IMG/VR virus record: IMGVR_UViG_3300008266_011056
Direction: 5' to 3' (one strand)
Source: an uncultured virus (IMG/VR IMGVR_UViG_3300008266_011056)
Taxonomy: Duplodnaviria > Heunggongvirae > Uroviricota > Caudoviricetes
DNA length: 64,000 nucleotides
Numbering within the stretch: position 1 is the first letter of the stretch; the number at the start of each line of letters is the position of its first letter. Positions 1-64,000 of this stretch are shown here, piece by piece. Below the pieces are notes generated by a model. It was not told the DNA's origin. It did not search any database and was given only the letters and a program-made list of their open reading frames with translations. Both the position numbers and the translations under genes were made by a program.

Positions 1-3
1 ACT

Positions 4-177
4 TTAGCCATTTAATTGTTTGCTCAATACTTCGATTTCATCTTTAAGTTGTAGTTTCTTCTTTTTCATATGTTTTACAAGATTATCATCTTTGAAATGC
101 CTATACTCCTCATCAATAATTTTATCTAAATCGTCGTGTTGTTTTTGAAGCGCTTCAAGATAATCTACTTTTTTCAT
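4..177 (-). CDS. Small coiled-coil protein, YdcH/DUF465-like (57 aa, not in ORF track)
   Basis: Manual translation MKKVDYLEALQKQHDDLDKIIDEEYRHFKDDNLVKHMKKKKLQLKDEIEVLSKQLNG*. The H-x-x-L-D and KKxKLxLKDEI patterns are typical of DUF465. A further ATG (MAK...) at 11 runs off the window. Confidence 0.7.
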   Translation of the reverse strand: MKKVDYLEALQKQHDDLDKIIDEEYRHFKDDNLVKHMKKKKLQLKDEIEVLSKQLNG

Positions 178-180
178 ATG

Positions 181-693
181 CTATCCTTCGAAAAGATCTT
201 CGTTCCACTCCCTATGACCTTCACGCCATGCCATGTTGCTCTGTGTTTCTCTTACTTCTACTCTATAACACCATAAGCGATCGGCTTCACCGGGACCCCA
301 CATGTCGGGGATATATACCCCGTTTACATACTTATAAAGCATATCAGCTAGACCCTCACATCCTAACCTAGGTAGTATAGTAAGCTTAGCTAATTTTTTC
401 TCCTGTAGTTTATAAAACATATCAATTTCTGGATCATCCTGAGCTACAAGTAAAGTATGATCAAATTGATCCTCTAGGACGTTCTTCAGCTCTTTTAAAC
501 CACCATAATCAGCTACCCAATTACGTACATCTAGATGATCTGTACCGAAATAAAACTTCATGTTAAAACTGTAACCATGAATTAGGTTACAATGTGAGTC
601 GGCACGCCATTGGCGATATGCACAAGGAAACGAATCGTGATACTCTTTTGTACTTACATATTTGTAAGTTCTTGAAATGCGTTGATCGGACAT
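181..693 (-). CDS. queD: 6-carboxy-5,6,7,8-tetrahydropterin synthase (QueD/PTPS family)
   Basis: CxxxHGY motif (HCNLIHGYS), DYGGLK, FDHTLL and VEVRET; located in an operon with folE, queE and queC. Confidence 0.9.
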   Translation of the reverse strand: MSDQRISRTYKYVSTKEYHDSFPCAYRQWRADSHCNLIHGYSFNMKFYFGTDHLDVRNWVADYGGLKELKNVLEDQFDHTLLVAQDDPEIDMFYKLQEKKLAKLTILPRLGCEGLADMLYKYVNGVYIPDMWGPGEADRLWCYRVEVRETQSNMAWREGHREWNEDLFEG

Positions 694-702
694 TTTTACC
701 TC

Positions 703-1656
703 TTAATAAAACTTTATTTTTCTATAGTTAGAAGATTTATACCATTCATCTAGATCATTAACTATATCTGATAATGTACAAACTGGTGTCCATTGTAATA
801 TCATTTTAGCTTTAGATATATCTGCTACTAGCTTATCACAATCTCCAGGTCTTCTAGGACCTATGCGTATTGGTTGTTCACCAATCTTCTCAAACACTTT
901 GTTAATAATTTGCTGGTTGGACATGCCTACACCACTACCTAGATTATATACTCCTATGGCATGTCTTTCCATAGCTCTAACATGTGCTGTAGCAATATCG
1001 TTAATATGAATATAATCTCTTACACAAGTACCGTCTTCAGTTTTATAATCCGTACCATTTAATACAAATGATTTAGATTCGAATAACTGAGGAAAGATAT
1101 GTGTCGAGTGAGGTTCTTGACCATGTATACTACCTACGGATCCACATGCATTGAAATACCTGAAGGCTGTATATTTAAAGTCATGAGCTTTTCTATAGTC
1201 TTCAAGAACCTCCTCAACCATTAACTTTGTTCTGGCATAAGGTGATTGTGGTTCTTTTACAGCTTCTTCGTCTAATAGATTGTTATTAGTTCTATAGACA
1301 GATGCACTACTACTAAACATGAAGTGTGTGTGTTTTTGATATCTACTAAGTAAGCTTATTAGATGTATAGTCTTAGATACGTTATTTACATAATAGTTGT
1401 CTGGCCAATGTATACTTGGACCAACTAGGTTTGTACCCGCACAGTGTATTACAGCATCAAACTTATATTGCTGTAAAAATTCTGGAGTAATAACATCTAA
1501 TATGTCCCCCTTATAGAACTTATCTATGTAGGGGTTAATTCTTTCTCGGTATACTTTATCAACACCGATTACATTATGTTTTAACCTATTTAACTCAATG
1601 CAGATAGCGCCACCAATAAAACCGGTAGCGCCTGTAACGAGAATATTCTTTGCCAT
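703..1656 (-). CDS. galE: UDP-glucose 4-epimerase (NAD-dependent epimerase/dehydratase)
   Basis: VTGATGFIG Rossmann motif, FSSSASVY, YxxxK (YARTK), RYFNACG, DGTCVRDYIH, YNLGSG, RRPGD. Confidence 0.88.
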   Translation of the reverse strand: MAKNILVTGATGFIGGAICIELNRLKHNVIGVDKVYRERINPYIDKFYKGDILDVITPEFLQQYKFDAVIHCAGTNLVGPSIHWPDNYYVNNVSKTIHLISLLSRYQKHTHFMFSSSASVYRTNNNLLDEEAVKEPQSPYARTKLMVEEVLEDYRKAHDFKYTAFRYFNACGSVGSIHGQEPHSTHIFPQLFESKSFVLNGTDYKTEDGTCVRDYIHINDIATAHVRAMERHAIGVYNLGSGVGMSNQQIINKVFEKIGEQPIRIGPRRPGDCDKLVADISKAKMILQWTPVCTLSDIVNDLDEWYKSSNYRKIKFY

Positions 1657-1660
1657 AATG

Positions 1661-2164
1661 TTATACTTGGCTATATTTTTTATCGTGCTCTTTGTTTATA
1701 CCGTAATCACCATCATAGTTATGTAGTGCTTCGGCATCAAACGATAGATACTGACCTACCCTTGTACCCTTTTTAATCCTCGCCGTACCAACCTGAATAT
1801 GTAGTACCCCGGCCATAACACCATGATAACCAGAATCATACAAACCTGAAGTAATGAAGCAGCCGTTTCTGTTAAGAGTGCTCCTAGTAATGACCCAACC
1901 AGCTTCACCCTCTCCCACATGGATGATGTTCTCCATAACGATCTCATAAGACCCCGGTGAAAGCGTAAAATATCCATCCTCGTCAGGAAAGATTTCCGTA
2001 GACCCACGATGTTTTTTATGATCATTACTAATCTCAAATATTTGTTCGTTAATGGAATATACTTTATCTAGTCTCAGGTCTATTGCATTAGGCTGTACGT
2101 CACCTTCTTGTACATTAGTGAGAGTTGTTTTGCTGTTGGATCCAGCTACATGCTTCATAATCAC
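1661..2164 (-). CDS. dCTP deaminase / trimeric dUTPase family protein
   Basis: QPNAIDLRL, RSTLNRNG, GLYDSGYHG, RVGQ and C-terminal YDGDYG motifs. Confidence 0.8.
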   Translation of the reverse strand: MIMKHVAGSNSKTTLTNVQEGDVQPNAIDLRLDKVYSINEQIFEISNDHKKHRGSTEIFPDEDGYFTLSPGSYEIVMENIIHVGEGEAGWVITRSTLNRNGCFITSGLYDSGYHGVMAGVLHIQVGTARIKKGTRVGQYLSFDAEALHNYDGDYGINKEHDKKYSQV

Positions 2165-2775
2165 TCCGGTATAAAATAAGGATTCTCTTTTGTATCAAAA
2201 CTATGTATTTCAGACATAGGTAGTTCTTTATAGTTATGTAAGTTGATTCTGAATATTTTATTAGGTGGTAATAATGTACTACCTTCGAACTCAGTAGAAG
2301 ATATGTTTAGATTCTCGTCATAATAAAGAGGAGAAATTTCATTTCGGAAAACCATCAACTCATAGTTATTATAGTATACACAGGCAAAAGTACCATCTAC
2401 TTCGGATAACGCATGATAACCTTTATAAACCAGTTTTTCATGTAACCAGAGTGTATCCCAGTACCCTTCAGGTATATTAGATTGTTTAATAATACCATTA
2501 TGCCATAGGTACGTACCGTTAACTACACTGGGGTGCTGATTATCGTTATCTGTAGTTGGTGCTTGACTATGCCCTACATAGTAATAACCTGGTGCACCTA
2601 TTTTAGAAATAAAATCTTCAGGATAAGGTTCTCTTTCTTGGAAAAGATTTTGTATAACAGCAACTGCTTCTGCTTTAAAGATGCCTAATGAGTAACCAAG
2701 CTCACCTCGATATGCATTTAGCTTATAAAGTTTATTGAGTGTGTTTACATCAAAAGAACAGAATATAGCGCACAT
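2161..2775 (-). CDS. Stand-alone class II (Ntn) glutamine amidotransferase domain protein
   Basis: N-terminal M-C nucleophile, YRG, GHSQAPT, QHP, WHNGII, DT, GTFAC and FRNEISPL; directly downstream of queC. Confidence 0.75.
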   Translation of the reverse strand: MCAIFCSFDVNTLNKLYKLNAYRGELGYSLGIFKAEAVAVIQNLFQEREPYPEDFISKIGAPGYYYVGHSQAPTTDNDNQHPSVVNGTYLWHNGIIKQSNIPEGYWDTLWLHEKLVYKGYHALSEVDGTFACVYYNNYELMVFRNEISPLYYDENLNISSTEFEGSTLLPPNKIFRINLHNYKELPMSEIHSFDTKENPYFIPE

Positions 2776-2776
2776 A

Positions 2777-3538
2777 TTATACTTTCATTTTACTAATCAA
2801 GTCATCCCAAGGTATACTCATAGAGTAAGTCTTAGGATCTCTTTCACCTATCTTAGCAAAGTTAGCGATTCTTTCAGAGCAACTAGGACATTTACCGCAT
2901 GAGTCTCCATCTTCATTGGGATTATAGCATGTTAATGTGAAAGCAGTCAATTGTAGATTGCCTTCCATTTCCCGAAGTAGCTGTAACTCATCATACTTGG
3001 ATAGTTTACTAAACGGTGCTACCAGTTTAATTTTTATAATTCTATTTTCTGATAGTAGATCGTTTACTTTATTAACCCACCTTTGAGTAGTATCATGATA
3101 ACCATACTCGTCATGTACCTGTAAGCCACAAAGAATAGTATCTACGTTTCTCGTTTCAGCATAGGCTGCTGCAATAGACATTAAGATCATATTACGATTA
3201 GGTACATATGTCTTTGGTCTAGGATCACCTAACACTTCTTTAATCGTTGGCATGGCGATATCTTTATCTACATTGGCTGAAAAGCCTTTAGATATATCAC
3301 CTAAGAACGAAGCATCTATTACTTTATGAGTAACACGAAGTATAGCAGTTGAAATACCTGCCATAGTAATCTCTTTTGATTGCTTTTGACCATAATCAAA
3401 AGTTAAGGCAGATACGTTTTTACTACCATATTTTTCTACAGCCAATCTCATAGCAATAGTAGAATCCATACCACCGGATAAAATAACTACACATCCGGAA
3501 GTATCTGGTAAAAGGTCTAGGGCGTCATTTAATGTCAT
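2777..3538 (-). CDS. queC: 7-cyano-7-deazaguanine (preQ0) synthase
   Basis: SGGMDS PP-loop, FDYGQK, TYVPNRN, GYHD and the TCY...CGKCPSC zinc site. Confidence 0.95.
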   Translation of the reverse strand: MTLNDALDLLPDTSGCVVILSGGMDSTIAMRLAVEKYGSKNVSALTFDYGQKQSKEITMAGISTAILRVTHKVIDASFLGDISKGFSANVDKDIAMPTIKEVLGDPRPKTYVPNRNMILMSIAAAYAETRNVDTILCGLQVHDEYGYHDTTQRWVNKVNDLLSENRIIKIKLVAPFSKLSKYDELQLLREMEGNLQLTAFTLTCYNPNEDGDSCGKCPSCSERIANFAKIGERDPKTYSMSIPWDDLISKMKV

Positions 3539-3737
3539 CTCTGTACTTAGTTCTTTCTTTTTGTATACGATGAATATAAACTACAGCATCCATAAGTTCT
3601 TCTTTCAGATGCTGTATCCATTGATCAAAGTCTAAGTCAGTACGTTCAGTAGTTACCCCGTACTTATTAAACCCATGTTGCGAACGAGTTACAAACTGTT
3701 CACATATTTCATTTACATTATTATCTGGTGACTTCAT
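3525..3737 (-). CDS. Small phage protein, putative all-alpha (MazG-like) NTP pyrophosphohydrolase
   Basis: KYG...WIQHLKEELMDAVVY carries an EExxD metal-binding helix typical of the MazG-like fold; 70 aa. Confidence 0.5.
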   Translation of the reverse strand: MKSPDNNVNEICEQFVTRSQHGFNKYGVTTERTDLDFDQWIQHLKEELMDAVVYIHRIQKERTKYRDDIK

Positions 3738-4204
3738 TCTGCACCACTTTCTCTATATTCATAAATTGGCTCGTCGGGCACTACATAAGGAAAAGTTACA
3801 GGTACTCTAGATTCAAAACAGGTATAGTATGATTTTTGTTTTTCACCAGTTTCTTTATCAATATACCATTCCCAAAATACCTTACCATCGATGTCATATG
3901 CTTCACCATTCTTACCATCTTTGAATACAGAACCACAACGTTTATTTTGGAAATGTGGGTATCCACTCCTTTGTGTAACTTCTGACCATTCATCATCTTC
4001 ACCTGTCAATGGTGATAGTGGTTTAAAGTTAAGAAGTTTTTTAAGACATTGTAAGGCATAACTGGCTGAAAACCCAGAGTGACCTTCTTCAGCGAACTCA
4101 TGTACCATATGAAGGAGATGTTTACGCATAATACCATTCATATCTCCGTCATCGGTCATACCGATACGATCTAATTCATTTTCTGCATAGGCAACTAATC
4201 CCAT
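3734..4204 (-). CDS. Conserved hypothetical phage protein
   Basis: 156-aa ORF with RBS (AGGAT) and ATGA overlap; EGHSGFSA, PLSPLTGEDDEW and QNKRC..VFKD motifs that I recall from phage hypothetical proteins. Confidence 0.7.
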   Translation of the reverse strand: MGLVAYAENELDRIGMTDDGDMNGIMRKHLLHMVHEFAEEGHSGFSASYALQCLKKLLNFKPLSPLTGEDDEWSEVTQRSGYPHFQNKRCGSVFKDGKNGEAYDIDGKVFWEWYIDKETGEKQKSYYTCFESRVPVTFPYVVPDEPIYEYRESGAE

Positions 4205-4211
4205 AATATCC

Positions 4212-5135
4212 TCACTGTCTAGCTGTTTTAGTACATGCTGTAATTGAACTGGCTATGTTACCGTACGTGTAGAGCACATCATGGCTTGAAGCTCGTACAG
4301 GGTTAATATCAATACCACCTCTCCGAGTATAGAGGCATGCCACGAATAGTTCCTCGGGTTGTAATAGATCCCACAAACGTTTGTAAATACATTCACAAAT
4401 TTCTTCGTGGAAGTGGTTCTCTTTGCGCATGCTAACAATATATTGCAATAGAGATTCTGGAGTAACTGCCTTATCACCTTTAATATGTACATACACATCA
4501 CCCCAATCCGGTTGATTAGTTACTCGACAATTTGAACGTAGAGAATGTGAACGCCATCTTTCATAACGACCAATAGAAGGAACAACTTCTAAAATACTGG
4601 CAGACTCATTATAGTCTGTAAACTGCATTTTTTCTACATTACAGTAAGATTCGAGAGATACAAAATCACTACTAATAGGTCTTGTAGTATCTACATCTCC
4701 AAAGAACGCATATACTTCTACTTCACCACCGGTAGCATCACTCAAGTCTCTGGCAATCCTATCTTCTACCATCCAGAAGTCAGATGTAGATGTAATGAGA
4801 CGCGCCATGTTATAAGAGTTAAGGTATAGCTTTACTGATTTAGACTCCACAATATTAGGGGAATCAGAATCATAGACAAACTTAAGCCAACCAGAGACGG
4901 GAAAACCATTATCCAAAAGAGTTGAGAACTCATAAGCGTTCCACGCATCGACTCCCACAAACGGTAAGTCATCTTCTTGAATATCATATTGCGTCCTGTT
5001 TAAATGTCTTGGTACAGCTACTAGTAGAGTAGGATCTACATCGTCAGGTGTAACATAAGGTTTTACAACCGTACCGTCACCTGCCTTACCTAAGTGAACT
5101 GATACTAGCTTATTAAGTTCTTCTTGATTGCTCAT
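4212..5135 (-). CDS. queF: NADPH-dependent preQ0 reductase, bimodular (type II) QueF
   Basis: DAWNAYEFS, QueF motif ESKSVKLYLNS, catalytic LRSNCRVTNQPDWG, FHEEICE and YTRRGGIDINP. Start placed at MSNQ (the ORF track extends to 5144). Confidence 0.95.
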   Translation of the reverse strand: MSNQEELNKLVSVHLGKAGDGTVVKPYVTPDDVDPTLLVAVPRHLNRTQYDIQEDDLPFVGVDAWNAYEFSTLLDNGFPVSGWLKFVYDSDSPNIVESKSVKLYLNSYNMARLITSTSDFWMVEDRIARDLSDATGGEVEVYAFFGDVDTTRPISSDFVSLESYCNVEKMQFTDYNESASILEVVPSIGRYERWRSHSLRSNCRVTNQPDWGDVYVHIKGDKAVTPESLLQYIVSMRKENHFHEEICECIYKRLWDLLQPEELFVACLYTRRGGIDINPVRASSHDVLYTYGNIASSITACTKTARQ

Positions 5136-5670
5136 GCTCAACATCCTTTATATATTTAAGTACCGTATCTACTCTTTCTCTAACTGAACCTACTAGGTAG
5201 ACGGTAGTTAATTGTTTTTCTTTAATATAACTATCAAATAATGTTACAATTCTATCTCTAAAATGCCTATTAATACTTCTTGTTCCGTCATCTTCTATTT
5301 CAAATTCTGGTGGAATATAAAAGACTAGGTCATACTTTGGCATGAGTTTGTTGAATATGTTATCAGCAAAATCATATGTCTTCTGAGTTATTTTTTTATT
5401 TTCTGCTAAGTAGTGAGAGTAAACAATACCGTCTAATGCACATCTATCTGATATCATATTGTCGTTCATAAAGACATTAACAATATGTTCTTGCATTATC
5501 AATCTCTGCGTAATGTCATCACCTTCTTCATTTATGTTTAACCCATAACCCTTAACACGTCTAGTCACTTCGGTACAAAAGGTATACTGCTTTAATGCTT
5601 CTTCAGAACGTAAAGCATTAATTAATGTAGTCTTACCTACTGATTGAGCGCCGCTTATCGCTATTTTCAT
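5113..5670 (-). CDS. P-loop nucleoside/nucleotide kinase (NadR/thymidylate-kinase-like AAA protein)
   Basis: Walker A GAQSVGKTT, DRCALD motif and EDDGTR lid. Confidence 0.75.
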   Translation of the reverse strand: MKIAISGAQSVGKTTLINALRSEEALKQYTFCTEVTRRVKGYGLNINEEGDDITQRLIMQEHIVNVFMNDNMISDRCALDGIVYSHYLAENKKITQKTYDFADNIFNKLMPKYDLVFYIPPEFEIEDDGTRSINRHFRDRIVTLFDSYIKEKQLTTVYLVGSVRERVDTVLKYIKDVEHEQSRRT

Positions 5671-6196
5671 TTAACTTTCCCCACATAAACTTTTCCCATA
5701 AGTATAGCGATTTTCTCTTTAATAGGCTATACAATTCGTCTAATGAATTAGCTGTATTCGGTACGCCTGTCTGGTCGACAATAGGACCTTCATCTACACC
5801 TGCTGTTACTTTGTGTATAACGCAACCTACCCAACGATGCCTGGCTTCCCAAGCTTTTACTTGTGGGTCTTTACCTTTAAGTTCAGGGTATGCTGTAATG
5901 TAGCCGGGATGGCCGTTATAGATTTCAAATCGTTCACAAACGTCTGGTGGTATAATTCTTAAATACCCGTGTAGAGTAATCAGTACTTCTTTAGGGTTAT
6001 TATAATTATCACGAAGAAATTGCATTAGACCATCATGCCCTGCTACGTACATTGGTATACTTAGAAGTACCATATCAGGGTGATATGTTGAAACATCTTT
6101 GTTATTAGTAAGAATTAAATCAGGTGAGCGACCTAGTTCTTTAGATAGATGAACTATCTCTGATCCTGTTTGACTAAAAAAAGCAATCCAGTACAT
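5633..6196 (-). CDS. PurN-like formyltransferase, probable preQ1 formyltransferase (DpdN-like)
   Basis: FSQTGS, HGYLRII, NGHPG (N-x-H-P), YPELKG and HKVTAGVDEGPI GAR-transformylase motifs; lies between the dpdA-like gene and queF. Confidence 0.8.
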   Translation of the reverse strand: MYWIAFFSQTGSEIVHLSKELGRSPDLILTNNKDVSTYHPDMVLLSIPMYVAGHDGLMQFLRDNYNNPKEVLITLHGYLRIIPPDVCERFEIYNGHPGYITAYPELKGKDPQVKAWEARHRWVGCVIHKVTAGVDEGPIVDQTGVPNTANSLDELYSLLKRKSLYLWEKFMWGKLNENSDKRRSISR

Positions 6197-7011
6197 TACT
6201 CTGTACCTTTTACATACGATCTAAAGTAATTAATGTTTGCTTGAATAAAACTCATCTGCTCATGATCGGGTACGGAATATAATAAGTCGACCAGTTTAAT
6301 GGACTGCTTATCAACCAAACCACCAGGCTCGTAAAGAGTATTAAGAAGCCCATGAACCACAGGGCTGGAAGTATCCATGGTCTCAATCCATTCGAACCCT
6401 TGTCTATAAAACAAGAATTCGATAGGTAGTGAACAACCCAGTAGGTGATGTGGTTTATCCTTGTTAATAATTCCTTCATTTAACATTCTCGTTAGTGTTT
6501 GTACTCTACCTAGTGTAAAGGACATCCATTTGTTAGGGTGCTTATATAAATCTTCATAATAACTATAGTCAAATGAAAAAGCAATTTTATCTACACCTAG
6601 TATATCTAGTTCCTCATAACATGTAACTAGATCCCTATAATTTTTGCCTTGAACGACACCAATAGATTTTCCTGGTAGATCAGGGAATAGCTCTTTAAAC
6701 ATCATAGCATTACCAATTGTTCTTTCCATATTCTCTAGAACATCTGGTATAATATACTCTGTAGGTTTAAGCTGGTTAACATATTTTGCAAACGTATTCA
6801 TGTTAAAAGCTTCACCTAATTCAAACACCGAGTTATCTAAGATAACTTTTCTTCCTTGAGCTAGTGACTCCTCAAAAAACTTATAGTATAGTGGCTCTGT
6901 TTCAAACAGATGAACTAGAGCATAGTCATAATCATTAAATGCTATAGATTTTCCTAGTAAAGATAGTGGTACTTCATGGCTGATTAACATATATTTTTTT
7001 CCATTGCTCAT
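6196..7011 (-). CDS. Divergent TGT-fold deazaguanine transglycosylase (DpdA3-like)
   Basis: TGT barrel motifs in order: ILDNSVF (DSGGF equivalent), IIPDV, GVVQG, HHLLG, MDTSSP. No C-terminal zinc cluster. Real start may be MLISHE at 6990. Confidence 0.75.
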   Translation of the reverse strand: MSNGKKYMLISHEVPLSLLGKSIAFNDYDYALVHLFETEPLYYKFFEESLAQGRKVILDNSVFELGEAFNMNTFAKYVNQLKPTEYIIPDVLENMERTIGNAMMFKELFPDLPGKSIGVVQGKNYRDLVTCYEELDILGVDKIAFSFDYSYYEDLYKHPNKWMSFTLGRVQTLTRMLNEGIINKDKPHHLLGCSLPIEFLFYRQGFEWIETMDTSSPVVHGLLNTLYEPGGLVDKQSIKLVDLLYSVPDHEQMSFIQANINYFRSYVKGTE

Positions 7012-7342
7012 TAAGATTACGAACTTCCTGAATAGCTGCGTATCTAGTAGATTTGCTCATCTTAACTATTTCAGTTACCCCTACAATTTTTTCTTCTAAC
7101 CAAAAATTCTTAGGATATTTTTTCTTCAATCTCTCTTCTGTTTGCTCAATAACACTTTTGTCTGGATGATAAGCGGTGCAAAGAATACGTATATCCCACT
7201 TTGAGTATTGCTCTGGCTCAAAACGAAATCTATCAGCAGCATCTTTATAACCTGTGTAACCAAATTTTAAAAATGTATCACCATTTACCTTATCGGTGAA
7301 TTCTGCTAAGTATATCTTAGCACCCCTCATATATCGATTCAT
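6974..7342 (-). CDS. GIY-YIG-like (T5orf172-like) nuclease domain protein
   Basis: KIYL...FLKFGYT...DRF, a helix with E (EQTEERL) and GVTE near the C-terminus; 122 aa. Confidence 0.5.
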   Translation of the reverse strand: MNRYMRGAKIYLAEFTDKVNGDTFLKFGYTGYKDAADRFRFEPEQYSKWDIRILCTAYHPDKSVIEQTEERLKKKYPKNFWLEEKIVGVTEIVKMSKSTRYAAIQEVRNLNEQWKKIYVNQP

Positions 7343-7344
7343 AA

Positions 7345-8022
7345 TTATTTTTTAATCAAGGTCATAAACTCAGCACGTGCTTCTGGTTCACTTCTAAAAC
7401 AACCACCAAGCTTAGCTGTGTAGGTATAAGACGAATGATCTTCTACACCTCTGCTCTTTACACAGTAGTGTGTACCTTCAATTACAACAGCAATATCATC
7501 TGTACCCAGAATAAACGCTAGTGCATGATAGATTTGTTCTGCAATACGTTCCTGTACTTGAGGTCTACGTGCAAAATATTCAACGATACGATTAAGTTTA
7601 GATAAACCTAATACTTTACCTTTAGGAATATAAGCCACATGGGCCTTACCATCAATAGTAACAAAATGGTGTTCACAGTTAGACATTAGTGTAATGTCCT
7701 TCTCGATAACCATTTCATCGTACCCCATCTTGTTCTCGATGACAGTACATTTAGGAAAGTTCTCTGGTTTCAAACCCCAGAAGATTTCATTTACATACAT
7801 CTTAGCTACTCGCAGAGGAGTATCAGTCAATGAGTCATCTTCACGATCAAGACCAAGAATATCCATAATAGCAGCAAAGTGCTTTTCGATCTTGTTAATC
7901 TTCGACTTTTCTTTTACATTAAGCTTATCGATGATAGTAGGTGTATGTACACCCTTCTCACGAAGATATTCCTCAATCTTATAACCTAGCTCTGGATCTG
8001 TTTTACCGACTTGTAATGACAT
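7345..8022 (-). CDS. folE: GTP cyclohydrolase I
   Basis: [40 protein letters not shown]. Confidence 0.96.
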
Positions 8023-8208
8023 TTAGTTCTCCGTTTCCGTATCCCATTTAATTTTTAACCAAGCTCTTTCATGTATGTAATGAGCTATTGTCATGAAGAT
8101 ATTAATTATGATAGCTCCCGACAAACCTGTCCATACAGCTGTTACCAAAGTAGCAACAATTCGCCATGTAATAGCTCTTACTATAGTCCTTCTATGTGTC
8201 TCTGACAT
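8023..8208 (-). CDS. Small membrane protein, DUF2061-like
   Basis: ETHRRTIVRAITWRIVAT...HYIHERAW pattern with a hydrophobic core; start overlaps the queE stop (TAATG). Confidence 0.7.
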   Translation of the reverse strand: MSETHRRTIVRAITWRIVATLVTAVWTGLSGAIIINIFMTIAHYIHERAWLKIKWDTETEN

Positions 8209-9041
8209 TATGTACCCCATTCATTTTTAAAAAGAGGTACCTGTAATCTATCTGAGTACCTAAAACCCTTATTCATAGCTAATTCAGCTACTTTTCTATT
8301 ATTCATGTGGTATACAGATTCTACACCACCTACAGGCATTAAATAAACCGGGCCACTAAAACCTGCACTTTGATATTGGAAGACAGCCTTTTGCGCTTCT
8401 TCCGCGTCTTCTTCTGTAGCAACGACAAACTTAAGATAGGTGTAACCAACCTTTTCATATTCACGAACAACTTCTGGCTTGATAGCCTCTTCCCACTTCT
8501 CACCTGATACAGATAGTTTAGGTGAAACTGAAAAAGTTATTTCGTCGTAATTAAAAGAGTTAGTTAGATATTTTCTAAACTCGCTAGACAGCTCTTGAGT
8601 ACCGTTAGTCTCAAAAGTAACTTCTTTAAGACCTAACATAAGTCTATGGCTTAGTAAATCAGGATAAGCTTTTTGCCATCCTAATAGAGGCTCACCACCA
8701 GTAATAACTAGATGTTCATCTTTCCATCTTTTATGCGGAAGCATTTCGATAATGGCTTGTGCAATTGCTTCACTATCCAGAACAGGGGATAAGTGCTTAA
8801 AGCGAGGATCCCAAGAAGCGTAAGAATCACAGCCAGTAGATACAAGAGGAAGATCCTGGTAAGATTTGTAACTATCAGGGTTAACTTTAAGATACTCATC
8901 GGTCCTTTCACCTTTAGGCATACCGAAACCTTCACATTTGAAGTTACATCCGAAGGTTCTTAGGAAGACAGAAGGTACGCCCATATAGCGACCTTCACCT
9001 TGAATGGAGTAAAATAACTCCGCGACTTTAATCTTTGACAT
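8208..9041 (-). CDS. queE: 7-carboxy-7-deazaguanine synthase (radical SAM)
   Basis: ELFYSIQGEG, FLRTFGCNFKC...GCDS, VITGGEPLL, ETNGT, SVSPKL, LKFVV, YLMP. Confidence 0.93.
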   Translation of the reverse strand: MSKIKVAELFYSIQGEGRYMGVPSVFLRTFGCNFKCEGFGMPKGERTDEYLKVNPDSYKSYQDLPLVSTGCDSYASWDPRFKHLSPVLDSEAIAQAIIEMLPHKRWKDEHLVITGGEPLLGWQKAYPDLLSHRLMLGLKEVTFETNGTQELSSEFRKYLTNSFNYDEITFSVSPKLSVSGEKWEEAIKPEVVREYEKVGYTYLKFVVATEEDAEEAQKAVFQYQSAGFSGPVYLMPVGGVESVYHMNNRKVAELAMNKGFRYSDRLQVPLFKNEWGT

Positions 9042-9058
9042 TAATGCTCCTAGTTAGA

Positions 9059-9083
9059 TGACGGGTGGAAGGGCACCCGATCA
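9059..9083 (-). promoter_or_regulatory. GC-rich hairpin in the 5' leader of the deazaguanine operon
   Basis: Minus strand TGA-T-CGGGTG-CCCTTC-CACCCG-TCA, just upstream of the queE RBS (AGGAG); no U-tract. Confidence 0.5.
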
Positions 9084-9095
9084 CACGTACATGAT

Positions 9096-9124
9096 ATAAT
9101 ATATTATTTATTCTAAATCATCAA
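9096..9124 (-). promoter_or_regulatory. Putative sigma70-type promoter for the deazaguanine operon
   Basis: TTGATG-N17-TATTAT on the minus strand, about 55 nt upstream of the queE ATG; also contains AATAAATA. Confidence 0.45.
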
Positions 9125-9686
9125 GAAAGTTTGGTATATTTTCTTCTTTTTCTTTCTTTTTCTTTTTAGTAGTTACTTCTCTTCGCTCAGGCTCTATAGT
9201 ATCTACTTGTTTACGCATAAGTTCTATAATGTGATTTGTATATTCTTCGTTATCCGAAGAATGTTCAAGTAACTGTTCAAAGTCAATATTTTCTAGTAAC
9301 TTATATTTTGTTGCTTGTTGTTTCTTTTCTTTCTGAATACGCCTTACAAACGCAAAGTAAATAATCTGTGTATAATATGCAAATGGGTTTGTAGATCGAG
9401 TAGGGTCAAATTTTTCTACAGCAGTAAGACAATTTTCGATACCGTCCGATATCATATCGTCTTTGTAGGAATAGTTTATAAAATTAGCTTTATAGGATAA
9501 GTGAGTTGCAATTTTTAAAAAACATTCTCCTAAGTAATTACTAACTCTAGGCTTTTCTAAACCATTAGCTACTGCGTGATCCACCTGCTTCTTATACTCA
9601 ACTAGCGCTTCAAAAAATTTTTTGTTATCTACGTAATGAGCAGGAACCTTTTTTTGTTCAGTGGTATGTTCTTGTTGCTCCATCAT
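9108..9686 (-). CDS. gp55: T4 gp55-like late transcription sigma factor
   Basis: HYVDNKKF, YLGECFLKIA, DDMISDGIENC, NPFAYYTQIIYFAFVRRIQKEKKQ. Start likely 9683 or 9686. Confidence 0.93.
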   Translation of the reverse strand: MMEQQEHTTEQKKVPAHYVDNKKFFEALVEYKKQVDHAVANGLEKPRVSNYLGECFLKIATHLSYKANFINYSYKDDMISDGIENCLTAVEKFDPTRSTNPFAYYTQIIYFAFVRRIQKEKKQQATKYKLLENIDFEQLLEHSSDNEEYTNHIIELMRKQVDTIEPERREVTTKKKKKEKEENIPNFLDDLE

Positions 9687-10098
9687 CTTCTTCCTCTTCA
9701 TCATACAACTCATCACGAGCTGATACTGCTTCCATTAATTGTTGCAAGATGTCACTTTCTGATAAAGCTTCAGGTGATGCTTCTTGACTCTCTTGAAATT
9801 CTTGATCGTGTTTCATTTGTAAAAACTCATTATACTGCTCTACAGCACTATCCGTAATATCTACAGCAGTTAGTATAGAAGAAGTAGGTATAACCATGAT
9901 GTTAGATTTAGATATCTTAATCCATGGTTGCATAATATAAGTTTCAATTACCATATTACCCCGAGGAAATCTTGCGGATCTAATCAGTACAGGGTCTTGT
10001 ATTTGTATAAAGGAGATAGTAGCACCGGGTAAATAATCATCACTCACCATAGCTATAACATCCTCACCATTAGTTAGCTTTAAAAATTTACATTGCAT
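9658..10098 (-). CDS. Conserved hypothetical protein of T4-like phages (between uvsW and gp55)
   Basis: LKLTNGEDVIA...PW motif, acidic tail, typical syntenic position. Confidence 0.7.
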   Translation of the reverse strand: MQCKFLKLTNGEDVIAMVSDDYLPGATISFIQIQDPVLIRSARFPRGNMVIETYIMQPWIKISKSNIMVIPTSSILTAVDITDSAVEQYNEFLQMKHDQEFQESQEASPEALSESDILQQLMEAVSARDELYDEEEEDDGATRTYH

Positions 10099-11575
10099 TA
10101 ATATCTACCTTTATAAGTTTATACTCAAAATGCTCATCATTGTAAATCTTGACTCTTTCAATCATATGTAGTAGAGTATAATTCTTCCTTGTCTTCCAGG
10201 TTAAATCATCACCAATGTCGAAGAGTGTACAGGTATTCTTAGTATCACTTTTTCTTAATCCTCTACCTATAGATTGAAGATTTCGAATTCTTGACTTGGT
10301 AGGTGATGCAAATATAACATTGTGTAGGTTTCTTATATTTATCCCTGTGGAAAATGTACCGTAAGAAGCTACAATAATAGCATCTGTTTCCTCTTCTGTA
10401 ATCTTCCTAATATCTTCTCTAATTTGAGTCTCTACACCACCATGGACAAAAAATACTTTTCTATCTTGAGCTTTTGCTTGAATTAAATCATTCAGTATTT
10501 TACCGTGTTTTTCTACGAATTGATATAGTACTAGTGTGTTTCCTGTCTGTGCTAAAGCTAGGTTGCGAATAAACTTATTTCTAGGGGGAAACGTGCATAA
10601 AAACTCCATTTCCTCTGCATAAGTATATTCTTTGCATTGTTTTCTTATACTATCTTCATACTGTAAAACAATACCTTTGATTTTTAGTTCTGCCAATTGC
10701 TCACGATCCATGAGCTCTTTAGTTGTTGTGACCTTATATACCGGTCCAAACAAGCCTTCTAGAACTAACTTGTGTGTCTTTGTGCCGTCTAGTGTACCTG
10801 TAGTTCCAACTCTATAAGGGGAGTTAACCATCTTATGCATAATACTAGTTAACGACTTAGCCTTGAATGTATGTGCTTCGTCACCATAGACTACTTGAAA
10901 TGGGGCAAAGAATTGCTTAGGAAGTTCATATACTGACTGCCAAGTAGATATAACTATCTCTGATTCATTAGACTTCTCAAACCCTGAATATATCTTTGCA
11001 CAATGTCTAGATACTTTCCATTCGTTATTCTTTGAATAGGATTGAAAGTCTGAATACATCTGTTCAACTAGAGATGTAGTAGGAACTAAAATGAGCTGCT
11101 TTCTTTTAAACAACTCATTCCATCTAAGAAGACAATATATGATTAGAGATTTACCTGACCCGGTAGGTGATAGGAGTAAACGTCTTCCGTCTTGTATAGC
11201 TCTGAATACTGCGTCGATTTGATAGTCTCGAATAGTCTCATTGCCAGGTAAAGATAAATCTAACTCTTTACAAAACTTTTCAACTATCTCGTATGTAACA
11301 CTATCGCTTGTCTCTACATATTCAGAGTTATCTACAGTATAACCGTTTACTTGCGCGAAATGCTCTAGATAAGATTTTAACCCAACATATAACTCTCGAG
11401 TTAGCATAGAAAATAATCTTATCTTTCCATCCCACATCTTGTTTCTGTATAATGGACTGAATTTAGCGCCAGGTACTTCAAAAGTAAAATGATCAGATAT
11501 CTCCTGTGATGTAGAAGGATCTGTATGCACACTTAAGTATACATCATTTTTCTTTATTAATTTGATTACCGACAT
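10088..11575 (-). CDS. uvsW: UvsW RNA-DNA/DNA helicase (SF2)
   Basis: WDGKIRLF, RDYQ, SPTGSGKS, DEAH, GTTGT, QSIGRGLR. Confidence 0.95.
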   Translation of the reverse strand: MSVIKLIKKNDVYLSVHTDPSTSQEISDHFTFEVPGAKFSPLYRNKMWDGKIRLFSMLTRELYVGLKSYLEHFAQVNGYTVDNSEYVETSDSVTYEIVEKFCKELDLSLPGNETIRDYQIDAVFRAIQDGRRLLLSPTGSGKSLIIYCLLRWNELFKRKQLILVPTTSLVEQMYSDFQSYSKNNEWKVSRHCAKIYSGFEKSNESEIVISTWQSVYELPKQFFAPFQVVYGDEAHTFKAKSLTSIMHKMVNSPYRVGTTGTLDGTKTHKLVLEGLFGPVYKVTTTKELMDREQLAELKIKGIVLQYEDSIRKQCKEYTYAEEMEFLCTFPPRNKFIRNLALAQTGNTLVLYQFVEKHGKILNDLIQAKAQDRKVFFVHGGVETQIREDIRKITEEETDAIIVASYGTFSTGINIRNLHNVIFASPTKSRIRNLQSIGRGLRKSDTKNTCTLFDIGDDLTWKTRKNYTLLHMIERVKIYNDEHFEYKLIKVDINAM

Positions 11576-12015
11576 TAAATCATACCATTAGAAAACTTAT
11601 GCCATTCTATAGCCGATTTTATATCCCAAGTTCTAGAGTTAAGTGAACGAATAATTTGTTCTAACGTATACACTATAGTTCTAAAGTATTCTATTTTATC
11701 TTCAAATTCTATAAGATCTTTATCACAGTTAAGAAACTCGTCCATCTCGTTTTTAAGTGGTTTATTACCTTGCCACTGTTCCCAACCATACTGGATGAGT
11801 TCTTCCTGCGATAGCTCACCTCGATAATAACGATACTTCATTCTTCGGGTATTATAATACTCTGACTCAGCTTTGCGAAGTTTTAATTTCGCATTAGATA
11901 GAAAGGTAATATATTTGGAGTGAAGAGTGGGAACCTTAGTAGATTCTCTACCTAGATTAAGTTCATCTATAACAGAGTCCCTTTTCCACTCTTCTTGTAA
12001 TTCACTTAATTTCAT
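11575..12015 (-). CDS. uvsY: UvsY recombination mediator
   Basis: W..DS.ID, LHSKY, YYRG and R.WDIKSAIEW.KF..G; adjacent to uvsW. Confidence 0.9.
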   Translation of the reverse strand: MKLSELQEEWKRDSVIDELNLGRESTKVPTLHSKYITFLSNAKLKLRKAESEYYNTRRMKYRYYRGELSQEELIQYGWEQWQGNKPLKNEMDEFLNCDKDLIEFEDKIEYFRTIVYTLEQIIRSLNSRTWDIKSAIEWHKFSNGMI

Positions 12016-12029
12016 AATATAAGGTGTTA

Positions 12030-12941
12030 TTAAGCGCGCTCTAGCTCGTCAGGGAGGTCAATGGTCTTAATATCTTGACGAACAGGTTGTGTTGTCTCAA
12101 TAGGAGGCCCGAATTGAATGATAGCCTGAGGATTACCCTGGAAGCAGAAGTGACCATAGTGGTTAAGCGAGATAGAAGGGTCAAGCCAGATATCACCACC
12201 TAGTTCTTGCCAACGACGACAGAAGGTATAATCTTCTGATAGATAACGACGATCAATAGGATCGATCATAGTATCGAATAAGGCATAGAAATTATCACCT
12301 AGATCAGTATTACCTAGAGCAACATCGTTGTTGTATCTTAGCTCAGGATAGGCTTTGATCATTTTAAGAATTGCGTCTCTCTTAATCATCATAAAGCCGG
12401 TCCCTGCATCATGTAGTTTAATTACTCCACGATCTACAGCAACAGACTTTGCCTCTTTATCTACAAACTTGAAGTTAATAGCATAGTCAGAACCAAAGGC
12501 AGCAATCTCTTTATCAGACAATTGCTTGTCTTTAAAATTACTATCCTGCATGGTTTCTTTAATACGCTGCCATGCAACACCCTTTTTAGGATAAGCACCA
12601 ACCACTACATCTCTATCATGGTAGTATAGTTTAAGAACATCTTCTACTTGAAACTCAATATCAGCATCGATGAAGAGTAGATGTGTATAATCGGAGTTAA
12701 GGAAGTAAGCTACTAGCACATTACGTGCGCGTGTTACTAGCGATTCGTTAGCAATAGTACCAAATGCTAGAGGTACTTGATGCTGATTAAAGAATGTCAT
12801 CATCTTGATGACAGAACGGAAGTACGGTTCGTTTAACTGACCACCATAACAAGGAGTGGCGATGAAGAATTTATTCTTACGCAATTCTTCAACGTTGATC
12901 TGAATTTGTCTTTGATTCTTACTCATATTTTCTACTTCCAT
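12030..12941 (-). CDS. GT-A fold glycosyltransferase-like protein
   Basis: IATPCYGG, ESLVTRARN, DxD motif LLFIDADI, GAYPKK, GTGFMMI, YLSEDYTFCRRW. Confidence 0.8.
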   Translation of the reverse strand: MEVENMSKNQRQIQINVEELRKNKFFIATPCYGGQLNEPYFRSVIKMMTFFNQHQVPLAFGTIANESLVTRARNVLVAYFLNSDYTHLLFIDADIEFQVEDVLKLYYHDRDVVVGAYPKKGVAWQRIKETMQDSNFKDKQLSDKEIAAFGSDYAINFKFVDKEAKSVAVDRGVIKLHDAGTGFMMIKRDAILKMIKAYPELRYNNDVALGNTDLGDNFYALFDTMIDPIDRRYLSEDYTFCRRWQELGGDIWLDPSISLNHYGHFCFQGNPQAIIQFGPPIETTQPVRQDIKTIDLPDELERA

Positions 12942-12959
12942 AATAACTCCAATAAAAAA

Positions 12960-13547
12960 TTAAAGTGTTTTCACTTCAAATGTCGTATATTTAAATGAAG
13001 CGATTCCTACAAAATATTCTACACTACTCGACGTTATATCAAAATCTAATGCTTCAACTGAAACTGGGAATGTGTCCTTAAATAATATTTCTGTTTTTGG
13101 TATATTATTACTATCTAAGATAGTTAACGTTGCATCAGAATAAGCTATACCTCCAGTTGATCTAGTACCATCTGCTGAAACAAATGGAAAACGGTTTAGC
13201 CTTTCACCTACAAATGCACTATAATCATTATAGTTGTTAGGGAAGCCAAGTGCAATCATCCATTCCAATAATTCCAGATAATTTGACATATCTTCTGCAA
13301 TTAGGAACCTAATAGCAAAATCACCGTAACCTAACTTATCACCAAAAACAGGAACGTCTACAAAAGGTGTAGGTTGAATTGCTGAACCTAATGCCAGTTG
13401 CGGTAAATTAGCCGATTGACAAGTGTAAGCCACTCTGGGTAAATCCTTAATTACGAATCTAAACGCATTAGGACGTAAGTAATTATATACTACCGGAGGA
13501 CCGGAACTAATAGACTCTTTTAACTCTGCTATATTAGTAGTAAACAT
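12960..13547 (-). CDS. gp3: Tail completion / sheath terminator gp3-like
   Basis: NYLRPNAFRF, CQSANLP, FLIAEDMSNY, SDATLTIL, F.D.FP; directly follows the capsid gene. Confidence 0.85.
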   Translation of the reverse strand: MFTTNIAELKESISSGPPVVYNYLRPNAFRFVIKDLPRVAYTCQSANLPQLALGSAIQPTPFVDVPVFGDKLGYGDFAIRFLIAEDMSNYLELLEWMIALGFPNNYNDYSAFVGERLNRFPFVSADGTRSTGGIAYSDATLTILDSNNIPKTEILFKDTFPVSVEALDFDITSSSVEYFVGIASFKYTTFEVKTL

Positions 13548-13579
13548 GAAAAAAATCCATCCTTTTTAGTACTTTTATA

Positions 13580-13587
13580 TATTTATC
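13580..13587 (-). promoter_or_regulatory. Late promoter-like element upstream of gp3
   Basis: GATAAATA (7/8 match to TATAAATA) just after the capsid terminator. Confidence 0.55.
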
Positions 13588-13590
13588 CAT

Positions 13591-13616
13591 AAAAAAAGAG
13601 GGCCCGAAGGCCCTCT
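13591..13616 (-). terminator. Rho-independent terminator after the major capsid gene
   Basis: Minus strand AGAGGGCC-TTCG-GGCCCTCT followed by a T-run; C(UUCG)G tetraloop typical of T4-like phages. Confidence 0.92.
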
Positions 13617-13661
13617 TAAACCCGATCTATGTCGGTTACTTTCTAGCCCCGCAGAGCTAGA

Positions 13662-14993
13662 TTACATTAAGTTTACAACCTTAGTACGACGATAGTACTG
13701 GTTACGGTTTGCAGTAAATGTATCTGTATCTGCAACTGCACTATTAGCGTTAGTTGTTACATATGGGTTAGCAATCATACCGTAACGAGTCTTGAAGCCA
13801 ATCTTTGGCTGGAAGCTGCTAGGATCAACTGCACGAACCATCTGTAGAGGAACATATGGGCAGTAGAACATACCTGCGTCATATGGTGAAGTACCCTTAT
13901 AACCAACAACGTAGAACTGCGATGCAGCACCTAGGTTAGCTGAATATGGGTCGATGTAGACACGATAACGACCGTTTAGGATACCAGCAAAAGTGTTACC
14001 TGTGTCATCAACGTTTAAGTTAGTTGATAGAGCAGGTGCGTAGTCAAGTACGCCAGCCATTGACAATGCAGAAGCTACGTCAGCTGAACATACGATGAAG
14101 TTACCTTTCCCTCTACGGGTGTCTTGACCGATGTGATTAGCATCACGCTCGATGTTGAATAAGAGACCCTTGAAGCGCTCAACAGACCAACGGCCATTTG
14201 AGTCAACATCTAGGTTAAAGGTACCAGCTGTTGCTGTAGCAGGTGAACCTGGCTTAGCAACTTTGTAGATTGTACGAACTACTTCACGGTTGATTTCAAA
14301 CATAATTTCTTGTGAAAGAATGTTTGATAACTCTGACTCAGCGTCAAGACCATGAACTGCTTTTAAGTCTTGTGCTAATTCTAGAGTGTACTCAGCTTTT
14401 AGAGCACGTGAACGAGCTGTAACAGTTGTCTTGTCAATAGCAAATGCCATTGAACCGAAGTTGTTAGTAGAAGCATCACCTAAAGCTTCTGCTTCAGCTG
14501 TGGTCATACCACCACCAGTTGTGTAAGAACCATCAACTGGGTTTGAACCAGTGTGTGAACCGTTCTTAGCTGTACCAGCGTATGCTGTATCGTAACCTGA
14601 AGACGAGAAGTCGGTATCAGCTTCGTTGTATAGAGCTTCAGTTAGACCTGAATCTGTACGAACGTTACCGTATACGGAACGCATTGCAAAAATTAGACCT
14701 GTAGGACCAGTCATTGGCTGAACACCGCAAATGTCATATGCCATTAAGTTAGGCATTGCACGACGAACTAGACCAATAAGAATTGGGTCATACTTGTCGA
14801 TACCAGCTGTGTCAGAAATGTTGTTTGCAGGTGCTGCTTCTTGCAACATTGCACGCTCTTCACGAAGAGCTTTCTCTTGGTTTTCAAGAAGAACGGCGGT
14901 AACCGACTTCTTATATTGATCTTTAATTTCAGGAAGATCTTCGTGGTTTAGGATCTTGCCCCACTTTTCCTGAAGTTGTTCTGATAGGTACAT
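13662..14993 (-). CDS. gp23: Major capsid protein
   Basis: LVRRAMPNLMAYDICGVQPMTGPTGLIFAMR, SRALKAEYTLELAQDLKAVHGLDAE, FQPKIGFKTRYG. Confidence 0.98.
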   Translation of the reverse strand: MYLSEQLQEKWGKILNHEDLPEIKDQYKKSVTAVLLENQEKALREERAMLQEAAPANNISDTAGIDKYDPILIGLVRRAMPNLMAYDICGVQPMTGPTGLIFAMRSVYGNVRTDSGLTEALYNEADTDFSSSGYDTAYAGTAKNGSHTGSNPVDGSYTTGGGMTTAEAEALGDASTNNFGSMAFAIDKTTVTARSRALKAEYTLELAQDLKAVHGLDAESELSNILSQEIMFEINREVVRTIYKVAKPGSPATATAGTFNLDVDSNGRWSVERFKGLLFNIERDANHIGQDTRRGKGNFIVCSADVASALSMAGVLDYAPALSTNLNVDDTGNTFAGILNGRYRVYIDPYSANLGAASQFYVVGYKGTSPYDAGMFYCPYVPLQMVRAVDPSSFQPKIGFKTRYGMIANPYVTTNANSAVADTDTFTANRNQYYRRTKVVNLM

Positions 14994-15022
14994 TACCTTC
15001 TCCTTTTATGGAAATGTTTTAT

Positions 15023-15030
15023 TATTTATA
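15023..15030 (-). promoter_or_regulatory. T4-type late promoter for gp23
   Basis: Exact TATAAATA on the minus strand in the gp22-gp23 gap. Confidence 0.85.
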
Positions 15031-15032
15031 AA

Positions 15033-16136
15033 TTAACGTGACTTGACGGTTCTTGATAAGCTCTGAACGTACTTAGCCATTGGATCGTTACTGTTGAAAG
15101 TAGGTGTTGTACCACTTTCTTCAACGAGCATTTTCTCTGGAGAATTCTTTGCAGCTTTAGGGAAATAATTTTCTTTAATAACTGAAATTTTCTCACGGTA
15201 GAGATCTTCTGAACCAAAGTCAATACCTTCCACTAACTTCTTAAGTTTTGCAACTTCAGTGTCGGCTAAACCTTTGGTTTGCTCTTCAAAAATCTTAGAA
15301 GCTTTTAGTTCTTCTAATTCTTTTGCGAGCTCAATATTTGCATCAATAGATTCATTTAACTTGCTTTCTAGTTCTTCAGTCTTAGTCTGAAGTTCATCCA
15401 TCACATCATACTTCTCTTCAGGTACTTCGATGTAATGTTCAACAAATAAGTTCTTAAGACCAGAAATAAAGTCTTCAGCAATCTCTGTTCTTAAACCAGA
15501 GTCAATAGCAACTTGGTTTTCTTCCATCCATTGCTCAACAACATAATTAAGATAACCGTCAACCTTCTCAACGATTGTCTCTTTAAATGTTGCTAATTCA
15601 GCAGCTGCTTGCTCTTCTAGCTTTGCAACTACTTTATCCATTTCGGAATTAACTCTTGCAATAACTGCTGCTTCGAAAATAGAAGTAGCTTTTGATTTAA
15701 ATTCTTCTGATAGTTCTTCACCGAAGATAGAGTTTAGTTCAGCACTAACATCTAGTGCTTCTTCCTCTTCTTCAACGATAACTTCTTCGTCATGTTCTTC
15801 TTCTTCCATTGCTTGAGTCTTTACAGACTTAGCATCACCCTTTGTGTTAAGAGTGTTTGGCTCTTTAGACATTTTAGAAGAAGCAGTTTTACCTGGCTCT
15901 AAATCGTCTAGTTTTTCCATGGAAGGATCTTCAGATGAACCTTGCTTAGGTTGAGTGGTATCACCAGCAATGGCAGCCTGACCAGCTTTAGAAGTGTCTT
16001 TCTTCGCGCTACTAGCTGCTTTGCTGCCGGCATCACCATAGCCAGCTGCATTTAGGTTTTCTGCAGACTCTTCAGTCAATTGCTTCTGCTCGTTTGCACG
16101 AGATAGCAATTCTTTAATTTTAGCTTCGACTGACAT
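15033..16136 (-). CDS. gp22: Prohead core scaffold protein
   Basis: ELSEEFKSKATSIFEAAV, VDGYLNYVVEQWMEEN, FISGLKNLFVEHYI; acidic coiled coil between gp21 and gp23. Confidence 0.92.
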   Translation of the reverse strand: MSVEAKIKELLSRANEQKQLTEESAENLNAAGYGDAGSKAASSAKKDTSKAGQAAIAGDTTQPKQGSSEDPSMEKLDDLEPGKTASSKMSKEPNTLNTKGDAKSVKTQAMEEEEHDEEVIVEEEEEALDVSAELNSIFGEELSEEFKSKATSIFEAAVIARVNSEMDKVVAKLEEQAAAELATFKETIVEKVDGYLNYVVEQWMEENQVAIDSGLRTEIAEDFISGLKNLFVEHYIEVPEEKYDVMDELQTKTEELESKLNESIDANIELAKELEELKASKIFEEQTKGLADTEVAKLKKLVEGIDFGSEDLYREKISVIKENYFPKAAKNSPEKMLVEESGTTPTFNSNDPMAKYVQSLSRTVKSR

Positions 16137-16169
16137 CCTGATCTCCTAAGAGTTTGTTTTAACAATTAA

Positions 16170-16177
16170 TATTTATA
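16170..16177 (-). promoter_or_regulatory. T4-type late promoter for gp22
   Basis: Exact TATAAATA in the intergenic gap. Confidence 0.85.
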
Positions 16178-16185
16178 AAGATTAG

Positions 16186-16833
16186 TTACTTGATAGTTCT
16201 TAAAAATGATTCAAAAACACGCAATTTTGTATCTGCTAATTCGGTTTTTGAAGCCTTTTTAATCGCCTTCTGAGCTTGTTCAACTTGTACAGCTTTCCAA
16301 ACTCCGTTTTCTAAAATCCACTCTGCAGACTCCATAATGCCTTGTACAAAAGCATCTGGTGCAGAAGGATCAGCAACGATATCCACTGTAACTAAATGAA
16401 AATCGTCTTGTACTTCATTAACGCCTTGTTTATTAGCTTTTAATGAACCCAGACCACGCGTAGATACTCCTAAACGAACCTCGTTCTCAATTAGATTACG
16501 AGCAATATTACCCATAGGAGTTTCTAAAATTTTTGCCTTACCATACACATCTTTACCATTCATTTCTAACTTGGTAATTAAATGTGATACTTTATCTAAA
16601 TTAACGGAAGGATTAGGAGGATGACCTAATTCACCTAATGAACGTCTTTCGTTAATAAGGTCTTGATACTTACCGACCTCACGCTCCATTAAGTTAGAGC
16701 CATAGATTCTACCGTTTTTATTTTCTTTATCGGACTGACCGAAGATACCTTCGATGTAAAAATTCTTTCTACCGTCTTCTCTAGCTTCGGTAAGGAACTT
16801 AACGTCCTGAACTGTTTCAGTAATTAGTTTCAT
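16186..16833 (-). CDS. gp21: Prohead protease
   Basis: MKLITE, NKNGRIY, LGELGHP, GVSTRGLGSL, DIVADPSAPDAFV. Confidence 0.96.
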   Translation of the reverse strand: MKLITETVQDVKFLTEAREDGRKNFYIEGIFGQSDKENKNGRIYGSNLMEREVGKYQDLINERRSLGELGHPPNPSVNLDKVSHLITKLEMNGKDVYGKAKILETPMGNIARNLIENEVRLGVSTRGLGSLKANKQGVNEVQDDFHLVTVDIVADPSAPDAFVQGIMESAEWILENGVWKAVQVEQAQKAIKKASKTELADTKLRVFESFLRTIK

Positions 16834-17222
16834 AGTGAGCCTGGTCCTTGATTTTGTCTGTTAGGATCGTTGTATCCATCACCCTTAGAGAATTGAAGAA
16901 TAACGACACCTTCAGACGCACCTAGGTTAACTACAACGTTAGCATTTGCTTGTTCGTTAAGATGAACCCCTAGGTCATTTGTAAATGTGAGAGTATCAGC
17001 AGAACCGGCTGGCATAACTAAAATTAAGTTACCGTTGCGTGTAACATTACCGTTAGCTAATGTCATAAAAGACGCATCGGTTAGCATTAACTGAAGATTA
17101 GCTGTAGTGATAGTTTGATCACCATACGCTAGTTCTTGGACACTGATAGTTGCACTACCGGTGCCAGATACTTTTACCGCAGCTTGTCTGCGAGTATTTT
17201 TTAAAATATGTTTATCTGCCAT
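16830..17222 (-). CDS. Hypothetical virion (head-cluster) protein
   Basis: 130-aa beta-rich ORF coupled to gp21 by an ATGA overlap. Confidence 0.65.
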   Translation of the reverse strand: MADKHILKNTRRQAAVKVSGTGSATISVQELAYGDQTITTANLQLMLTDASFMTLANGNVTRNGNLILVMPAGSADTLTFTNDLGVHLNEQANANVVVNLGASEGVVILQFSKGDGYNDPNRQNQGPGSL

Positions 17223-18897
17223 TTGTCATTCTCTTTTTGCGTTTATGATTAGCATGATATTCTGCCATCATAATTTCGATATCTTCAGTAAATACTTTTT
17301 CAATACCATGTTCGAATTGTACGTTGTACCACTCTACGTGACCGTCTTCATTTGGCTCAGCATGATCACCTTCAACAACTTGACCTTCACCAAACAGCTC
17401 TGAGTATACATGCTTGGCACAATAGTGAGTGTCTTCTTCTTTAGTTAATTTTTTAGCTATACCAACCATTTGATCTTTTGGTTCAATAGGTTGTTTACCT
17501 TTTTCTTGCTCTTTACGCTTCATCATAGCATTATAAGCTATGGTACCTTTTCTAGGAGGCTTCATACCATAAGAAAAAGGTCCAGCTTCATCTAACTCAA
17601 CTTGTTCGCGTGTAACTGTAGTTACTTTTTTACCGCCACCTTTTAATACCTGTTGACGGCCTTGACTATTCATAGTATGTACTACTCTAGCTCCACCACT
17701 AGGCATAGAATATACTTCAATGCCATCGTCGGAGTCCTTATGTGTCTTTACTTTTTCTTTAGCATATTTAATAGCATGCTCTTTAGATGGAAACTGACTG
17801 GCTTCGTCAAGTTCAAATTCTTCTTTAACAGGTCTGTTTTTATAAGTGTTCCAATCTGAAGCGTCTGTGGAAACTACGTTATGTAAAGGTACTACATGAC
17901 CTAAGGATGATGTAGTATGAATTTTGGTGCCGGCACCACCACCTGTTTTATGAGAAACTTTGCTCATATAATGTTTGCCTTGGTGCTTGTATATGACTGT
18001 ACCACCATTGGCAATATCGTCTTCAGTATAAGCTTCAGAAATTTCAAATTCTTCTTTAACTCCAGCACGCTTATATGCTTTTTTTAAATTCGAATAATCT
18101 TTACCGGTCATCTTGGTGGTATATAACATAGCTTCACCAGGCCGTTTTGCAATCTGAGATACTTTCTTTTGAATATAACTTAAGGCTGTCTTCTTAGAGA
18201 CTTCATCGACTTGTTCTAAATCTTCGCCGACAACTTTTTTATTTGCTCGTTCGATACCTAGGGATCTATTCTTGGCTTTTCTGGTAGCAGTTTCTTTATC
18301 GGAGCCTTTACCAACACGGCTCATAAAGTTTTGATGACCAAAGTCTGAAATAGATTTGTTCATATAACTTTTAACAGTAGACTGTTTTAACTCGTCAACT
18401 TGTTCAACTTCTTCGCTATAATCACCATACTTTAATTTTTCTTTTGCTCTTTGTGCACCAGCTAAATGCTTAGCTGATTTAGGACCACCTTGCATACCAA
18501 CTCTATAAGCTTTAGATGCATAACGCTGGAGAGTCATTTGATTTAATTCATCTAACTCTTCTTTCATATTCCATGTCTTTGGTTCTTTAGTTGACGTGGC
18601 AATACGATAGTGAGCTCGCTCACCTTGATCCATACCTCGGTGTTCGTCTTTAGCGGATTCTAGATCTTTATGGGTACTTAAAACCTTATTAGTAGCTTTA
18701 TGTACTAAAGAATAATATTTTGTCTCTTCTGCAACACGCTTGGCTGTCTTTGTAGCAATAGCCATTTTCATACCCATAGGCATGTTTGGATTTTCACGCT
18801 CAATAGCCTTAGCTACTTCTTCGCGCTTTTTCTTTTCTGCTGGTGTTAATGTTTTTTCTTCCAGCGATGCTCTAAGGTTTAGAAAATTAATTGCCAT
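17212..18897 (-). CDS. Modular prohead core / internal head protein with repeated acidic linkers
   Basis: Position between the gp67-like gene and gp21; basic modules separated by EELDE, EQVDE, EFELDE and VELDE linkers. Confidence 0.65.
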   Translation of the reverse strand: MAINFLNLRASLEEKTLTPAEKKKREEVAKAIERENPNMPMGMKMAIATKTAKRVAEETKYYSLVHKATNKVLSTHKDLESAKDEHRGMDQGERAHYRIATSTKEPKTWNMKEELDELNQMTLQRYASKAYRVGMQGGPKSAKHLAGAQRAKEKLKYGDYSEEVEQVDELKQSTVKSYMNKSISDFGHQNFMSRVGKGSDKETATRKAKNRSLGIERANKKVVGEDLEQVDEVSKKTALSYIQKKVSQIAKRPGEAMLYTTKMTGKDYSNLKKAYKRAGVKEEFEISEAYTEDDIANGGTVIYKHQGKHYMSKVSHKTGGGAGTKIHTTSSLGHVVPLHNVVSTDASDWNTYKNRPVKEEFELDEASQFPSKEHAIKYAKEKVKTHKDSDDGIEVYSMPSGGARVVHTMNSQGRQQVLKGGGKKVTTVTREQVELDEAGPFSYGMKPPRKGTIAYNAMMKRKEQEKGKQPIEPKDQMVGIAKKLTKEEDTHYCAKHVYSELFGEGQVVEGDHAEPNEDGHVEWYNVQFEHGIEKVFTEDIEIMMAEYHANHKRKKRMTNGR

Positions 18898-18905
18898 GTT
18901 AGCCT

Positions 18906-19139
18906 TTACTCGACCTCTGTCGTATCTTCTTCAACATCAATTTCTTCTTCAGGTAAGTCTTCCTGCGAAACTTCATCGTCTTTTTTTCCGTAAATTGATT
19001 GTGCAATTTCTACCTTACGGTCATCTAATGCACTTGAAATCTTACTAGCAAGAACGGCATTAACACCTTGCTCTGCTTCAACGTTATCACCGTTAAGGAT
19101 GTCATCAATCATTTTGTTAATAATGTCTGCGTTTTCCAC
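18906..19139 (-). CDS. Prohead core protein gp67-like
   Basis: Small acidic ORF after the portal gene; KISSALDDRKVEIAQS pattern; GTG start with AAGGAG RBS. Confidence 0.7.
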   Translation of the reverse strand: MENADIINKMIDDILNGDNVEAEQGVNAVLASKISSALDDRKVEIAQSIYGKKDDEVSQEDLPEEEIDVEEDTTEVE

Positions 19140-19164
19140 AATAACTCCTTGAAAAATTATATAA

Positions 19165-19172
19165 TATTTATA
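19165..19172 (-). promoter_or_regulatory. T4-type late promoter
   Basis: Exact TATAAATA immediately after the portal stop codon. Confidence 0.85.
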
Positions 19173-20717
19173 TTACTGATTTACTTCGCCGCTTAATGCG
19201 GCGGCTTGTTCTGAACCTGGTGCACCAGGCATAACTGATGGAGGTTCTTCCATATTTTGTTGTTTAATATTATCAATCTCTTCATCAGTTAAACGTAAAA
19301 CTTTTTTACGTACATACTGCATACTATAATATGTACCAACATAAGGTGTCATTTGATTTAATACGTCCATTCTATTGCGAAGATTTTCAGCATCTTTCAT
19401 TTCTTGATAATACTGATCTTGTGCATAACGATATTGAATTTTTTCTTTTATCGTCTGCCAATCTTCTTCTACAATAACACCTTTAAGAAGTAATTGGGTC
19501 TTAAGTAAGTCGTCAAACAACTCATTAAACTTTTTGCGTAGACGATTTACAAATTTAGAGAACTTTAATTCGTCTCTACTAATTTCAGCCTGACGACCGA
19601 AATTAAAACCATTACCTTCTTTAAATCTTGAAGCAGGTACATTCAATGCTTGATAAACTTTATTTTGGAAGAACTCAATGTCTTGTATCTGACCGAGATT
19701 TTCACCACCCGGTAAAGTGGTGATCTCGGTACCTCGACCACCCTCTCTTCGGGGAAGCCAAAAATCTTCTAACATGGTCATAAACTTACGATCGTCTTTA
19801 ATCTCACCTGTAGTAGAATCATAGACGATTTTGTTTCTATATCGATTCATGATATCTTTCATGTACTGCTCGGCCTTCTGCTTTGGAAGGTTACCGATAT
19901 CGATATAAAATATTCTTCTTTCCGGAGCTCTTGCTAGTCTATAAATGACAAGAGAATCAGCCATCATCTTTAGCTGATTCACAGGTTTAATTGCTTTGTT
20001 CAAATAACCTAAGACTACATTCCTATCTAGATCTAAAAGACCTGAAGGACAGAATGCAATAGCATCTACAGAAATTCTAATACCCGCACCTTGGTTGTTA
20101 GATGGAGCATAACCAGGTGTTACACTAATTCCTTTTTCGTTGTAGACGAAGAACTCATCGATCTTCTTAACTAACTCTACCCCGTCTTTTGTTTTTTCTT
20201 TTTGTACCTCACGTACTTTTCTAATCTTACGCGGGTCAATATATCTTAACTCTTGAATACCTTTTTTAGGTTGAGCTGTATTGATTACTTTTTGATAATA
20301 TACTCTTCCATCAATATACCATCTTCTAAAAATATCATGACCTTTATCATTGAAGTCAAGTAAGCTTAGTATTTCATCAAACTCTTCTTTAATAGTATCT
20401 TTAATACTTTCATCTAAATCTAAATTATCTATATTAATAGATACTGGCGGCTCGTCGTCAACAGCGGCGATAGCCTCTGCAACAATTTCTTCTACCGCCG
20501 TATCTACATCAGGGTAGTTAGCTATATCTCTATAACGTGTTATTAATTCAGACTCGGATCTCGCAGATGCGTCGATATCTACATACGTGCCATAATAGCC
20601 CCCTGCAGATACAGTAGAAGCACCATCTTCAGCAACAGGAGTTATATAAGATTGATTCTTTAACTCCTGCTGCCTATTGTCACGACCAATAGTAAAGCCA
20701 AATAGTGTAATAGCCAT
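19173..20717 (-). CDS. gp20: Portal protein
   Basis: FRRWYIDGR, LVIYRLARAPERRIFYIDIGNLPK, EDFWLPRREGGRGTEITTLPGG. Confidence 0.98.
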   Translation of the reverse strand: MAITLFGFTIGRDNRQQELKNQSYITPVAEDGASTVSAGGYYGTYVDIDASARSESELITRYRDIANYPDVDTAVEEIVAEAIAAVDDEPPVSINIDNLDLDESIKDTIKEEFDEILSLLDFNDKGHDIFRRWYIDGRVYYQKVINTAQPKKGIQELRYIDPRKIRKVREVQKEKTKDGVELVKKIDEFFVYNEKGISVTPGYAPSNNQGAGIRISVDAIAFCPSGLLDLDRNVVLGYLNKAIKPVNQLKMMADSLVIYRLARAPERRIFYIDIGNLPKQKAEQYMKDIMNRYRNKIVYDSTTGEIKDDRKFMTMLEDFWLPRREGGRGTEITTLPGGENLGQIQDIEFFQNKVYQALNVPASRFKEGNGFNFGRQAEISRDELKFSKFVNRLRKKFNELFDDLLKTQLLLKGVIVEEDWQTIKEKIQYRYAQDQYYQEMKDAENLRNRMDVLNQMTPYVGTYYSMQYVRKKVLRLTDEEIDNIKQQNMEEPPSVMPGAPGSEQAAALSGEVNQ

Positions 20718-20735
20718 TAAATTATATAAAAAATA

Positions 20736-21308
20736 TTATCTAAAAATTCTACCAAAATCAATAATGCTACCCAATGGATTGCTCGATGTGGTAAAGTGCT
20801 GATAAGTCCAAGTCACTGTAAAGGACGAGATCTGATCATTAGCACCGAAGTCTAGACCAACAGGAGATAATTCAATTGGGAATGCATTTACAAGCTTGTA
20901 TGACTTTAAAATGTTTCCATTTCTATCTAGTTGGAATACATCGAAGTCACGCATGTATGTAGAAGGTTCCATACGACCAATCTTAGACGCATAGTCTTCC
21001 ATACCTCCCATCCACTGCTCGATGGCTGTTCTAATGGACATTTCAGAATCGTTTAGAACTGTAATGGTCCATGGTGCGTAGATACGATCACCTACAAACT
21101 TAACTTCACGACCTCTATACTGCACTACCGCAGGATTAACAGTCTGACCTGGTAATTCTGCTACACTAACTAAGAACGGTGAACGCGCTACAGCTAAGCT
21201 TTGGTTAGTTACATACGTAGGGTATGATAACTGAACTGCAAACTGATTAGGGCGAGCGCCACCATTGGTAAGAGCAGATTTAAAACGCTCTATATTAAAT
21301 GTTGTCAT
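20736..21308 (-). CDS. gp19: Tail tube protein
   Basis: GGARPNQF, LPG, YRGREVKFVGDR, WTITVLND, FTVTW. Confidence 0.93.
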   Translation of the reverse strand: MTTFNIERFKSALTNGGARPNQFAVQLSYPTYVTNQSLAVARSPFLVSVAELPGQTVNPAVVQYRGREVKFVGDRIYAPWTITVLNDSEMSIRTAIEQWMGGMEDYASKIGRMEPSTYMRDFDVFQLDRNGNILKSYKLVNAFPIELSPVGLDFGANDQISSFTVTWTYQHFTTSSNPLGSIIDFGRIFR

Positions 21309-21322
21309 TTATTCTCTCCCTA

Positions 21323-22996
21323 TTAGGCTCCAACTTCTTCGAACGAAATACCTGATCTAGTTGCAATAAAATTCAACTGGATAAAGTTGATTGAACGAGC
21401 TGGTTTGACAAAGATGTCAGCAACAAACTCATTTCTATCAATTACTGCCGAAGTGTTATTTGTGTCATCGCATACTACCTTAAACTCAACAATACCACGA
21501 CGACCCTGAACATCTCTCAAGAATGGCTCAACAAGATTTCTAAACTGTGCTCTTGTGAACGCATCGTTGAATTCAAACAGTTGGTACTTAGCAGCCACAG
21601 CGATAGCTTTTTCAAGTACGATAAACAATCTACGTACATTAATTCTATCAAACGCTGAAGGTCTTGATAGCATTGTCTTATCACCAAACAAGACAGTACC
21701 CTGACCTGGGAAAGTAACAATTGGGTTTATTCCTGCTTTGTATAAGCTATCTCTTTCAGTAGCACTTGGGGAGAAAGCTAGCTTAACAACATTCTTAACT
21801 TGTCCTCTGTTAAACCCACCTGGTGAGAACCATGGATCAGCAGTAAAGTCAGTTCTTACACATAGACCGGCTGTATCTCCGTTTAATGGTACCCAGCGAT
21901 ATACATCGTTATATCTATCGTATTGATACTTCCAACCCGAGTCTATAGAAGCATACGAGGAAGATGAGAGTAGATTTCTAAATGCAATTGAATCTGTTGC
22001 TTCACTTCCAATATTGTTTACTACATCAGACTTTTCAGGTGATAAGAACACGATACAATCTTTACGAGTTTCTGCCATTGCAATAGCAGCAGCTGCTACT
22101 GCTGAAGAGGCAGGGCCTACAGGGAATAAGGAGATGTCAAACTTTTCACTGTTGCTGAATAGATTGATTGCTGAAATAATATTAGCATCTACTGGTGTGG
22201 TAGATGTAGTACCGTTACTTAATGTTACAGTAACGTTAGAAGCTAAAACATCATACACTGTACCACCATCAGCTGCGGTATTCCAGTTAGTCATATTAGC
22301 TGGATGATCCATCCACCAAATATACTTAGACTGGTCGTTAATTACGTTCTTGTAATAGATAGATGTACCGTCTGATCTTTTTGCGTCTTTAGCTTTAGAA
22401 ACAAATGGGAATTTTTCTAGAACAGTATCTTTTTGACCTGTCCACTTACCATCAGCATCAATAACAATGATATGCATCTCATCACGAGTTGCACCAAAGC
22501 TTGATGCGTAAGGTGATACATTAGGTGCTGCGTCGAATAAATCTTTATATGCCCAGGTGCTATATGTGTCTCCATCAGCCATGGAAATTTTAATTCCATT
22601 ACCTAGGGTACCAGGATACTTAGCTGCGAACTCTCCTACATTTCCTGCACCATCTTGATATGATCCAACATATTGATCTTCGTTTTTAATTAATACGGCT
22701 GTAGCAGATGCATTAGCAACTGCATTTCGTGCGCCAGCAGGAACTGCTCTAACCACTTGTAGATTGTTACCGTATGATAGGAAGTTTGCAGCAGTAAAGA
22801 ATGACTCGTACGTGTTATCGTCAGGTACACCAAATCTCTCTACAAGCATATTTTCAGAATCTACGGTCACAACCTGCTCAGCAGGTCCCCATTGGAAGGC
22901 GCCAGCAAAGCCGCCGGCTGTAGTAGCAACGGAAGGAACGACCGAAGTTAGGTCCTTCTCTGTAACTAGCACGCCTGGTGAAAGCTGAAATGCCAT
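21323..22996 (-). CDS. gp18: Contractile tail sheath protein
   Basis: MAFQLSPGV, FQWGP, WFSPGGFNRG, SAFDRINVRRLF, KPARSINFIQLNF. Confidence 0.97.
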   Translation of the reverse strand: MAFQLSPGVLVTEKDLTSVVPSVATTAGGFAGAFQWGPAEQVVTVDSENMLVERFGVPDDNTYESFFTAANFLSYGNNLQVVRAVPAGARNAVANASATAVLIKNEDQYVGSYQDGAGNVGEFAAKYPGTLGNGIKISMADGDTYSTWAYKDLFDAAPNVSPYASSFGATRDEMHIIVIDADGKWTGQKDTVLEKFPFVSKAKDAKRSDGTSIYYKNVINDQSKYIWWMDHPANMTNWNTAADGGTVYDVLASNVTVTLSNGTTSTTPVDANIISAINLFSNSEKFDISLFPVGPASSAVAAAAIAMAETRKDCIVFLSPEKSDVVNNIGSEATDSIAFRNLLSSSSYASIDSGWKYQYDRYNDVYRWVPLNGDTAGLCVRTDFTADPWFSPGGFNRGQVKNVVKLAFSPSATERDSLYKAGINPIVTFPGQGTVLFGDKTMLSRPSAFDRINVRRLFIVLEKAIAVAAKYQLFEFNDAFTRAQFRNLVEPFLRDVQGRRGIVEFKVVCDDTNNTSAVIDRNEFVADIFVKPARSINFIQLNFIATRSGISFEEVGA

Positions 22997-23047
22997 CTTA
23001 TTCTCCTTATGATGTTAGTATTTCATAACAAATATTGTCTACTAGGA

Positions 23048-23055
23048 TATTTATA
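23048..23055 (-). promoter_or_regulatory. T4-type late promoter for gp18
   Basis: Exact TATAAATA in the gp17-gp18 gap. Confidence 0.85.
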
Positions 23056-23071
23056 CTTTTAAAATTTTTAA

Positions 23072-24733
23072 TTACCATGACCTATCACGCAAAAAATCGC
23101 TTAAATCTTTATGATATTTGTCTGTTAACCATAAGTCTCCATCGATAACTTCAGCTTTTTCTTCTGGTAAAATTCCGTTATCTACGAATCCAAAAGGAGT
23201 TAAATCCTCTTCGATGGATTTCATTTGCGAGCTGAACAACGCCTTTCTATTGTTAGCGTTCATCAGATCTTTAAACAAGATATCGTTAGACGCCCACGCA
23301 AATAAAACCAATGTCATGGTTAAATCATCATGATAACCCTCATCAGCTTCAAACGATCCGTTATGCTCGATAAAGGTTGAAAATTCAGATATAATATCCT
23401 TATCAAATACTAATAATTTATTATTTTCTACTAACGTTTTTAATGATGCGCATCCAATTCGTTTAATTTGTTTGGTAGTTCTAACACCAAGAACTGCGCT
23501 TCTTCCTGATGTAGATAAAAATTGACCATACTTTGGATCACTACCTACCCAAAGCATATTTTCATACTCTAAATCATTATGAATGATATCAGCTACTTGT
23601 TGACCGATATCATTTATTTCTACTAAAATATATGCACTGTTATAGTCCTTAGCAATCTTATGAATAATATTAGGATACAATAAAGGACTAATTTTATTAT
23701 CCCGATATTTAGCTACTACAGTAAATGGATAATCTGTACAATCTACTACAGTGAAGGCTGAGTAATCACCTCCAACTCCTCTTGATGTATCTACTGTAAT
23801 AAAGTAAAGGTGTTCTGGTTTTGGTTCTTCTAGTATATCAATATTTTCTTTAGAATATACATAAGGAACTGGAGATAATCTTGCAATTGTATCTGCATTA
23901 ATTAGTGTATTAGACGAACCAAGGAATGCACATAAGACTTCTTGATTAAATTTAATCTCACCAAGTATACGTTTTTGTTCTTCAGCCCATTTAGCATCTC
24001 GCTTTGGATGTTCCCAATATTCTACTCTTAATGGTACAAAACCATTAGCATTATTCTCTGCATCATTCCAGAATTTCCAGAAGTGATTATAACCTAGCGG
24101 GGTAGAGGTAAGAATAATCTTAGTGGTTTCACCAGCAGATACAACAGGGTAAACAGATGTAAAGAAGCTTTCAGCTACATTGTTTGGAATAATAGCTACT
24201 TCGTCAACATAAAGTATATTAACAGACTTACCTCTAATACCAGCAGAAGAAGTAGCGGCAGTAAAAACAGAAGACCCGTTTTCCAGTTCCACATCACCTT
24301 TGTTCCATGTCTTAATTCCTTGTTGCATCCATATAGGTACATTTTCATACATTAACTGATAACGGCCAAGAATTTCCATAGCCGCATCTGATTTGTTACC
24401 TAATATTGCAACCGTTTTATTATTGTTGAATAGAGTATACCATAAAATGTAAGCAGCTACCACTTGGGATTTACCCATTTGACGAGGCTGCATACTAATT
24501 ACTCGTCTGTTATCTTGAATAATATTAATAAATTTTTCTTGATAACCGTATAGCTCAAACGGAACCAGCATCTCTGAGTCTAGAGATACGATTTTACAAT
24601 GGGTCTTTATAAAGTAGATTGGATCATCTTTACATTTTAAGAGCTCATATACTTGTTCTTGAGTATATGGAATTGCATAACCAATCTGCTTTAACGACCT
24701 GTTACCGTTATAAGAATTTTTACTTTGAGTCAA
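23072..24733 (-). CDS. gp17: Terminase large subunit
   Basis: PRQMGKS Walker A, YVDE Walker B, TSTPLGYNHF, DTSRGVGGDYSAF, HDDL. Confidence 0.97.
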   Translation of the reverse strand: MTQSKNSYNGNRSLKQIGYAIPYTQEQVYELLKCKDDPIYFIKTHCKIVSLDSEMLVPFELYGYQEKFINIIQDNRRVISMQPRQMGKSQVVAAYILWYTLFNNNKTVAILGNKSDAAMEILGRYQLMYENVPIWMQQGIKTWNKGDVELENGSSVFTAATSSAGIRGKSVNILYVDEVAIIPNNVAESFFTSVYPVVSAGETTKIILTSTPLGYNHFWKFWNDAENNANGFVPLRVEYWEHPKRDAKWAEEQKRILGEIKFNQEVLCAFLGSSNTLINADTIARLSPVPYVYSKENIDILEEPKPEHLYFITVDTSRGVGGDYSAFTVVDCTDYPFTVVAKYRDNKISPLLYPNIIHKIAKDYNSAYILVEINDIGQQVADIIHNDLEYENMLWVGSDPKYGQFLSTSGRSAVLGVRTTKQIKRIGCASLKTLVENNKLLVFDKDIISEFSTFIEHNGSFEADEGYHDDLTMTLVLFAWASNDILFKDLMNANNRKALFSSQMKSIEEDLTPFGFVDNGILPEEKAEVIDGDLWLTDKYHKDLSDFLRDRSW

Positions 24734-25124
24734 TTATTTTTGCTCTTTCTGCTGAGATCATTTTCATTAAGTCAGCGGTGGAACCTGCAAATACAATATT
24801 GTTTTGAGTACCTATTTTTGAAGGTTCCTGTTCACCATCTACATCTTTTTTAATCTTATGAAGCGTCATTAACTCTTTTGCAAGACCTGTTTGAGCTTTG
24901 ACTAGTTCTGCTACTACTTCAAACGCTCTCGGGTGTTCTGATTGCTTAGCAATAGATACTAGATCATTAATCACATCTTCATTTTTTGTAATCATATCGC
25001 GCAAGGTTTCTCTTGCAACCGTAAAGTCGTCTTTATCTTCAGACTTACCTTCTTTAACATCTACTACATCAACAGGTTTTATGGAAATGTTAAAAAGGTC
25101 ATTTAGTTTTTTTTCCATTTTCAT
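24720..25124 (-). CDS. gp16: Terminase small subunit
   Basis: AKQSEHPRAFEV and NNIVFAGSTADLMKMI; upstream of gp17. Confidence 0.92.
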   Translation of the reverse strand: MKMEKKLNDLFNISIKPVDVVDVKEGKSEDKDDFTVARETLRDMITKNEDVINDLVSIAKQSEHPRAFEVVAELVKAQTGLAKELMTLHKIKKDVDGEQEPSKIGTQNNIVFAGSTADLMKMISAERAKIIDSK

Positions 25125-25876
25125 TCAAAATCCTCAAACGTTTCAACAAAATCAAATGTATCGCCTGGAACAGCTGTGTTAGGTGTAACTGTAACGTTGT
25201 ATGCTTGCTGTCTTTGTGTAAGTTCAGGATTTGAAAATGTATTGACGTTTGTAGATCGTATAATGCCTTGCTTACTAATCGGACCGAAGTAGTTAAGCTT
25301 CATAGTAAAATTTAATGTCCAAATAATAGCTCTTCTATTTCTAAAGTCTCCTTCATAATCATCCTCGTAAGATACGGAATCTAGAATGATAGGTAAGTCA
25401 TTTTTAATTCCGAGCTGAGGAATAGCATTAAGGGATAAATTAAAATCAGGATTAAAGTATGGAAGTATTTGTTCGACGATTTGTAAACCATCGTCTTGAT
25501 TTTTTGTATATGAGTATAAAGCCATATTAATATTATATGGCGTAGGTGCGTATTGTGAATTTAAAGTATCTGCTGTATTATTTGTACCACGGTTTTGCTG
25601 TACAAGGCTTATTCTTCTATTAGGGTCGTACTGAATACCTACAATTTCAAAAGCCATTCTAGGTATTACTACTTGATCCCTTTGAATCGGGTCTCCGGGT
25701 TGCGCTGTAATTCTAGCAATAAATTTTTGCTTAGGAGCATATGATAAAGGTACTTTTAATGTTTGAATAACTTGCCCGGCAGCATTTCTTCTATCTATAT
25801 GAATGTTATTAAACATGTTGCCGAAAGCAATAATTGCTTTGCGGGTAGTTCCCCAATAAAATTTTTGGTTTAACAT
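25121..25876 (-). CDS. gp15: Tail sheath stabiliser / completion protein
   Basis: FGNMFNNI, VPLSYAPKQKF, PRMAFE, QIVEQILPYFNP. Confidence 0.93.
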   Translation of the reverse strand: MLNQKFYWGTTRKAIIAFGNMFNNIHIDRRNAAGQVIQTLKVPLSYAPKQKFIARITAQPGDPIQRDQVVIPRMAFEIVGIQYDPNRRISLVQQNRGTNNTADTLNSQYAPTPYNINMALYSYTKNQDDGLQIVEQILPYFNPDFNLSLNAIPQLGIKNDLPIILDSVSYEDDYEGDFRNRRAIIWTLNFTMKLNYFGPISKQGIIRSTNVNTFSNPELTQRQQAYNVTVTPNTAVPGDTFDFVETFEDFE

Positions 25877-26616
25877 TACGCAATTACCTCACCAAATGGA
25901 TTGCGTTCTGTAAAGTCAAGAATATCTATGTTATTATAAAATGCCTCGTTTTGAGATTCTGGATCTATATTAACCATAGTATAACCCTCTAATATCATAC
26001 TAGAAGGAGTAAAATATTCTAGTTGTAATGATCCACCGTCTTCTAACAATAGCTCATGTGATTTAATATCTAATGAGATTTCTTCAATAGAATCAATTTC
26101 TCCATCACCAGTATCAAATCTCTCACCAGAGTACTGCATTAATTCACACTCTAGTTTATAAACATATAACTGGCCAACCTGGAAGAAAGGTTCTTTTGTT
26201 TCTACTCTACGAATTTCAAAGTAACCTTTTGTTAAAGGGAAATAGATTACATCACCTTCAGCAGGTCTTTTCTCTAATTGTACGTTACCAGTTCTGGCTA
26301 CTACTTCATCCCAGCGACGTCTTGCTACAATGAACGTAGCTGTGTCTCTGATCTCAACACCAAACTTAGATAATAGATCACCCTCACCTTCAAAACCTGT
26401 AACGTTTTGTAAGTACATTTCTAAAGGATAAGCATGCTCATACTTATTAAGAGCATCTTCTGTAAAAATATTATCAAAATTTACTGATTTTCTAGGTATA
26501 TAAAAGACATCAAAACCATATATTTTCAAACACTCAATAGTAAGATCTTCCATCAGAAATTGTTCTGAGGCTCTTCCTATGTTCCTACCTGATTGAAAAT
26601 AATGATTTGTGGCCAT
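25876..26616 (-). CDS. gp14: Neck protein
   Basis: YGFDVFYIPR, GDLLSKFG, RPAEGDVIYFP, PFFQVG, DFTERNPFG. Confidence 0.93.
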   Translation of the reverse strand: MATNHYFQSGRNIGRASEQFLMEDLTIECLKIYGFDVFYIPRKSVNFDNIFTEDALNKYEHAYPLEMYLQNVTGFEGEGDLLSKFGVEIRDTATFIVARRRWDEVVARTGNVQLEKRPAEGDVIYFPLTKGYFEIRRVETKEPFFQVGQLYVYKLECELMQYSGERFDTGDGEIDSIEEISLDIKSHELLLEDGGSLQLEYFTPSSMILEGYTMVNIDPESQNEAFYNNIDILDFTERNPFGEVIA

Positions 26617-26631
26617 TTTGGTAAACTGCTA

Positions 26632-26660
26632 TTGATTTTTAGTTGATTAACACATAAAAT
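26632..26660 (+). promoter_or_regulatory. Putative sigma70-type promoter, antisense to the late genes
   Basis: TTGATT-N17-TAAAAT on the plus strand in the 68-nt gp13/gp14 gap. Confidence 0.45.
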
Positions 26661-26681
26661 CCATATGTGGTCCCTTGAAGG

Positions 26682-26689
26682 TATTTATC
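26682..26689 (-). promoter_or_regulatory. Late promoter-like element upstream of gp14
   Basis: GATAAATA overlapping the gp13 stop codon. Confidence 0.55.
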
Positions 26690-27635
26690 CGACAAAGAAA
26701 TCAACAGGTAGCTGATAGATTGATTGAGCGTCTAATTGAAGTTGCTTTATTTCATCTACAGCTTCATCGTATATTTTCTGGCCATTAAGTGTTACCCCTC
26801 CAGGCATTTGTACACCTTCGAACTTCTTAAGATTAGATCCCCACTGTTTCTTAATTAAAGCAGTAGCGTATTTCTTTAAAAAGTAATCGTTGTAAACATC
26901 TGTAAAGGTATTAGGATCTAGAATTCTAAATGCTTCTACGATGATATGGTCACCGATTGCAATGTCTTTTCTCCAGTTCATATCCACAAATAATCTATTC
27001 ATATGACGATTAAAACGTACTGGTTTTTGACCGGTCATTAAATCATTAATAAGATTAAAATGGGTTTTGAGCTGGGTATAATATATAATGTCTGTATTAG
27101 TTAGAGATTGAATATTATTTAACATAAGCTGATACTGAACGTCAAACATGCTAGTACCAGATGATTTATTGGACAACTGCAGTACCTTTGAAACACCGGT
27201 AATTAAATCAGTTAAATTGAAGTATCTGTTATCGTAATTATTTTTATTGACGTTGGATATAGTTGCAATAGTACCTGATTTGTTACCTGTAATTAATTCA
27301 CCATCAGTAAATGTACCGGTGATATCGTAGATATTTAATAGAGTGGAGTTAGGTGCCTGATGTACGAAAGCAGTAGCATTAGATATGTTACCGGTAATTA
27401 ATTCACCACCTGTAAATACTGTTGCATTACCTGACACAGTAGCGTTCGAAGCAACCACCTTTTCAGATAGATAAACCATTTCTACCGAATCATAATGAAA
27501 CTCTCGGTAGAATTGAAAAGCTTCGTCGATTCTATCTTCTATCTGATCATCATCAACATTAATTTCAATAACAGGGTGACCTAGCTCTCTTAAGCAGTAA
27601 TCAATTAAACCCTGTCTGGATGATGGATTAGACAT
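26685..27635 (-). CDS. gp13: Neck protein
   Basis: YCLRELGHPVIEINVDDDQ, LKKYATALIKKQWGSNLKKF, PGGVTLNG. Confidence 0.94.
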   Translation of the reverse strand: MSNPSSRQGLIDYCLRELGHPVIEINVDDDQIEDRIDEAFQFYREFHYDSVEMVYLSEKVVASNATVSGNATVFTGGELITGNISNATAFVHQAPNSTLLNIYDITGTFTDGELITGNKSGTIATISNVNKNNYDNRYFNLTDLITGVSKVLQLSNKSSGTSMFDVQYQLMLNNIQSLTNTDIIYYTQLKTHFNLINDLMTGQKPVRFNRHMNRLFVDMNWRKDIAIGDHIIVEAFRILDPNTFTDVYNDYFLKKYATALIKKQWGSNLKKFEGVQMPGGVTLNGQKIYDEAVDEIKQLQLDAQSIYQLPVDFFVG

Positions 27636-27894
27636 TAGATTGTTCCCTAGCCTTCTCTAAAAAAAGTGCATACATATTATCTATTTTATCCTCTAAACCT
27701 TCTGGCATAAATCTTAACTCATTATTAAAATAAGGTATGCGGTTAAAATTAAAATTAACAAAATTTTCTGTTAGTCTGTTTTCAATATATCTTTGATAAC
27801 ATGCTTCTAGTGGTTCAAGATACGGAGTGAACATAGTGTAGTCCTCCGGCATTCTCTCTAGTAAATAATCTCTAACTATTAAATATTCTTCCAT
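27628..27894 (-). CDS. Hypothetical protein (possible fibre chaperone)
   Basis: 88-aa ORF tightly packed between a fibre gene and gp13; function inferred from position only. Confidence 0.55.
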   Translation of the reverse strand: MEEYLIVRDYLLERMPEDYTMFTPYLEPLEACYQRYIENRLTENFVNFNFNRIPYFNNELRFMPEGLEDKIDNMYALFLEKAREQSNV

Positions 27895-27895
27895 T

Positions 27896-30800
27896 TTAGT
27901 TTACTAAAACAGGTGGTATGAACGGTTTAGTTGGAAGGGCAGGTGTATTAGTACCTCTATGAACCATAACACTTACACCATTAATAACTTTTACATCATA
28001 TCTTGCAAGTCTGGATAATCTGATGTCTTGTATATATCCTCTAAATGACTTAGCACCAGTTTGTTCGTTATCACCTCCAAGAAGCAAATAAGCACCTGTA
28101 CTAGAATAATCATCTTGCATAGTATAACTTGTAGCGGGTGCAATAGGGTTATATGCAGTTTGTACTCTGCTTACAGAATAGGTATAAACTAATCTTCCAT
28201 TTAGGAATAGCATAAAATTACCACCCCGCATTTGAAGCACTATATGATCAAAATTTATACTAGATCCTGTGCTTGTTGTGAATGCATTTTTAGCAGTAGG
28301 AACATTATACATGTAGGCGTCATTATTATTCCATCTTATGCTATATTCACCACCTCTAGAACCTCCTCCAAACCTTACAGCAAAAGAGTTACTTAACTCA
28401 AACAAATATCTGTCGTTAGGATTAGCTGCACCTCTCCAGGCAAACCATCCCTCTACTGTAAAATCTCCATATGTATCACCTGAAAAACCATCTTCCGGCA
28501 TATTATCGTTATCTATCCAACCAAAATATATTCTATCTGTACCTTGAAACCCATAGGGGGGAGTAGTAGTATTCCAAAAGCCCCCTGAGTTTTGAACACT
28601 TTGTTGTTGTATTGCTATGCTTCCTCGCCCGAAATTACCAATTTCAGGAACATATTTTACACTGGTACCAGAACAATACGCTCCAGAAGTAGAGGAAACT
28701 CCCGGCACCGGGTGAATGGTTGTGGTGATAGGTTGAAACGCTGTAAATGCTTCGATTGGTTTTTCATCAAATATACCAGTGATTACTGGTTGATAAGTAG
28801 AGTACTTTGCTCTTCTTGTAAGAACAATACCGTTTGCCCCATCTCTAAACTCTAATGGTGTACCACCGTAGTCATCAGTACTAAATTGAGCACCTAACCC
28901 CGACCAAGACCTTAATTGACCATCTACGAATATTGCATACTTATTATTAGTTGCTTCTGGATCACAAACCAAAGCAATATGATGATAAGTACCTGATAAA
29001 GACATAGAATATTCGTTACCAGATAATATATTATTTGCTGCAGTATCAGAGAATGTTCTTAGACTTACAGCACCGTATCTATTTGCATTTTGTGCTGCAA
29101 CAGAGTGGACAGCTAACTGTATACCTCTCCATGCACTGCTTTCGGACCCACTACGGAAAACATAGGGGTAAGTTGTATTACCGGATACTGCAACTTTAAC
29201 TAGATAGAACCAGAATTCAAGAGTGAATGGAGTTTCACCCATACCTAGATAATATGTCTCATGGCCATGCCAGCCGTGTGATGCAGCGCCCGTGCTATAA
29301 CCGTAAATACCATTAAAATTATAACCAGCTACTATACCTTGAGATTGTCTCCAAGATTTAGGTTTCTCTTTAAAAGGAGAAAAGGCAGTAATACTATAGT
29401 CCCCATGAACAAAAGCGGTAGCGTCAGTTAATGCTCCTGCATGTATTAATTTTTGACCTTTATTTTTACCACCTAAAGATTGATCAATTAATGCAGGGTT
29501 ATTAAAAGTTAATAATACACAGGCAGGATCATTAGCTAGAGGATCTGAAGGTACTTCGAATCTAATAGGATTTTCACCATTTACAGCATAAAAGGCTTTA
29601 CCTTTTAATACTCGTAAATTAGACATGAAACCTCTAAAAGAATTTGAATTTTGTTGAGTGACTACACCTGTGGAACCTTGAGTGCCTATACATGGTGTGG
29701 TGTTTCTACATAGCATATCTGTGCTGAACAACACCTCTGCTTCTCTTATACCATTAATATACAAAGCAAGTCTGTTATTAACACGTTGAAGAACTATGTG
29801 GTACCATTTTTCAATACTACCAGCTATACTAGATCTTGAGCTTAGAATTATTCTGGATCTTGTACCATCACCATAATCAACACAAATTTTTCCTTGGTGA
29901 TTTTCATAGATAGCCAAGCTATCATCATCTGGAGTATTAACTCTTTTACAATTCCATAAGTAGCCTGTTTCTGTAGTACTAGTTACATTATTAAAGCGAG
30001 ATTTTTTAGCTACAAATATTTCCCAGGTAAAATCACCGGTTCCAAATGCAAAATCACTACTATCTGCATTCAAACCATCAGTGTTAGTTGTACTGTTGTA
30101 AATTCTAATTCCTACAGCATTAGTGTTAAATGATACGCTCCAGTTTTTATTAGAGACCGGATTAGCTCCAACAGTTTTATTTTCATTACCAGGATCATGG
30201 GCATAAAAATGATGATGACCTACGTCAAGATAGGGTGACATAGTTATATCGGTCCACCAGTTATTAAATAATAATAACGATGTATCATTGTCTGAAGTTA
30301 GCGGTAATCTAGATGGAGTGAAGGCTAATGCACCAATAGTATCAGTAGTAGGATACCTTGCTACTTTACTAATTCTAAAATTATTAATGTAAAGATTGGC
30401 ATCAACAGCCATTCCAGAATTAGTTCTATTAGTAAGAAAATAGAATATGGTATTTACATCTGTTAAATTTGTTGACAGAGTATCAATATGAGCTAATCTA
30501 CCATTAACAAACATCCTAAAATCATTAGATCCTGTACTAGATCTTTGAATTACAATATGCTGCCAAGAATAAACACTTATAGCCCCTGTAGTTGCTGTTA
30601 TTGCAGAGCTTCCATGTCTAAATGTCAATAAGTTTGTAGTAACAGTACCTACTTCTAAACTAAACCCAGTAGTAGTTGAACCTTTACCGCAAAGACCATA
30701 ACCATTATTTTGTCTATTTGGATATATCCATGCTTCTATTGTAAAGGGGTCGGTACCTAAATCTAAAGAAGTATCTGAAGGCTTAAGAGTAGTATAAATT

Positions 30801-32674
30801 CGACCAGTATCCAAACCGCTGTTATTGTAACTAGCCAGGCCTTGATAAGATAGTAATCCATTTTCTTCTGCTCTACCCGTATGATACATGTTAGGAGATA
30901 CGTTAGCTCTTAACTGAGTAGAAGTAAATGGTGAATGATAACCATCTAATCTAGGTGATCCCCCGGTAGCTCTTCCTGGTACTCTAGGTATAATATCTAC
31001 ATTACCAGCAGAAATGCTGACATTAGCTGGTGTAATATATGCTGTGAAGCTGGCATTATTATTTAAATTTAAATTAAATAAGGTATTACCAGCAATTGGG
31101 AAGGGTTCACGAAGAGGGGTAAAATTAGATGTATATTTTAAACCCTCGGTAATTGCGGCACCAGATACCCATCCTCTTAAGTTATTAATTGATGTGTCTG
31201 GACTTGTACCAATGTAAACGTTTTGGGTAAGAACCGGGGTCATATTGACAAAACCAATATTGGCTTCTCTCACCACATTACCATTCAAGAATACTGTTAG
31301 GTTTCCATTTACATTACTATGAGTAAATGCAATATGATGCCAACTTCCGGTAGTTAGTTGACCAGTACCGACCCATAAATTTCCGCGAGCATTTGCATTT
31401 CCTAAATCACCCAGACCCCCGGTAATAACGTTACCAGTGTTGGTAATATTTGGGGTCATAATACTTAACCCCGCACCCCCATGATTTAAAAATATTCCAT
31501 AATTTCTACCAGCACCAGTAGTACCTACTACAAATATAGGCGTAGTATTACCACCAAAACTATCTGTCTGTACCCAAGTCTCCATAGTAAAGGAACGACT
31601 GGACACATTAGGTGCAGTGTTTGCAAAGTGATGACTTACAGTATCAAAAAAATGAGATGGGTATAATGCTGAATTGGTATACTTAATCGGAACGTCAGGT
31701 AATCTAAAAACCACACTTGTAGTTGCAGTAACTGTGTGGCCTTGAGCTTGCCATAAATTACCAGTAAATCCAAGATTTAAGTCTGTAGCTAGACTAGAAA
31801 AAACTGTATTACTTGTATTAGTTAACACCTCAACAGGGGAGCATGTGTTGCTGGTATAAACAGCTACATTACTCATTCTAATATCTGTAATAAAACCAGC
31901 AAGACGGTTAGCAGCTGTCCCGGCCCGATCTTGACCAATAACTAAATTTTCTGTTTGAGTAAAGTTACTTGATGAGGTACCAACACCCATCACAGTACCA
32001 TTAATATAAATCTTTAACTGATTAGACCCTGTGCCCTCTCTTACAATAGCTACATGATACCATAGATCATGTTTTAATGCATAAGCAGCGGTTGTTGTAG
32101 TATTTACATCAGAAAAGAATATTTGAAATGACGAGTTAATACCTACCTGCCACCCTGTAGGCCCGGTACTGCTACCTTTGTTGAAGAAAAATCTGTTAGC
32201 GGCATTACGATGAGTTCTTTTGTACCAAAATTCAATAGTAAATGGTCCGGTACCGAACCTTAGGTCAGCTCTATCTGTTACTGTAACAACCTGCTGGTTT
32301 CTAGTAGTAAATCTATTCGACCAAAAAGTATTGGTCTGATGTTGCATAGTAGCAGTTTCAAATCTACCATTCGCAGTTGAATATGGTTCAAGAAAAGCAT
32401 TCCATCTATTACTTTGATCGGTAACAATAGATGTATTAACCAAAGGGGAATATAATCCACTAAATACATAATTATAATAAGGATCCTCAGAATCTGGAAT
32501 CTGAGATGTAGATATGGTTTCTGGATATCTAGAAATAAATTCAGGAGAATTAAACCCTTTACTTCTAGCAGTAAGCAACTCATCAGTGCTTAATACACCC
32601 TTCGATCCATCAGGTCTAATCGTGTCTAAAGGGGCATTCACCCCAATAAAACCTCCATTTTTTCTATTCTTCAT
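27896..32674 (-). CDS. Large virion fibre / receptor-binding protein with tandem LamG (ConA-like) domains
   Basis: Repeated FTxE(F/A/T/G)W...WxH(V/I)...L(Y/F)(I/V/L)NG...G(F/Y)IxD(I/L)R units; 1592 aa. Confidence 0.82.
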   Translation of the reverse strand: MKNRKNGGFIGVNAPLDTIRPDGSKGVLSTDELLTARSKGFNSPEFISRYPETISTSQIPDSEDPYYNYVFSGLYSPLVNTSIVTDQSNRWNAFLEPYSTANGRFETATMQHQTNTFWSNRFTTRNQQVVTVTDRADLRFGTGPFTIEFWYKRTHRNAANRFFFNKGSSTGPTGWQVGINSSFQIFFSDVNTTTTAAYALKHDLWYHVAIVREGTGSNQLKIYINGTVMGVGTSSSNFTQTENLVIGQDRAGTAANRLAGFITDIRMSNVAVYTSNTCSPVEVLTNTSNTVFSSLATDLNLGFTGNLWQAQGHTVTATTSVVFRLPDVPIKYTNSALYPSHFFDTVSHHFANTAPNVSSRSFTMETWVQTDSFGGNTTPIFVVGTTGAGRNYGIFLNHGGAGLSIMTPNITNTGNVITGGLGDLGNANARGNLWVGTGQLTTGSWHHIAFTHSNVNGNLTVFLNGNVVREANIGFVNMTPVLTQNVYIGTSPDTSINNLRGWVSGAAITEGLKYTSNFTPLREPFPIAGNTLFNLNLNNNASFTAYITPANVSISAGNVDIIPRVPGRATGGSPRLDGYHSPFTSTQLRANVSPNMYHTGRAEENGLLSYQGLASYNNSGLDTGRIYTTLKPSDTSLDLGTDPFTIEAWIYPNRQNNGYGLCGKGSTTTGFSLEVGTVTTNLLTFRHGSSAITATTGAISVYSWQHIVIQRSSTGSNDFRMFVNGRLAHIDTLSTNLTDVNTIFYFLTNRTNSGMAVDANLYINNFRISKVARYPTTDTIGALAFTPSRLPLTSDNDTSLLLFNNWWTDITMSPYLDVGHHHFYAHDPGNENKTVGANPVSNKNWSVSFNTNAVGIRIYNSTTNTDGLNADSSDFAFGTGDFTWEIFVAKKSRFNNVTSTTETGYLWNCKRVNTPDDDSLAIYENHQGKICVDYGDGTRSRIILSSRSSIAGSIEKWYHIVLQRVNNRLALYINGIREAEVLFSTDMLCRNTTPCIGTQGSTGVVTQQNSNSFRGFMSNLRVLKGKAFYAVNGENPIRFEVPSDPLANDPACVLLTFNNPALIDQSLGGKNKGQKLIHAGALTDATAFVHGDYSITAFSPFKEKPKSWRQSQGIVAGYNFNGIYGYSTGAASHGWHGHETYYLGMGETPFTLEFWFYLVKVAVSGNTTYPYVFRSGSESSAWRGIQLAVHSVAAQNANRYGAVSLRTFSDTAANNILSGNEYSMSLSGTYHHIALVCDPEATNNKYAIFVDGQLRSWSGLGAQFSTDDYGGTPLEFRDGANGIVLTRRAKYSTYQPVITGIFDEKPIEAFTAFQPITTTIHPVPGVSSTSGAYCSGTSVKYVPEIGNFGRGSIAIQQQSVQNSGGFWNTTTPPYGFQGTDRIYFGWIDNDNMPEDGFSGDTYGDFTVEGWFAWRGAANPNDRYLFELSNSFAVRFGGGSRGGEYSIRWNNNDAYMYNVPTAKNAFTTSTGSSINFDHIVLQMRGGNFMLFLNGRLVYTYSVSRVQTAYNPIAPATSYTMQDDYSSTGAYLLLGGDNEQTGAKSFRGYIQDIRLSRLARYDVKVINGVSVMVHRGTNTPALPTKPFIPPVLVN

Positions 32675-32680
32675 ATCTAA

Positions 32681-35600
32681 TTATTTTATCTCTGTAATTG
32701 GTACTTTAAACGGTGCTGTTGGTAATGCTGGTCTTATAGTTCCTCTATGAACCATAGTATTTACACCATTAACTAATGCAGTTTCATATCTAGCCAATCT
32801 AGTAATTCTAAAATCACTAAAATAACCTAACCAGCTCTTACTACCCGTTCTTTCACTGTCAGATCCAACCCATATACTAGCATTATTATAATTTAAGTTT
32901 AGATTATATTCGGTAGCAGGAGCAATAGGGCTGTACTTGGTAGCGTTATTACCTATAGGTATACTTAAATGCTCGACCCCGTTAACATATAATGTTAATA
33001 CCGAACCATTTCTCTGCACTACTAAATGATCAAAAACAATGTTAGAACTGTTTCCAGATACGTTTGCTGAACTAGTATAGGACTGCGTATCTACATTATT
33101 AAATCGTAGACTGTATGCCCCACTTACAGTTCTTAACCCAATATTGTCTGATAACTCCCAGAGATATTTATCATTAGGTGAAGCCGCACCAGCCCAGGCG
33201 AACCAGCCTTCTATAGTAAAGTCATTATAAGACGGACCTAACAGTCTATAATCATTAGCGTCGCCAACAGTGAACTGGTACGCGGTATTTGTTTGAGCAC
33301 CCCATGGTGGTGTAGTAGATGTCCAAACTCCACCTGCTCCAGTAACACTATTTTGATTTAGATATATAGTTGGTCTACCTAAATTTCTTACTCCTCTAGA
33401 AATTTTTGGGTAACCCTGAGGGCGCATATAAGTCGATGAGAAACCCACTGGTATTACAGCTGCATTTGTAGTGTCTCGCAATGCAGTAAATTTATTTATT
33501 TTTGGAGGTTTATTCCATTTTTCAACTGGAATTCTTCGCAAAGAAAAAGGATATTTAGCTCTGAATTCTACATTTAATGCGTCTAAACCAGATAGGTACT
33601 CTAAACTTTTAATTGCACCATCTAGAATATAATTTTCTATTACATAAAGTCCATCCGCACCATAATTACCTGTTGTATCCATTATTCTAATACCGTTTAC
33701 CCATATAGTAAGTCTATGAGAATCGGCGTCATGTTGTATTATAAAATGTGAATAATTATGACCAGGGTTAGTTACCCAATCATTAGAATAAAAAAATGAT
33801 CTTTGAGTAAACCCCGGGTTAGTAGTTCTAATATGATGCCATTTTAAAGCTACTCTTCCAAAAGCCTCTGCACCTCCATAACCATCTCCGTCATAAAAAT
33901 GCGTGGTGTATAATATGCCACCACCAAGAGCAGAGTTAGCGGTATTAGTATTTAAAGTGGAAAATACCGTAGTACCTTGGCTTCTAAAATTACCTTGGAT
34001 TACATTTTGAGAATTAAACTGAACGAGCCAGTGCCACCCTTCCATAGTAAAAGTTTTATGAAATAAGGAATTATAAGAAAAATTATCTCCAATGCCCCCA
34101 CCGTCTTTTAATGCACTTTCTATTGTATATGTAGTCGTAATAGAATTTACGAAACTAAAATAAGTGTTTTTCCAATCTAAAAGTCCTGGTTTAAACGGTG
34201 TATATTGTGAGGGGGCATATTCCCATCTACCAGTATTAACAGTTTGATCTCTATGCACCTTAACCGGCACAAAACTACCAGTGTTTGCATCATTACCATT
34301 TAAAGATGTAGTAACGTCAGCAAAAAATGGTTTATCAAATCCTAAAAACGTACACCCAGGTATATTAGTAAGTGGTTCTTTTGGAACAGGAATTCTTTCT
34401 GGATTACTTCTAGAAGCTGTACCGTAGGCTGTTGATCTTCTACAAATTCTTAATCCATAAAAATAACCATACCATCCTTGCCCAGTACGAGATCCAAGCG
34501 TACCTGATTCCCATATAGTCCAAGTATATGGCGAAGACGTTGATCTATTAGAATAATGCTCTGCTTCTTTAACACCATTAATATAAAGAGCCCAGTTATT
34601 ATCTACTCTTTGTACACAAATATGATGCCAAACGGGTAGTTGTGCAATTGCAGTTCTAGATACTAAAGCAACAGCATCGAACTGCCCTGCATCATAATTG
34701 TAACCTACCTCAATATACCCATAAGGATTTTGTCGAATATAAAGCCCACCAGTATCTAAAGAGGTTACATCTGCAGAAGGACCTTCTCCATTCCATCTAC
34801 CATCTATAATATAACGTGTTTCAGTTGTACCAACTAATCTATTATGTGGTTGTAAAAAGAATTCAATAGAAAAATCATCTGATGTAAGAGGGCTTCCCCC
34901 GGTTAACGTTCCATCATTCCAACTAACTCCATATAATTTTAACCCTGTAGATCCATCTCTAGTAACATAACTCCAATTTCTATGAGTAGCTGGTGGTGCA
35001 CCTCTTAGATAAGGTACACTATTATGTGTAATAGGGTTCATTTGCGACCCTAAGTCAATCTTACCCCCTGACTCAGCATCACTCCACATATATTGATAAC
35101 CAAGAAATACAGTGTTAGCGTCATTATTATATGGCCCCATAGAAGGGGTAAATGCCACAGTCCCAATAGTGTTAGTTACTGGAACTGGATATCTTGCAAC
35201 ATTACTTAATCTTAAGTTGTTAATTAAACCAATAAAATTTTTATTTGTAGTTTCTGGATTTCTTTTATTTAAAACATAAAGATTTCTACTAGTAGTGGTT
35301 AAGTTACTAGTGACTGTATCTACACTTGCAAGTCGCCCATTAACAAACATGTGAAATAGGTTAGCACCGGTACCACTTCTTTGAGCTACAATATGACACC
35401 ATGAACCATATTCAACTCTAGGGTCTGATCCTGTAATAGTTATGTTATTATGTTCAAATACTAACTGGTTATTAACAACAGACAGACCCCAACCTGTTGT
35501 AGCAGTTCCTTTACCAATAATTCCTTGATCTCCATCCCCCCCTACAACATAAACCCAGGCCTCTGCAGTAAACGGCCCAGTTTCAAAATCTAAAGATTTA

Positions 35601-37597
35601 TTATTTGGGCTTAAATCAGGATAAACTACTCCGTAATCAGAACGATTATGTAAACTTGCTAGTCTTTCATACTTCTTAACACCTTCTTCTTCAATAAAAT
35701 TAGGTATGTATTTGTCATCAAAATATACCGGTCCGAGTTCTCTTGAACGAGATTCCCCAATTTCATAAGTAATTCTATTAATTGTAGCAGATGAAATATT
35801 ATTAACTGTAAACTCAACATTACCTGAAGGTGTAAAATATCTAAAGGAAGAAGTATTATCGTGTAGTGTTTTAAATAAAATATTATTGTCTAACGGTATT
35901 GCACTAGTTGTAGGGGTGAAATTAGCAGTATACTTTACATTTTTTGTAATAGTAATGTCCTGCATGCAACCTTTATAATAATAATCTCCGTTATGTCGTG
36001 TAATATTTTGTGGGTTTATACCTATAAAAATTTTCTGGTCGACCCTGCTCATATCAGCACCTATTACATTAGTGCCGTCTCTATATGTCCCGTCAACGTA
36101 TACCGCTATATTTCCTGAATCCTTGTCAAAAGTTAAAGCCATGTGATGCCATTCACCTGTCTCTAAATAAGGTGTAGCATTACCTAAACTAGGATAACCT
36201 GGCTTAACTAAAACATTGCCCCCGGCTAGATACCCCATTAATATATCTTTTGTGTTATAAGCATTAGGTACTATTGCTGCAGGCCCGGTACTACGGTAGT
36301 TATAATATAAACCGATCGTTTTACCTCTGTTGTACGTTGTTTCAAACGAATAACTATCCTCATCGCTAGAGATGACAACTAATGGAACTATAGCATTACG
36401 CTCTCTGATTGTTGTGGACATAAACCAAGTTTCTAAAGTAAACGAGGTATCATTTAACAGAGGGTATAGATTTGCCCTTAAGTACTGGAGATGTGATTGT
36501 GTGTTATAAAGTTCTGGAAAATTGAATCCATAAGCAGTTTCTTTAGCAGGTTCTTTGTAATTGTAAGGCACGTCAGGCCATCTTTGATGGTGAGCGTTCA
36601 GATCTGTTATTACAATGTTTTGGTCATTACCAACATTAGAACCGGTATGATAACATAATGTATCACTAGCTAGTAGCAATACAGTATTAGGAGTAGCTGT
36701 AATAGGTAAACTAGGTACAGCAAAAGTAAGACCTGTTCTTTCCACAGTATTACTAATTCTTAAATCTGTTAATAAACCATGGGTAGAATGAGAAGTATTA
36801 CTTGCATAGTTAGTACCAACTTTTAATGTAACTGTCCCTGTGGGAGTTACATTCGATGTACTAGCTACACTTTTAGTTAAAACACCATTTTCGTATAATT
36901 TTAAAATTCCATTTTCACGTACGAAGCAATAATGAACCCACTCAAAAGAACTCCATAACGTACTAGTTAAAGTTTCATGAAATGGGTAATAAGTTGTAAG
37001 GTCGGTAAAAAATACCTGGTTTCCATAAGTATATCTTCTGCAAATCTCCCACCCACGTGTAACACTCGAAACTGATTCACCATAACTTAAAATAGTTTTA
37101 TTATAAAAATGAGGACTCGTACTGAGACCGTCACCTCTGGTATTTGGTTTATACCAGAATTCAATAGTAAAATTACCTTCACCAAAGTTAAATTCTGGCT
37201 TATTGGTTATAGCAATAGCATTTCTTCTATGAGTAGAAAATTTTAAAGCCCAGTATCTATTGGTTTGATGTAAAAAAGTAGGGGTAGGTAATCTATTTTG
37301 ATGGCCAGTTTTTGGATCAAATACTTCATCCCAGTTGCCAGAAGCTTCAGTAAAAATGGTGTTTTCTATATGTGGAGAATATATACCCCCTACAACATCA
37401 CCTAGGTAAGGGTCGTCACCTTCAGTAGTGTCTGTTTGAGGCCAGACAGCAGCACCAAACTGTTCTCCAAGCTGATTGAAGGGCACAGAAGTACTATAAT
37501 CTAATTGATCGGATATATCATAAACACCGGAAGCACCTTCTTTATCTACAGTGTCAGCACTTAGATACCCGATATAACCACCATTTTTTCTACTCAT
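32681..37597 (-). CDS. Large virion fibre / receptor-binding protein with tandem LamG domains (paralog of 27896..32674)
   Basis: Same repeat architecture, shared N-terminus (RKNGGxIG) and C-terminus (NGVxxMVHRGTxxPALPT); 1638 aa. Confidence 0.82.
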   Translation of the reverse strand: MSRKNGGYIGYLSADTVDKEGASGVYDISDQLDYSTSVPFNQLGEQFGAAVWPQTDTTEGDDPYLGDVVGGIYSPHIENTIFTEASGNWDEVFDPKTGHQNRLPTPTFLHQTNRYWALKFSTHRRNAIAITNKPEFNFGEGNFTIEFWYKPNTRGDGLSTSPHFYNKTILSYGESVSSVTRGWEICRRYTYGNQVFFTDLTTYYPFHETLTSTLWSSFEWVHYCFVRENGILKLYENGVLTKSVASTSNVTPTGTVTLKVGTNYASNTSHSTHGLLTDLRISNTVERTGLTFAVPSLPITATPNTVLLLASDTLCYHTGSNVGNDQNIVITDLNAHHQRWPDVPYNYKEPAKETAYGFNFPELYNTQSHLQYLRANLYPLLNDTSFTLETWFMSTTIRERNAIVPLVVISSDEDSYSFETTYNRGKTIGLYYNYRSTGPAAIVPNAYNTKDILMGYLAGGNVLVKPGYPSLGNATPYLETGEWHHMALTFDKDSGNIAVYVDGTYRDGTNVIGADMSRVDQKIFIGINPQNITRHNGDYYYKGCMQDITITKNVKYTANFTPTTSAIPLDNNILFKTLHDNTSSFRYFTPSGNVEFTVNNISSATINRITYEIGESRSRELGPVYFDDKYIPNFIEEEGVKKYERLASLHNRSDYGVVYPDLSPNNKSLDFETGPFTAEAWVYVVGGDGDQGIIGKGTATTGWGLSVVNNQLVFEHNNITITGSDPRVEYGSWCHIVAQRSGTGANLFHMFVNGRLASVDTVTSNLTTTSRNLYVLNKRNPETTNKNFIGLINNLRLSNVARYPVPVTNTIGTVAFTPSMGPYNNDANTVFLGYQYMWSDAESGGKIDLGSQMNPITHNSVPYLRGAPPATHRNWSYVTRDGSTGLKLYGVSWNDGTLTGGSPLTSDDFSIEFFLQPHNRLVGTTETRYIIDGRWNGEGPSADVTSLDTGGLYIRQNPYGYIEVGYNYDAGQFDAVALVSRTAIAQLPVWHHICVQRVDNNWALYINGVKEAEHYSNRSTSSPYTWTIWESGTLGSRTGQGWYGYFYGLRICRRSTAYGTASRSNPERIPVPKEPLTNIPGCTFLGFDKPFFADVTTSLNGNDANTGSFVPVKVHRDQTVNTGRWEYAPSQYTPFKPGLLDWKNTYFSFVNSITTTYTIESALKDGGGIGDNFSYNSLFHKTFTMEGWHWLVQFNSQNVIQGNFRSQGTTVFSTLNTNTANSALGGGILYTTHFYDGDGYGGAEAFGRVALKWHHIRTTNPGFTQRSFFYSNDWVTNPGHNYSHFIIQHDADSHRLTIWVNGIRIMDTTGNYGADGLYVIENYILDGAIKSLEYLSGLDALNVEFRAKYPFSLRRIPVEKWNKPPKINKFTALRDTTNAAVIPVGFSSTYMRPQGYPKISRGVRNLGRPTIYLNQNSVTGAGGVWTSTTPPWGAQTNTAYQFTVGDANDYRLLGPSYNDFTIEGWFAWAGAASPNDKYLWELSDNIGLRTVSGAYSLRFNNVDTQSYTSSANVSGNSSNIVFDHLVVQRNGSVLTLYVNGVEHLSIPIGNNATKYSPIAPATEYNLNLNYNNASIWVGSDSERTGSKSWLGYFSDFRITRLARYETALVNGVNTMVHRGTIRPALPTAPFKVPITEIK

Positions 37598-37598
37598 A

Positions 37599-37955
37599 TT
37601 AGCTCAATTGTTCGTATGATACAAAAATATTAATAGCGTTGTTTGCACTAGCAAATGCTGAAATAGTGTCATTTTCCTCTAGATACATCGACATGTCTTT
37701 TGCTAGTAAAGTTAATGTAGTTCTAGTAGGAACTGTCATGGTGTTAGCCATAATTACAGTATTAGACCCTCTATTAAACAACACCGTTACATCTGCCGCA
37801 GAGTTACCTCTATTATGAGCAAAGATAGTATTTATTTTTAATAAAGCATTAGTATCACCGGCGTTAGACACGACCGTAGATGCTAAGGTAGTTATATTTG
37901 ATACACTAGTTCTACCTATAATAACGGTAGAATTTGCGATATTTAACGCACTCAT
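37599..37955 (-). CDS. Small virion structural protein (paralog of 43223..43561)
   Basis: N...ADVTV...VP...L....YLEENDTI...AS pattern shared with 43223..43561. Confidence 0.6.
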   Translation of the reverse strand: MSALNIANSTVIIGRTSVSNITTLASTVVSNAGDTNALLKINTIFAHNRGNSAADVTVLFNRGSNTVIMANTMTVPTRTTLTLLAKDMSMYLEENDTISAFASANNAINIFVSYEQLS

Positions 37956-37964
37956 TATTTCTCC

Positions 37965-38210
37965 TTATTGGCCAAAAATTACGGAAAGGGCAGTTAATCT
38001 ACCAAAGATAGCCCCTCCATTAAGTTTAGGCCCTGTAACAGAATTATCAGCCAATTTATCCGTGGTAATAGCTTGATCTTGCAAGTCAACAGTTGCTACT
38101 GCACCAGCGGCAATTTTATCTGTTGTCACCGAATTATTAGCTAATTTAGCAGTATCAATGCTATCGTTTTCAACAACATTTTCTGCTGGTTTAGATCCTA
38201 TGTATGCCAT
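37965..38210 (-). CDS. Small fibre-associated protein with 10-aa repeats
   Basis: MAYIG N-terminus; repeats of the form (S/A)(V/I)TTDK(L/I)A; AAGG RBS. Confidence 0.65.
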   Translation of the reverse strand: MAYIGSKPAENVVENDSIDTAKLANNSVTTDKIAAGAVATVDLQDQAITTDKLADNSVTGPKLNGGAIFGRLTALSVIFGQ

Positions 38211-38219
38211 GTAAAACCT

Positions 38220-38624
38220 TTAGATCGGTAATGTGTTATTTTGTTCAGGAACTTCTTTTTCACCAGCAATTTCCCACGATAGCGAATCTTCGTTCCAATT
38301 ATAATAGTATTTATCGTCAATAGGATAAGGTGTTGGCGCTTCCCAGATTAACTCTTCGCGGTTTAAAATCCAAGAAGGGTAAGGCGAAGGATCTATAAAA
38401 GCATCTTTTTCCTCATCATATCTATAACCAATAGCAGCAAACTTGTTTCTAATTCTATTATTATAAGATGTTTGCTTCCATCTATCAGTAGTTTTTAAAA
38501 GATTTTGTAGATAAATTTCACCTACTTCTTCAAACTCACCACCGCTATTCCTGATGATACTATCATCAACAACAACTACTTCGGTTACAATGTTATCACT
38601 ATTAAGTCTTGCAAAATGTGCCAT
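38220..38624 (-). CDS. Conserved phage protein, probable fibre assembly chaperone
   Basis: MAHFA...WKQTSYN...RNKFAAIGY.YD...DAFI.P.PYPSW...WEAP.PYP...WNE; this family is typically downstream of glycine-rich fibre genes. Confidence 0.65.
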   Translation of the reverse strand: MAHFARLNSDNIVTEVVVVDDSIIRNSGGEFEEVGEIYLQNLLKTTDRWKQTSYNNRIRNKFAAIGYRYDEEKDAFIDPSPYPSWILNREELIWEAPTPYPIDDKYYYNWNEDSLSWEIAGEKEVPEQNNTLPI

Positions 38625-41600
38625 TAGAATGTAATCGTCCCTGAACTTAAGAATTTATAAATGTGTGAACCTTTTCTTTGTCTATAAATCACTCTACCTG
38701 TGGTGCTTATTGCACGAGGATACTGATCTGAGTATCTAAATATTACCACACCCGATCCTCCAGCTCCTCCTGCTACCGAGTTATTATTAATTCCAGTAAA
38801 TCCGGCGCCGCCGCCTCCAGAGTTAGGCTCTCCATCGAATTGTGTTAAATAAAAATACGTTTCTGTATTACGGGTATAAGCCCCTCCGCCTTGACCACCA
38901 GGTTGTAAACCGTATAATCTAACAGTTCCAGCACCATTAACACTCGATCCTGCTCCCCCTCCACCATAGTAAATAGGTATATCTAATCCATCGGTAAAGA
39001 ATGCTCTACCATCTCCTCCAGCACCGGGAGTAAATGGACCGGTACCTGTAAATCCGGCAATATTAAAATTATTACCACCAGGAGCCCCGGCACCTCCACC
39101 CCCACCAGATACTACAATCCTACCACTACTAAAAATATTTCCATTATTACCGTTGTTCCCATACCCTATAAAAGGAGGGATACTATTTTGATTACTAAAA
39201 CCAAAAATATTAGAGAAGGCATTACCGCCACCTCCAGAACCACCATCAGCCGGTGTTCCTGTATCTGAACCTGTACCTCTTCCACCCCCTATAGCTGTGT
39301 AAGTAACATTACCAGGGGTAATAATATATGAGTTTGATCCGTTAGTTGCTGTAGAACGTCTAGGTCTACCTACTGTAGCTTCACTAAATGCAGTGGTATC
39401 GACACCGTATTGAGATCTTGCTCCACCCGCACCGACTACGACTGTATATGTACCTTTTTGTAAGGAAAGGGATGTAGTATGTAAAATTCCACCACCACCA
39501 GCGCCTGTTGCATGAATACTACTAGTATTAGCAGCATTAGTAGCTCCACCTCCACCTCCCCCGGCTACAATCAGTACTTCTGATTGAGATGAAGTAATAT
39601 TACCTGTAGCACTACTAATAATGTTAGCTGCTAACCCAGAATAGTGATGAGGATAAGGTGCCGTAGGAACGGTTAACTCTTCACGTCTTTCATCCCCATA
39701 AGTTATTCTTAAATCAGATACGTAACCATTAAATCCTGAATTAGCTTGATTAGAAAATTCTGTACCAATTAATAATGCATTTCCTGATGTGGTGTGCGCC
39801 CAGTTCATTCTGGAAACATTACCATTAGCCACTTCTATGCCATCTTGAAGTATTCTTGCATTAGTTGCACCATCTCTGTCAGATAAAATTACTGAGACAT
39901 GTGTCCATTGATATTCTGGTACTATACGTGAACCAGTAATAAACGAGTTAGAGGTTGTATTTTGTGCAACAAAAAGACTTAAGTTTCTATTGTAAATACC
40001 TACATTTAATAAAGTTTGACCTACGGATAAAATACTTTCGGCAGTATTAAATGGCAATCCTGTGGTAAGAGATAATGGATATACCCAAAAATCTATTCTT
40101 CCAACTAACGAACTTGCATTAGACATCCATTCTATAGGTAAAGGTATAGCATTACCAGCTGCTTTTACCTCCACTCTCGAACCAGAAGATCCATTTACAA
40201 ATACACTGTTTACAGTATTATCAAGTGGTCCAAATCTCTTTGGTCTAGCATCACCTACAATAGAGATGCTCATATTACCAGATCTATCAATGATATCTGG
40301 ATTGTCAAAATGTAACAAAAGTACTGTATTAGATCCAGGAAATGTAGTGTTTACATTTGCTGTAGAAGTATAACTAGCAGCCGAATTTGCACCATCTAGC
40401 TGCAAGGGCCCTAAAATAGGGGGTATAAAATTACCTGTGTAAACTGCGTCACCTCTAACTACTCTAACTTGAGAATGATGTGCAAAAGCTGTTTGACCTG
40501 TGGTGTGTCTTGCGTCACCAATTCGTAAAGGAGCTCCTGTAGTATTAATATTACCAGCAAAAGTAGCAGATAAAATTCTTCTACCATTTATATAAAGATT
40601 AGCTATGTTTGCATTATCTCTAGTAACTGCATAATGATACCATTGATTTAAATGAACTACTGAATTTGCTTCACCACGGTTTGTGTTGTTAATCCAAAGA
40701 TCACCAGCACCTGTAGTTGGTCTAAATAATATTCCATCGGTGTACTGTCCTAATTCAAAAACGGCTCCAACTGATGCTGCATTGGAAGACATGTAACACC
40801 AACCTTCAATAGTAAAGGCTCTATCGAATCTGAACAAGCTAACATTAGATGTAGTTTCAACATAGGAAAGTCGAGTTGTTCCATCATTGTAAATGCTATA
40901 GGTTCTTGCTTTTACATTAGCATTAGCTGCAGTATCTTTATAGAAAGGAGTGAATGCGGTAATTACTGGTTCTAAAAATCTACCTTGTGGTTCTATTCCA
41001 TCTCCCGAAAAACTGCTCATCGAACCATGTGAAGTAAACCAAGTAGTTGCAGTTCCGGTAATTGACCCGGCGACGTTTACACCTGTATGACCAATGACTG
41101 TATCAGTAATAGGAACTGTAGATGGAGTAAAGTTACCACTGACTAAAGCCTGTCCTTTTATAATTCTACAACCACTAATAAAACCTTTAAAAGCGCTTGA
41201 GTTAATAGGTGAATCATCTAATAATCTATTAAATGCAAGTGTTGTATTACCACCGTAGGTTGTAGACCCGGTAACTGAACCAGATGTTGAACCAGTAGCT
41301 TTACCATCAACATACATAGTAATAGTGTTACCGGAACGAGTAATTAATACATGATGCCAATTATTAAGTGTAAATGCATTGGTAGCTGACGTAGTGACAG
41401 GTCCTAAAGCATTATTAAAAAATCTAATTTGATTATTAGCTAATAATGAAATAGAAAAATTAGTTCCGTTTGCAGAACCGAACGTACCTGAAGATAGGAT
41501 ATGAGCATTAGCATTTGCACGTGCGATATCTAACCTATTAACAAACATCCAGAATTCAATAGTAAAATCACCTGATCCTAGATCCCATCTATTATGTGTT

Positions 41601-41953
41601 CCGCTATAGATTACAGAAGGAGCTCCTGCAGTGGTATTAGCTCCCCAACCTACGTTAGAATATCTTTGAATAGCAAGACTATAACCTAGATCGCTTAATG
41701 GCCCGAAGGTACCTGTAAATGGGCGACCACTGACCGTCAGGACCATATCAGGAATTGCAATGTTGTTTGCAGTTCTACTAGCCGTGGAGTTTGTACCATC
41801 CTCAAAAATAGGATCTAAATGAAATATAGTCTTGTTTACATAACGATCACCATCCTCTGTAGATGTAACAGATACTAAATAATTCTTCGAGGTATTCTTT
41901 ACCTGCCCAAGCGATTTAGCAGAAGCTGAGGCAAGTGTCTGTAAGACTGGCAT
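38624..41953 (-). CDS. Virion fibre protein with LamG domains and a C-terminal glycine-rich domain
   Basis: Three LamG-like units (FTIEFW, FTIEGW, IDFW), then LIVAGGGGGG...YYGGGGAG...GGSGVVIFRY. Confidence 0.8.
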   Translation of the reverse strand: MPVLQTLASASAKSLGQVKNTSKNYLVSVTSTEDGDRYVNKTIFHLDPIFEDGTNSTASRTANNIAIPDMVLTVSGRPFTGTFGPLSDLGYSLAIQRYSNVGWGANTTAGAPSVIYSGTHNRWDLGSGDFTIEFWMFVNRLDIARANANAHILSSGTFGSANGTNFSISLLANNQIRFFNNALGPVTTSATNAFTLNNWHHVLITRSGNTITMYVDGKATGSTSGSVTGSTTYGGNTTLAFNRLLDDSPINSSAFKGFISGCRIIKGQALVSGNFTPSTVPITDTVIGHTGVNVAGSITGTATTWFTSHGSMSSFSGDGIEPQGRFLEPVITAFTPFYKDTAANANVKARTYSIYNDGTTRLSYVETTSNVSLFRFDRAFTIEGWCYMSSNAASVGAVFELGQYTDGILFRPTTGAGDLWINNTNRGEANSVVHLNQWYHYAVTRDNANIANLYINGRRILSATFAGNINTTGAPLRIGDARHTTGQTAFAHHSQVRVVRGDAVYTGNFIPPILGPLQLDGANSAASYTSTANVNTTFPGSNTVLLLHFDNPDIIDRSGNMSISIVGDARPKRFGPLDNTVNSVFVNGSSGSRVEVKAAGNAIPLPIEWMSNASSLVGRIDFWVYPLSLTTGLPFNTAESILSVGQTLLNVGIYNRNLSLFVAQNTTSNSFITGSRIVPEYQWTHVSVILSDRDGATNARILQDGIEVANGNVSRMNWAHTTSGNALLIGTEFSNQANSGFNGYVSDLRITYGDERREELTVPTAPYPHHYSGLAANIISSATGNITSSQSEVLIVAGGGGGGATNAANTSSIHATGAGGGGILHTTSLSLQKGTYTVVVGAGGARSQYGVDTTAFSEATVGRPRRSTATNGSNSYIITPGNVTYTAIGGGRGTGSDTGTPADGGSGGGGNAFSNIFGFSNQNSIPPFIGYGNNGNNGNIFSSGRIVVSGGGGGAGAPGGNNFNIAGFTGTGPFTPGAGGDGRAFFTDGLDIPIYYGGGGAGSSVNGAGTVRLYGLQPGGQGGGAYTRNTETYFYLTQFDGEPNSGGGGAGFTGINNNSVAGGAGGSGVVIFRYSDQYPRAISTTGRVIYRQRKGSHIYKFLSSGTITF

Positions 41954-41954
41954 A

Positions 41955-42731
41955 TTAACCTATTCCAAATTGCGATTGTGAAGCAAGAACTGTATATGTA
42001 TTTACGTCTGTTTTAAGTACAGAAATATTGTAAAGATCTATACTATTTGAGTTACCACCAGTAGGTGCAACATTACCTAACCATCTTGGAGTTTGAGTAA
42101 CATTATCCACTCTAATATTTACACCATACCCAGTACTTCCATTAGTTAAAGCTACTACCGAAGTAAGTATTTGACCATTAGCAAGCATCGAATTTAATGT
42201 TGTCGAGGAATCACCACGTACGTTAATAGTTATAGTACCAGGATTATTACCGGTGTAGTAGACAAATGAATTATTTTTAACGTCGATATTAGCTTGTAGA
42301 GGAGGAGCAGAGTTAATTACATTAGCTGTTTCAATTAAATAAGTCAAAGAGCTTAGCTTAGCAGCAGTAACAGCACCATCAGCAAGCTTATTCGTAGTTA
42401 CAGCACTGTTAACTAATTGTGTTGTGTTTACTGCATCAGGTGATACCGCTGAAGCAGAACCACCATAGTAAGTGGCTGCCCCGAAAAACTTAACACCTGC
42501 TCTAGGTGGGGTATCAAAAGTAATGGTAGACCCGTTAATAGAGTAAGCAGATAAGGGCTCTTGCCATACACCATCTAAAGATATATTGACACTAACACTG
42601 CTACCAGGAAACACTTCTGTTCCATTAATTCTTAAGGTAAAGTTGACAGATACACCGTCAAATGAACTCGATATGTCATCGAGCTTTGCAACCGATTTAT
42701 CTGAAACGGTTGTTGCGCCTAAGTAAGTCAT
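41955..42731 (-). CDS. Fibre/baseplate-associated virion protein
   Basis: KLDDISSSFDG...SLDGVWQEP...ITFDTPP domain, VTTNKLA repeats and a C-terminal domain shared with 42752..43213. Confidence 0.65.
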   Translation of the reverse strand: MTYLGATTVSDKSVAKLDDISSSFDGVSVNFTLRINGTEVFPGSSVSVNISLDGVWQEPLSAYSINGSTITFDTPPRAGVKFFGAATYYGGSASAVSPDAVNTTQLVNSAVTTNKLADGAVTAAKLSSLTYLIETANVINSAPPLQANIDVKNNSFVYYTGNNPGTITINVRGDSSTTLNSMLANGQILTSVVALTNGSTGYGVNIRVDNVTQTPRWLGNVAPTGGNSNSIDLYNISVLKTDVNTYTVLASQSQFGIG

Positions 42732-42751
42732 TTAAATTCCTATGTTAAACA

Positions 42752-43213
42752 TTAACCGGTACCAAAATTTACCTTTTCACCGTATACATTATAAGTGGCA
42801 CTTCCAGTTTTAAATACTCTTAAGTGATATAAATCCGTGTTATATGAGCTTCCTGAAGGTCTGGTATTACCTGACCATAAAGTACTTTGAACAACACCAT
42901 CAATAGCAACATTAGCGACATAACCAGTTAATCCGTTAGTAATTCCAGCTATAATCTCTACTGATTCACCGGTAGCTAAAGATGCATTAAGTGTTGTAGT
43001 AGAATTACCTCTTAAATTTAAAGTAACATTACCACTGGTAGTACCTGTAAATAGGTAGGTAGCGTTAGATAAAACATCAATATTTTGGGAACCAATAATA
43101 CCTGCCGTAGATACAATATTAGCTGTGCTAATAATTCTATTAACAGACGCTAATTTATTTGAAGTAATATTGTTATCTTCTATACTAAAATTTCTAAGTT
43201 TAGTTAAAGGCAT
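42752..43213 (-). CDS. Fibre-associated virion protein
   Basis: C-terminal domain (NxRGxSxTTLN...TNGxTGY...W.GN..P...DLY....KT) paralogous to 41955..42731. Confidence 0.62.
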   Translation of the reverse strand: MPLTKLRNFSIEDNNITSNKLASVNRIISTANIVSTAGIIGSQNIDVLSNATYLFTGTTSGNVTLNLRGNSTTTLNASLATGESVEIIAGITNGLTGYVANVAIDGVVQSTLWSGNTRPSGSSYNTDLYHLRVFKTGSATYNVYGEKVNFGTG

Positions 43214-43222
43214 TTCAACCTC

Positions 43223-43561
43223 TTATGGTGTTTGTTCTAGTATAGACATAATTGCATCTAATGAAGATGCAGCTGATGACCTTACCATAATCTTGTCACC
43301 TTCTGTTAGAACAATCTTTTGATCCCCACCTACGGCTACTAAAGAACCTCCGGCTGGAACTGGTGCGTCTTTAACAATATAGGTGTTTCCTGCAGTATTA
43401 TCCGAAAACATAATACTTGCTGTAATTGAAGCTGCAGATGTGTTTGCTATGGTTAGACCGATAATAACTGTTCGAACACCTGCACCAGTAGTATATGAAC
43501 CAATTATAGTATTTGCAGTCCCTACACTATTTGATAGTTTGCGATTAAAAATATTAGCCAC
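43223..43561 (-). CDS. Small virion structural protein
   Basis: MANIF...IIGLTIAN...IVKDAPVPAGGSL...KIVL..GD...S.LE; strong AGGAG RBS. Confidence 0.65.
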   Translation of the reverse strand: MANIFNRKLSNSVGTANTIIGSYTTGAGVRTVIIGLTIANTSAASITASIMFSDNTAGNTYIVKDAPVPAGGSLVAVGGDQKIVLTEGDKIMVRSSAASSLDAIMSILEQTP

Positions 43562-43573
43562 TTTTTTCTCCTG

Positions 43574-44110
43574 TTATCCTAAGGCTATAGCGAATGGAAT
43601 TGGGTCTGCAAAAGCTCCTACATCAAGCCCTAAATTTAAAAGAGCCTGGGTTCCGTTAGTAGCCCCAGTACCACCTGAAGATACTGGTAGAGGGGTAGTA
43701 AGTGCAGTGATATTTCCACCTGAAATCTCTACATTAGATGATATAACATTACCCGTAAAGACAGAGGATAGTAATGTAATACCTGTTAATGTCGAGTTAC
43801 TTATTGTAACGTTAGAACCAAAAGAGTCTGAAATGTTACCTCTTAAGGAAATGTTACTAGTTAAGCTAACACTCGAAATAGAAACCCCGGAAATAGTACC
43901 ACCAGTAATAGTAACATTACTGGTACTTTCGCTGGCAATTTCATTAATAGCCGAAACCAGGTTAGATTTATTAAAAGTGGTTAGCTGTGATAATACACCT
44001 GAGTTTGCTTCTATTGAATTAATATCAGATAGAAGATTAGAAAAGTTATTATCCACTTCTAAGTTAGTAAGTGGTGTACCTTTAACTAATCGCAGCGTTA
44101 AAATTGCCAT
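43574..44110 (-). CDS. Short fibre-like virion protein
   Basis: N-terminal R..KG.PLT..EVD.NF attachment motif, KSNLVSAINE, Ser/Thr-rich repeats and LPVSSGGTGAT. Confidence 0.7.
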   Translation of the reverse strand: MAILTLRLVKGTPLTNLEVDNNFSNLLSDINSIEANSGVLSQLTTFNKSNLVSAINEIASESTSNVTITGGTISGVSISSVSLTSNISLRGNISDSFGSNVTISNSTLTGITLLSSVFTGNVISSNVEISGGNITALTTPLPVSSGGTGATNGTQALLNLGLDVGAFADPIPFAIALG

Positions 44111-44135
44111 TTGTTTACCTTGTTAAAATCATTTA

Positions 44136-44363
44136 TTATTTATTTTTTTCTTTTATGAGCTCTCGGAGCAAATCTTTAATTTCTGAAATTTCCTGTTTAA
44201 GCTCATTAATATCGTTGGTGTTATTTATTAATGATCTCATTAAAGCTACTTTTCTACGATGATCCTGTAGTTTCTGGACATCCCTAGATAAAATAGCTTT
44301 AGAACGAGTATCTCTAACTAAGTCAGGTCTATCAATAACTTCAAGTTGTTCAGGATCACTCAT
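44136..44363 (-). CDS. Small coiled-coil protein conserved in T4-like phages
   Basis: LVRDTRSKAIL...INELKQEISEIKDLL; the ATG at 44363 overlaps the upstream stop. Confidence 0.7.
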   Translation of the reverse strand: MSDPEQLEVIDRPDLVRDTRSKAILSRDVQKLQDHRRKVALMRSLINNTNDINELKQEISEIKDLLRELIKEKNK

Positions 44364-47300
44364 CGAATGCAATAGCTCTCAAATCTCTAATAATCGGTAC
44401 CTTGGTAGTATCATCCGATAACATAACAATCTTAATCTGGAAAATACTAAACTTAGCACCGTCCGGTAATGCTGTTGTAAATGGATCATTTAGAGTAGGT
44501 GATGTTTCAAAAATAAATTCCGCAAAACCTTCTCTTTCGTTACCCACCTTATTTGTTTCATACATCAATGTCCATCTATTTTCTAACTCAAAGTTAGTAG
44601 TACCTGGAGCATTAACTTTATAATATACTTTAATACTTGAGTTCTTAGGTAAGAATGCGTTTAAATAGACTTTAATATCTTGTGATTCGAAGTCCGGATT
44701 TAAAACAACCTTTCTAGTGATATAGCGGGCTTGAGCATTTCCTCCTGCTATACCATCTTCACCAGTTGCATCATTGTTAATAATGTTACGTACAAGAACG
44801 GAACCTAATCTACCCATATCAATTACCGGGGAAATATAATCACTTGTAGATGCCATTAATAAATTAAGCTTCAATGTTTCACCGCTTGCTCTCAATACCA
44901 CTTTTCTAGTATTAAGAGGGTAATTAGTACCTAAATTATAGCGTAAGTATTGAATATCAGATAACGCCCCGATAATATTACCTCCACCATCATAACTAGG
45001 TGTTGAGGTTAAGAAAGCATAGGATGTAAATGTATCAGCGAATTCAATTAAATCACCCTGAGTATAGAATAGATCATATTCAGTATTAGCTACCGGTGTA
45101 GTTGAAGCCATTGTAACATTAGCTGTATTTTCTGTCAAGAATCTAGCTCTGTTAACTCTGATAGTTAAATCAGATAATGGTTCAGGTACCCATGAACGAG
45201 CATTTTGAGATAAGAACAATTCACCTAGATACGGCTGTTCTCTAATTCTCTCAGGGGTAGTAGTACCAAGTTTAAATTGACCCAATGTTGAGATGTATAG
45301 TCTGGCTTCAGTAGACATACATAAAACAACTACAGCGTATTCTTGAGGTGTTAAGTATACTGGTGTGTCAAATTTAAATCTTGTAAATTTACTTTGATCA
45401 AATGTAGTTGAAGCTACAATATCCTCTGCAGCTAAAGTTTTAGTCCCGAAAGGTAAAACTATATCTGCACTTGGTCTACCTTCGATAGCTGGTCTAATTT
45501 GAATTTGAACCGGTTGTACAGGGTCTTTAGATTGGAACCATAGATCAATTGAGCTTAAGAAGTAACCATCTGGGAAAGATCTTGCATCAACGATAAAAGT
45601 TTGAGCAACAGGGTCATAGTACTGAACTGTTGTGGATCTAGCAGAACTACCTACCACGGTATCAATTTCAAGTTTACCTGTAATTGCATTTACTTTTGCA
45701 AGTGTTGCCGGGCCGGTAGGTCCTTCAACATCAGCGGTTACAATTAATCTACCTTTAGGCCCTTTTGAGCGACCTACAGATGGTCTAGGGCTATCTTTAA
45801 ATAGTCTTAAAGAGAATGTTCTAGATTGACCAGGTAAAAGTGTAACTGGTAAAGAACCTAAAGTATTGGTCCACCTACCACCTAGTCTTGCATCTGTTCT
45901 ATCAGGATTAAGCCCTTCTGCATCGTCGTTACCTTTGGATTCTCCAGTTGTAATAATTTCATAAGAGAAATTATCTAGGGCAGTCATCTTACTAGTATCT
46001 ACAGAAATAGAATTAATAGTAATAGATCTATCCGTGTAGACGCTATCGTCCTCAGCTTTATATGTTCTAGAAGTTCGAGCTTGTGAAGGATTAGAAATTG
46101 TAAACTTATAATCACCTTTAGACCTAGAAGTTCTAATAACCTCACGGTCCACTTCACTAAGAACTACACCAGAAATACCATGTACGGTTTGAAGAGTTCT
46201 TCTAGCGTCTTCTTCAATAAAGAATGCGTGTGCATCTGCTGCTCTAATTGAACATTGACCTGGTGCTGTCTCTGGTAGTGTATTAGGGCAGGCAATAGCA
46301 GCAAATTGCCACCCTGTTCCTGGCATAGGAGCATCAACTGTTATATGACAAAACTCTTCACCTATATCGTGTTTAAAGAAAGTAATGTCAGCAAATCCCC
46401 CTGGAGGTGCACTAAACACATCTTCATAACCTAAATCTAACAATCTTTGATTAAAATTACGATTACCAATAAACCCTGTAGTATATTCTTCACCTCTGTA
46501 CCTTACGGTAAATTTTTCAGGTTGCCCGGAATCAGAAGCCTTAACTGATGTCCAACTCATAAAACCACCCATGACACCTGTTGTATAGGTATTAATTATT
46601 GCTGGAGTGTGCCAGCATCTAATTCTAACTAGTCCTGTTTTTACACCAAGATTAATTCTAAAATCATGGACACCTTGCCCTGTACCTACATCTACCCCAA
46701 TTCCAGTCCCTGGGGCGGAACCAGGGTTGTTCGGATTTCCGACAGCGGATCCAATACCACCAGATGCTTTAGCTCCTTCACCGCAAAATAAAGTACGAGA
46801 AGATCCCCCAGGTAGTGCTACAGAATTAGATTCAGCGGATGTCGCCGGCCCAGTAACTGTTGTTGAGGTAGTTTTGTTTACTGTTGCTCCAGCTTTAGTC
46901 TGGAACACGGGATTAATACTTACATCTTTTACTCGGGTAGCAACTATAGCTTCTTCTCTTGTTTGGGTAATACCTTGAGCAAGATAAATTGTTTCTGCTA
47001 CTGTCTCTTCTAAATCTCTATTCAAACTATTGGATAGTCTAAATGCACGTTCACCTACATTAAATCTCATAGCGTCATTATTTGGAATTGCAAATACACC
47101 AACAGCTTCCCCTCTTTCAGTGGTTATTAATCCATCTTCTGTGGACGGGAAGGTAACCCCTGTAACAGCATGAGTAGCCGTTACACCTGTATCTAGGTAA
47201 AGAGTAGCTACGTTACCTACAGCAAATACATTAGATTGTCCAGAATGTCTTACAAATAATACGGTAACATTAGGACCATCTTTTCTTTGGAAAATAACGC

Positions 47301-50300
47301 TTGCATTTGCATAAAGCCCACCACCAGACATAGTGTTTGACAAATAACGTACGTTTGCATTATTTAAATTAGAGTTAATTCTAATACGCGCAGCAGGGAA
47401 AACATAATCAGAAACATCTATATTATCAAAAGTAGCAAATAATTTAGTATTAGGTTTTAACTGTTGAGCTACAAATTCAATAGTTCTTGGGCGGATATAA
47501 GGTAATAAACTAGAATCAACGATTCTATTACCTATACTTGCATTAATAACACGTTCAGCCGAGTTAATTTCTAATCCTACTCTACCTTGAACTTGTTTAT
47601 AAGATGTATTAACTGTAGTTGTAGCTGTGGCTTGTGAGGTAATCCCCGCTGATAAATTAAGACCATCGGTCTTTAACTCTAAATTGTTATCAACTCTTAC
47701 TTCAGTAGAACCTGTTACTTGTAAATCTGTAATACCAGTGTTCTCCCAGTTGGAGAATTTCATCTGAGATGCAGTGGCATTAAATCCGTTTTTAGGTTCA
47801 ATAATAGTAAACGGATCATTCTCACCATTTAAATTAAAAATAACCGCTGGGTTAGTTTTGGTATCCTTCCAGAAGTCAGTTTGAGGGCTTAACTTCATTG
47901 TACCTACCCAATTGAATACAGCAAAAGGCATTAGTGGTACAGTGTTGGATGCTAAAGTTTGATCCACAACTCCAATAGCTTCTCTATAATCTATTGTTAA
48001 AATATCACCACTTAACTTAAAATTATTTGATTGAGGTAATACCGAGTATAGATAGGAATCAGCTACGAACATTGGTCGTAGTAATCTACGTTCGTAATCA
48101 ATGGAGCATCTTAGATCTTTATTACCTACATCACTTACCGAGTGACCAGCAAATGAATCTACCATAATTCCATTTTTAAATCTATCGATACCTGGAAGAG
48201 CGCTTGGTACTTTTTCATCAGCTGCAATTTTCTCTAAGAAACTTAGTGCAGTATAATATTCTAGTTTATTAATTCTTCTTTCTAATTTACCTATATCGCG
48301 CATTGTATAACGCTTGTTCTCATTATATACTAACTTTACATCCTCAGGTCTAGCAGTATACGGTGCAAGAGTGATGGTATAAATTGTCATTGCATCAGTT
48401 AGATCAGAAGGTAAGGTAGGTGTTTTTGCAGGAACACCTTTTATGACCTTCATCTTTCTATCTTTAGTAATTACAATTTTATCTTTTCTAGGTAAGTAAT
48501 AATCTACAGTTGTAGTAAATGTGGAATCTGGAACTGGAACTACAGGTGAAACAAATGTATTGCTATTTGGTAATCTCACTGCTCTAAAATCTAATACGTC
48601 TGAAAGATTTACTTTTCTACCTTGTGCGTTTGTGTAGGTAGGTATATCAGCAAAATCAAGATTTTGATAGGAATCGACAGTAAAATAACCGGTTTGATTT
48701 ACATCAGTATGTTCTAAAACTGTATAAGTAATTGTAAGATTAGGGTTAGTTGTAACATTAAGTAATGGAATGTTATTACCTGGAAGAGCTCTTAAAGTAG
48801 CGTGCTCATAATAATCATCACGCAAACCTGTATCCAAAGTAAAAAAGGATGCGGCAGAATTACCTGTGGCATCAATAACACTATTAATAGCTGATACATC
48901 AGGATAATCTAAAGAAATAACGGCTAAAAGATTGCCTGTAACGTTTCCGTCTGGATCTGCCGTAACTACTTTGACTCTGGTATTTGCATTTTTTAATTTA
49001 CTACCAGCCGAGCCTTGTCTATAATTTACAACAGCAAAAATATTTGCTGTGAACGACCCACCATCGGTTACAGTAAGCGTACTTCTGGATAAAGAACTTG
49101 TAGAAGATACCACGACATTAGACTTACCTGTTACACCAAATATTAATCTGGTACCTACCGGAGGACCAGATGCAGATGTAACTACTACACCTTGATAGTA
49201 TGAATTAGATAAAGTAGCAGATAATTCACCTGTTCCAGTAAATCTATTAGGTAAACCAACCTCAATCTGACCGGAAGATTTTCCACCACCTACAGATGTA
49301 AATTGAACGTCTTCAAATAATGTCCCGCCTAAAAACGAAATATTTGAAACTGCGTTTGGTGTTAAGGTTTTAACAAATCTCTGAGGTATTAGGAATAAAG
49401 AGGTATTATCTCTTTGCGGTGATATAATAGCAGCATTACCAAAACTTAATACATTACTATTAGCTAGAGGAGTTACAGAAGCTCCACTAATAGTGGCTGA
49501 AATAATACTGTTAGTTTCTGAAAATACGTTACTAGCGCCGGTAACATTATCTGTTTTCATGGCAATGTTGTACAGGTACATATTATAAACATTACCCGTA
49601 CCGGACCAGTCAACATATCTTACTCGGGCTGTACCGACTACATTAGCTTGAAAAGCTGCATTGCTTGAATAACTAACATTAGGTGCAGTACTTCTACTTA
49701 AGTAAACTAATTCAGCCTTGGTAGGATAAAACATCCCCGTAGGTTCATTTATTTGTATATAATTACCATAAGACAGTACTACAGGGAAGTCGGAGTCTCT
49801 TGCTGTGTCTAATGCTCTATCTAAAGTTAAATAAAGTGGAGCTGTAGTTTCAAATTCATAACCACGAACATAAGCTTTACCTGTAGATACTTTAATAGAA
49901 TGAGCTAAATTACTTCCGTATCTATGATTAACTACTTGCGCAATAAACGGTCTTACTGTATAATCACCAGATTCATCGTAAGTTCTACGCGCCATCATAC
50001 TTTCAACTTCATTAAAATCTGTTTTTAATGGAGGATTTAATAAGTCACCGTAGTAACATTTTGCAAGCTGAATAAAGTTAGGAATTTCTTGATCTTCAGA
50101 GCCTTCTACATCTGGATCAAAATTAATAACAGATAATTCTAAGTCAATAAAATAACGGTCTGCACCGGGTGCAAAGTAATTATTAGAACCAACTGCAGGA
50201 TCTAATAAAGACGGATCATCGTCAGAGTTAGCTATACCCTCTTTTATTTTTAAACCAATGATTGCTGAAGGTACCGAAGTTAATCGACCTACTACTGCAG

Positions 50301-50838
50301 TTTGTGAAGGGCAAAATACAAAAAAACCGTTAGTAAAAAAAACAGAATCTTGGATGTTGTAAACTTTGGACTTACCAGAGAACAATGCATTGTCAGTTAA
50401 AGTTACTGTGGTAGTGGTTCCCTCAATAACAATCGCTTCACCGGCCTGAAATGTTTCGGTACCATCAATGTATTGAAAATGGAGGGCAGGTGGGTATGTT
50501 ACGCTATCGAAAACTTCATATGGGGTTACCTGAATAACTCGAGCTCTCGCACCTGAAGTTACACCTACAATAACTTTATCTACAAATTCGGTAGGGGTAG
50601 AGGTCCCTGTGATAGTTACATAATCTATAACGTAAAAAAATGTTTTACCACCTAAAATTATAGTTCCTTCTTTGAATACATTAGTACCCATTGCTGCAAT
50701 CTGATTCTGAAGAATCGATTGCATTTGAGTTAATTCACGAGCTTGAACTGAACGACTAGGTTTATATAATATGCGATAATATCTTGAGCTCGGTGAAAAA
50801 TCATCATGGTAAGGAGCTACATTAAAATCAATTGCCAT
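44356..50838 (-). CDS. Very large baseplate/fibre-network structural protein (DUF4815-like)
   Basis: FNVAPYHDDF, VQARELTQMQSILQNQI, APGADR, ARRTYDESGDY, NKRYTMRDIGKLERRI, DPVAQTF; 2160 aa. Confidence 0.82.
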   Translation of the reverse strand: MAIDFNVAPYHDDFSPSSRYYRILYKPSRSVQARELTQMQSILQNQIAAMGTNVFKEGTIILGGKTFFYVIDYVTITGTSTPTEFVDKVIVGVTSGARARVIQVTPYEVFDSVTYPPALHFQYIDGTETFQAGEAIVIEGTTTTVTLTDNALFSGKSKVYNIQDSVFFTNGFFVFCPSQTAVVGRLTSVPSAIIGLKIKEGIANSDDDPSLLDPAVGSNNYFAPGADRYFIDLELSVINFDPDVEGSEDQEIPNFIQLAKCYYGDLLNPPLKTDFNEVESMMARRTYDESGDYTVRPFIAQVVNHRYGSNLAHSIKVSTGKAYVRGYEFETTAPLYLTLDRALDTARDSDFPVVLSYGNYIQINEPTGMFYPTKAELVYLSRSTAPNVSYSSNAAFQANVVGTARVRYVDWSGTGNVYNMYLYNIAMKTDNVTGASNVFSETNSIISATISGASVTPLANSNVLSFGNAAIISPQRDNTSLFLIPQRFVKTLTPNAVSNISFLGGTLFEDVQFTSVGGGKSSGQIEVGLPNRFTGTGELSATLSNSYYQGVVVTSASGPPVGTRLIFGVTGKSNVVVSSTSSLSRSTLTVTDGGSFTANIFAVVNYRQGSAGSKLKNANTRVKVVTADPDGNVTGNLLAVISLDYPDVSAINSVIDATGNSAASFFTLDTGLRDDYYEHATLRALPGNNIPLLNVTTNPNLTITYTVLEHTDVNQTGYFTVDSYQNLDFADIPTYTNAQGRKVNLSDVLDFRAVRLPNSNTFVSPVVPVPDSTFTTTVDYYLPRKDKIVITKDRKMKVIKGVPAKTPTLPSDLTDAMTIYTITLAPYTARPEDVKLVYNENKRYTMRDIGKLERRINKLEYYTALSFLEKIAADEKVPSALPGIDRFKNGIMVDSFAGHSVSDVGNKDLRCSIDYERRLLRPMFVADSYLYSVLPQSNNFKLSGDILTIDYREAIGVVDQTLASNTVPLMPFAVFNWVGTMKLSPQTDFWKDTKTNPAVIFNLNGENDPFTIIEPKNGFNATASQMKFSNWENTGITDLQVTGSTEVRVDNNLELKTDGLNLSAGITSQATATTTVNTSYKQVQGRVGLEINSAERVINASIGNRIVDSSLLPYIRPRTIEFVAQQLKPNTKLFATFDNIDVSDYVFPAARIRINSNLNNANVRYLSNTMSGGGLYANASVIFQRKDGPNVTVLFVRHSGQSNVFAVGNVATLYLDTGVTATHAVTGVTFPSTEDGLITTERGEAVGVFAIPNNDAMRFNVGERAFRLSNSLNRDLEETVAETIYLAQGITQTREEAIVATRVKDVSINPVFQTKAGATVNKTTSTTVTGPATSAESNSVALPGGSSRTLFCGEGAKASGGIGSAVGNPNNPGSAPGTGIGVDVGTGQGVHDFRINLGVKTGLVRIRCWHTPAIINTYTTGVMGGFMSWTSVKASDSGQPEKFTVRYRGEEYTTGFIGNRNFNQRLLDLGYEDVFSAPPGGFADITFFKHDIGEEFCHITVDAPMPGTGWQFAAIACPNTLPETAPGQCSIRAADAHAFFIEEDARRTLQTVHGISGVVLSEVDREVIRTSRSKGDYKFTISNPSQARTSRTYKAEDDSVYTDRSITINSISVDTSKMTALDNFSYEIITTGESKGNDDAEGLNPDRTDARLGGRWTNTLGSLPVTLLPGQSRTFSLRLFKDSPRPSVGRSKGPKGRLIVTADVEGPTGPATLAKVNAITGKLEIDTVVGSSARSTTVQYYDPVAQTFIVDARSFPDGYFLSSIDLWFQSKDPVQPVQIQIRPAIEGRPSADIVLPFGTKTLAAEDIVASTTFDQSKFTRFKFDTPVYLTPQEYAVVVLCMSTEARLYISTLGQFKLGTTTPERIREQPYLGELFLSQNARSWVPEPLSDLTIRVNRARFLTENTANVTMASTTPVANTEYDLFYTQGDLIEFADTFTSYAFLTSTPSYDGGGNIIGALSDIQYLRYNLGTNYPLNTRKVVLRASGETLKLNLLMASTSDYISPVIDMGRLGSVLVRNIINNDATGEDGIAGGNAQARYITRKVVLNPDFESQDIKVYLNAFLPKNSSIKVYYKVNAPGTTNFELENRWTLMYETNKVGNEREGFAEFIFETSPTLNDPFTTALPDGAKFSIFQIKIVMLSDDTTKVPIIRDLRAIAFDE

Positions 50839-50848
50839 TTTTTACCTA

Positions 50849-53827
50849 TTAGAATGTAAATACTGTTAACAATGAAACTGCTTGTTCTGTAGAAGGGGTA
50901 AATGCAAGACGATTGTCTATGTACATTAAATCTCCGGAATATTTATCCACGGCTGGTTTAGTAATTCCAGTGGCTACAAAGGCCTCACCTGTGTCAGTAA
51001 AGAAATTTTCACCCACAGTTGGATCAATATTATCTAATGCTTGTACTAAAACGCCAGTAGTAGTAGAAGCTACTATGAGAAACTTACCACCGGAGAATGT
51101 ACTAGTAATTATTCTATCTGGTGCAAAAACACTAGGACTCATCACTCCCGAAATTACCCAGCATGCAGAACCGATAGATTCATTAAAATACCTTGGATCA
51201 TCATAATTTGAAATAGATTTTATGATACCAAATTGACGATAGTCGTTATCTACATCAAACCCTTGATTAGTATCGTCAGAAACATTACTATAAAAAGCTA
51301 TAGCTCTTGCAAATAATTCTTGAACAATATCTTTACCGTGCCCTCCTTTAGGAGGGTAAATAGCGCGAGCGGACGCACCTCTTCCAACTTCTGAAATAAT
51401 ATTAACGTTAGCTTTGGAGTACCCTGTGCCCGGGGTAATTATGTTTATTTTAGTTACCTTACCACCTAACACTGACGCTGTGGCGGTAGCACCTGTACCA
51501 TCTCCAGTAATAGTAACATTGGCGGTAGTACCAGGGTAGCTGTACCCCCCGGATATAACTTTTGCCGCGTGAATGCCGCCCTCGTTAGCTAATAGTTCAA
51601 TAGAAGATTGTAGTGATATAAGATCTCCAGGTGAAAAATCTATGAAGAATTTTGCATTAGACCCGTCACCAATAACATTTATAACTGCATATGTATATCC
51701 TGTACCACCGTCATCTATAGCTACTCTAACAATTCTACCGTTATCTAAAATTGGTCTAATTAGAGCTTCTGATTTTGTAACTGCAATTGAGCCAGCAGCG
51801 TTGGTTCCATTACCGGAAATAGTTAAGTTAGGAGTATAATTATACCCAGAACCATACTTTAACACTGCAGTAGCTTCGGCGTGAGTACCAGCTATTGTGA
51901 CATTAGCTCCACCTAATTTAACTGTACCTACTACATGGGTAGGGGCTGTGGTGTTTAGGAAATTTGATCTATATAAACTTACCGTAGCTGTAGCAATATT
52001 TCCTTCAAACCTTAAGTTGGAAGTACCTAATTGTTGTGTACCGGATACATGTAATGGAGCTGTGGTATTTAAGTTACCTGTATTTAAAACGGTGTATAAG
52101 TTACTTAAATAGAATATTTGAGTATTTGCTATAACATTTAAATTAGCTGCCCATTGATCTCCAATAACTACCGTTGGTGCTGATGTATAATCGTTACCAA
52201 TATTAGTTATGAAAATATTTGCAATAGCATTATTATGAATTTGAGCAAAAGCCGATAAGTTATTACCCCCACCACCAACAAATGTTACGTTAGGTGCTTT
52301 AATATAACCATTTCCTAGAGCTAGACCACTACCACCATATGTGACATTAGCTTCTCTTATAGTACCATCAATATCTACATCTGTAATAGTGTATAGATAT
52401 TCACCATTATAAATTTGTTCATTAAGTTCAACTTTAGCATTTGCTACCCATGGGCGCCCTACCACAACCGTAGGAGGTGAAGTATATCCAGAACCAATAT
52501 TCGTTATAACATACGAAACTACTGATCCATTTGAAACGACTGCATATGCATTTGCTCCAGACCCACTACCTCCAGTAAAGGATATAGTTGGAGCATAAGC
52601 GTATCCAGTACCGCTATCGATAGCAGTAATAGATCTTAAACTACCATCTGGTACGATAGAGGTTACTTGACCGCTAGAAATTACTGCATTAGCAGTTGCA
52701 CGCTTGCCTAAGAATTTTAAACCTGTAGACCCATTGGCTTCTACACCTACCGTGTGAACAGGAGGTTGTGTAGAAGTTGTACCTCCATTTACAACGATGT
52801 AATAGTTATTATCATAATTTAAATACGTACCTACATACACTAAGAGATTTGGTAACCATGTAGATGAACCAAATACAGGAGGGTCAATAGAAACCGTAGC
52901 GGTCGAGTATCCTGAGCCGCTATTAGTTATCGTAAATGTAGACAAGTAATACTGATCACCGGCTAGATAACCATCACCTGTGATGGTGAGTGAAGCAGTA
53001 TTATAATTATTTCCAGTGTCTAATATACTAATTTTTTTAATCTCACCACCGGAATAAAACGCTTCATTTACGGCTCTAACAATAGGTACTTTTGTTCTTG
53101 AAGCAAATTTATGTCTTAAAGAAGGAGGAACTGAACCCATGTATTTCCAAACGTAACCGTCTGGCAGAGAGAAGGCATCAAATCCTGTATCAGTTGGTTT
53201 AAATGTTGATCTTCCACCGTTGTTATTGTCTAAACATTTGTAAATATTAAATTCATCATTGACAACATAAAAATTAGAGGACTGTAGGTTAGCAGCCCCA
53301 GAAGTGGCACGAGAGAGTACGGCGATTGCATTTGCATTACTTCCATAAGGATCAGTAATAGTAACTGTAGGAGTAGAATTATAACCATACCCCCTATCGG
53401 TCATAACAATACTTGTAATTATCCCGGTGTTAGTTAGTGCATTAGCTTTAGCACCAAATCCCCCACCACCAGAAATAGTTACAGTTGGGTTATTAGAATA
53501 CCCTGTACCCCCTGACACCAAATTGATACCGTCTAACTCATCAGAAATTCTATCATCATACATGTCATAAACGGTATCAGATGTCCAATTAACTCTATCA
53601 ATAATTAAACTAACATCCCCTGGTCTAATTTCTTTAACAATAACAATATTTCTTCTTACTTCTCTTTCATATTCTACACTATCAACCGGCAACGGAGGGT
53701 CTGTTTCATCTGACCATGTTAATACTTTACCAAGGAAATAGTAGTATCTCCCTGCTCGTGTATTAATTTCATTAAGTAAAGATTCAGCAACACTGCCGTG
53801 CAGCAGCGGTTTAATTAGTGTTGACAT
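50849..53827 (-). CDS. gp8: Baseplate wedge protein gp8-like with a large repeat insertion
   Basis: R.NW....YDMYDD, FYVVN.EFNIYKCLDNN, DGYVWKYM, PPKGGHG, DYRQFGII, SGDLMYIDNR. Confidence 0.85.
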   Translation of the reverse strand: MSTLIKPLLHGSVAESLLNEINTRAGRYYYFLGKVLTWSDETDPPLPVDSVEYEREVRRNIVIVKEIRPGDVSLIIDRVNWTSDTVYDMYDDRISDELDGINLVSGGTGYSNNPTVTISGGGGFGAKANALTNTGIITSIVMTDRGYGYNSTPTVTITDPYGSNANAIAVLSRATSGAANLQSSNFYVVNDEFNIYKCLDNNNGGRSTFKPTDTGFDAFSLPDGYVWKYMGSVPPSLRHKFASRTKVPIVRAVNEAFYSGGEIKKISILDTGNNYNTASLTITGDGYLAGDQYYLSTFTITNSGSGYSTATVSIDPPVFGSSTWLPNLLVYVGTYLNYDNNYYIVVNGGTTSTQPPVHTVGVEANGSTGLKFLGKRATANAVISSGQVTSIVPDGSLRSITAIDSGTGYAYAPTISFTGGSGSGANAYAVVSNGSVVSYVITNIGSGYTSPPTVVVGRPWVANAKVELNEQIYNGEYLYTITDVDIDGTIREANVTYGGSGLALGNGYIKAPNVTFVGGGGNNLSAFAQIHNNAIANIFITNIGNDYTSAPTVVIGDQWAANLNVIANTQIFYLSNLYTVLNTGNLNTTAPLHVSGTQQLGTSNLRFEGNIATATVSLYRSNFLNTTAPTHVVGTVKLGGANVTIAGTHAEATAVLKYGSGYNYTPNLTISGNGTNAAGSIAVTKSEALIRPILDNGRIVRVAIDDGGTGYTYAVINVIGDGSNAKFFIDFSPGDLISLQSSIELLANEGGIHAAKVISGGYSYPGTTANVTITGDGTGATATASVLGGKVTKINIITPGTGYSKANVNIISEVGRGASARAIYPPKGGHGKDIVQELFARAIAFYSNVSDDTNQGFDVDNDYRQFGIIKSISNYDDPRYFNESIGSACWVISGVMSPSVFAPDRIITSTFSGGKFLIVASTTTGVLVQALDNIDPTVGENFFTDTGEAFVATGITKPAVDKYSGDLMYIDNRLAFTPSTEQAVSLLTVFTF

Positions 53828-53830
53828 ATT

Positions 53831-54280
53831 TTAAATTAACGATACTGTCCAAGAAATAGTAATGGTGTCAGTGGTTTGCTTGTTAATTACAGGAAATACT
53901 GTACGGCATAGCATTGTGTTTGCCGAATTAAAAACACCGGCTTCAGTTAACGCTGCACTTGTACCTGGTTCATTAGGTAAAAATGTTGCTGTATAAACAA
54001 CAGTATTTGCTGATGGTGAACCACCTACAGGTGAAAGTGCATTTAATTGTACTTGAGCACCTAACTGCGTATCTGATGTAGTTGCTGGGGTTGAAGATGT
54101 ACCAATACCCATAGTTGACATAACCGGTGTAGTATTAGCAGCCATACGTGATGCAATAAATGTTTTACCATTTGCAACAACAGTATTTGGTACTTCGGTT
54201 TTTGTTACATTACCATCTTTATCTGTTTTGGTAATTAACAGAGTACCTTTCAATTGTAGTGTCTCATTTAAGCCACTCAT
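53831..54280 (-). CDS. Baseplate/tail-collar-associated virion protein
   Basis: N.VV..GK...MGIGT...DTQL...ALTEAGVFN...MLCRTVF.VINK...ISW; beta-sandwich pattern of tail-collar-type domains. Confidence 0.6.
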   Translation of the reverse strand: MSGLNETLQLKGTLLITKTDKDGNVTKTEVPNTVVANGKTFIASRMAANTTPVMSTMGIGTSSTPATTSDTQLGAQVQLNALSPVGGSPSANTVVYTATFLPNEPGTSAALTEAGVFNSANTMLCRTVFPVINKQTTDTITISWTVSLI

Positions 54281-54290
54281 TTAAATCTCC

Positions 54291-56516
54291 TTAAAACGTT
54301 GTTAAATCACCAACATACTGCTCTGCAAAATATTCGTTAGGTATGTTAGAGTAATTGGAAAGAAAAATACTACCAGAATCAGAGTTATTAACGTTACTAG
54401 ATAAAACCAGACTATCAACTGAAACTACCAGGTTATCTTGTATAGCAACATTATTAGTCTTGACAATATTTATGTTGCTAGAAAGATTATCTAAAACTTG
54501 ATCGACAGAATTTAATACTGCATTTATAGTAAAAATTGCATTTTCTGATAGTAAAAATTGATTATCAGACTGAATAGATGTAAAATTTATAGTAGCTAAA
54601 TCGTTGGAAAATACCTCATCCTCACCTATACCTTTTACTATAGTTACATCTTTTAATATATCATCATTTATACTAGAATTACTACCTAGTACCTTATTTA
54701 CATTAGCAAGAAACTCGTCTACCTGAGATGATAATGAAACAGGGTTTATGATTATGTTGGCAATCGTATTAGCAGATGCTACAGTCGTGTTACTTTCATA
54801 AACTGTTGATATATTAAATATTGCTAGATCATTTGAAACAAGTAAATCACCTGCATCACCTCTAATTATATTAATATTAGCAGATGAATTATCATCTAAT
54901 GCATTAACGGTGCTTAAAACTTTGCTAACGTTAGAAATAATATTTTCAACATTAACAGTAATATTGGATATATTAGCAAGATATCTAGTTAAGTGTCTTA
55001 ATGTTACGTTTGCAAAACTTGTTTGGTTAGTGGTAAGAACCTTGGCAAAGACTTTAGAGAATACATTATCACTTGGAGTAGTATTAGAACTACGAACTTT
55101 TGTTACTTGTTTAGTAGCAATATCAGAAGTGCTGAAAATATCCAGAACAGTAGTACGTAAGAAGTCGAAGGTAGTACCAACGGTCGGAATAGCATCAATT
55201 TCATTTAGCATTCTTAATTCACCAATCAGGTTAGTGCCTGCTGGGTGTAGAATATCTAAAATTGCTCTCTTATAGTCTTGTAAACGTTTATTAGAAACTA
55301 CTACATAGGTGTATGGGGTATAATAGTTAGCATCAGCTACATTAATTGTACTATCGCTTAAGAATCCTTTATTTGTTTTGTAATAACCCGGGTAGTTAAT
55401 TCTCGATCCAACTTTTATATCTAGAACCGCTTCGTATTTTTCTTCTGCACCGAAATAGATATCACCTTGATTAACTGGGCCGTAATTAAAGACTCTAACA
55501 ACTTCGTCACAATAATCACCAGCTACATATGATCCATCAGCATAGGTTGGTTTAGTTATTCTACCAAAATCTGAAAGACCGACATATTGGTCAACAATCG
55601 AGACATTGCCTGTGGCAGTGTTAAATAGAAATGTGGGCGGGGTAATTAATACCTGTGAAACAATAGTGGCAAAAAAATTAATGTCATACCCAGAACCAAC
55701 TCTTAAAAGTTCTGCATTCTTAACACCACCATTCTCATCAACCGAAGTAACTTTTACATAAGCTCCAATACCTCTTGGAAAAGATTTGACTTCAAAAGTA
55801 TCACCAATTTTAAACCCGATACCTGGCTTAATAACAGAAACTGAACTAGGTACCCCTAGAACTTTACCCCTGTATCCTCCTACTTCAACAATATCACCGA
55901 TATTAACCGGTATTCCTATTCTGTCAATTTCAAAATCAAAAATAGTAGTACTCGTACTAATAGCACCAGTTACTACATTAGTAACGGCTGTGACAGTTTT
56001 TTTACTCTTAAGAGTTATAGGATTTACTGTAGATGTAGATAAAATTACACCCGGTACATTAACAGCTGTATCAGGGTTACCGTTTAAAGTTTCAAGCTGT
56101 ATTATTGTAGACTGCTGCCATGTACCACTAGATGGAATTAATATATCATCTCTAGGGTAGTATAGATTTACCTTCTCTTTGTATAATAATTGAAATAGAA
56201 GATAAAAAGACTTTTCACTACCTTTAAAGTTATAAAGGTCTTTAATATATTTGGTTAGAATTGTTTTATCAGAAAGTACATCTCTTGGAATATTATCACA
56301 ATATTCTCTTAAAAAATACTCAATGAATTCTGTAGTAGTACGATCAATATCTCTATAGCTAACAGCGTTTTGTAGAATTTCTTGAGCATTTTGATCTTGC
56401 TCTAAAAATTCATAATACGCTTCTAAAAAAGCTATGAAGGTAGGATAGTCTGACTGGATGAATTCCGGTAGCTGACTTGCTACCAGTTTCGATAATCTTT
56501 CTTTTATTCGTGACAT
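54291..56516 (-). CDS. Baseplate wedge protein gp7-like
   Basis: QLPEFI...FLEAYYEFL, IKDLY..KGSE.SF..LF, GFLS, YY..YTYV, HPAG; located after gp6. Confidence 0.75.
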   Translation of the reverse strand: MSRIKERLSKLVASQLPEFIQSDYPTFIAFLEAYYEFLEQDQNAQEILQNAVSYRDIDRTTTEFIEYFLREYCDNIPRDVLSDKTILTKYIKDLYNFKGSEKSFYLLFQLLYKEKVNLYYPRDDILIPSSGTWQQSTIIQLETLNGNPDTAVNVPGVILSTSTVNPITLKSKKTVTAVTNVVTGAISTSTTIFDFEIDRIGIPVNIGDIVEVGGYRGKVLGVPSSVSVIKPGIGFKIGDTFEVKSFPRGIGAYVKVTSVDENGGVKNAELLRVGSGYDINFFATIVSQVLITPPTFLFNTATGNVSIVDQYVGLSDFGRITKPTYADGSYVAGDYCDEVVRVFNYGPVNQGDIYFGAEEKYEAVLDIKVGSRINYPGYYKTNKGFLSDSTINVADANYYTPYTYVVVSNKRLQDYKRAILDILHPAGTNLIGELRMLNEIDAIPTVGTTFDFLRTTVLDIFSTSDIATKQVTKVRSSNTTPSDNVFSKVFAKVLTTNQTSFANVTLRHLTRYLANISNITVNVENIISNVSKVLSTVNALDDNSSANINIIRGDAGDLLVSNDLAIFNISTVYESNTTVASANTIANIIINPVSLSSQVDEFLANVNKVLGSNSSINDDILKDVTIVKGIGEDEVFSNDLATINFTSIQSDNQFLLSENAIFTINAVLNSVDQVLDNLSSNINIVKTNNVAIQDNLVVSVDSLVLSSNVNNSDSGSIFLSNYSNIPNEYFAEQYVGDLTTF

Positions 56517-58357
56517 TATACTGCTGTAACCTGAATGGTTAAACCTGAGACTCTATTTGCTTCTTCAAACGCAACAGTATTATCCAGATCTATTACTTGA
56601 TTTCTTAATACCGAAACATCTGTGGAATTTTCTTGTAGCTTAGCATTTATCCTAATATCAAATACACCGGTTGGAAAACCTACTGGGGTAAACCCGTTAA
56701 TCTTCATTTCACCGGTTGCATAATTTACAGTTCCAATAGTATCAATAGTTACCATAGTAATAGGGTTATACATCACAATGGTACCCGTTCCATCATAACT
56801 AGGAGGCATAGTGTCGGGGGCGTCTCTCAATCTAACTGGAATAAGATCGCCACCTATACTAATAAAAAATCTCGTAGATTCAATTTCACCTGGGTGAAGT
56901 CGATTATTAAAGTTTAGAGTATTTTCATCAGTATATGCATTAGAAACATTCAATATGGGTATAATTCTTTTTTGTATGGCTATTTCAGCGTTAGAACTAA
57001 CAATAGAAGGATTACAGTTATTCAATTCTTCTAACAGCTGTGAGTAATAGAAATTTTTACCAAAAGCTTGAACATTGTTTACAAAGAAGTTGTTAACAGT
57101 GGTTCTTGCTAGACTTTCAATAGATGTTACTGGTAAAGTTGTTAAATTTTTATTATATTTTAAAACAACTTCTAAATTAAGATATGTATATTCAGGATCT
57201 ATAAACTCAGGAGTGACTACTAGAATTTGCCTGTCTTTGAGCAAATCATTTTTAATACTTTCTTTTGTACCTGTATCAATAACAAACCCAGGTTCAGGAG
57301 CAAGAGTAATAAAAACTTTACCATATGCTGGGGGAACATTTTCCTCACCACCCCATACTGATACAGATTTAATCCCTGGGTAGTATGTTTTTATTAATGT
57401 TTGATAATCGGATTTATTAACTGCTCTATCTTTAGCTAAATTAGCTCGAGGTGCATTGAAGCGAATAGAGTCGATAGATTCTCTAGCTGTACCACCATTA
57501 GAATTTTGAACTGTAGTAACAGCTACTGTAGTGGAACCACCTATAGGAGCTGCTGCAGTAAACGATTGATCGATGACATTAGATACATTTCCATTTGTAC
57601 CCGAGCTAACCAGATATCTTATTGTTACAATATTACCTGCTACTAGCTTTTTACCTAAAATACCGTCACCAAAAAACAATTCGTAATTGCCCAGTGCATT
57701 TTCTTCTATAAAAAAGATATTAGAATCCCCGTCATAATTTGAAATGTCGGTAGCTCGAATAAAAGATTCTAACGTAGCATCATTATTAGATTTTTGAACG
57801 GTAACATATAACGTAGAAATATCAACATCGGAGTTAGGTATTACAAATTTTTCTGATGGATTTCCTGTTTGTACGACATAAGAGTATTCTAATAATTTAC
57901 CTTCTTTTATACTAACATCTGAAAATAAGTAAACACCATTAACCGGTGAGATAGATACAGGTTCAATATTTAAGAATGTGAATGGAGAGCCGTCTATTAA
58001 ACAGGTAAAAGGAGTATAACGTTCTAGAGTAAGTGTTACAGGAAATCCAACCGGGTTGGTTACTACAATATCTACTTTAGCGACCGCTCCTGTTACAGAC
58101 GTAGGAGTATAACCTAAATGTTTTGCAATAGATACTGCTGATGCTCTTTTGACAGCTGAATCAAGAAACATTTCATTCATTACCATATTTGCCAAATAAG
58201 CATTGTAATGAGTGTTGTAAGCTAGTACATCTAACAATATTGATAGACCCGAACCTTCAAAATCGTAATCTGAAAATTCAGATTGACTTTGAAGAAAAGT
58301 TTTTAGGTTGGTTTTGATAGTATCAAAATCAAGCTCTGCAATTCGTAAATTTGCCAT
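56516..58357 (-). CDS. gp6: Baseplate wedge subunit
   Basis: LDFDTIK, DYDFEGSGLSILLDVLAYNTHY, FGDGILGK, RAV..SDY, VWGGE...YGKVFI. Confidence 0.95.
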   Translation of the reverse strand: MANLRIAELDFDTIKTNLKTFLQSQSEFSDYDFEGSGLSILLDVLAYNTHYNAYLANMVMNEMFLDSAVKRASAVSIAKHLGYTPTSVTGAVAKVDIVVTNPVGFPVTLTLERYTPFTCLIDGSPFTFLNIEPVSISPVNGVYLFSDVSIKEGKLLEYSYVVQTGNPSEKFVIPNSDVDISTLYVTVQKSNNDATLESFIRATDISNYDGDSNIFFIEENALGNYELFFGDGILGKKLVAGNIVTIRYLVSSGTNGNVSNVIDQSFTAAAPIGGSTTVAVTTVQNSNGGTARESIDSIRFNAPRANLAKDRAVNKSDYQTLIKTYYPGIKSVSVWGGEENVPPAYGKVFITLAPEPGFVIDTGTKESIKNDLLKDRQILVVTPEFIDPEYTYLNLEVVLKYNKNLTTLPVTSIESLARTTVNNFFVNNVQAFGKNFYYSQLLEELNNCNPSIVSSNAEIAIQKRIIPILNVSNAYTDENTLNFNNRLHPGEIESTRFFISIGGDLIPVRLRDAPDTMPPSYDGTGTIVMYNPITMVTIDTIGTVNYATGEMKINGFTPVGFPTGVFDIRINAKLQENSTDVSVLRNQVIDLDNTVAFEEANRVSGLTIQVTAV

Positions 58358-58756
58358 TTATCTTATTCTTGTTAGAGTTGTACTTATGACTACAGGTTCC
58401 TGTGTATTATTAATTGTAAAATATACATCTACTCTAATTCCATTATTATCAATATCAGGATCAATTACAACGTTGTCTAATGTTACTCTAGGCTCAAATT
58501 TTTCTAAAGCCTGAGCGATAGTTCTTTGCATTACTTGAATAGTAACCGGAGTTACATTTTCAAATAATAAGCTGTGTACTTGGCAACCTATTTCCGGATG
58601 AAAAGGTCTTTCATAATTTTTAGTCAGAATAATATTACGCACCGAAGCCTTGATAGCTTCGACATCAGTTTTCTTTGTAACATCCCCGGTTGTAGGATGT
58701 CTCGAAAATAACAGATTAATATCTGAGTATCTTCTATGTGTTTTTAAGGTGGCCAT
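58358..58756 (-). CDS. gp25: Baseplate wedge subunit gp25
   Basis: YSDINL.F..HP, AIKASVRNIILT...ERPFHPEIG, FEPRV. Confidence 0.93.
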   Translation of the reverse strand: MATLKTHRRYSDINLLFSRHPTTGDVTKKTDVEAIKASVRNIILTKNYERPFHPEIGCQVHSLLFENVTPVTIQVMQRTIAQALEKFEPRVTLDNVVIDPDIDNNGIRVDVYFTINNTQEPVVISTTLTRIR

Positions 58757-58761
58757 AGTAA

Positions 58762-58769
58762 TATTTATC
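58762..58769 (-). promoter_or_regulatory. Late promoter-like element upstream of gp25
   Basis: GATAAATA located 5 nt before the gp25 ATG. Confidence 0.5.
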
Positions 58770-58782
58770 TTAAATTTTTACG

Positions 58783-59076
58783 TTAACCGCCTGCAAAAAC
58801 ATTAGGAGATCCGGTTGCTACAGAGGTACACCCTGAAATAGAATCACCAACTCGCCCGGCTCCTAGGTTTTCTACTTTTACAGAAGAAGAGCCAGACGAT
58901 ATTCCAGCCACGTGAATAGAACATGGATCATCATTTGGAATAAGATGTGGGGTATTAATATGCCCCTGGCAACTCCACGGAATACCGTTTACATAGGTTC
59001 TGGTTGCTCCTTGTGCTCTAGCAGGAGTTGAGCAATGGGTTATATCTAAATCACCAATTCTAGTTGCAGCAGGCAT
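58783..59076 (-). CDS. PAAR-repeat spike tip protein (gp5.4-like)
   Basis: MPAATRIGD..H, GRVGDSISGC..VATGSPNVFAGG, with His/Cys metal ligands. Confidence 0.92.
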   Translation of the reverse strand: MPAATRIGDLDITHCSTPARAQGATRTYVNGIPWSCQGHINTPHLIPNDDPCSIHVAGISSGSSSVKVENLGAGRVGDSISGCTSVATGSPNVFAGG

Positions 59077-59085
59077 ATTAGTTCC

Positions 59086-59688
59086 TTAACAGTTAGAAGG
59101 AATGACCCAGCCAGCTGGGTCTGATGTGTAATAACCGATTGGATTTATAGTAGAACCAGATCCATCGGCCATATTTCTACCACTATGTAATTGATTACAA
59201 ATAAATTGTAATCTCTCGTACCACCTAGTAGGAATTAGATGTATTTTTTGAGATCTTGTTGTAGGTGCACCATCTACTAAAAAAGTATAAATGGCTGTTT
59301 TTTCATCTGACATATCTGGTTGAAAGCTAATTAATTTGTCAAATACAGTACCGACATCGTTTTCAAAAGTAGCATATAACGATTCACCTCCAGATGCTGA
59401 AGAGTAAGTATGTGTCGTCTTGTTTACTGAATTATAACCTATAAAAGTATTGTTTGTTGCAATATCCGTACAATACTTACCTGTAAATGTAAATAGGTAG
59501 GTATAATATGCAGGTGGAGCTCCTGGCCCGGGTGTAATAGAAGTTAATGTAACTATAGGCCCAGATATTACAATACCGTCAACTTTTACATCCACAAATA
59601 CAACACCCCCTGTAGGTGATATAGAATTAAAAGTCTCAGTTTCACCTGGTATTGTTCTAAACTGTGTTCCGTAAGTACTTAGCGGCAT
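59086..59688 (-). CDS. Hypothetical protein
   Basis: 200-aa ORF in the baseplate operon, overlapping the upstream gene; no motif recognised. Confidence 0.6.
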   Translation of the reverse strand: MPLSTYGTQFRTIPGETETFNSISPTGGVVFVDVKVDGIVISGPIVTLTSITPGPGAPPAYYTYLFTFTGKYCTDIATNNTFIGYNSVNKTTHTYSSASGGESLYATFENDVGTVFDKLISFQPDMSDEKTAIYTFLVDGAPTTRSQKIHLIPTRWYERLQFICNQLHSGRNMADGSGSTINPIGYYTSDPAGWVIPSNC

Positions 59689-59884
59689 TTTTCTTTTCTA
59701 TCTCCATAAGCCTGTTAAGTCTACCTAACCAAGAATCTAACTCTTCATGTTGTTCGTGTGTATGGGGAGGTGGAGGTGCCTCGGGAATAAATTTAATGAC
59801 ATGTTGAAAATCATCCGGTATGTCATCATAGTTGTGATAAGTTTCTAGTACCCCATTTCTCATTACTACGAACTCATGTGCCAT
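59657..59884 (-). CDS. Small conserved protein near gp5/PAAR
   Basis: Y.DIP..F.HVIKF.P..PPPPHTHEQHEE pattern that I recall near PAAR genes of marine T4-like phages. Confidence 0.65.
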   Translation of the reverse strand: MAHEFVVMRNGVLETYHNYDDIPDDFQHVIKFIPEAPPPPHTHEQHEELDSWLGRLNRLMEIEKKNAAKYLRNTV

Positions 59885-62316
59885 TATCTAAGCTCCTTTA
59901 AACCAGAAGAGTGTTTTTTGTTATTCCAGAATGTAGATATTTGTCTTCTATTATTCGAACCTTGATATGAAATATGAATCCAGGGTGATTTAGCATAGCT
60001 ACAATAATGTAAAATAAATTGATCGTAGTTTAATACTCTTGCTAATTGAATAGATCTATCAAAATATTCTTCATAGGATAAACCTTGGAACTGAATGTCC
60101 ACAGCTTTACCTTGTGTATGTAATGAAGATGCTGGTGCCAAGTTAGGTGTTCTATATGCAGAAACAATTTGCAAATCTGGATATACTAATAAAATTGGTT
60201 CTAATATATTTAATGCAAGACTACTTAAATTAAATATAACAGTACCATACTTAATATTATTAGTTGTTTTAATTATACTCTTAGTATAGCTAGTTTTATC
60301 CGAGAGCATTTCTACTGTAAAGTTTGGAGACAAATTAAAGTTGCCTGGTAGTACATTGTAACTCTTTAAATCATTACTTGCAGATACAGTGTTGGTTTGT
60401 TGCGAGGAAACCGATTCACTTCTAGCTACGACAGGTGCTCTTGAAAAATCACTATTTGTAGTAATACCTGATAATACAATTTTATCTTTATGAGCGTTAT
60501 ACTCTTTGGAAGTTTGAATTTCTTCATCTAACAAGACTGAGTAGGAGTCTCCTAAATTAGCAGCCACAGGATCTTTTACTTCAGTTTCATTAGGAGCAAG
60601 CACATCATCAGCACTACCAGCAAGTACTTTTGTATTCAACATACCAGCAAGAGAACGATCAGCAATTCTTGCTGGTTTACTATCTTTAGAGTCAGTAGTA
60701 TCCCCAGCAGTGCCCGCTGTACCGGAATTTAAATAAATCAACGCACCATCTTCATTAATATTACCACCAGCCTTGAGATTCATAGCAGCAGCTGATTGCA
60801 TGTTATATGTACTGCCCGATTTAAAGTTCATTACTCCACCAGATTGAGTATTATATGTACCTGTACTCTTTACATGAATATTTTCTGCTGATTGAATAAA
60901 CCTGGACTTACCATGTTTTTCATATGAATTCTCTATGGTTTGATTGTAACTGTTAGTTGTATTTTGATAATAAGTAGTAGCTTGAACATATGCGTTAGCA
61001 TTAGATCTAACATGCAAATCTTTAGATACATGCATGCTTAGAAGAGCATTAGACTTAATATTAAAGTTTTCTAGTGCTTCGATGTAAACATTAGCAGATA
61101 TTAAGTTAAGATTATCTTGTGCAGATATATTTACATTACCACCGGCTCTTGCATTAATGTCTTGATAAACTGCAATACTAGCATTACCTTTAACTTCCAC
61201 TGTTGCATCTTGTGCTACGTAAACGTTAATAGCACCTTTAACAGATACATCCGCGGTACCTTGAATAAAAATCTTTCCATTTCTATCTACAATAGTGTAG
61301 GAAGAACCTTTGATTCTCTGCACCAAAGAGCCAGTATTGTCTATTTCTACAAACGTACCTGATTTGTGAAATACGTGAATTCTTTCTGCACCAGGGGTAT
61401 CATCTACCTCGATAATATGCCCGGCTTCTGTTTCAGTTACTTTATTATAAGGGTATTCACCTTTATAAGGAGATATAGGTTGTTCCCATGTCGAACCATT
61501 AGGTAAAGGGGCACCTATCATACGTTCGTCATTTTTCTTTTGTATAATAGTACCTTGAATTTCACCTCTAGCTAATTTATTAGTCTCAGGTCCTTTTGCA
61601 TACTCTTTAGTTGGATAGTTAGCAGTTGGATCTGTAAATCCTTGCTTAGTAACAGCTAACTTGTTTTTATTATCGGTAGAATTTACATTAAAATTTCTAG
61701 ATTGAGTTAAACCTTTTAAAGCAATGCTTGTAGAAAAGACTTTGTTAGATTCTAAAATACCTAAGAAAGGTGAAGTAATTGAACTTAAGATTGTAGTTAA
61801 TCCATTTACAGTAGCAGGAGTTTTGCCTCCTACACCAAAAATAGAGTCGGTAAAGTTTTTAAGCGAGGAGGTAATACCCGTAGATACTGTAGGAGCTAGT
61901 ATTTCTGCAATACGACCTACAATAGCTGATGTATTAACTATTCCACCAACCCCAGGTGGTAATATAGTTCTTAATTCTCTAGATAGCTCATTAATAATTA
62001 AATTGTTAATTTGTTGAGTAACTTGTGTACCTAAAAGATTATTTAAATTATTAGATACACCCGCGCTACCTAGATTACCTGTTACTAAATTAACTGGGTT
62101 AAATTGTCCAACTAAGGCTTTAGGTATATCTGTTATGTTTTTGTTGGCGTTTTGAGATACTAATCTAATGGTTTGTGTAGCGGTAGTCTCAGCTACTCTA
62201 GAAGCAATTTTTCTAAGTGTCTCATTTGGAATATTAGAGACAACACCATTCATAGCATTAAAAACTTGATTTTCAAAAATGCCTTTTAGTTGTGAAGCAA
62301 AAATAGGATTACTCAT
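59884..62316 (-). CDS. gp5 C-terminal part: spike beta-helix plus C-terminal M15-type (Hedgehog/DD-peptidase fold) peptidase
   Basis: YPYNKVTETEAGHIIEVDDTPGAERI..FHKSGTFVEI, then 8-residue beta repeats ending IYLNSG, then LSPNFT...SAYR...SLHTQGKAVDI...WIHIS. Confidence 0.85.
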   Translation of the reverse strand: MSNPIFASQLKGIFENQVFNAMNGVVSNIPNETLRKIASRVAETTATQTIRLVSQNANKNITDIPKALVGQFNPVNLVTGNLGSAGVSNNLNNLLGTQVTQQINNLIINELSRELRTILPPGVGGIVNTSAIVGRIAEILAPTVSTGITSSLKNFTDSIFGVGGKTPATVNGLTTILSSITSPFLGILESNKVFSTSIALKGLTQSRNFNVNSTDNKNKLAVTKQGFTDPTANYPTKEYAKGPETNKLARGEIQGTIIQKKNDERMIGAPLPNGSTWEQPISPYKGEYPYNKVTETEAGHIIEVDDTPGAERIHVFHKSGTFVEIDNTGSLVQRIKGSSYTIVDRNGKIFIQGTADVSVKGAINVYVAQDATVEVKGNASIAVYQDINARAGGNVNISAQDNLNLISANVYIEALENFNIKSNALLSMHVSKDLHVRSNANAYVQATTYYQNTTNSYNQTIENSYEKHGKSRFIQSAENIHVKSTGTYNTQSGGVMNFKSGSTYNMQSAAAMNLKAGGNINEDGALIYLNSGTAGTAGDTTDSKDSKPARIADRSLAGMLNTKVLAGSADDVLAPNETEVKDPVAANLGDSYSVLLDEEIQTSKEYNAHKDKIVLSGITTNSDFSRAPVVARSESVSSQQTNTVSASNDLKSYNVLPGNFNLSPNFTVEMLSDKTSYTKSIIKTTNNIKYGTVIFNLSSLALNILEPILLVYPDLQIVSAYRTPNLAPASSLHTQGKAVDIQFQGLSYEEYFDRSIQLARVLNYDQFILHYCSYAKSPWIHISYQGSNNRRQISTFWNNKKHSSGLKELR

Positions 62317-63410
62317 GATTTTATAAGTTTATATAAGTCAGCTTTCTCTGCAATGTAACGGTTTCGTACACCCGTTTTTGTAGCTTCACTACTTCTTGCA
62401 AACATTCTCGGTATTAAGCTAATTTTATGTTGAGTGACTAAATCAACAATTTCTCTTTCTGTAATTACACTCTTATCTGCTAAAATTCTAAATGCATCAT
62501 CAATTCTATCCGGGCCCCATTGTACTGCTGTCGACCATACAAGATCTTTGACTGCTGGGCCGTACTTATCTACATCGCATAGTTGAAGACGTTTTAAAAT
62601 ATTTACTGCTTTATTATAGATAGTTCTTTCTATAAAATCGTGTTGATCTTCTCTAAAAGCGGCTGCATTACTAGAGGCACAGGCTCTCCACGCTCTATCA
62701 AATTCAGGAGTTGCAGGAGTTAAACCAGCAAACTTATCTCTAAATTTACAGTTAGGATCTCTAACATATGACTTAACAGTACCCCCGCTTCCATCTCTTG
62801 GCTTGCTAAGTCTAGGGCTACTTACAGGTAAACCAGAATACATTTGATAGATACCATACGATGCACCTCCAAAGTCTCCTGCTGCTGCACCGTTGTAATC
62901 ATTTATGGTACCTGGACCGCCAGATCCTACTTCATACTTCTCTGATGTCTGTCCTAACTTCCACCCAGGTATATCTGGTGTACCTGATCTAACCGGTTCG
63001 CCTTTTTCATCAAGAACTTCTTTACCTGTTCCATCTCTAAGAACACCATCATTAGGGTTAGTATTATATTCAGGATCTGGTGTCTCTTCAAATCCTGATG
63101 TCACGGTACTAGAGGCAATCGTACCTAACATAGCAGGTTGCTGCATGTCGGTACCATCTAAAAAGAAACCAAGGACCCAAGTACCTGGTAAAGGTCCTAA
63201 AGGTGAGGATCCTTTACCTGAAGTAGCAGCTGATGTAATAGGTTGAATTGGAATTGCCCAGGGTAGATCTTTAGTATCTAAAACTTCTTTAACTTCTGTA
63301 TGATAACCAAAAATTCTTACCTTACAACGACCCATTTTTTCAGGGTCGTTTCTATCTTCAACAACCCCTATCCACCAATTAAAACCATCTTTGTTGAATA
63401 TTCTTTGCAT
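62313..63410 (-). CDS. gp5: gp5 N-terminal part: OB-fold plus lysozyme-like domain
   Basis: WWIGVVEDRNDPEKMGRCKVRIFGYH...LPWA...WVLGFFLDG..QQP..LG, then SEKYE...GGASYGIYQ...WSTAVQWG...NRY (muramidase-like, resembling the VgrG3 effector domain). Confidence 0.88.
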   Translation of the reverse strand: MQRIFNKDGFNWWIGVVEDRNDPEKMGRCKVRIFGYHTEVKEVLDTKDLPWAIPIQPITSAATSGKGSSPLGPLPGTWVLGFFLDGTDMQQPAMLGTIASSTVTSGFEETPDPEYNTNPNDGVLRDGTGKEVLDEKGEPVRSGTPDIPGWKLGQTSEKYEVGSGGPGTINDYNGAAAGDFGGASYGIYQMYSGLPVSSPRLSKPRDGSGGTVKSYVRDPNCKFRDKFAGLTPATPEFDRAWRACASSNAAAFREDQHDFIERTIYNKAVNILKRLQLCDVDKYGPAVKDLVWSTAVQWGPDRIDDAFRILADKSVITEREIVDLVTQHKISLIPRMFARSSEATKTGVRNRYIAEKADLYKLIKS

Positions 63411-64000
63411 TAGCTCTGAGTATATAATGAATCTTTAACACATTCCATAGTCATGTTATGTTCGTTAAAGTTAAGTTTATGACGAATTGCGGTAATAAAA
63501 TAGTAACCTGAGTAACTGGGATCTTCTGATTTAGAAGGATCAGCGTTATTACTATCATCTTTACCACCAAGACTTGGATAAGAAAAGTATAACATCTTTC
63601 CTACCTCTACATCGGTTCTTCCTGGTATTGTTAAATTCAATTTAATGTTAGTTAAATCCAATAAACTTGACAATCTATTTCCATATATCTCACCCATTTT
63701 TTCATTAATATTATCTTTAAAATTATCAAACAGTTTAGGATTTTTTGGGTAATAACTAATGTGTGAAGCTGAATTTCTAAAAGCATTCTTAGAGAAAATG
63801 GGTACGGCATAATCTCCAAAGCCTGCTGTATGCCATTGGTTCTTATATTCTTCAACGTAATCATAATTAATTACATCATAGGTTTTATTCATTACATCTA
63901 AAAAATACAGTCTATTAGCTAGATACCCGTTAGTATAATTTTTAATATGGTCGATATTTTCAACCATAGTAACATCTTTAGCGATAAAATATTCTCGATT
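63410..64000 (-). CDS. Baseplate hub protein (gp27-like), 5'-truncated by the window edge
   Basis: Frame open to position 64000; C-terminal TIPGRTDVEVG...YSGYYFITAIRHK; directly upstream of gp5. Confidence 0.65.
   Translation of the reverse strand, partial: NREYFIAKDVTMVENIDHIKNYTNGYLANRLYFLDVMNKTYDVINYDYVEEYKNQWHTAGFGDYAVPIFSKNAFRNSASHISYYPKNPKLFDNFKDNINEKMGEIYGNRLSSLLDLTNIKLNLTIPGRTDVEVGKMLYFSYPSLGGKDDSNNADPSKSEDPSYSGYYFITAIRHKLNFNEHNMTMECVKDSLYTQS

Follow-up and report, generated by a model that had tools for sequence, protein, structure and literature searches.

The gene cluster at positions 181-9041 of the window (the whole 64,000-nucleotide stretch of an uncultured virus, IMG/VR IMGVR_UViG_3300008266_011056, that was analysed) raises two questions: which base the phage puts in place of G, and at what stage the replacement takes place. 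The carrier is an uncultured T4-like marine myovirus, whose genome is complete at 165 kb (IMG/VR record, terminal repeats) and encodes a family-B polymerase of the T4 type. The cluster comprises 15 densely packed ORFs, every one on the minus strand, separated by gaps of at most 9 nt or overlapping by up to 38 nt, in agreement with the contiguous, often overlapping operon described in an earlier sequence-only reading. Gene identities were assigned by profile searches against Pfam, NCBIfam and PHROG, comparisons with PDB chains and predicted structure models (Table 1). Eleven of the twelve gene names given in the sequence-only reading held in the profile and homology searches. The remaining one, a "MazG-like" pyrophosphohydrolase, was rejected for 3734-4204, since its matches to PF25185 and to PDB 9b7d place it in the Tad3 family of candidate anti-defence proteins; the 70-aa ORF comes next to it. 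The 65-aa DUF2061-like membrane ORF was missing from that gene list.

Table 1. Features of the cluster in window coordinates, in order of decreasing position.
Feature	Position	Strand	Evidence
QueE-like radical-SAM 7-carboxy-7-deazaguanine synthase	8208..9041	-	phrog_2076, 2.8e-54
DUF2061-like small membrane ORF, 65 aa	8023..8220	-	PF09834, 1.6e-4, slightly under cut-off
FolE, GTP cyclohydrolase I	7345..8022	-	PF01227, 2e-60; NF006824 307.8 bits (cut-off 202, exceeded)
122-aa basic ORF, possibly nuclease-like	6974..7342	-	sole basis phrog_681 'endonuclease', 2.1e-05 (weak)
DpdA3, minimal TGT-fold 7-deazaguanine transglycosylase	6196..7011	-	48.3% identity to immuto YP_010114477
DpdN, PurN-type formyltransferase	5633..6196	-	PF00551, 1.7e-10; 49.7% identity to immuto DpdN
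AAA_28 P-loop nucleoside/nucleotide kinase	5113..5670	-	PF13521, 1.9e-17
QueF two-domain type, preQ0 to preQ1 reductase	4212..5144	-	QueF_N 1.5e-30 + QueF 3.1e-19
Tad3-family protein, candidate anti-Thoeris inhibitor, insertion	3734..4204	-	PF25185, 8.8e-40, 135.6 bits; PDB 9b7d Tad3, 4.1e-13
Conserved 70-aa ORF, no known family	3525..3737	-	matches only PHROGs of unknown function
QueC, preQ0 synthase	2777..3538	-	PF06508, 3.1e-51; TIGR00364 157.6 bits (cut-off 150.3, exceeded)
Ntn (class-II) glutamine amidotransferase-like protein	2161..2775	-	phrog_12378, 6e-41
dUTPase/DCD-fold dNTP pyrophosphatase-like protein	1661..2164	-	PF22769, 1.4e-13; PDB 9w59, 1.8e-9
GalE-like NAD-dependent sugar-nucleotide epimerase	703..1656	-	PF01370, 4.3e-45; TIGR01179 258.2 bits (cut-off 262.3, narrowly missed)
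QueD, 6-carboxytetrahydropterin synthase	181..693	-	PTPS PF01242, 1.2e-15; phrog_2389, 4.9e-37

The 7-deazaguanine set is complete, as had been claimed: the profile searches and homology to Flavobacterium phage immuto_2-6A recovered a full set of the DpdA3/DpdN type. Homology shows FolE, QueD, QueE and QueC as the enzymes that would yield preQ0, and QueF as the one that would then reduce it to preQ1; for QueE, several NCBIfam models matched at 1e-13 to 4e-16, none reaching its cut-off. The TGT-like gene gave no match in the Pfam and NCBIfam searches. Its homologues include the annotated DNA guanine transglycosylase of immuto_2-6A and those of Campylobacter firehammerviruses (44-45% identity). 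The structure model (pLDDT 95.8) has the TGT fold, with VIA Z scores of 18-19 to ArcTGT, TGT and DpdA, and fits the DNA enzyme DpdA (7ui4, Z 18.2) no worse than TGT. The protein, of 271 aa, consists of the barrel only, about 235 residues aligning to chains of 356-577 residues, and a segment HLLG...(S/T)IDxS/TxP, presumed catalytic Asp included, aligns between DpdA3 and DpdA. DpdA3 proteins are acidic as a family, with a median pI of 5.3 and 3% above 7 (n=249). The order DpdA3-DpdN-kinase-QueF is the same as in immuto_2-6A, with identities of 48%, 50%, 38% and 47%, respectively, and only for immuto_2-6A has fdPreQ1 been measured as a full replacement of dG, at 345,000 fdPreQ1 per 10^6 nt and with the dG peak absent (NAR 2023). 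Therefore, the cluster adds a member to a system known before, carrying in full the genes previously described for replacement of G by a formylated 7-deazaguanine, and fdPreQ1 in DNA is its predicted product with considerable confidence. The proposal of fdPreQ1 or a further-decorated base in place of G is thus borne out by immuto homology and gene order for fdPreQ1, and not for the decoration.

The kinase and the dUTPase-like gene are informative about the mechanism of G replacement rather than the identity of the incoming base, a point absent from the sequence-only reading. The model of the kinase (pLDDT 93.8) has deoxyadenosine kinase, thymidylate kinase and NadR as best folds, unlike DNA-dependent ATPases, and the protein looks like a small-molecule kinase; the Walker A, DR and DDG.R motifs are invariant in the AAA_28 kinase. 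Two surveys with HMMs located a kinase-type gene within 3 kb of DpdA3 in every well-flanked locus among the matches listed: 55 of 55 in the first, where well-flanked means at least 2.5 kb either side of DpdA3 (47 AAA_28, 7 DUF3310, 1 both), and 33 of 33 in the second (11 AAA_28, 17 DNMK, 5 DUF3310). As a control, 140 kinase-type matches fell inside ±3 kb (770 kb in total) and one outside (1,046 kb), all of those listed being on the same strand as DpdA3. The counts are not independent events, because the loci, the best 80 hits per scan, are mutually related and at least eight contigs are common to both sets; the DNMK and DUF3310 HMMs were themselves derived from loci of these surveys. Three unrelated kinase families (AAA_28, T4 gp1-type DNMK and DUF3310) swap in place beside DpdA3, as in the orders DpdA3-DpdN-DUF3310-QueF (L088) and DpdA3-DNMK-dUTPase-like (L121 and L171; DNMK by PF21448, 1e-20, and phrog_139, 2e-39). 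The assignment of DUF3310 as a kinase rests on PHROG labels: these proteins match "nucleotide kinase" PHROGs, e.g. phrog_236 (5.6e-10), and the two PHROGs that they match best have no assigned function. Gene fusions connect the steps: DpdA3 is fused with DUF3310 (one representative cluster, by Pfam) and with DpdN (two, P0137 and P0269), and in one relative (L072) the AAA_28 kinase is fused to a weakly matching GNAT domain. The immuto paper (NAR 2023) makes no mention of the kinase, either in its main text or in the supplement.

The dUTPase-like protein scored 89.6 bits with NF002598, under the cut-off of 130. Among the matches listed, a DpdA3-type gene accompanies 58 of the 65 loci of its subfamily and is absent from 7. 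From the side of DpdA3, a dNTP-cleaving gene lies within 6 kb in 27 of the 37 well-flanked loci listed, and no dNTP pyrophosphatase was found in the other 10. No second dUTPase was seen elsewhere in the phage genome, and the gene could be the phage's ordinary dUTPase.

The presence of a kinase beside every well-flanked DpdA3, together with the dUTPase-like linkage, is therefore read as a nucleotide-pool, pre-replicative route rather than an exchange in finished DNA, with a probability of roughly 0.55. In this route, inferred at all its steps, the dUTPase-fold enzyme would cleave dGTP to dGMP, emptying the dGTP pool and supplying the substrate, and DpdA3 would put preQ1 in the place of guanine while the deoxynucleotide or deoxynucleoside is still free. 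DpdN, a paralogue of the enzyme formylating the mononucleotide GAR, would formylate the aminomethyl group. Since host kinases would not take the modified dNMP, its phosphorylation would fall to the AAA_28 kinase, and the T4-type phage polymerase would build DNA with fdPreQ1 for all G.

The authors who defined the DpdA3 family proposed instead, and later papers repeat, that DpdA3 acts after replication. On this view, DpdA3 would swap preQ1 or formyl-preQ1 in for guanine once the phage DNA has been replicated, DpdN would formylate the free base or the DNA, and the kinase, the dUTPase-like enzyme and a PRTase would be ordinary pool or salvage genes sharing the operon, e.g. recycling released guanine. 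This model is a serious but less probable possibility. It accords with the TGT fold and the alignment across the presumed catalytic Asp, with the action of DpdA1, DpdA2 and bacterial DpdA on DNA, and with the loci devoid of a recognisable dNTP pyrophosphatase; a small PRTase 3.7 kb downstream of the cluster (35% identity to immuto gp211) could salvage the guanine released. To our knowledge, all characterised members of the TGT superfamily use a polynucleotide substrate, and we know of no TGT-fold enzyme for which mononucleotide activity has been shown. T4-like phages carry dNMP kinases for reasons of their own. However, the post-replicative model leaves no role for a kinase that is constant in position while its family changes and that is in one case fused to DpdA3; the hosts already possess guanylate kinase. 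Moreover, DpdA3 alone left the DNA of E. coli unmodified, and replacement of G is complete in DpdA3 phages, while it reaches at most about 30% with the other DpdA classes; elsewhere, complete replacement of a base is usual for pathways that act on the nucleotide pool. ADG nucleoside has been detected in infected cells.

With respect to the base itself, a product other than fdPreQ1 appears unlikely, be it archaeosine (dG+) made by a split Gat-QueC, partial formylation, or a further decoration, e.g. a sugar added via the GalE-like enzyme. The first possibility is suggested by the Ntn amidotransferase directly after QueC and by phage 9g; a different product would also accord with relatives (L072; P0200, by eye) in which GNAT-like domains replace DpdN. 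The name "GATase" is upheld by weak matches (GATase_6/7, E about 0.02; GlmS glutaminase domain, E 0.044, from residue 1) and by the invariant Cys2, Arg23-Gly24 and His92-Asn93-Gly94 positions, a DG motif being also invariant. Against a split Gat-QueC, the protein is dissimilar to the Gat-QueC PHROG that QueC itself matches. It adjoins QueC in 24 of the 25 QueC-bearing loci among the matches listed in a 79-locus survey, and its homologues likewise adjoin QueC in KVP40-like vibriophages, including phi-Grn1 and phi-ST2, whose DNA contains dPreQ1 and mdPreQ1 yet 0 dG+. The amidotransferase accompanies QueC in general and does not point to a new decoration; most probably it supplies QueC with glutamine-derived ammonia. 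Both QueF and DpdN are intact, in synteny with their counterparts in immuto_2-6A. As for sugars, a separate sugar-modification cluster lies elsewhere in the genome, but the Pfam profile search found no glycosyltransferase in the present cluster, and the GalE-like gene occurs, in varying position, in just 8 of the 83 related loci of one survey and 7 of the 79 of another, among the matches listed.

Nor is it supported that the additional enzymes define a new, further-decorated variant, as had been suggested: the kinase is present also in immuto_2-6A and in nearly all DpdA3 loci, and the epimerase and the supposed nuclease, the latter known by its single weak PHROG match, are restricted to few relatives. 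Among the matches listed from 83 loci, the 122-aa ORF was present in 6 (its homologue in L171 comes after FolE), the DUF2061-like ORF in 6, and the Tad3-family gene in 4, all with a 100%-identical DpdA3. These three and GalE are lineage-specific passengers. The 70-aa ORF, for which neither Pfam nor the PDB yielded a match, was found in 13 of the 83 loci listed, every time just before QueC. Finally, it is highly improbable that the pathway makes preQ1 for queuosine in phage Asp, Asn, Tyr and His tRNAs with a tRNA-only TGT-like protein, since, although four queuosine-receiving GUN-anticodon tRNAs are among about 25 phage tRNA genes, that barrel-only protein is a DpdA3, a family in whose cultured members the DNA is fully substituted, DpdN plays no part in queuosine synthesis and the host TGT would be enough for tRNA.

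The closest known system is that of immuto_2-6A, all seven named genes of which occur in the window, the small PRTase being also common to both. The two differ in the polymerase, T4-like family B here and family A adjoining the cluster in immuto_2-6A, and in the dNTP-cleaving gene, since a PRA-PH/MazG-like gene directly precedes DpdA3 in the latter and a dUTPase-fold gene follows QueC in the window; the amidotransferase, Tad3, GalE and the small ORFs are additions of the window. In CP220 (Campylobacter Firehammervirus, dADG) DpdA3 is 44% identical and is directly followed by an AAA_28 kinase 36% identical to that of the window, whereas the DpdA3 of Cellulophaga phage phiST (dDG) was not reached by tblastn from the window's protein. 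Both types replace G completely and encode a dNTP or nucleotide hydrolase next to DpdA3, which in CP220 is an HD-kinase fusion and in phiST a MazG or a dimeric dUTPase, but their bases stop at CDG derivatives and, unlike the window, both are without QueC, QueF and DpdN. A triad of DpdA3-like, dNMP kinase and dUTPase-like genes is found in T4-like phages including Aeromonas phage Ahp1_CNU-2021 and Vibrio phage D479, in whose records the genes are unannotated. The triad's dUTPase-like protein belongs to the window's subfamily (39-49% identity), and the DpdA3-type gene is followed by the kinase, with FolE upstream (plus QueE in Ahp1). However, the kinase is of the T4 gp1 type (DNMK) instead of AAA_28, and DpdA3 is distant from that of the window (phmmer E 1e-6 to 1e-7; family profile 4e-17 to 4e-23). 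QueC, QueF and DpdN were not seen in the stretches examined of these phages, and no analysis of their DNA bases was found in the literature. Escherichia phage 9g, which makes dG+, shares with the window a class-II amidotransferase associated with QueC and a transglycosylase of the same fold, DpdA; Gat-QueC is fused there, whereas the window has a separate amidotransferase gene downstream of QueC, alongside QueF and DpdN. The ParB-like DpdB partner of bacterial DpdA was not seen in the window, where the partner of DpdA3 is a small-molecule kinase. In the pre-replicative hydroxymethyl-C pathway of T4, dCTPase gp56, dCMP hydroxymethylase gp42 and dNMP kinase gp1 cooperate. The PurZ pathway of Z-genomes, as outlined in PMC12783734, is also pre-replicative, dGMP being converted to dZMP and then phosphorylated. 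While the window bears no homology to gp42 or PurZ, the route proposed here would resemble both by analogy, rather than by family membership, in combining a dNTP-cleaving enzyme, a base-converting enzyme, in this case a TGT-fold transglycosylase, and a dedicated dNMP kinase, all encoded together, to achieve complete replacement of one base.

The window corresponds to the minus strand of bases 70117-134116 in an IMG/VR virus record of 165,076 bp, which carries direct terminal repeats, is rated 100% complete and has a G+C content of about 36%. Outside the modification cluster, the genes of the window specify T4-type head, tail and baseplate proteins together with UvsW, UvsY and a late sigma factor resembling gp55. 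Elsewhere the genome contains a family-B polymerase, gp45, gp44/62, RegA, UvsX, gp41, gp59 and gp32, in addition to NrdAB, ThyX, dCMP deaminase, PhoH, PstS and a phosphate porin. From this T4-type structural and replication gene content the source is therefore an uncultured T4-like myovirus, probably marine. No match, and thus no close relative, was found for the cluster when 50,697 phage records were searched with megablast.

Several features of the genome lie apart from the cluster (Table). A repeated N-terminal domain (phrog_3545) is common to three very large structural proteins of 1592, 1638 and 1109 aa, and a protein of 2160 aa is encoded nearby. A sugar-modification cluster comprises a GNAT protein, a DegT-type aminotransferase, an epimerase, a glycosyltransferase fused with a C-methyltransferase, more GT2 glycosyltransferases and a cupin. 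The gp46/SbcC-like ATPase is present as two ORFs about 270 nt apart, the AAA_23 match covering its N-terminal and SMC_N its C-terminal part, and a NUMOD3 homing-endonuclease-like ORF is located nearby on the opposite strand. NifU-like and IscA-like iron-sulphur genes, with a fatty-acid-desaturase-like gene, stand between NrdA and NrdB and might support the radical-SAM enzyme QueE and a B12-binding radical-SAM protein. A tmRNA-like gene, asterisk-marked by ARAGORN, would encode the tag peptide ANDEYYALAA. About 25 tRNA genes include the queuosine-receiving Asp(GUC), Asn(GUU), Tyr(GUA) and His(GUG), whose modification could also be fed by phage-made preQ1.

The 15 ORFs of the cluster are spaced by at most 9 nt, the gap found before queD, or overlap by up to 38 nt. 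Profile searches gave strong family matches for FolE, QueC, QueF, QueD, QueE, GalE and the kinase. Because consensus scans for promoters (36 sites, 38.7 expected) and terminators (3 sites, 5.1 expected) did no better than shuffled sequences, no transcription unit is claimed beyond the gene packing. An Rfam search of positions 1-10000 at E up to 1 found no preQ1 riboswitch and a single sRNA match at chance level.

Table. Coordinates of the features, cluster genes in transcription order, with the number of DpdA3 loci (of 83) where each gene was found; L004 and L006-L009 are stretches of the same genome, other L handles surveyed loci or cultured phages
Feature	Sequence	Coordinates	Strand	DpdA3 loci
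Cluster, 15 ORFs	window	181-9041	-	
1 QueE	window		-	29
2 65-aa DUF2061-like ORF	window		-	6
3 FolE	window		-	43
4 122-aa ORF	window		-	6
5 TGT-like (DpdA3)	window		-	
6 PurN-like (DpdN)	window		-	68
7 P-loop kinase (AAA_28)	window		-	64
8 QueF	window		-	59
9 156-aa gene (Tad3)	window	3734-4204	-	4
10 70-aa ORF	window	3525-3737	-	13
11 QueC	window		-	28
12 204-aa gene (amidotransferase)	window		-	11
13 DCD/dUTPase-like	window		-	11
14 GalE-like	window		-	8
15 QueD	window		-	29
Small PRTase	genome	3.7 kb beyond the window's start		14
phrog_1574 homologue	window	12030-12941		
phrog_3545 structural proteins	window	27896-41953	-	
2160-aa protein	window	44356-50838		
tRNA genes	L009	11334-13896		
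tRNA genes	L004	1149-2240, 19058-19132		
tmRNA-like gene	L007	7731-8153 (genome 58730-59152)		
Sugar-modification cluster	L004	5249-10971, 17990-19140 (genome 5.2-19 kb)		
gp46/SbcC-like ORFs	L008	1070-1537, 1807-2733 (genome 135069-136732)		
NUMOD3 ORF	L008	4008-4559		
NifU-like, IscA-like, desaturase-like genes	L006	11770-13214 (genome 45.8-47.2 kb)		
B12-binding radical-SAM protein	L009	4646-6106		
AAA_28-GNAT fusion	L072	6123-7079		
Triad, Aeromonas phage Ahp1_CNU-2021	L175	4554-6537		
Triad, Vibrio phage D479	L176	4606-6495		
MazG/DUF3310/DpdA3/DpdN locus, non-T4 lineage	L076	8863-13515		

The TGT-like protein had no match in Pfam or NCBIfam. It is 48.3% identical over 98% of its length (E 7e-74) to YP_010114477 of Flavobacterium phage immuto_2-6A (hereafter immuto), the reference fdPreQ1 phage, and 43.8% identical (E 1e-46) to gp056 of the Campylobacter phage CP220, a dADG phage. 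The fold predicted from 40 diverse homologues (pLDDT 95.8) was recognized by Foldseek as TGT (E 1e-9, probability 1.00), and its superpositions (235-241 residues, rmsd 3.1-3.4) gave VIA Z-scores of 19.1 for ArcTGT 1iq8, 18.4 for bacterial TGT 2pwv and 18.2 for the DNA preQ0 insertase DpdA 7ui4 (235 residues, rmsd 3.4). Sequence and model thus place the protein in the DpdA3 subfamily with a predicted TGT/DpdA TIM-barrel fold, a sharper version of the label that it bore on the sequence-only reading. The 40 homologues all keep D59 and D90; D213 is nearly invariant in them and aligns weakly (E 0.13) with the Asp of the SIDSTTP motif in DpdA 7ui4. These aspartates may be the counterparts of TGT Asp102/Asp280. 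R169, H189 and H34 of DpdA3 do not vary either. The acidic pI of DpdA3 is a weak hint on which nothing was built.

DpdN (PF00551, 1.7e-10) follows DpdA3 immediately and is 49.7% identical to its immuto counterpart YP_010114479. Its transfer of a formyl group to the preQ1 aminomethyl group is called "predicted" in PMC10516641. All seven fdPreQ1 genes (FolE, QueD, QueE, QueC, QueF, DpdA3 and DpdN) are present as open frames with family matches. The order DpdA3-DpdN-kinase-QueF is that of immuto gp206 to gp202 (48%, 50%, 38% and 47% identity), and FolE (43%), QueD (37.5%) and the small PRTase (35%) have immuto counterparts as well. According to PMC10516641 (NAR 2023), fdPreQ1 amounts to 345,000 per 10^6 nucleotides of immuto DNA, in which dG gave no peak. 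Judged from sequence, the cluster agrees in gene content with the fdPreQ1 set at every point that can be tested, and the virion DNA probably carries fdPreQ1. The complete 7-deazaguanine operon that was first proposed is borne out by the seven intact genes, with fdPreQ1 as the most likely product.

The synteny survey of related phages that had been suggested was carried out on 87 loci, namely L001, L002, five near-identical loci and, from 528 IMG/VR matches to a DpdA3 alignment that were confirmed, the 80 best. The alignment was needed for wider reach, a scan of IMG/VR with one protein having returned just the five near-identical loci. The DpdA3 ORF could be called in 83 loci, the other four being cut by a contig end, and neighbours were counted by phmmer at 1e-5; the counts in the Table are lower bounds because many loci are short. 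In the 50 groups left after collapsing, with DpdA3 identities below 85%, the most constant neighbour was the kinase (43/50), followed by DpdN (39/50) and QueF (38/50).

The enzymes beyond the minimal pathway had been thought capable of defining a new variant, and this part of the proposal was not supported by the survey. The 156-aa protein, read at first as MazG-like, matches the Tad3 family over residues 1-112 (PF25185, 135.6 bits, cut-off 27) and the solved Tad3 chain 9b7d_B (E 4.1e-13); MazG and PRA-PH models gave no match there in Pfam, NCBIfam or PDB profile searches. Tad3 is described in a 2026 review as a direct inhibitor of the Thoeris protein ThsB. The gene, inserted between QueF and the 70-aa ORF only in four loci with 100%-identical DpdA3, is a candidate anti-Thoeris gene inside a DNA-modification operon. 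A MazG-like impression of the 70-aa ORF, gained by eye, was dropped, the same profile searches giving no confirmation; the ORF had nothing meaningful in the PDB profile search (best E 0.81, a nucleoporin) nor in Pfam at E up to 1. The GalE-like protein (TIGR01179, 258.2 bits for a cut-off of 262.3; PF01370, 154.4 bits) and the 122-aa ORF are, among the surveyed loci, confined to the lineage of the window. Tad3, GalE and the 122-aa ORF, being limited to this lineage, do not define new chemistry, and the amidotransferase is a general companion of QueC.

The label of amidotransferase for the 204-aa protein is supported by three weak and consistent lines of evidence. The 12 sequences compared all have Cys2, directly behind Met1, together with R23-G24, H92-N93-G94 and D127-G128, RG and HNG being presumably the class-II (Ntn) motifs; the GlmS glutaminase domain, four of the six chains listed, aligns in register from residue 1 at a weak E of 0.044; and Pfam GATase_6/7 match below their cut-offs (E 0.015-0.019). 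Neither this protein nor the kinase had a PDB match by phmmer, both being found by profile or fold searches only. In both locus surveys the gene follows QueC wherever it is present. Among cultured phages, 51 records hold homologues of 35-40% identity (two of Pseudomonas pf16 and 49 of Vibrio, for the most part KVP40-like), in many of which the matched stretch touches an annotated QueC too. We infer from gene order that the protein is a glutaminase feeding ammonia to QueC. A split form of Gat-QueC, the enzyme that makes dG+ in phage 9g, was considered unlikely because phi-Grn1 and phi-ST2 have a homologue and were measured, according to PMC10516641, to contain dPreQ1 and mdPreQ1 and no dG+. Moreover, QueC and the amidotransferase are separate genes with the latter downstream, not the N-terminal fusion of Gat-QueC, and the amidotransferase had no match to phrog_10428, the PHROG matched by QueC.

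The dUTPase-like protein (PF22769 DCD, 51.6 bits, cut-off 27; PF00692, 23 bits, cut-off 22; NF002598 dUTPase, 89.6 bits, below 130; TIGR02274 dCTP deaminase, 41.6 bits, below 92.8) can be placed in the trimeric dUTPase/DCD superfamily, its sequence not telling dUTP, dCTP or dGTP specificity. A second survey, scanned with an alignment of this subfamily, yielded 80 loci of 63-99% identity; the ORF was called in 79, of which 65 with at least 2 kb upstream were kept and 14 dropped. A DpdA3-type gene lies within 8 kb in 58 of the 65 and is lacking in seven. Two architectures were found. Nineteen loci have the window type, DpdA3-DpdN-AAA_28 kinase-QueF-70-aa ORF-QueC-amidotransferase-dUTPase-like. 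The other, without QueC, consists of a distant DpdA3-like gene, one small gene and the dUTPase-like gene, followed by a phrog_1574 protein and gp45. In 20 loci the small gene is a T4 gp1-type dNMP kinase (DNMK; PF21448 at 1e-20 and 2e-17, phrog_139 at 2e-39), in 17 it is DUF3310, and in two neither is present. DUF3310 proteins match "nucleotide kinase" PHROGs (phrog_236, 5.6e-10), the two best PHROGs being of unknown function. The phrog_1574 homologue of the window is on the cluster's opposite side. Because the flanking genes of the two architectures differ, the dUTPase-like gene travels with DpdA3 and not with replisome genes.

Only four cultured phages carry this subfamily. In the T4-like phages Ahp1_CNU-2021 and D479 a triad of overlapping genes, DpdA3-like, dNMP kinase of T4 gp1 type and dUTPase-like, stands downstream of FolE, and in Ahp1 also of QueE; all members are annotated as hypothetical proteins except the dNMP kinase of D479. 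The DNA of both phages is predicted to be 7-deazaguanine-substituted. Other dNTP-cleaving enzymes are encoded near DpdA3 elsewhere: immuto gp208, immediately upstream of DpdA3, is PRA-PH/MazG-like (3.1e-10), CP220 gp055 is an HD-phosphohydrolase fused with an AAA_33 kinase, and the Cellulophaga phage phiST, a dDG phage, has a dimeric-dUTPase or MazG gene near DpdA3 according to PMC10516641. In the first survey, 37 loci have 6 kb or more of flank on each side of DpdA3; four profiles found such a gene within 6 kb in 27 of them (PRA-PH-like 12, MazG 9, dUTPase-like 6) and none in ten. A non-T4 lineage (L076 and its sisters L078, L080, L085, L086 and L093) has MazG, DUF3310, a ThyX-like ORF, DpdA3 and DpdN, with a family-A DNA polymerase directly after DpdN and no Que genes within 10 kb.

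The kinase of the window (PF13521, 64.4 bits, cut-off 27) conserves Walker A, DR on the substrate side and DDG.R, with G7, S10, G12, K13, T15, D75-R76, D128 and R131 invariant among 34 sequences. The folds nearest to its model (pLDDT 93.8) are deoxyadenosine, thymidylate and deoxycytidine kinases and the ribosylnicotinamide-kinase domain of NadR (E 5e-7 to 1e-5), with Foldseek values of 4.7e-7 for deoxyadenosine kinase 2jat, 8e-7 for TMPK 5xai and 1.7e-6 for NadR 6gyf. Fold matches and invariant motifs together assign the AAA_28 protein as a predicted small-molecule nucleoside/nucleotide kinase. Its close relatives in cultured phages (36-39% identity), in Campylobacter firehammerviruses and immuto phages, stand directly after DpdA3, and distant ones (28.6%) occur in Streptomyces phages. 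The main text and one supplement file of PMC10516641 make no mention of a kinase.

Neighbours were recounted with HMMs of DpdA3 and of the three kinase families (AAA_28, DNMK and DUF3310) at loci where DpdA3 has 2.5 kb or more of flank on each side, 26 loci of the first survey and 35 of the second being dropped for short flanks. A kinase-type gene lies within 3 kb in 55 of 55 first-survey loci (47 AAA_28, 7 DUF3310, 1 both) and in 33 of 33 second-survey loci (11 AAA_28, 17 DNMK, 5 DUF3310), the two sets sharing at least eight contigs and consisting of mutually related top matches of each scan. As a control, the same loci gave 140 kinase-type matches within 3 kb on either side of DpdA3 (770 kb) and one outside (1,046 kb); every one of the 140 shares the strand of DpdA3, and 129 lie downstream. 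Loci of the second survey supplied the seeds for the DNMK and DUF3310 profiles, and ORF calling was crude. The order DpdA3-DpdN-DUF3310-QueF at locus L088 is an exact in-place swap of the kinase, and an HMM search found neither DNMK nor DUF3310 genes in the genome of the window. A role as a DpdB-like ATPase was rejected, since the three interchangeable families resemble, or are labelled, small-molecule kinases.

Fusions were sought among the best 150 of 1,635 DpdA3 representatives at 50% identity, and ten over-long ones were scanned with Pfam. DpdA3 is joined to DpdN in two of the ten (P0137 and P0269, confirmed by phmmer), to DUF3310 in one (P0175) and to a NUMOD3 motif in one; the extra part of the remaining six had no Pfam match. 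By eye, the extra parts of P0206, P0161 and of P0200 and P0167 resemble DUF3310, MazG and GNAT, respectively. At locus L072, which has no DpdN, an AAA_28 kinase is fused with a weakly matching GNAT domain (E 0.0023 for Acetyltransf_10, which is under the cut-off). These GNAT-like fusions suggest acyl groups besides formyl in some relatives.

The gene pattern at the DpdA3 loci thus comprises a base-converting enzyme, a dedicated nucleotide kinase that is always present and comes from one of three unrelated families, a dNTP-cleaving enzyme in most cases, and a tailoring enzyme, DpdN, paralogous to GAR formyltransferase. In nature GAR formyltransferase acts on a 5'-phosphoribosyl compound whose aminomethyl group is free. 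PMC10516641 states that complete replacement occurs, among 7-deazaguanine phages, in DpdA3 phages only, that the ADG nucleoside was detected in infected cells, and that DpdA3 did not work alone in E. coli. Because the pattern resembles nucleotide-level pathways, and in view of this literature on complete replacement and ADG, we prefer, with a probability of roughly 0.55, replacement of guanine in the nucleotide pool, all steps of which are proposed. dGTP would be cleaved to dGMP by a dUTPase-, MazG- or HD-type enzyme, DpdA3 would swap the guanine on the free nucleotide or nucleoside, and DpdN would then formylate the swapped base. The modified monophosphate would be re-phosphorylated by the dedicated kinase, whether AAA_28, T4 gp1-type or DUF3310, and the phage polymerase would incorporate the modified base into DNA. 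We give even odds to DpdA3 being not a DNA transglycosylase but the first TGT-fold enzyme to exchange a base on a free deoxynucleotide or deoxynucleoside, before replication, in fdPreQ1, dADG and dDG phages alike. Such a pre-replicative route would explain the failure of DpdA3 in E. coli when its partners were absent.

Exchange in the finished DNA, as the published model has it, is a less probable alternative. In its favour, the known TGT-fold enzymes all act on polynucleotides, and the DpdA3 model is equally similar to DpdA and to TGT; the likeness of the gene pattern to nucleotide-level pathways weighs against it. In a December 2025 paper, 7-deazaguanine still serves to illustrate nucleic-acid-level modification. 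In the literature searched, the name DpdA3 was found in PMC10516641 only, and neither a nucleotide-level DpdA3 mechanism nor the kinase/pyrophosphatase pattern was found. A mixed route, drawing on both the pool and the finished DNA, is possible. A pathway serving tRNA only, for which the phage genome offers four GUN-anticodon tRNAs, is very improbable beside a gene set shared with a phage of fdPreQ1-containing DNA.

The present analysis contributes the reassignment of the supposed MazG-like gene to Tad3, the reading of the amidotransferase as a general QueC companion, the DpdA3 linkage of the dUTPase-like subfamily in two architectures, the triad in two cultured phages, and the in-place replacement among three kinase families with counts and control. 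The metagenomic DpdA3 family is very large (3,872 clusters at 90% identity; 1,635 representatives at 50%), and therefore complete G-replacement may be common in marine and freshwater T4-like phages, which would bear on restriction and CRISPR evasion and on the recovery of such phages by sequencing. The comparative pattern bears on the 100% substitution in DpdA3 phages and on the inactivity of DpdA3 alone. Replacement in the nucleotide pool, if true, would mean a new activity for the TGT fold and would define a minimal enzyme set for fully 7-deazaguanine-substituted DNA.

The cluster is a further, uncultured member of an already described hypermodification system. The hydroxymethyl-C pathway of T4 has the same kind of gene pattern. 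Base replacement in the Z pathway takes place at the nucleotide level (PMC12783734), and by analogy the DpdA3 gene pattern matches both of these nucleotide-level pathways.

Follow-up and report, generated by a model that had tools for sequence, protein, structure and literature searches.

The closest described system is that of the Flavobacterium phage immuto, whose DNA carries 345,000 residues of 7-(formylamino)methyl-7-deazaguanine (fdPreQ1) per 10^6 nucleotides and no dPreQ1 (Cui, Hutinet et al. NAR 2023, their Table 1, PMC10516641). This base is one among eight 7-deazaguanine DNA bases known and is thought to shield phage DNA from host restriction enzymes. The same paper predicts that a protein termed DpdN is the preQ1/dPreQ1 formyltransferase, an activity it calls 'proposed', files the immuto transglycosylase under DpdA3 in its table DS1 and describes attempts at testing DpdA3 in E. 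coli as unsuccessful (PMC10516641). Besides the immuto protein, three further DpdN sequences were published, which are 41-45% identical to it (DS16, PMC10516641). In the literature we searched, we found no biochemical test of any DpdN. The idea of preQ1 formylation is this published prediction and is not new.

Here we analysed a 64,000-nucleotide stretch (the window) of the complete 165,076-bp genome of an uncultured phage, in which a PurN-like ORF lies directly downstream of a TGT-like ORF. It had been predicted from the DNA that the PurN homologue is not an auxiliary gene of purine synthesis and formylates preQ1 instead. We consider it likely that this protein is a preQ1-moiety formyltransferase in a deazaguanine operon with DpdA3-type insertion, and that fdPreQ1 is the product.

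A nucleotide-level search of the region in 50,697 phage records found nothing; relatives were found at the protein level. The PurN-like protein shares 49.7% identity with immuto DpdN (YP_010114479.1, E 6e-39, 90% coverage), while the next phage matches do not exceed 31% identity, over 67% of the protein, and by sequence it groups with immuto DpdN and not with other phage formyltransferases. It contains all of the published DpdN signatures (WVAFFSQTGSE, TLHGYLRI, YNGHPG, YPELKGKDPQ and VHK..VDxG), which we took from the alignment of four DpdN proteins in the supplement (PMC10516641). As judged by these sequence comparisons, it is an orthologue of DpdN. PF00551 matches residues 71-149 only, and the AF2 model (pLDDT 95) has a PurN fold over the full length, with E 6.4e-13 and TM 0.76/0.79 against PDB 4s1n and TM 0.71-0.79 against PurN structures. 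N94, H96, D135 and H128 are invariant in 121 DpdN representatives. The first three align with the N-x-H and D motifs of PurN, in which we take the Asn, His and Asp residues to be catalytic.

The ORF upstream of DpdN has no match at all in Pfam or NCBIfam, and a profile built from 42 DpdA3 relatives found no solved TGT among the PDB sequences. Since sequence searches recognise no TGT, the assignment rests on the fold: using Foldseek, the AF2 model (pLDDT 94.2) matched tRNA-guanine transglycosylases best among PDB structures (E 1.7e-9, TMq 0.63-0.71), and the best 50 matches listed were all tRNA-guanine/queuine transglycosylases. The translation contains the predicted Asp motifs (D59-N60-S61, P89-D90-V91 and D213-T214-S215-S216) and two Cys only (C131 and C193), with no Zn-binding CxCxxC, in agreement with the original prediction. 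Among the 42 aligned relatives, D59, S61, P89, D90, D148, D213 and S215 are invariant. The protein is 48.3% identical to immuto DpdA (E 7e-74), its best phage match, and 44-45% identical to the group of Campylobacter phage CP220 (E about 1e-48). By homology and by its modelled TGT-like fold, it belongs to the DpdA3 subfamily. Structure prediction, which had been suggested as a check on the pair and which we ran on each protein singly, returned a TGT fold for DpdA3 and a PurN fold for DpdN.

The predicted overlap of the two genes at TAATG is present. It reads CATTA on the plus strand, and the stop TAA (6198-6196) and the start ATG (6196-6194) have one base in common. All homologues begin with M-x-W, which supports the DpdN start at 6196. 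Translational coupling, which had been claimed as well, adds little: among the 56 same-strand junctions in the window, 24 overlap (12 by 1 or 4 nt) and 42 have a gap of ≤10 nt. The DpdA3/DpdN overlap is ordinary packing, as genes in this genome typically overlap in this way. The junction is the same or similar in relatives: of 46 clusters, 31 have an overlap and 9 a gap of 0-10 nt. The conserved adjacency, and not the stop/start overlap, is the stronger evidence for a link between DpdA3 and DpdN.

FolE, QueD, QueE, QueC, QueF and DpdA3 are all encoded within 9 kb on the same strand (table below). QueF scores 234 bits with TIGR03138, which is under the cut-off of 293. The ORF adjoining QueC has no match in Pfam; its profile matched the GlmS glutaminase domain (E 1.5e-4) and, with an hhalign probability of 97%, the Pfam-positive glutamine amidotransferase of another IMG/VR locus with DpdN (L093). 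C2 of this ORF is invariant in 21 sequences.

Features of the deazaguanine module in the window (positions in the 64,000-nucleotide stretch)
Feature	Position	Strand	Basis
QueD	181..693	-	PF01242 1.2e-15
Stand-alone class-II (Ntn, Cys2) glutamine amidotransferase-like protein, adjoins QueC	2161..2775	-	Profile vs GlmS; hhalign vs L093 GATase
QueC	2777..3538	-	PF06508 3.1e-51
QueF, two-domain type (preQ0 -> preQ1)	4212..5144	-	PF14819 1.5e-30, PF14489 3.1e-19
P-loop protein (AAA_28), nucleoside/nucleotide-kinase-like, 185 aa	5113..5670	-	PF13521 E 1.9e-17
DpdN orthologue, 187 aa, PurN-fold, predicted N-formylation of preQ1 7-aminomethyl	5633..6196	-	PF00551 (E 1.7e-10), immuto DpdN homology, AF2
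TAATG stop/start overlap, DpdA3 end / DpdN start	6194..6198	-	Read directly
DpdA3-type 7-deazaguanine transglycosylase, TGT-like barrel, no Zn site, 271 aa	6196..7011	-	Homology, AF2 fold, invariant Asp
FolE (GTP cyclohydrolase I)	7345..8022	-	PF01227 2e-60
QueE-like radical SAM enzyme	8208..9041	-	Weak PF04055, PF13353 (about 3e-4); position and related-cluster homologues

We then compared 80 IMG/VR loci, which form 48 DpdN clusters at 90% identity. The order DpdA3, DpdN, kinase-like P-loop protein, QueF recurs in 42-46 of the 48 clusters (DpdA upstream in 46, the P-loop protein downstream in 44, QueF in 42). The DpdN family extends to at least 562 viral contigs, most of which are T4-like. 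Among the 185,579 species genomes of GTDB there are 8 DpdN loci, 6 of them with an adjacent DpdA. In L093, a glutamine amidotransferase takes the place of DpdA upstream of DpdN. As a candidate Rosetta stone, we considered a DpdA3::DpdN fusion (P0258, 44% identical to the DpdA of the window across residues 8-267) and set it aside, as it is one sequence on one contig and may be an assembly or frameshift artefact. Relative to the published main text, these data enlarge the family considerably and add the constancy of the kinase-like partner and the recurrent fusion of DpdN to kinase-like or DUF1599 domains.

In the pathway we favour, FolE, QueD, QueE, QueC and QueF would convert GTP to preQ1, which the Zn-less, TGT-like DpdA3 would insert into DNA in place of guanine. 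DpdN would apply PurN chemistry, in which Asn94, His96 and Asp135 would make the formyl group of 10-formyl-tetrahydrofolate from the host reactive towards a primary amine. GAR and preQ1 each carry such an amine on a methylene group. The donor is probably the one used by PurN, 10-formyl-THF, as we infer from the family. We likewise infer the acceptor and the product: the formyl group would be transferred to the exocyclic 7-aminomethyl nitrogen of the preQ1 moiety, and the virion base would be fdPreQ1, which is neutral and not cationic. As to the stage of formylation, dPreQ1 already in DNA is tentatively our first choice; the free preQ1 base, prior to insertion, is a doubtful substrate, and a preQ1 nucleoside or nucleotide is doubtful to the same degree.

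A different, rather unlikely account is that DpdA3, DpdN and the kinase-like protein act before replication on nucleosides or nucleotides. DpdA3 would put preQ1 in the place of guanine in a deoxynucleoside or deoxynucleotide, unless the nucleotide is the product of a phage PRTase. The 5'-phosphorylated preQ1 (deoxy)nucleotide, a close mimic of GAR, would be bound by DpdN as GAR is by PurN, and formylated; the P-loop kinase would take the product on towards the triphosphate, for incorporation by the phage polymerase. Such a route would account for the 100% replacement reached by DpdA3 phages alone. It draws on the P-loop protein that follows DpdN in 44 of the 48 clusters, whose profile matched the dNK 8puu (3e-5), the ribosylnicotinamide kinase NadR 1lw7 (3.8e-5) and TMKs (E 0.02-0.07) in the PDB. 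The motifs G-x-x-S-x-G-K-T, D75-R76 and D128-G129-x-R131-S132 are invariant in this protein, and no curated cut-off was reached. Homologues adjoin DpdA3 in immuto and in CP220, where no DpdN was found within the 12.7-kb stretch examined. We ruled out that the P-loop protein is specific to DpdA3 phages, because members of AAA_28 are present in 84 Streptomyces phage records as well, which counts against the nucleotide-level route; in Yaboi, the one record that we examined, the neighbour is an FkbM methyltransferase unlike DpdA, and there is no DpdA3.

Further support for this route comes from DpdN fusions to kinase-like domains, one TMK-like (P0180, cluster of 7) and one AAA_28 (P0188, singleton), and to DUF1599, the 'nucleotide modification associated domain 1' (P0124, cluster of 8, P0176, P0186, L054, L062 and L064). 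No relatives of the TMK-like::DpdN fusion turned up in a scan of IMG/VR. Among the 48 DpdN loci, MazG-like PRA-PH genes are present in 8 + 5 and PRTases in 8, and L093 encodes a MazZ-like dGTP diphosphohydrolase directly after DpdN, whereas no MazG, HD or MazZ homologue that would remove dGTP is recognisable in the genome of the window phage. The 42 DpdA3 sequences are without exception acidic (pI 4.7-6.2), but overall pI is weak evidence. The PurN substrate is a ribose-5-phosphate-linked aminomethyl compound and DpdN keeps G11-S12 of the corresponding loop; however, the Asn of the PurN GSN loop is an invariant Glu13 in DpdN, a residue poorly suited to a phosphate site. The ADG nucleoside is reported in the cytoplasm of CP220-infected cells, but the authors of that work conclude that insertion is post-replicative (PMC10516641). 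In addition, a polynucleotide is the substrate of every characterised TGT/DpdA relative, which counts against the nucleotide-level route.

It is improbable that DpdN acts on another acceptor, such as an amino-sugar nucleotide or other amine, or hydrolyses formyl-THF in the manner of PurU, with an indirect link to preQ1. Two Microcoleus genomes encode DpdN homologues at 40% identity that keep all signature motifs; a DegT aminotransferase, a radical SAM enzyme, a TMK/dNK-like kinase and a weak PRTase match lie nearby, and neither DpdA nor QueF was found within 5 kb. Because of these members, the DpdN family may accept other amines. PurU and sugar N-formyltransferases are also among the fold and sequence matches of DpdN, which nevertheless has neither the PurU-type ACT domain nor a sugar-nucleotide domain. 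Phage DpdN, moreover, is almost never found apart from DpdA3 and QueF, and formylated preQ1 is precisely the product present in the sole cultured phage that has both genes (PMC10516641).

PurN itself is the nearest solved fold and family of DpdN, and the likeness to PurN (TIGR00639; PDB 4s1n and 1cde) extends over the full fold and includes the N-x-H and D motifs. At 187 aa, DpdN is on the short side of the matched chains (180-216 aa). It differs in the DpdN-specific invariant E13, H76-G77 and L106-x-G108 of the 'PELKGKDPQ' loop, and the purine-pathway context of PurN is missing around it. With the NCBI PurN equivalog TIGR00639, DpdN reaches 43.6 bits, where the cut-off is 150.1, and matches over residues 67-149 only. 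Identity to PurN structures is 19-23%, and Pfam leaves the N-terminal substrate half unmatched. Among the 173 ORFs of the complete genome (16 + 41 window ORFs and 116 ORFs of ≥100 aa from the rest), we found no other purine-synthesis family, and PF00551 matches once; the absence of further purine genes, originally noticed in the window, holds across all 165 kb. A true GAR transformylase, encoded by a purN auxiliary metabolic gene of the kind found in T4-like cyanophages, which would boost purine synthesis of the host and stand in the cluster by chance, is very improbable: the catalytic triad is intact, relatives are labelled 'PurN' in public sources and PHROG 9240 ('cyanobacterial phosphoribosylglycinamide formyltransferase') matches at 1.4e-9, but DpdN is locked between DpdA3 and QueF in nearly all clusters and was found at only 8 loci in the GTDB species genomes, 6 of them with DpdA. 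The prediction that this gene formylates preQ1 and does not serve purine synthesis is supported by the orthology to immuto DpdN, the score below the PurN equivalog cut-off, the set of genes from FolE to QueF and the lone PF00551 match.

If the published reading alone is true, the window is one further annotated example. The DpdA3/DpdN pair is, at the same time, beyond a curiosity of four records, being the core of a module conserved across the family. The window DpdN is a compact orthologue that folds well in AF2 and is suited to expression. With the constant kinase-like partner and the fusions of DpdN, the place of full deazaguanine substitution, on DNA or in the nucleotide pool, becomes a concrete question that can be tested.

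For the nucleotide-level route only, the hydroxymethyl-dC pathway of phage T4 offers a parallel, in which the dCTPase gp56, the folate-dependent dCMP hydroxymethylase gp42 and the dNMP kinase gp1 act. There, too, a folate one-carbon enzyme and a kinase occur together and base replacement is full. This comparison is functional and not one of homology, and T4 has no counterpart to the TGT-like base exchange; the genome of the window phage has no recognised dGTPase. Immuto has the same order of DpdA3, DpdN, P-loop 'thymidylate kinase' and QueF, and its DpdN has the same signature motifs and the PurN fold, with which the supplement agrees (PMC10516641). In immuto, a 50-aa ORF separates DpdA3 from DpdN, whereas the window pair overlaps by 1 nt, and the window phage, a T4-like myovirus with a genome of 165 kb, is uncultured and known here from its sequence. 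DpdM, the dPreQ1 methyltransferase of Cellulophaga phage phiSM and Vibrio phage VH7D, resembles DpdN in that a deazaguanine-cluster gene decorates the aminomethyl nitrogen (PMC10516641). Its fold and cofactor are unrelated to those of DpdN and it has been validated in vivo; it goes with low-level modification and DpdA2-type insertion, whereas DpdN accompanies full replacement (PMC10516641).

The virus record that holds the window is a complete, terminally redundant genome of 165,076 bp from a T4-like myovirus, in which Gp23 capsid, Gp20 portal, sheath, baseplate, UvsW and UvsY proteins are present. The left end of the window is a packed operon with every gene on the minus strand.

Genes of the operon at the left end of the window
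Feature	Coordinates	Strand	Remarks
QueE-like radical SAM	8208-9041	-	
FolE	7345-8022	-	
122-aa ORF	6974-7342	-	38-nt overlap with DpdA3 start; PHROG 'endonuclease' weakly (2e-5)
TGT-like ORF (DpdA3)	6196-7011	-	
PurN-like ORF (DpdN)	5633-6196	-	
AAA_28 P-loop protein	5113-5670	-	
Two-domain QueF	4212-5144	-	
Tad3-family protein, 156 aa	3734-4204	-	Pfam PF25185 'Type I Thoeris inhibitor Tad3', E 8.8e-40
QueC	2777-3538	-	
204-aa protein, N-terminus MC...	2161-2775	-	class-II (Cys2 Ntn) glutamine amidotransferase-like
dUTPase/dCTP-deaminase-like protein	1661-2164	-	
Epimerase	703-1656	-	
QueD	181-693	-	

The Tad3-family gene, inserted between QueF and QueC, was found only in the near-identical loci L010 and L016-L018 and was absent from the remaining related clusters compared; it looks like an anti-defence gene within a DNA-modification operon. 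The glutamine amidotransferase-like protein stands alone directly after QueC. It had no Pfam match and a profile match to the GlmS glutaminase domain (1.5e-4), and may supply ammonia for QueC or represent a split Gat-QueC in reverse order.

The original prediction described a transglycosylase translationally coupled to a formyltransferase. The TAATG junction between the two ORFs is real (minus strand, 6198-6194, one base being common to stop and start), but has no special status, since 24 of the 56 same-strand junctions in the window overlap; spacing is at most 10 nt at 42 of the 56. As described, the TGT-like ORF carries three Asp motifs, with D59, D90 and D213 invariant in 42 relatives, and lacks the Zn motif (two Cys in total). 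None of the sequence methods used recognised a TGT in it. Its structural model (pLDDT 94.2) yielded tRNA-guanine/queuine transglycosylases as all of the best 50 PDB fold matches listed (top E 1.7e-9). In protein sequence it is closest to DpdA of Flavobacterium phage immuto (about 48% identity), followed by the Campylobacter CP220 group (44-45%). According to the text of Cui, Hutinet et al. (PMC10516641), the subfamily of the TGT-like protein of immuto is named DpdA3 and accompanies complete G replacement; attempts to obtain activity in E. coli were unsuccessful.

An AF2 model of the PurN-like protein (121-sequence alignment, pLDDT 95) adopts the PurN fold over its full length, with 4s1n as best match (E 6.4e-13, TM 0.76/0.79) and 19-23% identity to PurN structures. 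The N-x-H and D residues are catalytic in PurN; N94, H96 and D135, which align with these motifs, are invariant in 121 representatives (50% clustering), as are G11, E13, G77, L106, G108, H128 and W167, which are specific to the DpdN family. Judged by its score (43.6 bits versus an equivalog cut-off of 150.1), the protein is not a PurN equivalog. It keeps all motifs common to the four published DpdN proteins. Also in line with the original prediction, no further purine-synthesis family was detected among the 57 window ORFs and 116 further ORFs (>=100 aa) located elsewhere in the genome, and PF00551 matched only once in the complete genome. The proposal that the PurN-like protein formylates the aminomethyl group of preQ1 is supported, and we consider this predicted function probable. 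At its 3' end (5633-5670), the DpdN gene runs 38 nt into the P-loop gene. The 12 terminal codons involved encode a tail (NENSDKRRSISR, pLDDT about 51) that no members of the family other than the closest subgroup conserve, a restriction that the shared stretch of two frames may explain.

The formyl donor of the PurN enzyme family is 10-formyl-THF; 5-methyl-tetrahydrofolate, which is the compound bound in the PurN structure from M. tuberculosis, has no formyl group. By family chemistry, the donor of DpdN should be 10-formyl-THF. The main and supplementary text of PMC10516641 give 5-methyl-THF as formyl donor of both PurN and DpdN. The genome encodes ThyX, and no formyl-THF-making enzyme was found among its ORFs, so that 10-formyl-THF would be supplied by the host.

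In a word-indexed database, 2,079 of 2,139 candidates were relatives of DpdN at E <= 1e-3; the 120 listed show 49-88% identity, and most have a length of 175-200 aa, a few being shorter fragments. A 50%-representative library contained 97 clusters at E <= 1e-30, 327 at <= 1e-10 and 821 at <= 1e-3. At least 562 IMG/VR records encode a relative (562 of 599 pattern matches listed). In 185,579 species genomes no more than eight loci were detected, six of them with adjacent DpdA; the family is thus essentially viral.

For context analysis, 80 IMG/VR loci were kept. After removal of three duplicate loci, the DpdN ORF was present in 80 of 82 loci, which formed 48 clusters at 90% identity. DpdA lay directly upstream on the same strand in 46 of the 48 clusters, and the P-loop protein (44, between DpdN and QueF), QueF (42), FolE (33), QueE and QueC (28 each), the Gat-like protein (26, counterparts of the 2161-2775 protein) and the 122-aa ORF (12) recurred, all counts being lower bounds because loci are often truncated. 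The 46 DpdA/DpdN junctions comprised 31 overlaps, nine gaps of 0-10 nt, one of 28 nt and five of >100 nt. In one of the two remaining clusters the upstream sequence is limited to 57 nt; in the other, L093, a glutamine amidotransferase occupies the upstream position.

In L093 (6228-7873), this amidotransferase, related to the 2161-2775 protein, is followed by DpdN and a MazZ-like PF18909 protein ('dATP/dGTP diphosphohydrolase N-terminal'), with no DpdA within 7 kb. The adjoining dGTP-hydrolysing enzyme hints at nucleotide-pool manipulation. Two Microcoleus genome contigs (L098 and L100) carry a DpdN-like gene (5001-5534, 40% identity, all DpdN motifs kept) in an operon with a radical SAM protein, a TMK/dNK-like kinase, a DegT aminotransferase and a weak PRTase match; DpdA and QueF are both missing from the surrounding 5 kb. 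Here the DpdN family may formylate another amine as part of a cellular pathway.

At which stage would DpdN act? Formylation may take place on DNA, as all characterised DpdA relatives act on polynucleotides and, in the text of PMC10516641, the authors describe the surface of immuto DpdN as mildly positive at a place 'where DNA could bind'. DpdN may instead formylate a small molecule: it consists of the PurN core with no extra domain, the pI is below 7 in 72% of family members, and immuto DNA is reported in the same text to contain 345,000 fdPreQ1 per 10^6 nt and no residual dPreQ1 (PMC10516641).

The small molecule may in particular be a phosphorylated preQ1 nucleoside, formylated in a nucleotide-level pathway. 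Judged from structure formulae, a few bonds separate the amine-bearing methylene of the PurN substrate from ribose-5-phosphate, and a preQ1 nucleotide is similar in this respect. The company of DpdN includes kinase, PRTase, NTP-pyrophosphatase and DUF1599 families. The P-loop profile resembles nucleoside/nucleotide kinases (dNK 8puu 3e-5, NadR RNK domain 3.8e-5, TMKs weakly), and true homologues adjoin DpdA3 in Campylobacter phage CP220 (hhalign E 8e-35) and immuto (E 7e-59). The protein could be a deazaguanine nucleoside/nucleotide kinase or an ATPase partner of DpdA3. Fusions join DpdN to a TMK-like domain (P0180, a 90%-identity cluster of seven members) and to DUF1599, 'nucleotide modification associated domain 1' (P0124 cluster with eight members, P0176, P0186, L054, L062, L064; 24.8 bits versus a Pfam cut-off of 25, the Atlas match being a lead only). 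Single sequences fused to AAA_28 (P0188) and to DpdA3 (P0258) may be artefacts. MazG-like PRA-PH genes occur in 8 + 5 and PRTases in 8 of the 48 loci, and both are present in the immuto cluster. Outside the window, at a distance of about 3.5 kb past QueD (complete genome C1:137613-138056; L007:5613-6056), our phage encodes a 147-aa PRTase homologous to that of immuto (35% identity, E 3e-11) and to those of the eight related loci. Among NCBIfam models it fits xanthine PRTase best, though below the cut-off (4e-9), and it could serve salvage of released guanine or 7-deazaguanine nucleotide synthesis. However, neither a dGTP-removing enzyme nor a MazG, HD or MazZ homologue was found in this genome, the invariant Glu13 of DpdN takes the position of Asn in the PurN GSN loop, and the AAA_28 kinase-like family is also encoded in 84 Streptomyces phage records, with no DpdA3 in the one inspected (Yaboi).

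For formylation of preQ1 by DpdN, immuto provides the closest comparison, with the same gene order of DpdA, a 50-aa ORF, 'phosphoribosylglycinamide formyltransferase', 'thymidylate kinase' and QueF. The text of Cui, Hutinet et al. names the PF00551 protein DpdN, a 'proposed preQ1 or dPreQ1 formylase' (PMC10516641); the open-access full texts searched yielded no experimental validation. Given the immuto match, the gene order and this published prediction, the interpretation is not new. That study leaves the P-loop neighbour of DpdN undiscussed: 'kinase' and 'phosphoribosyl' do not occur in its main text, nor 'kinase' in its supplement (PMC10516641). Beyond the published prediction, our analysis adds the size of the DpdN family, the constancy of its core of four genes, and a possible nucleotide-level route.
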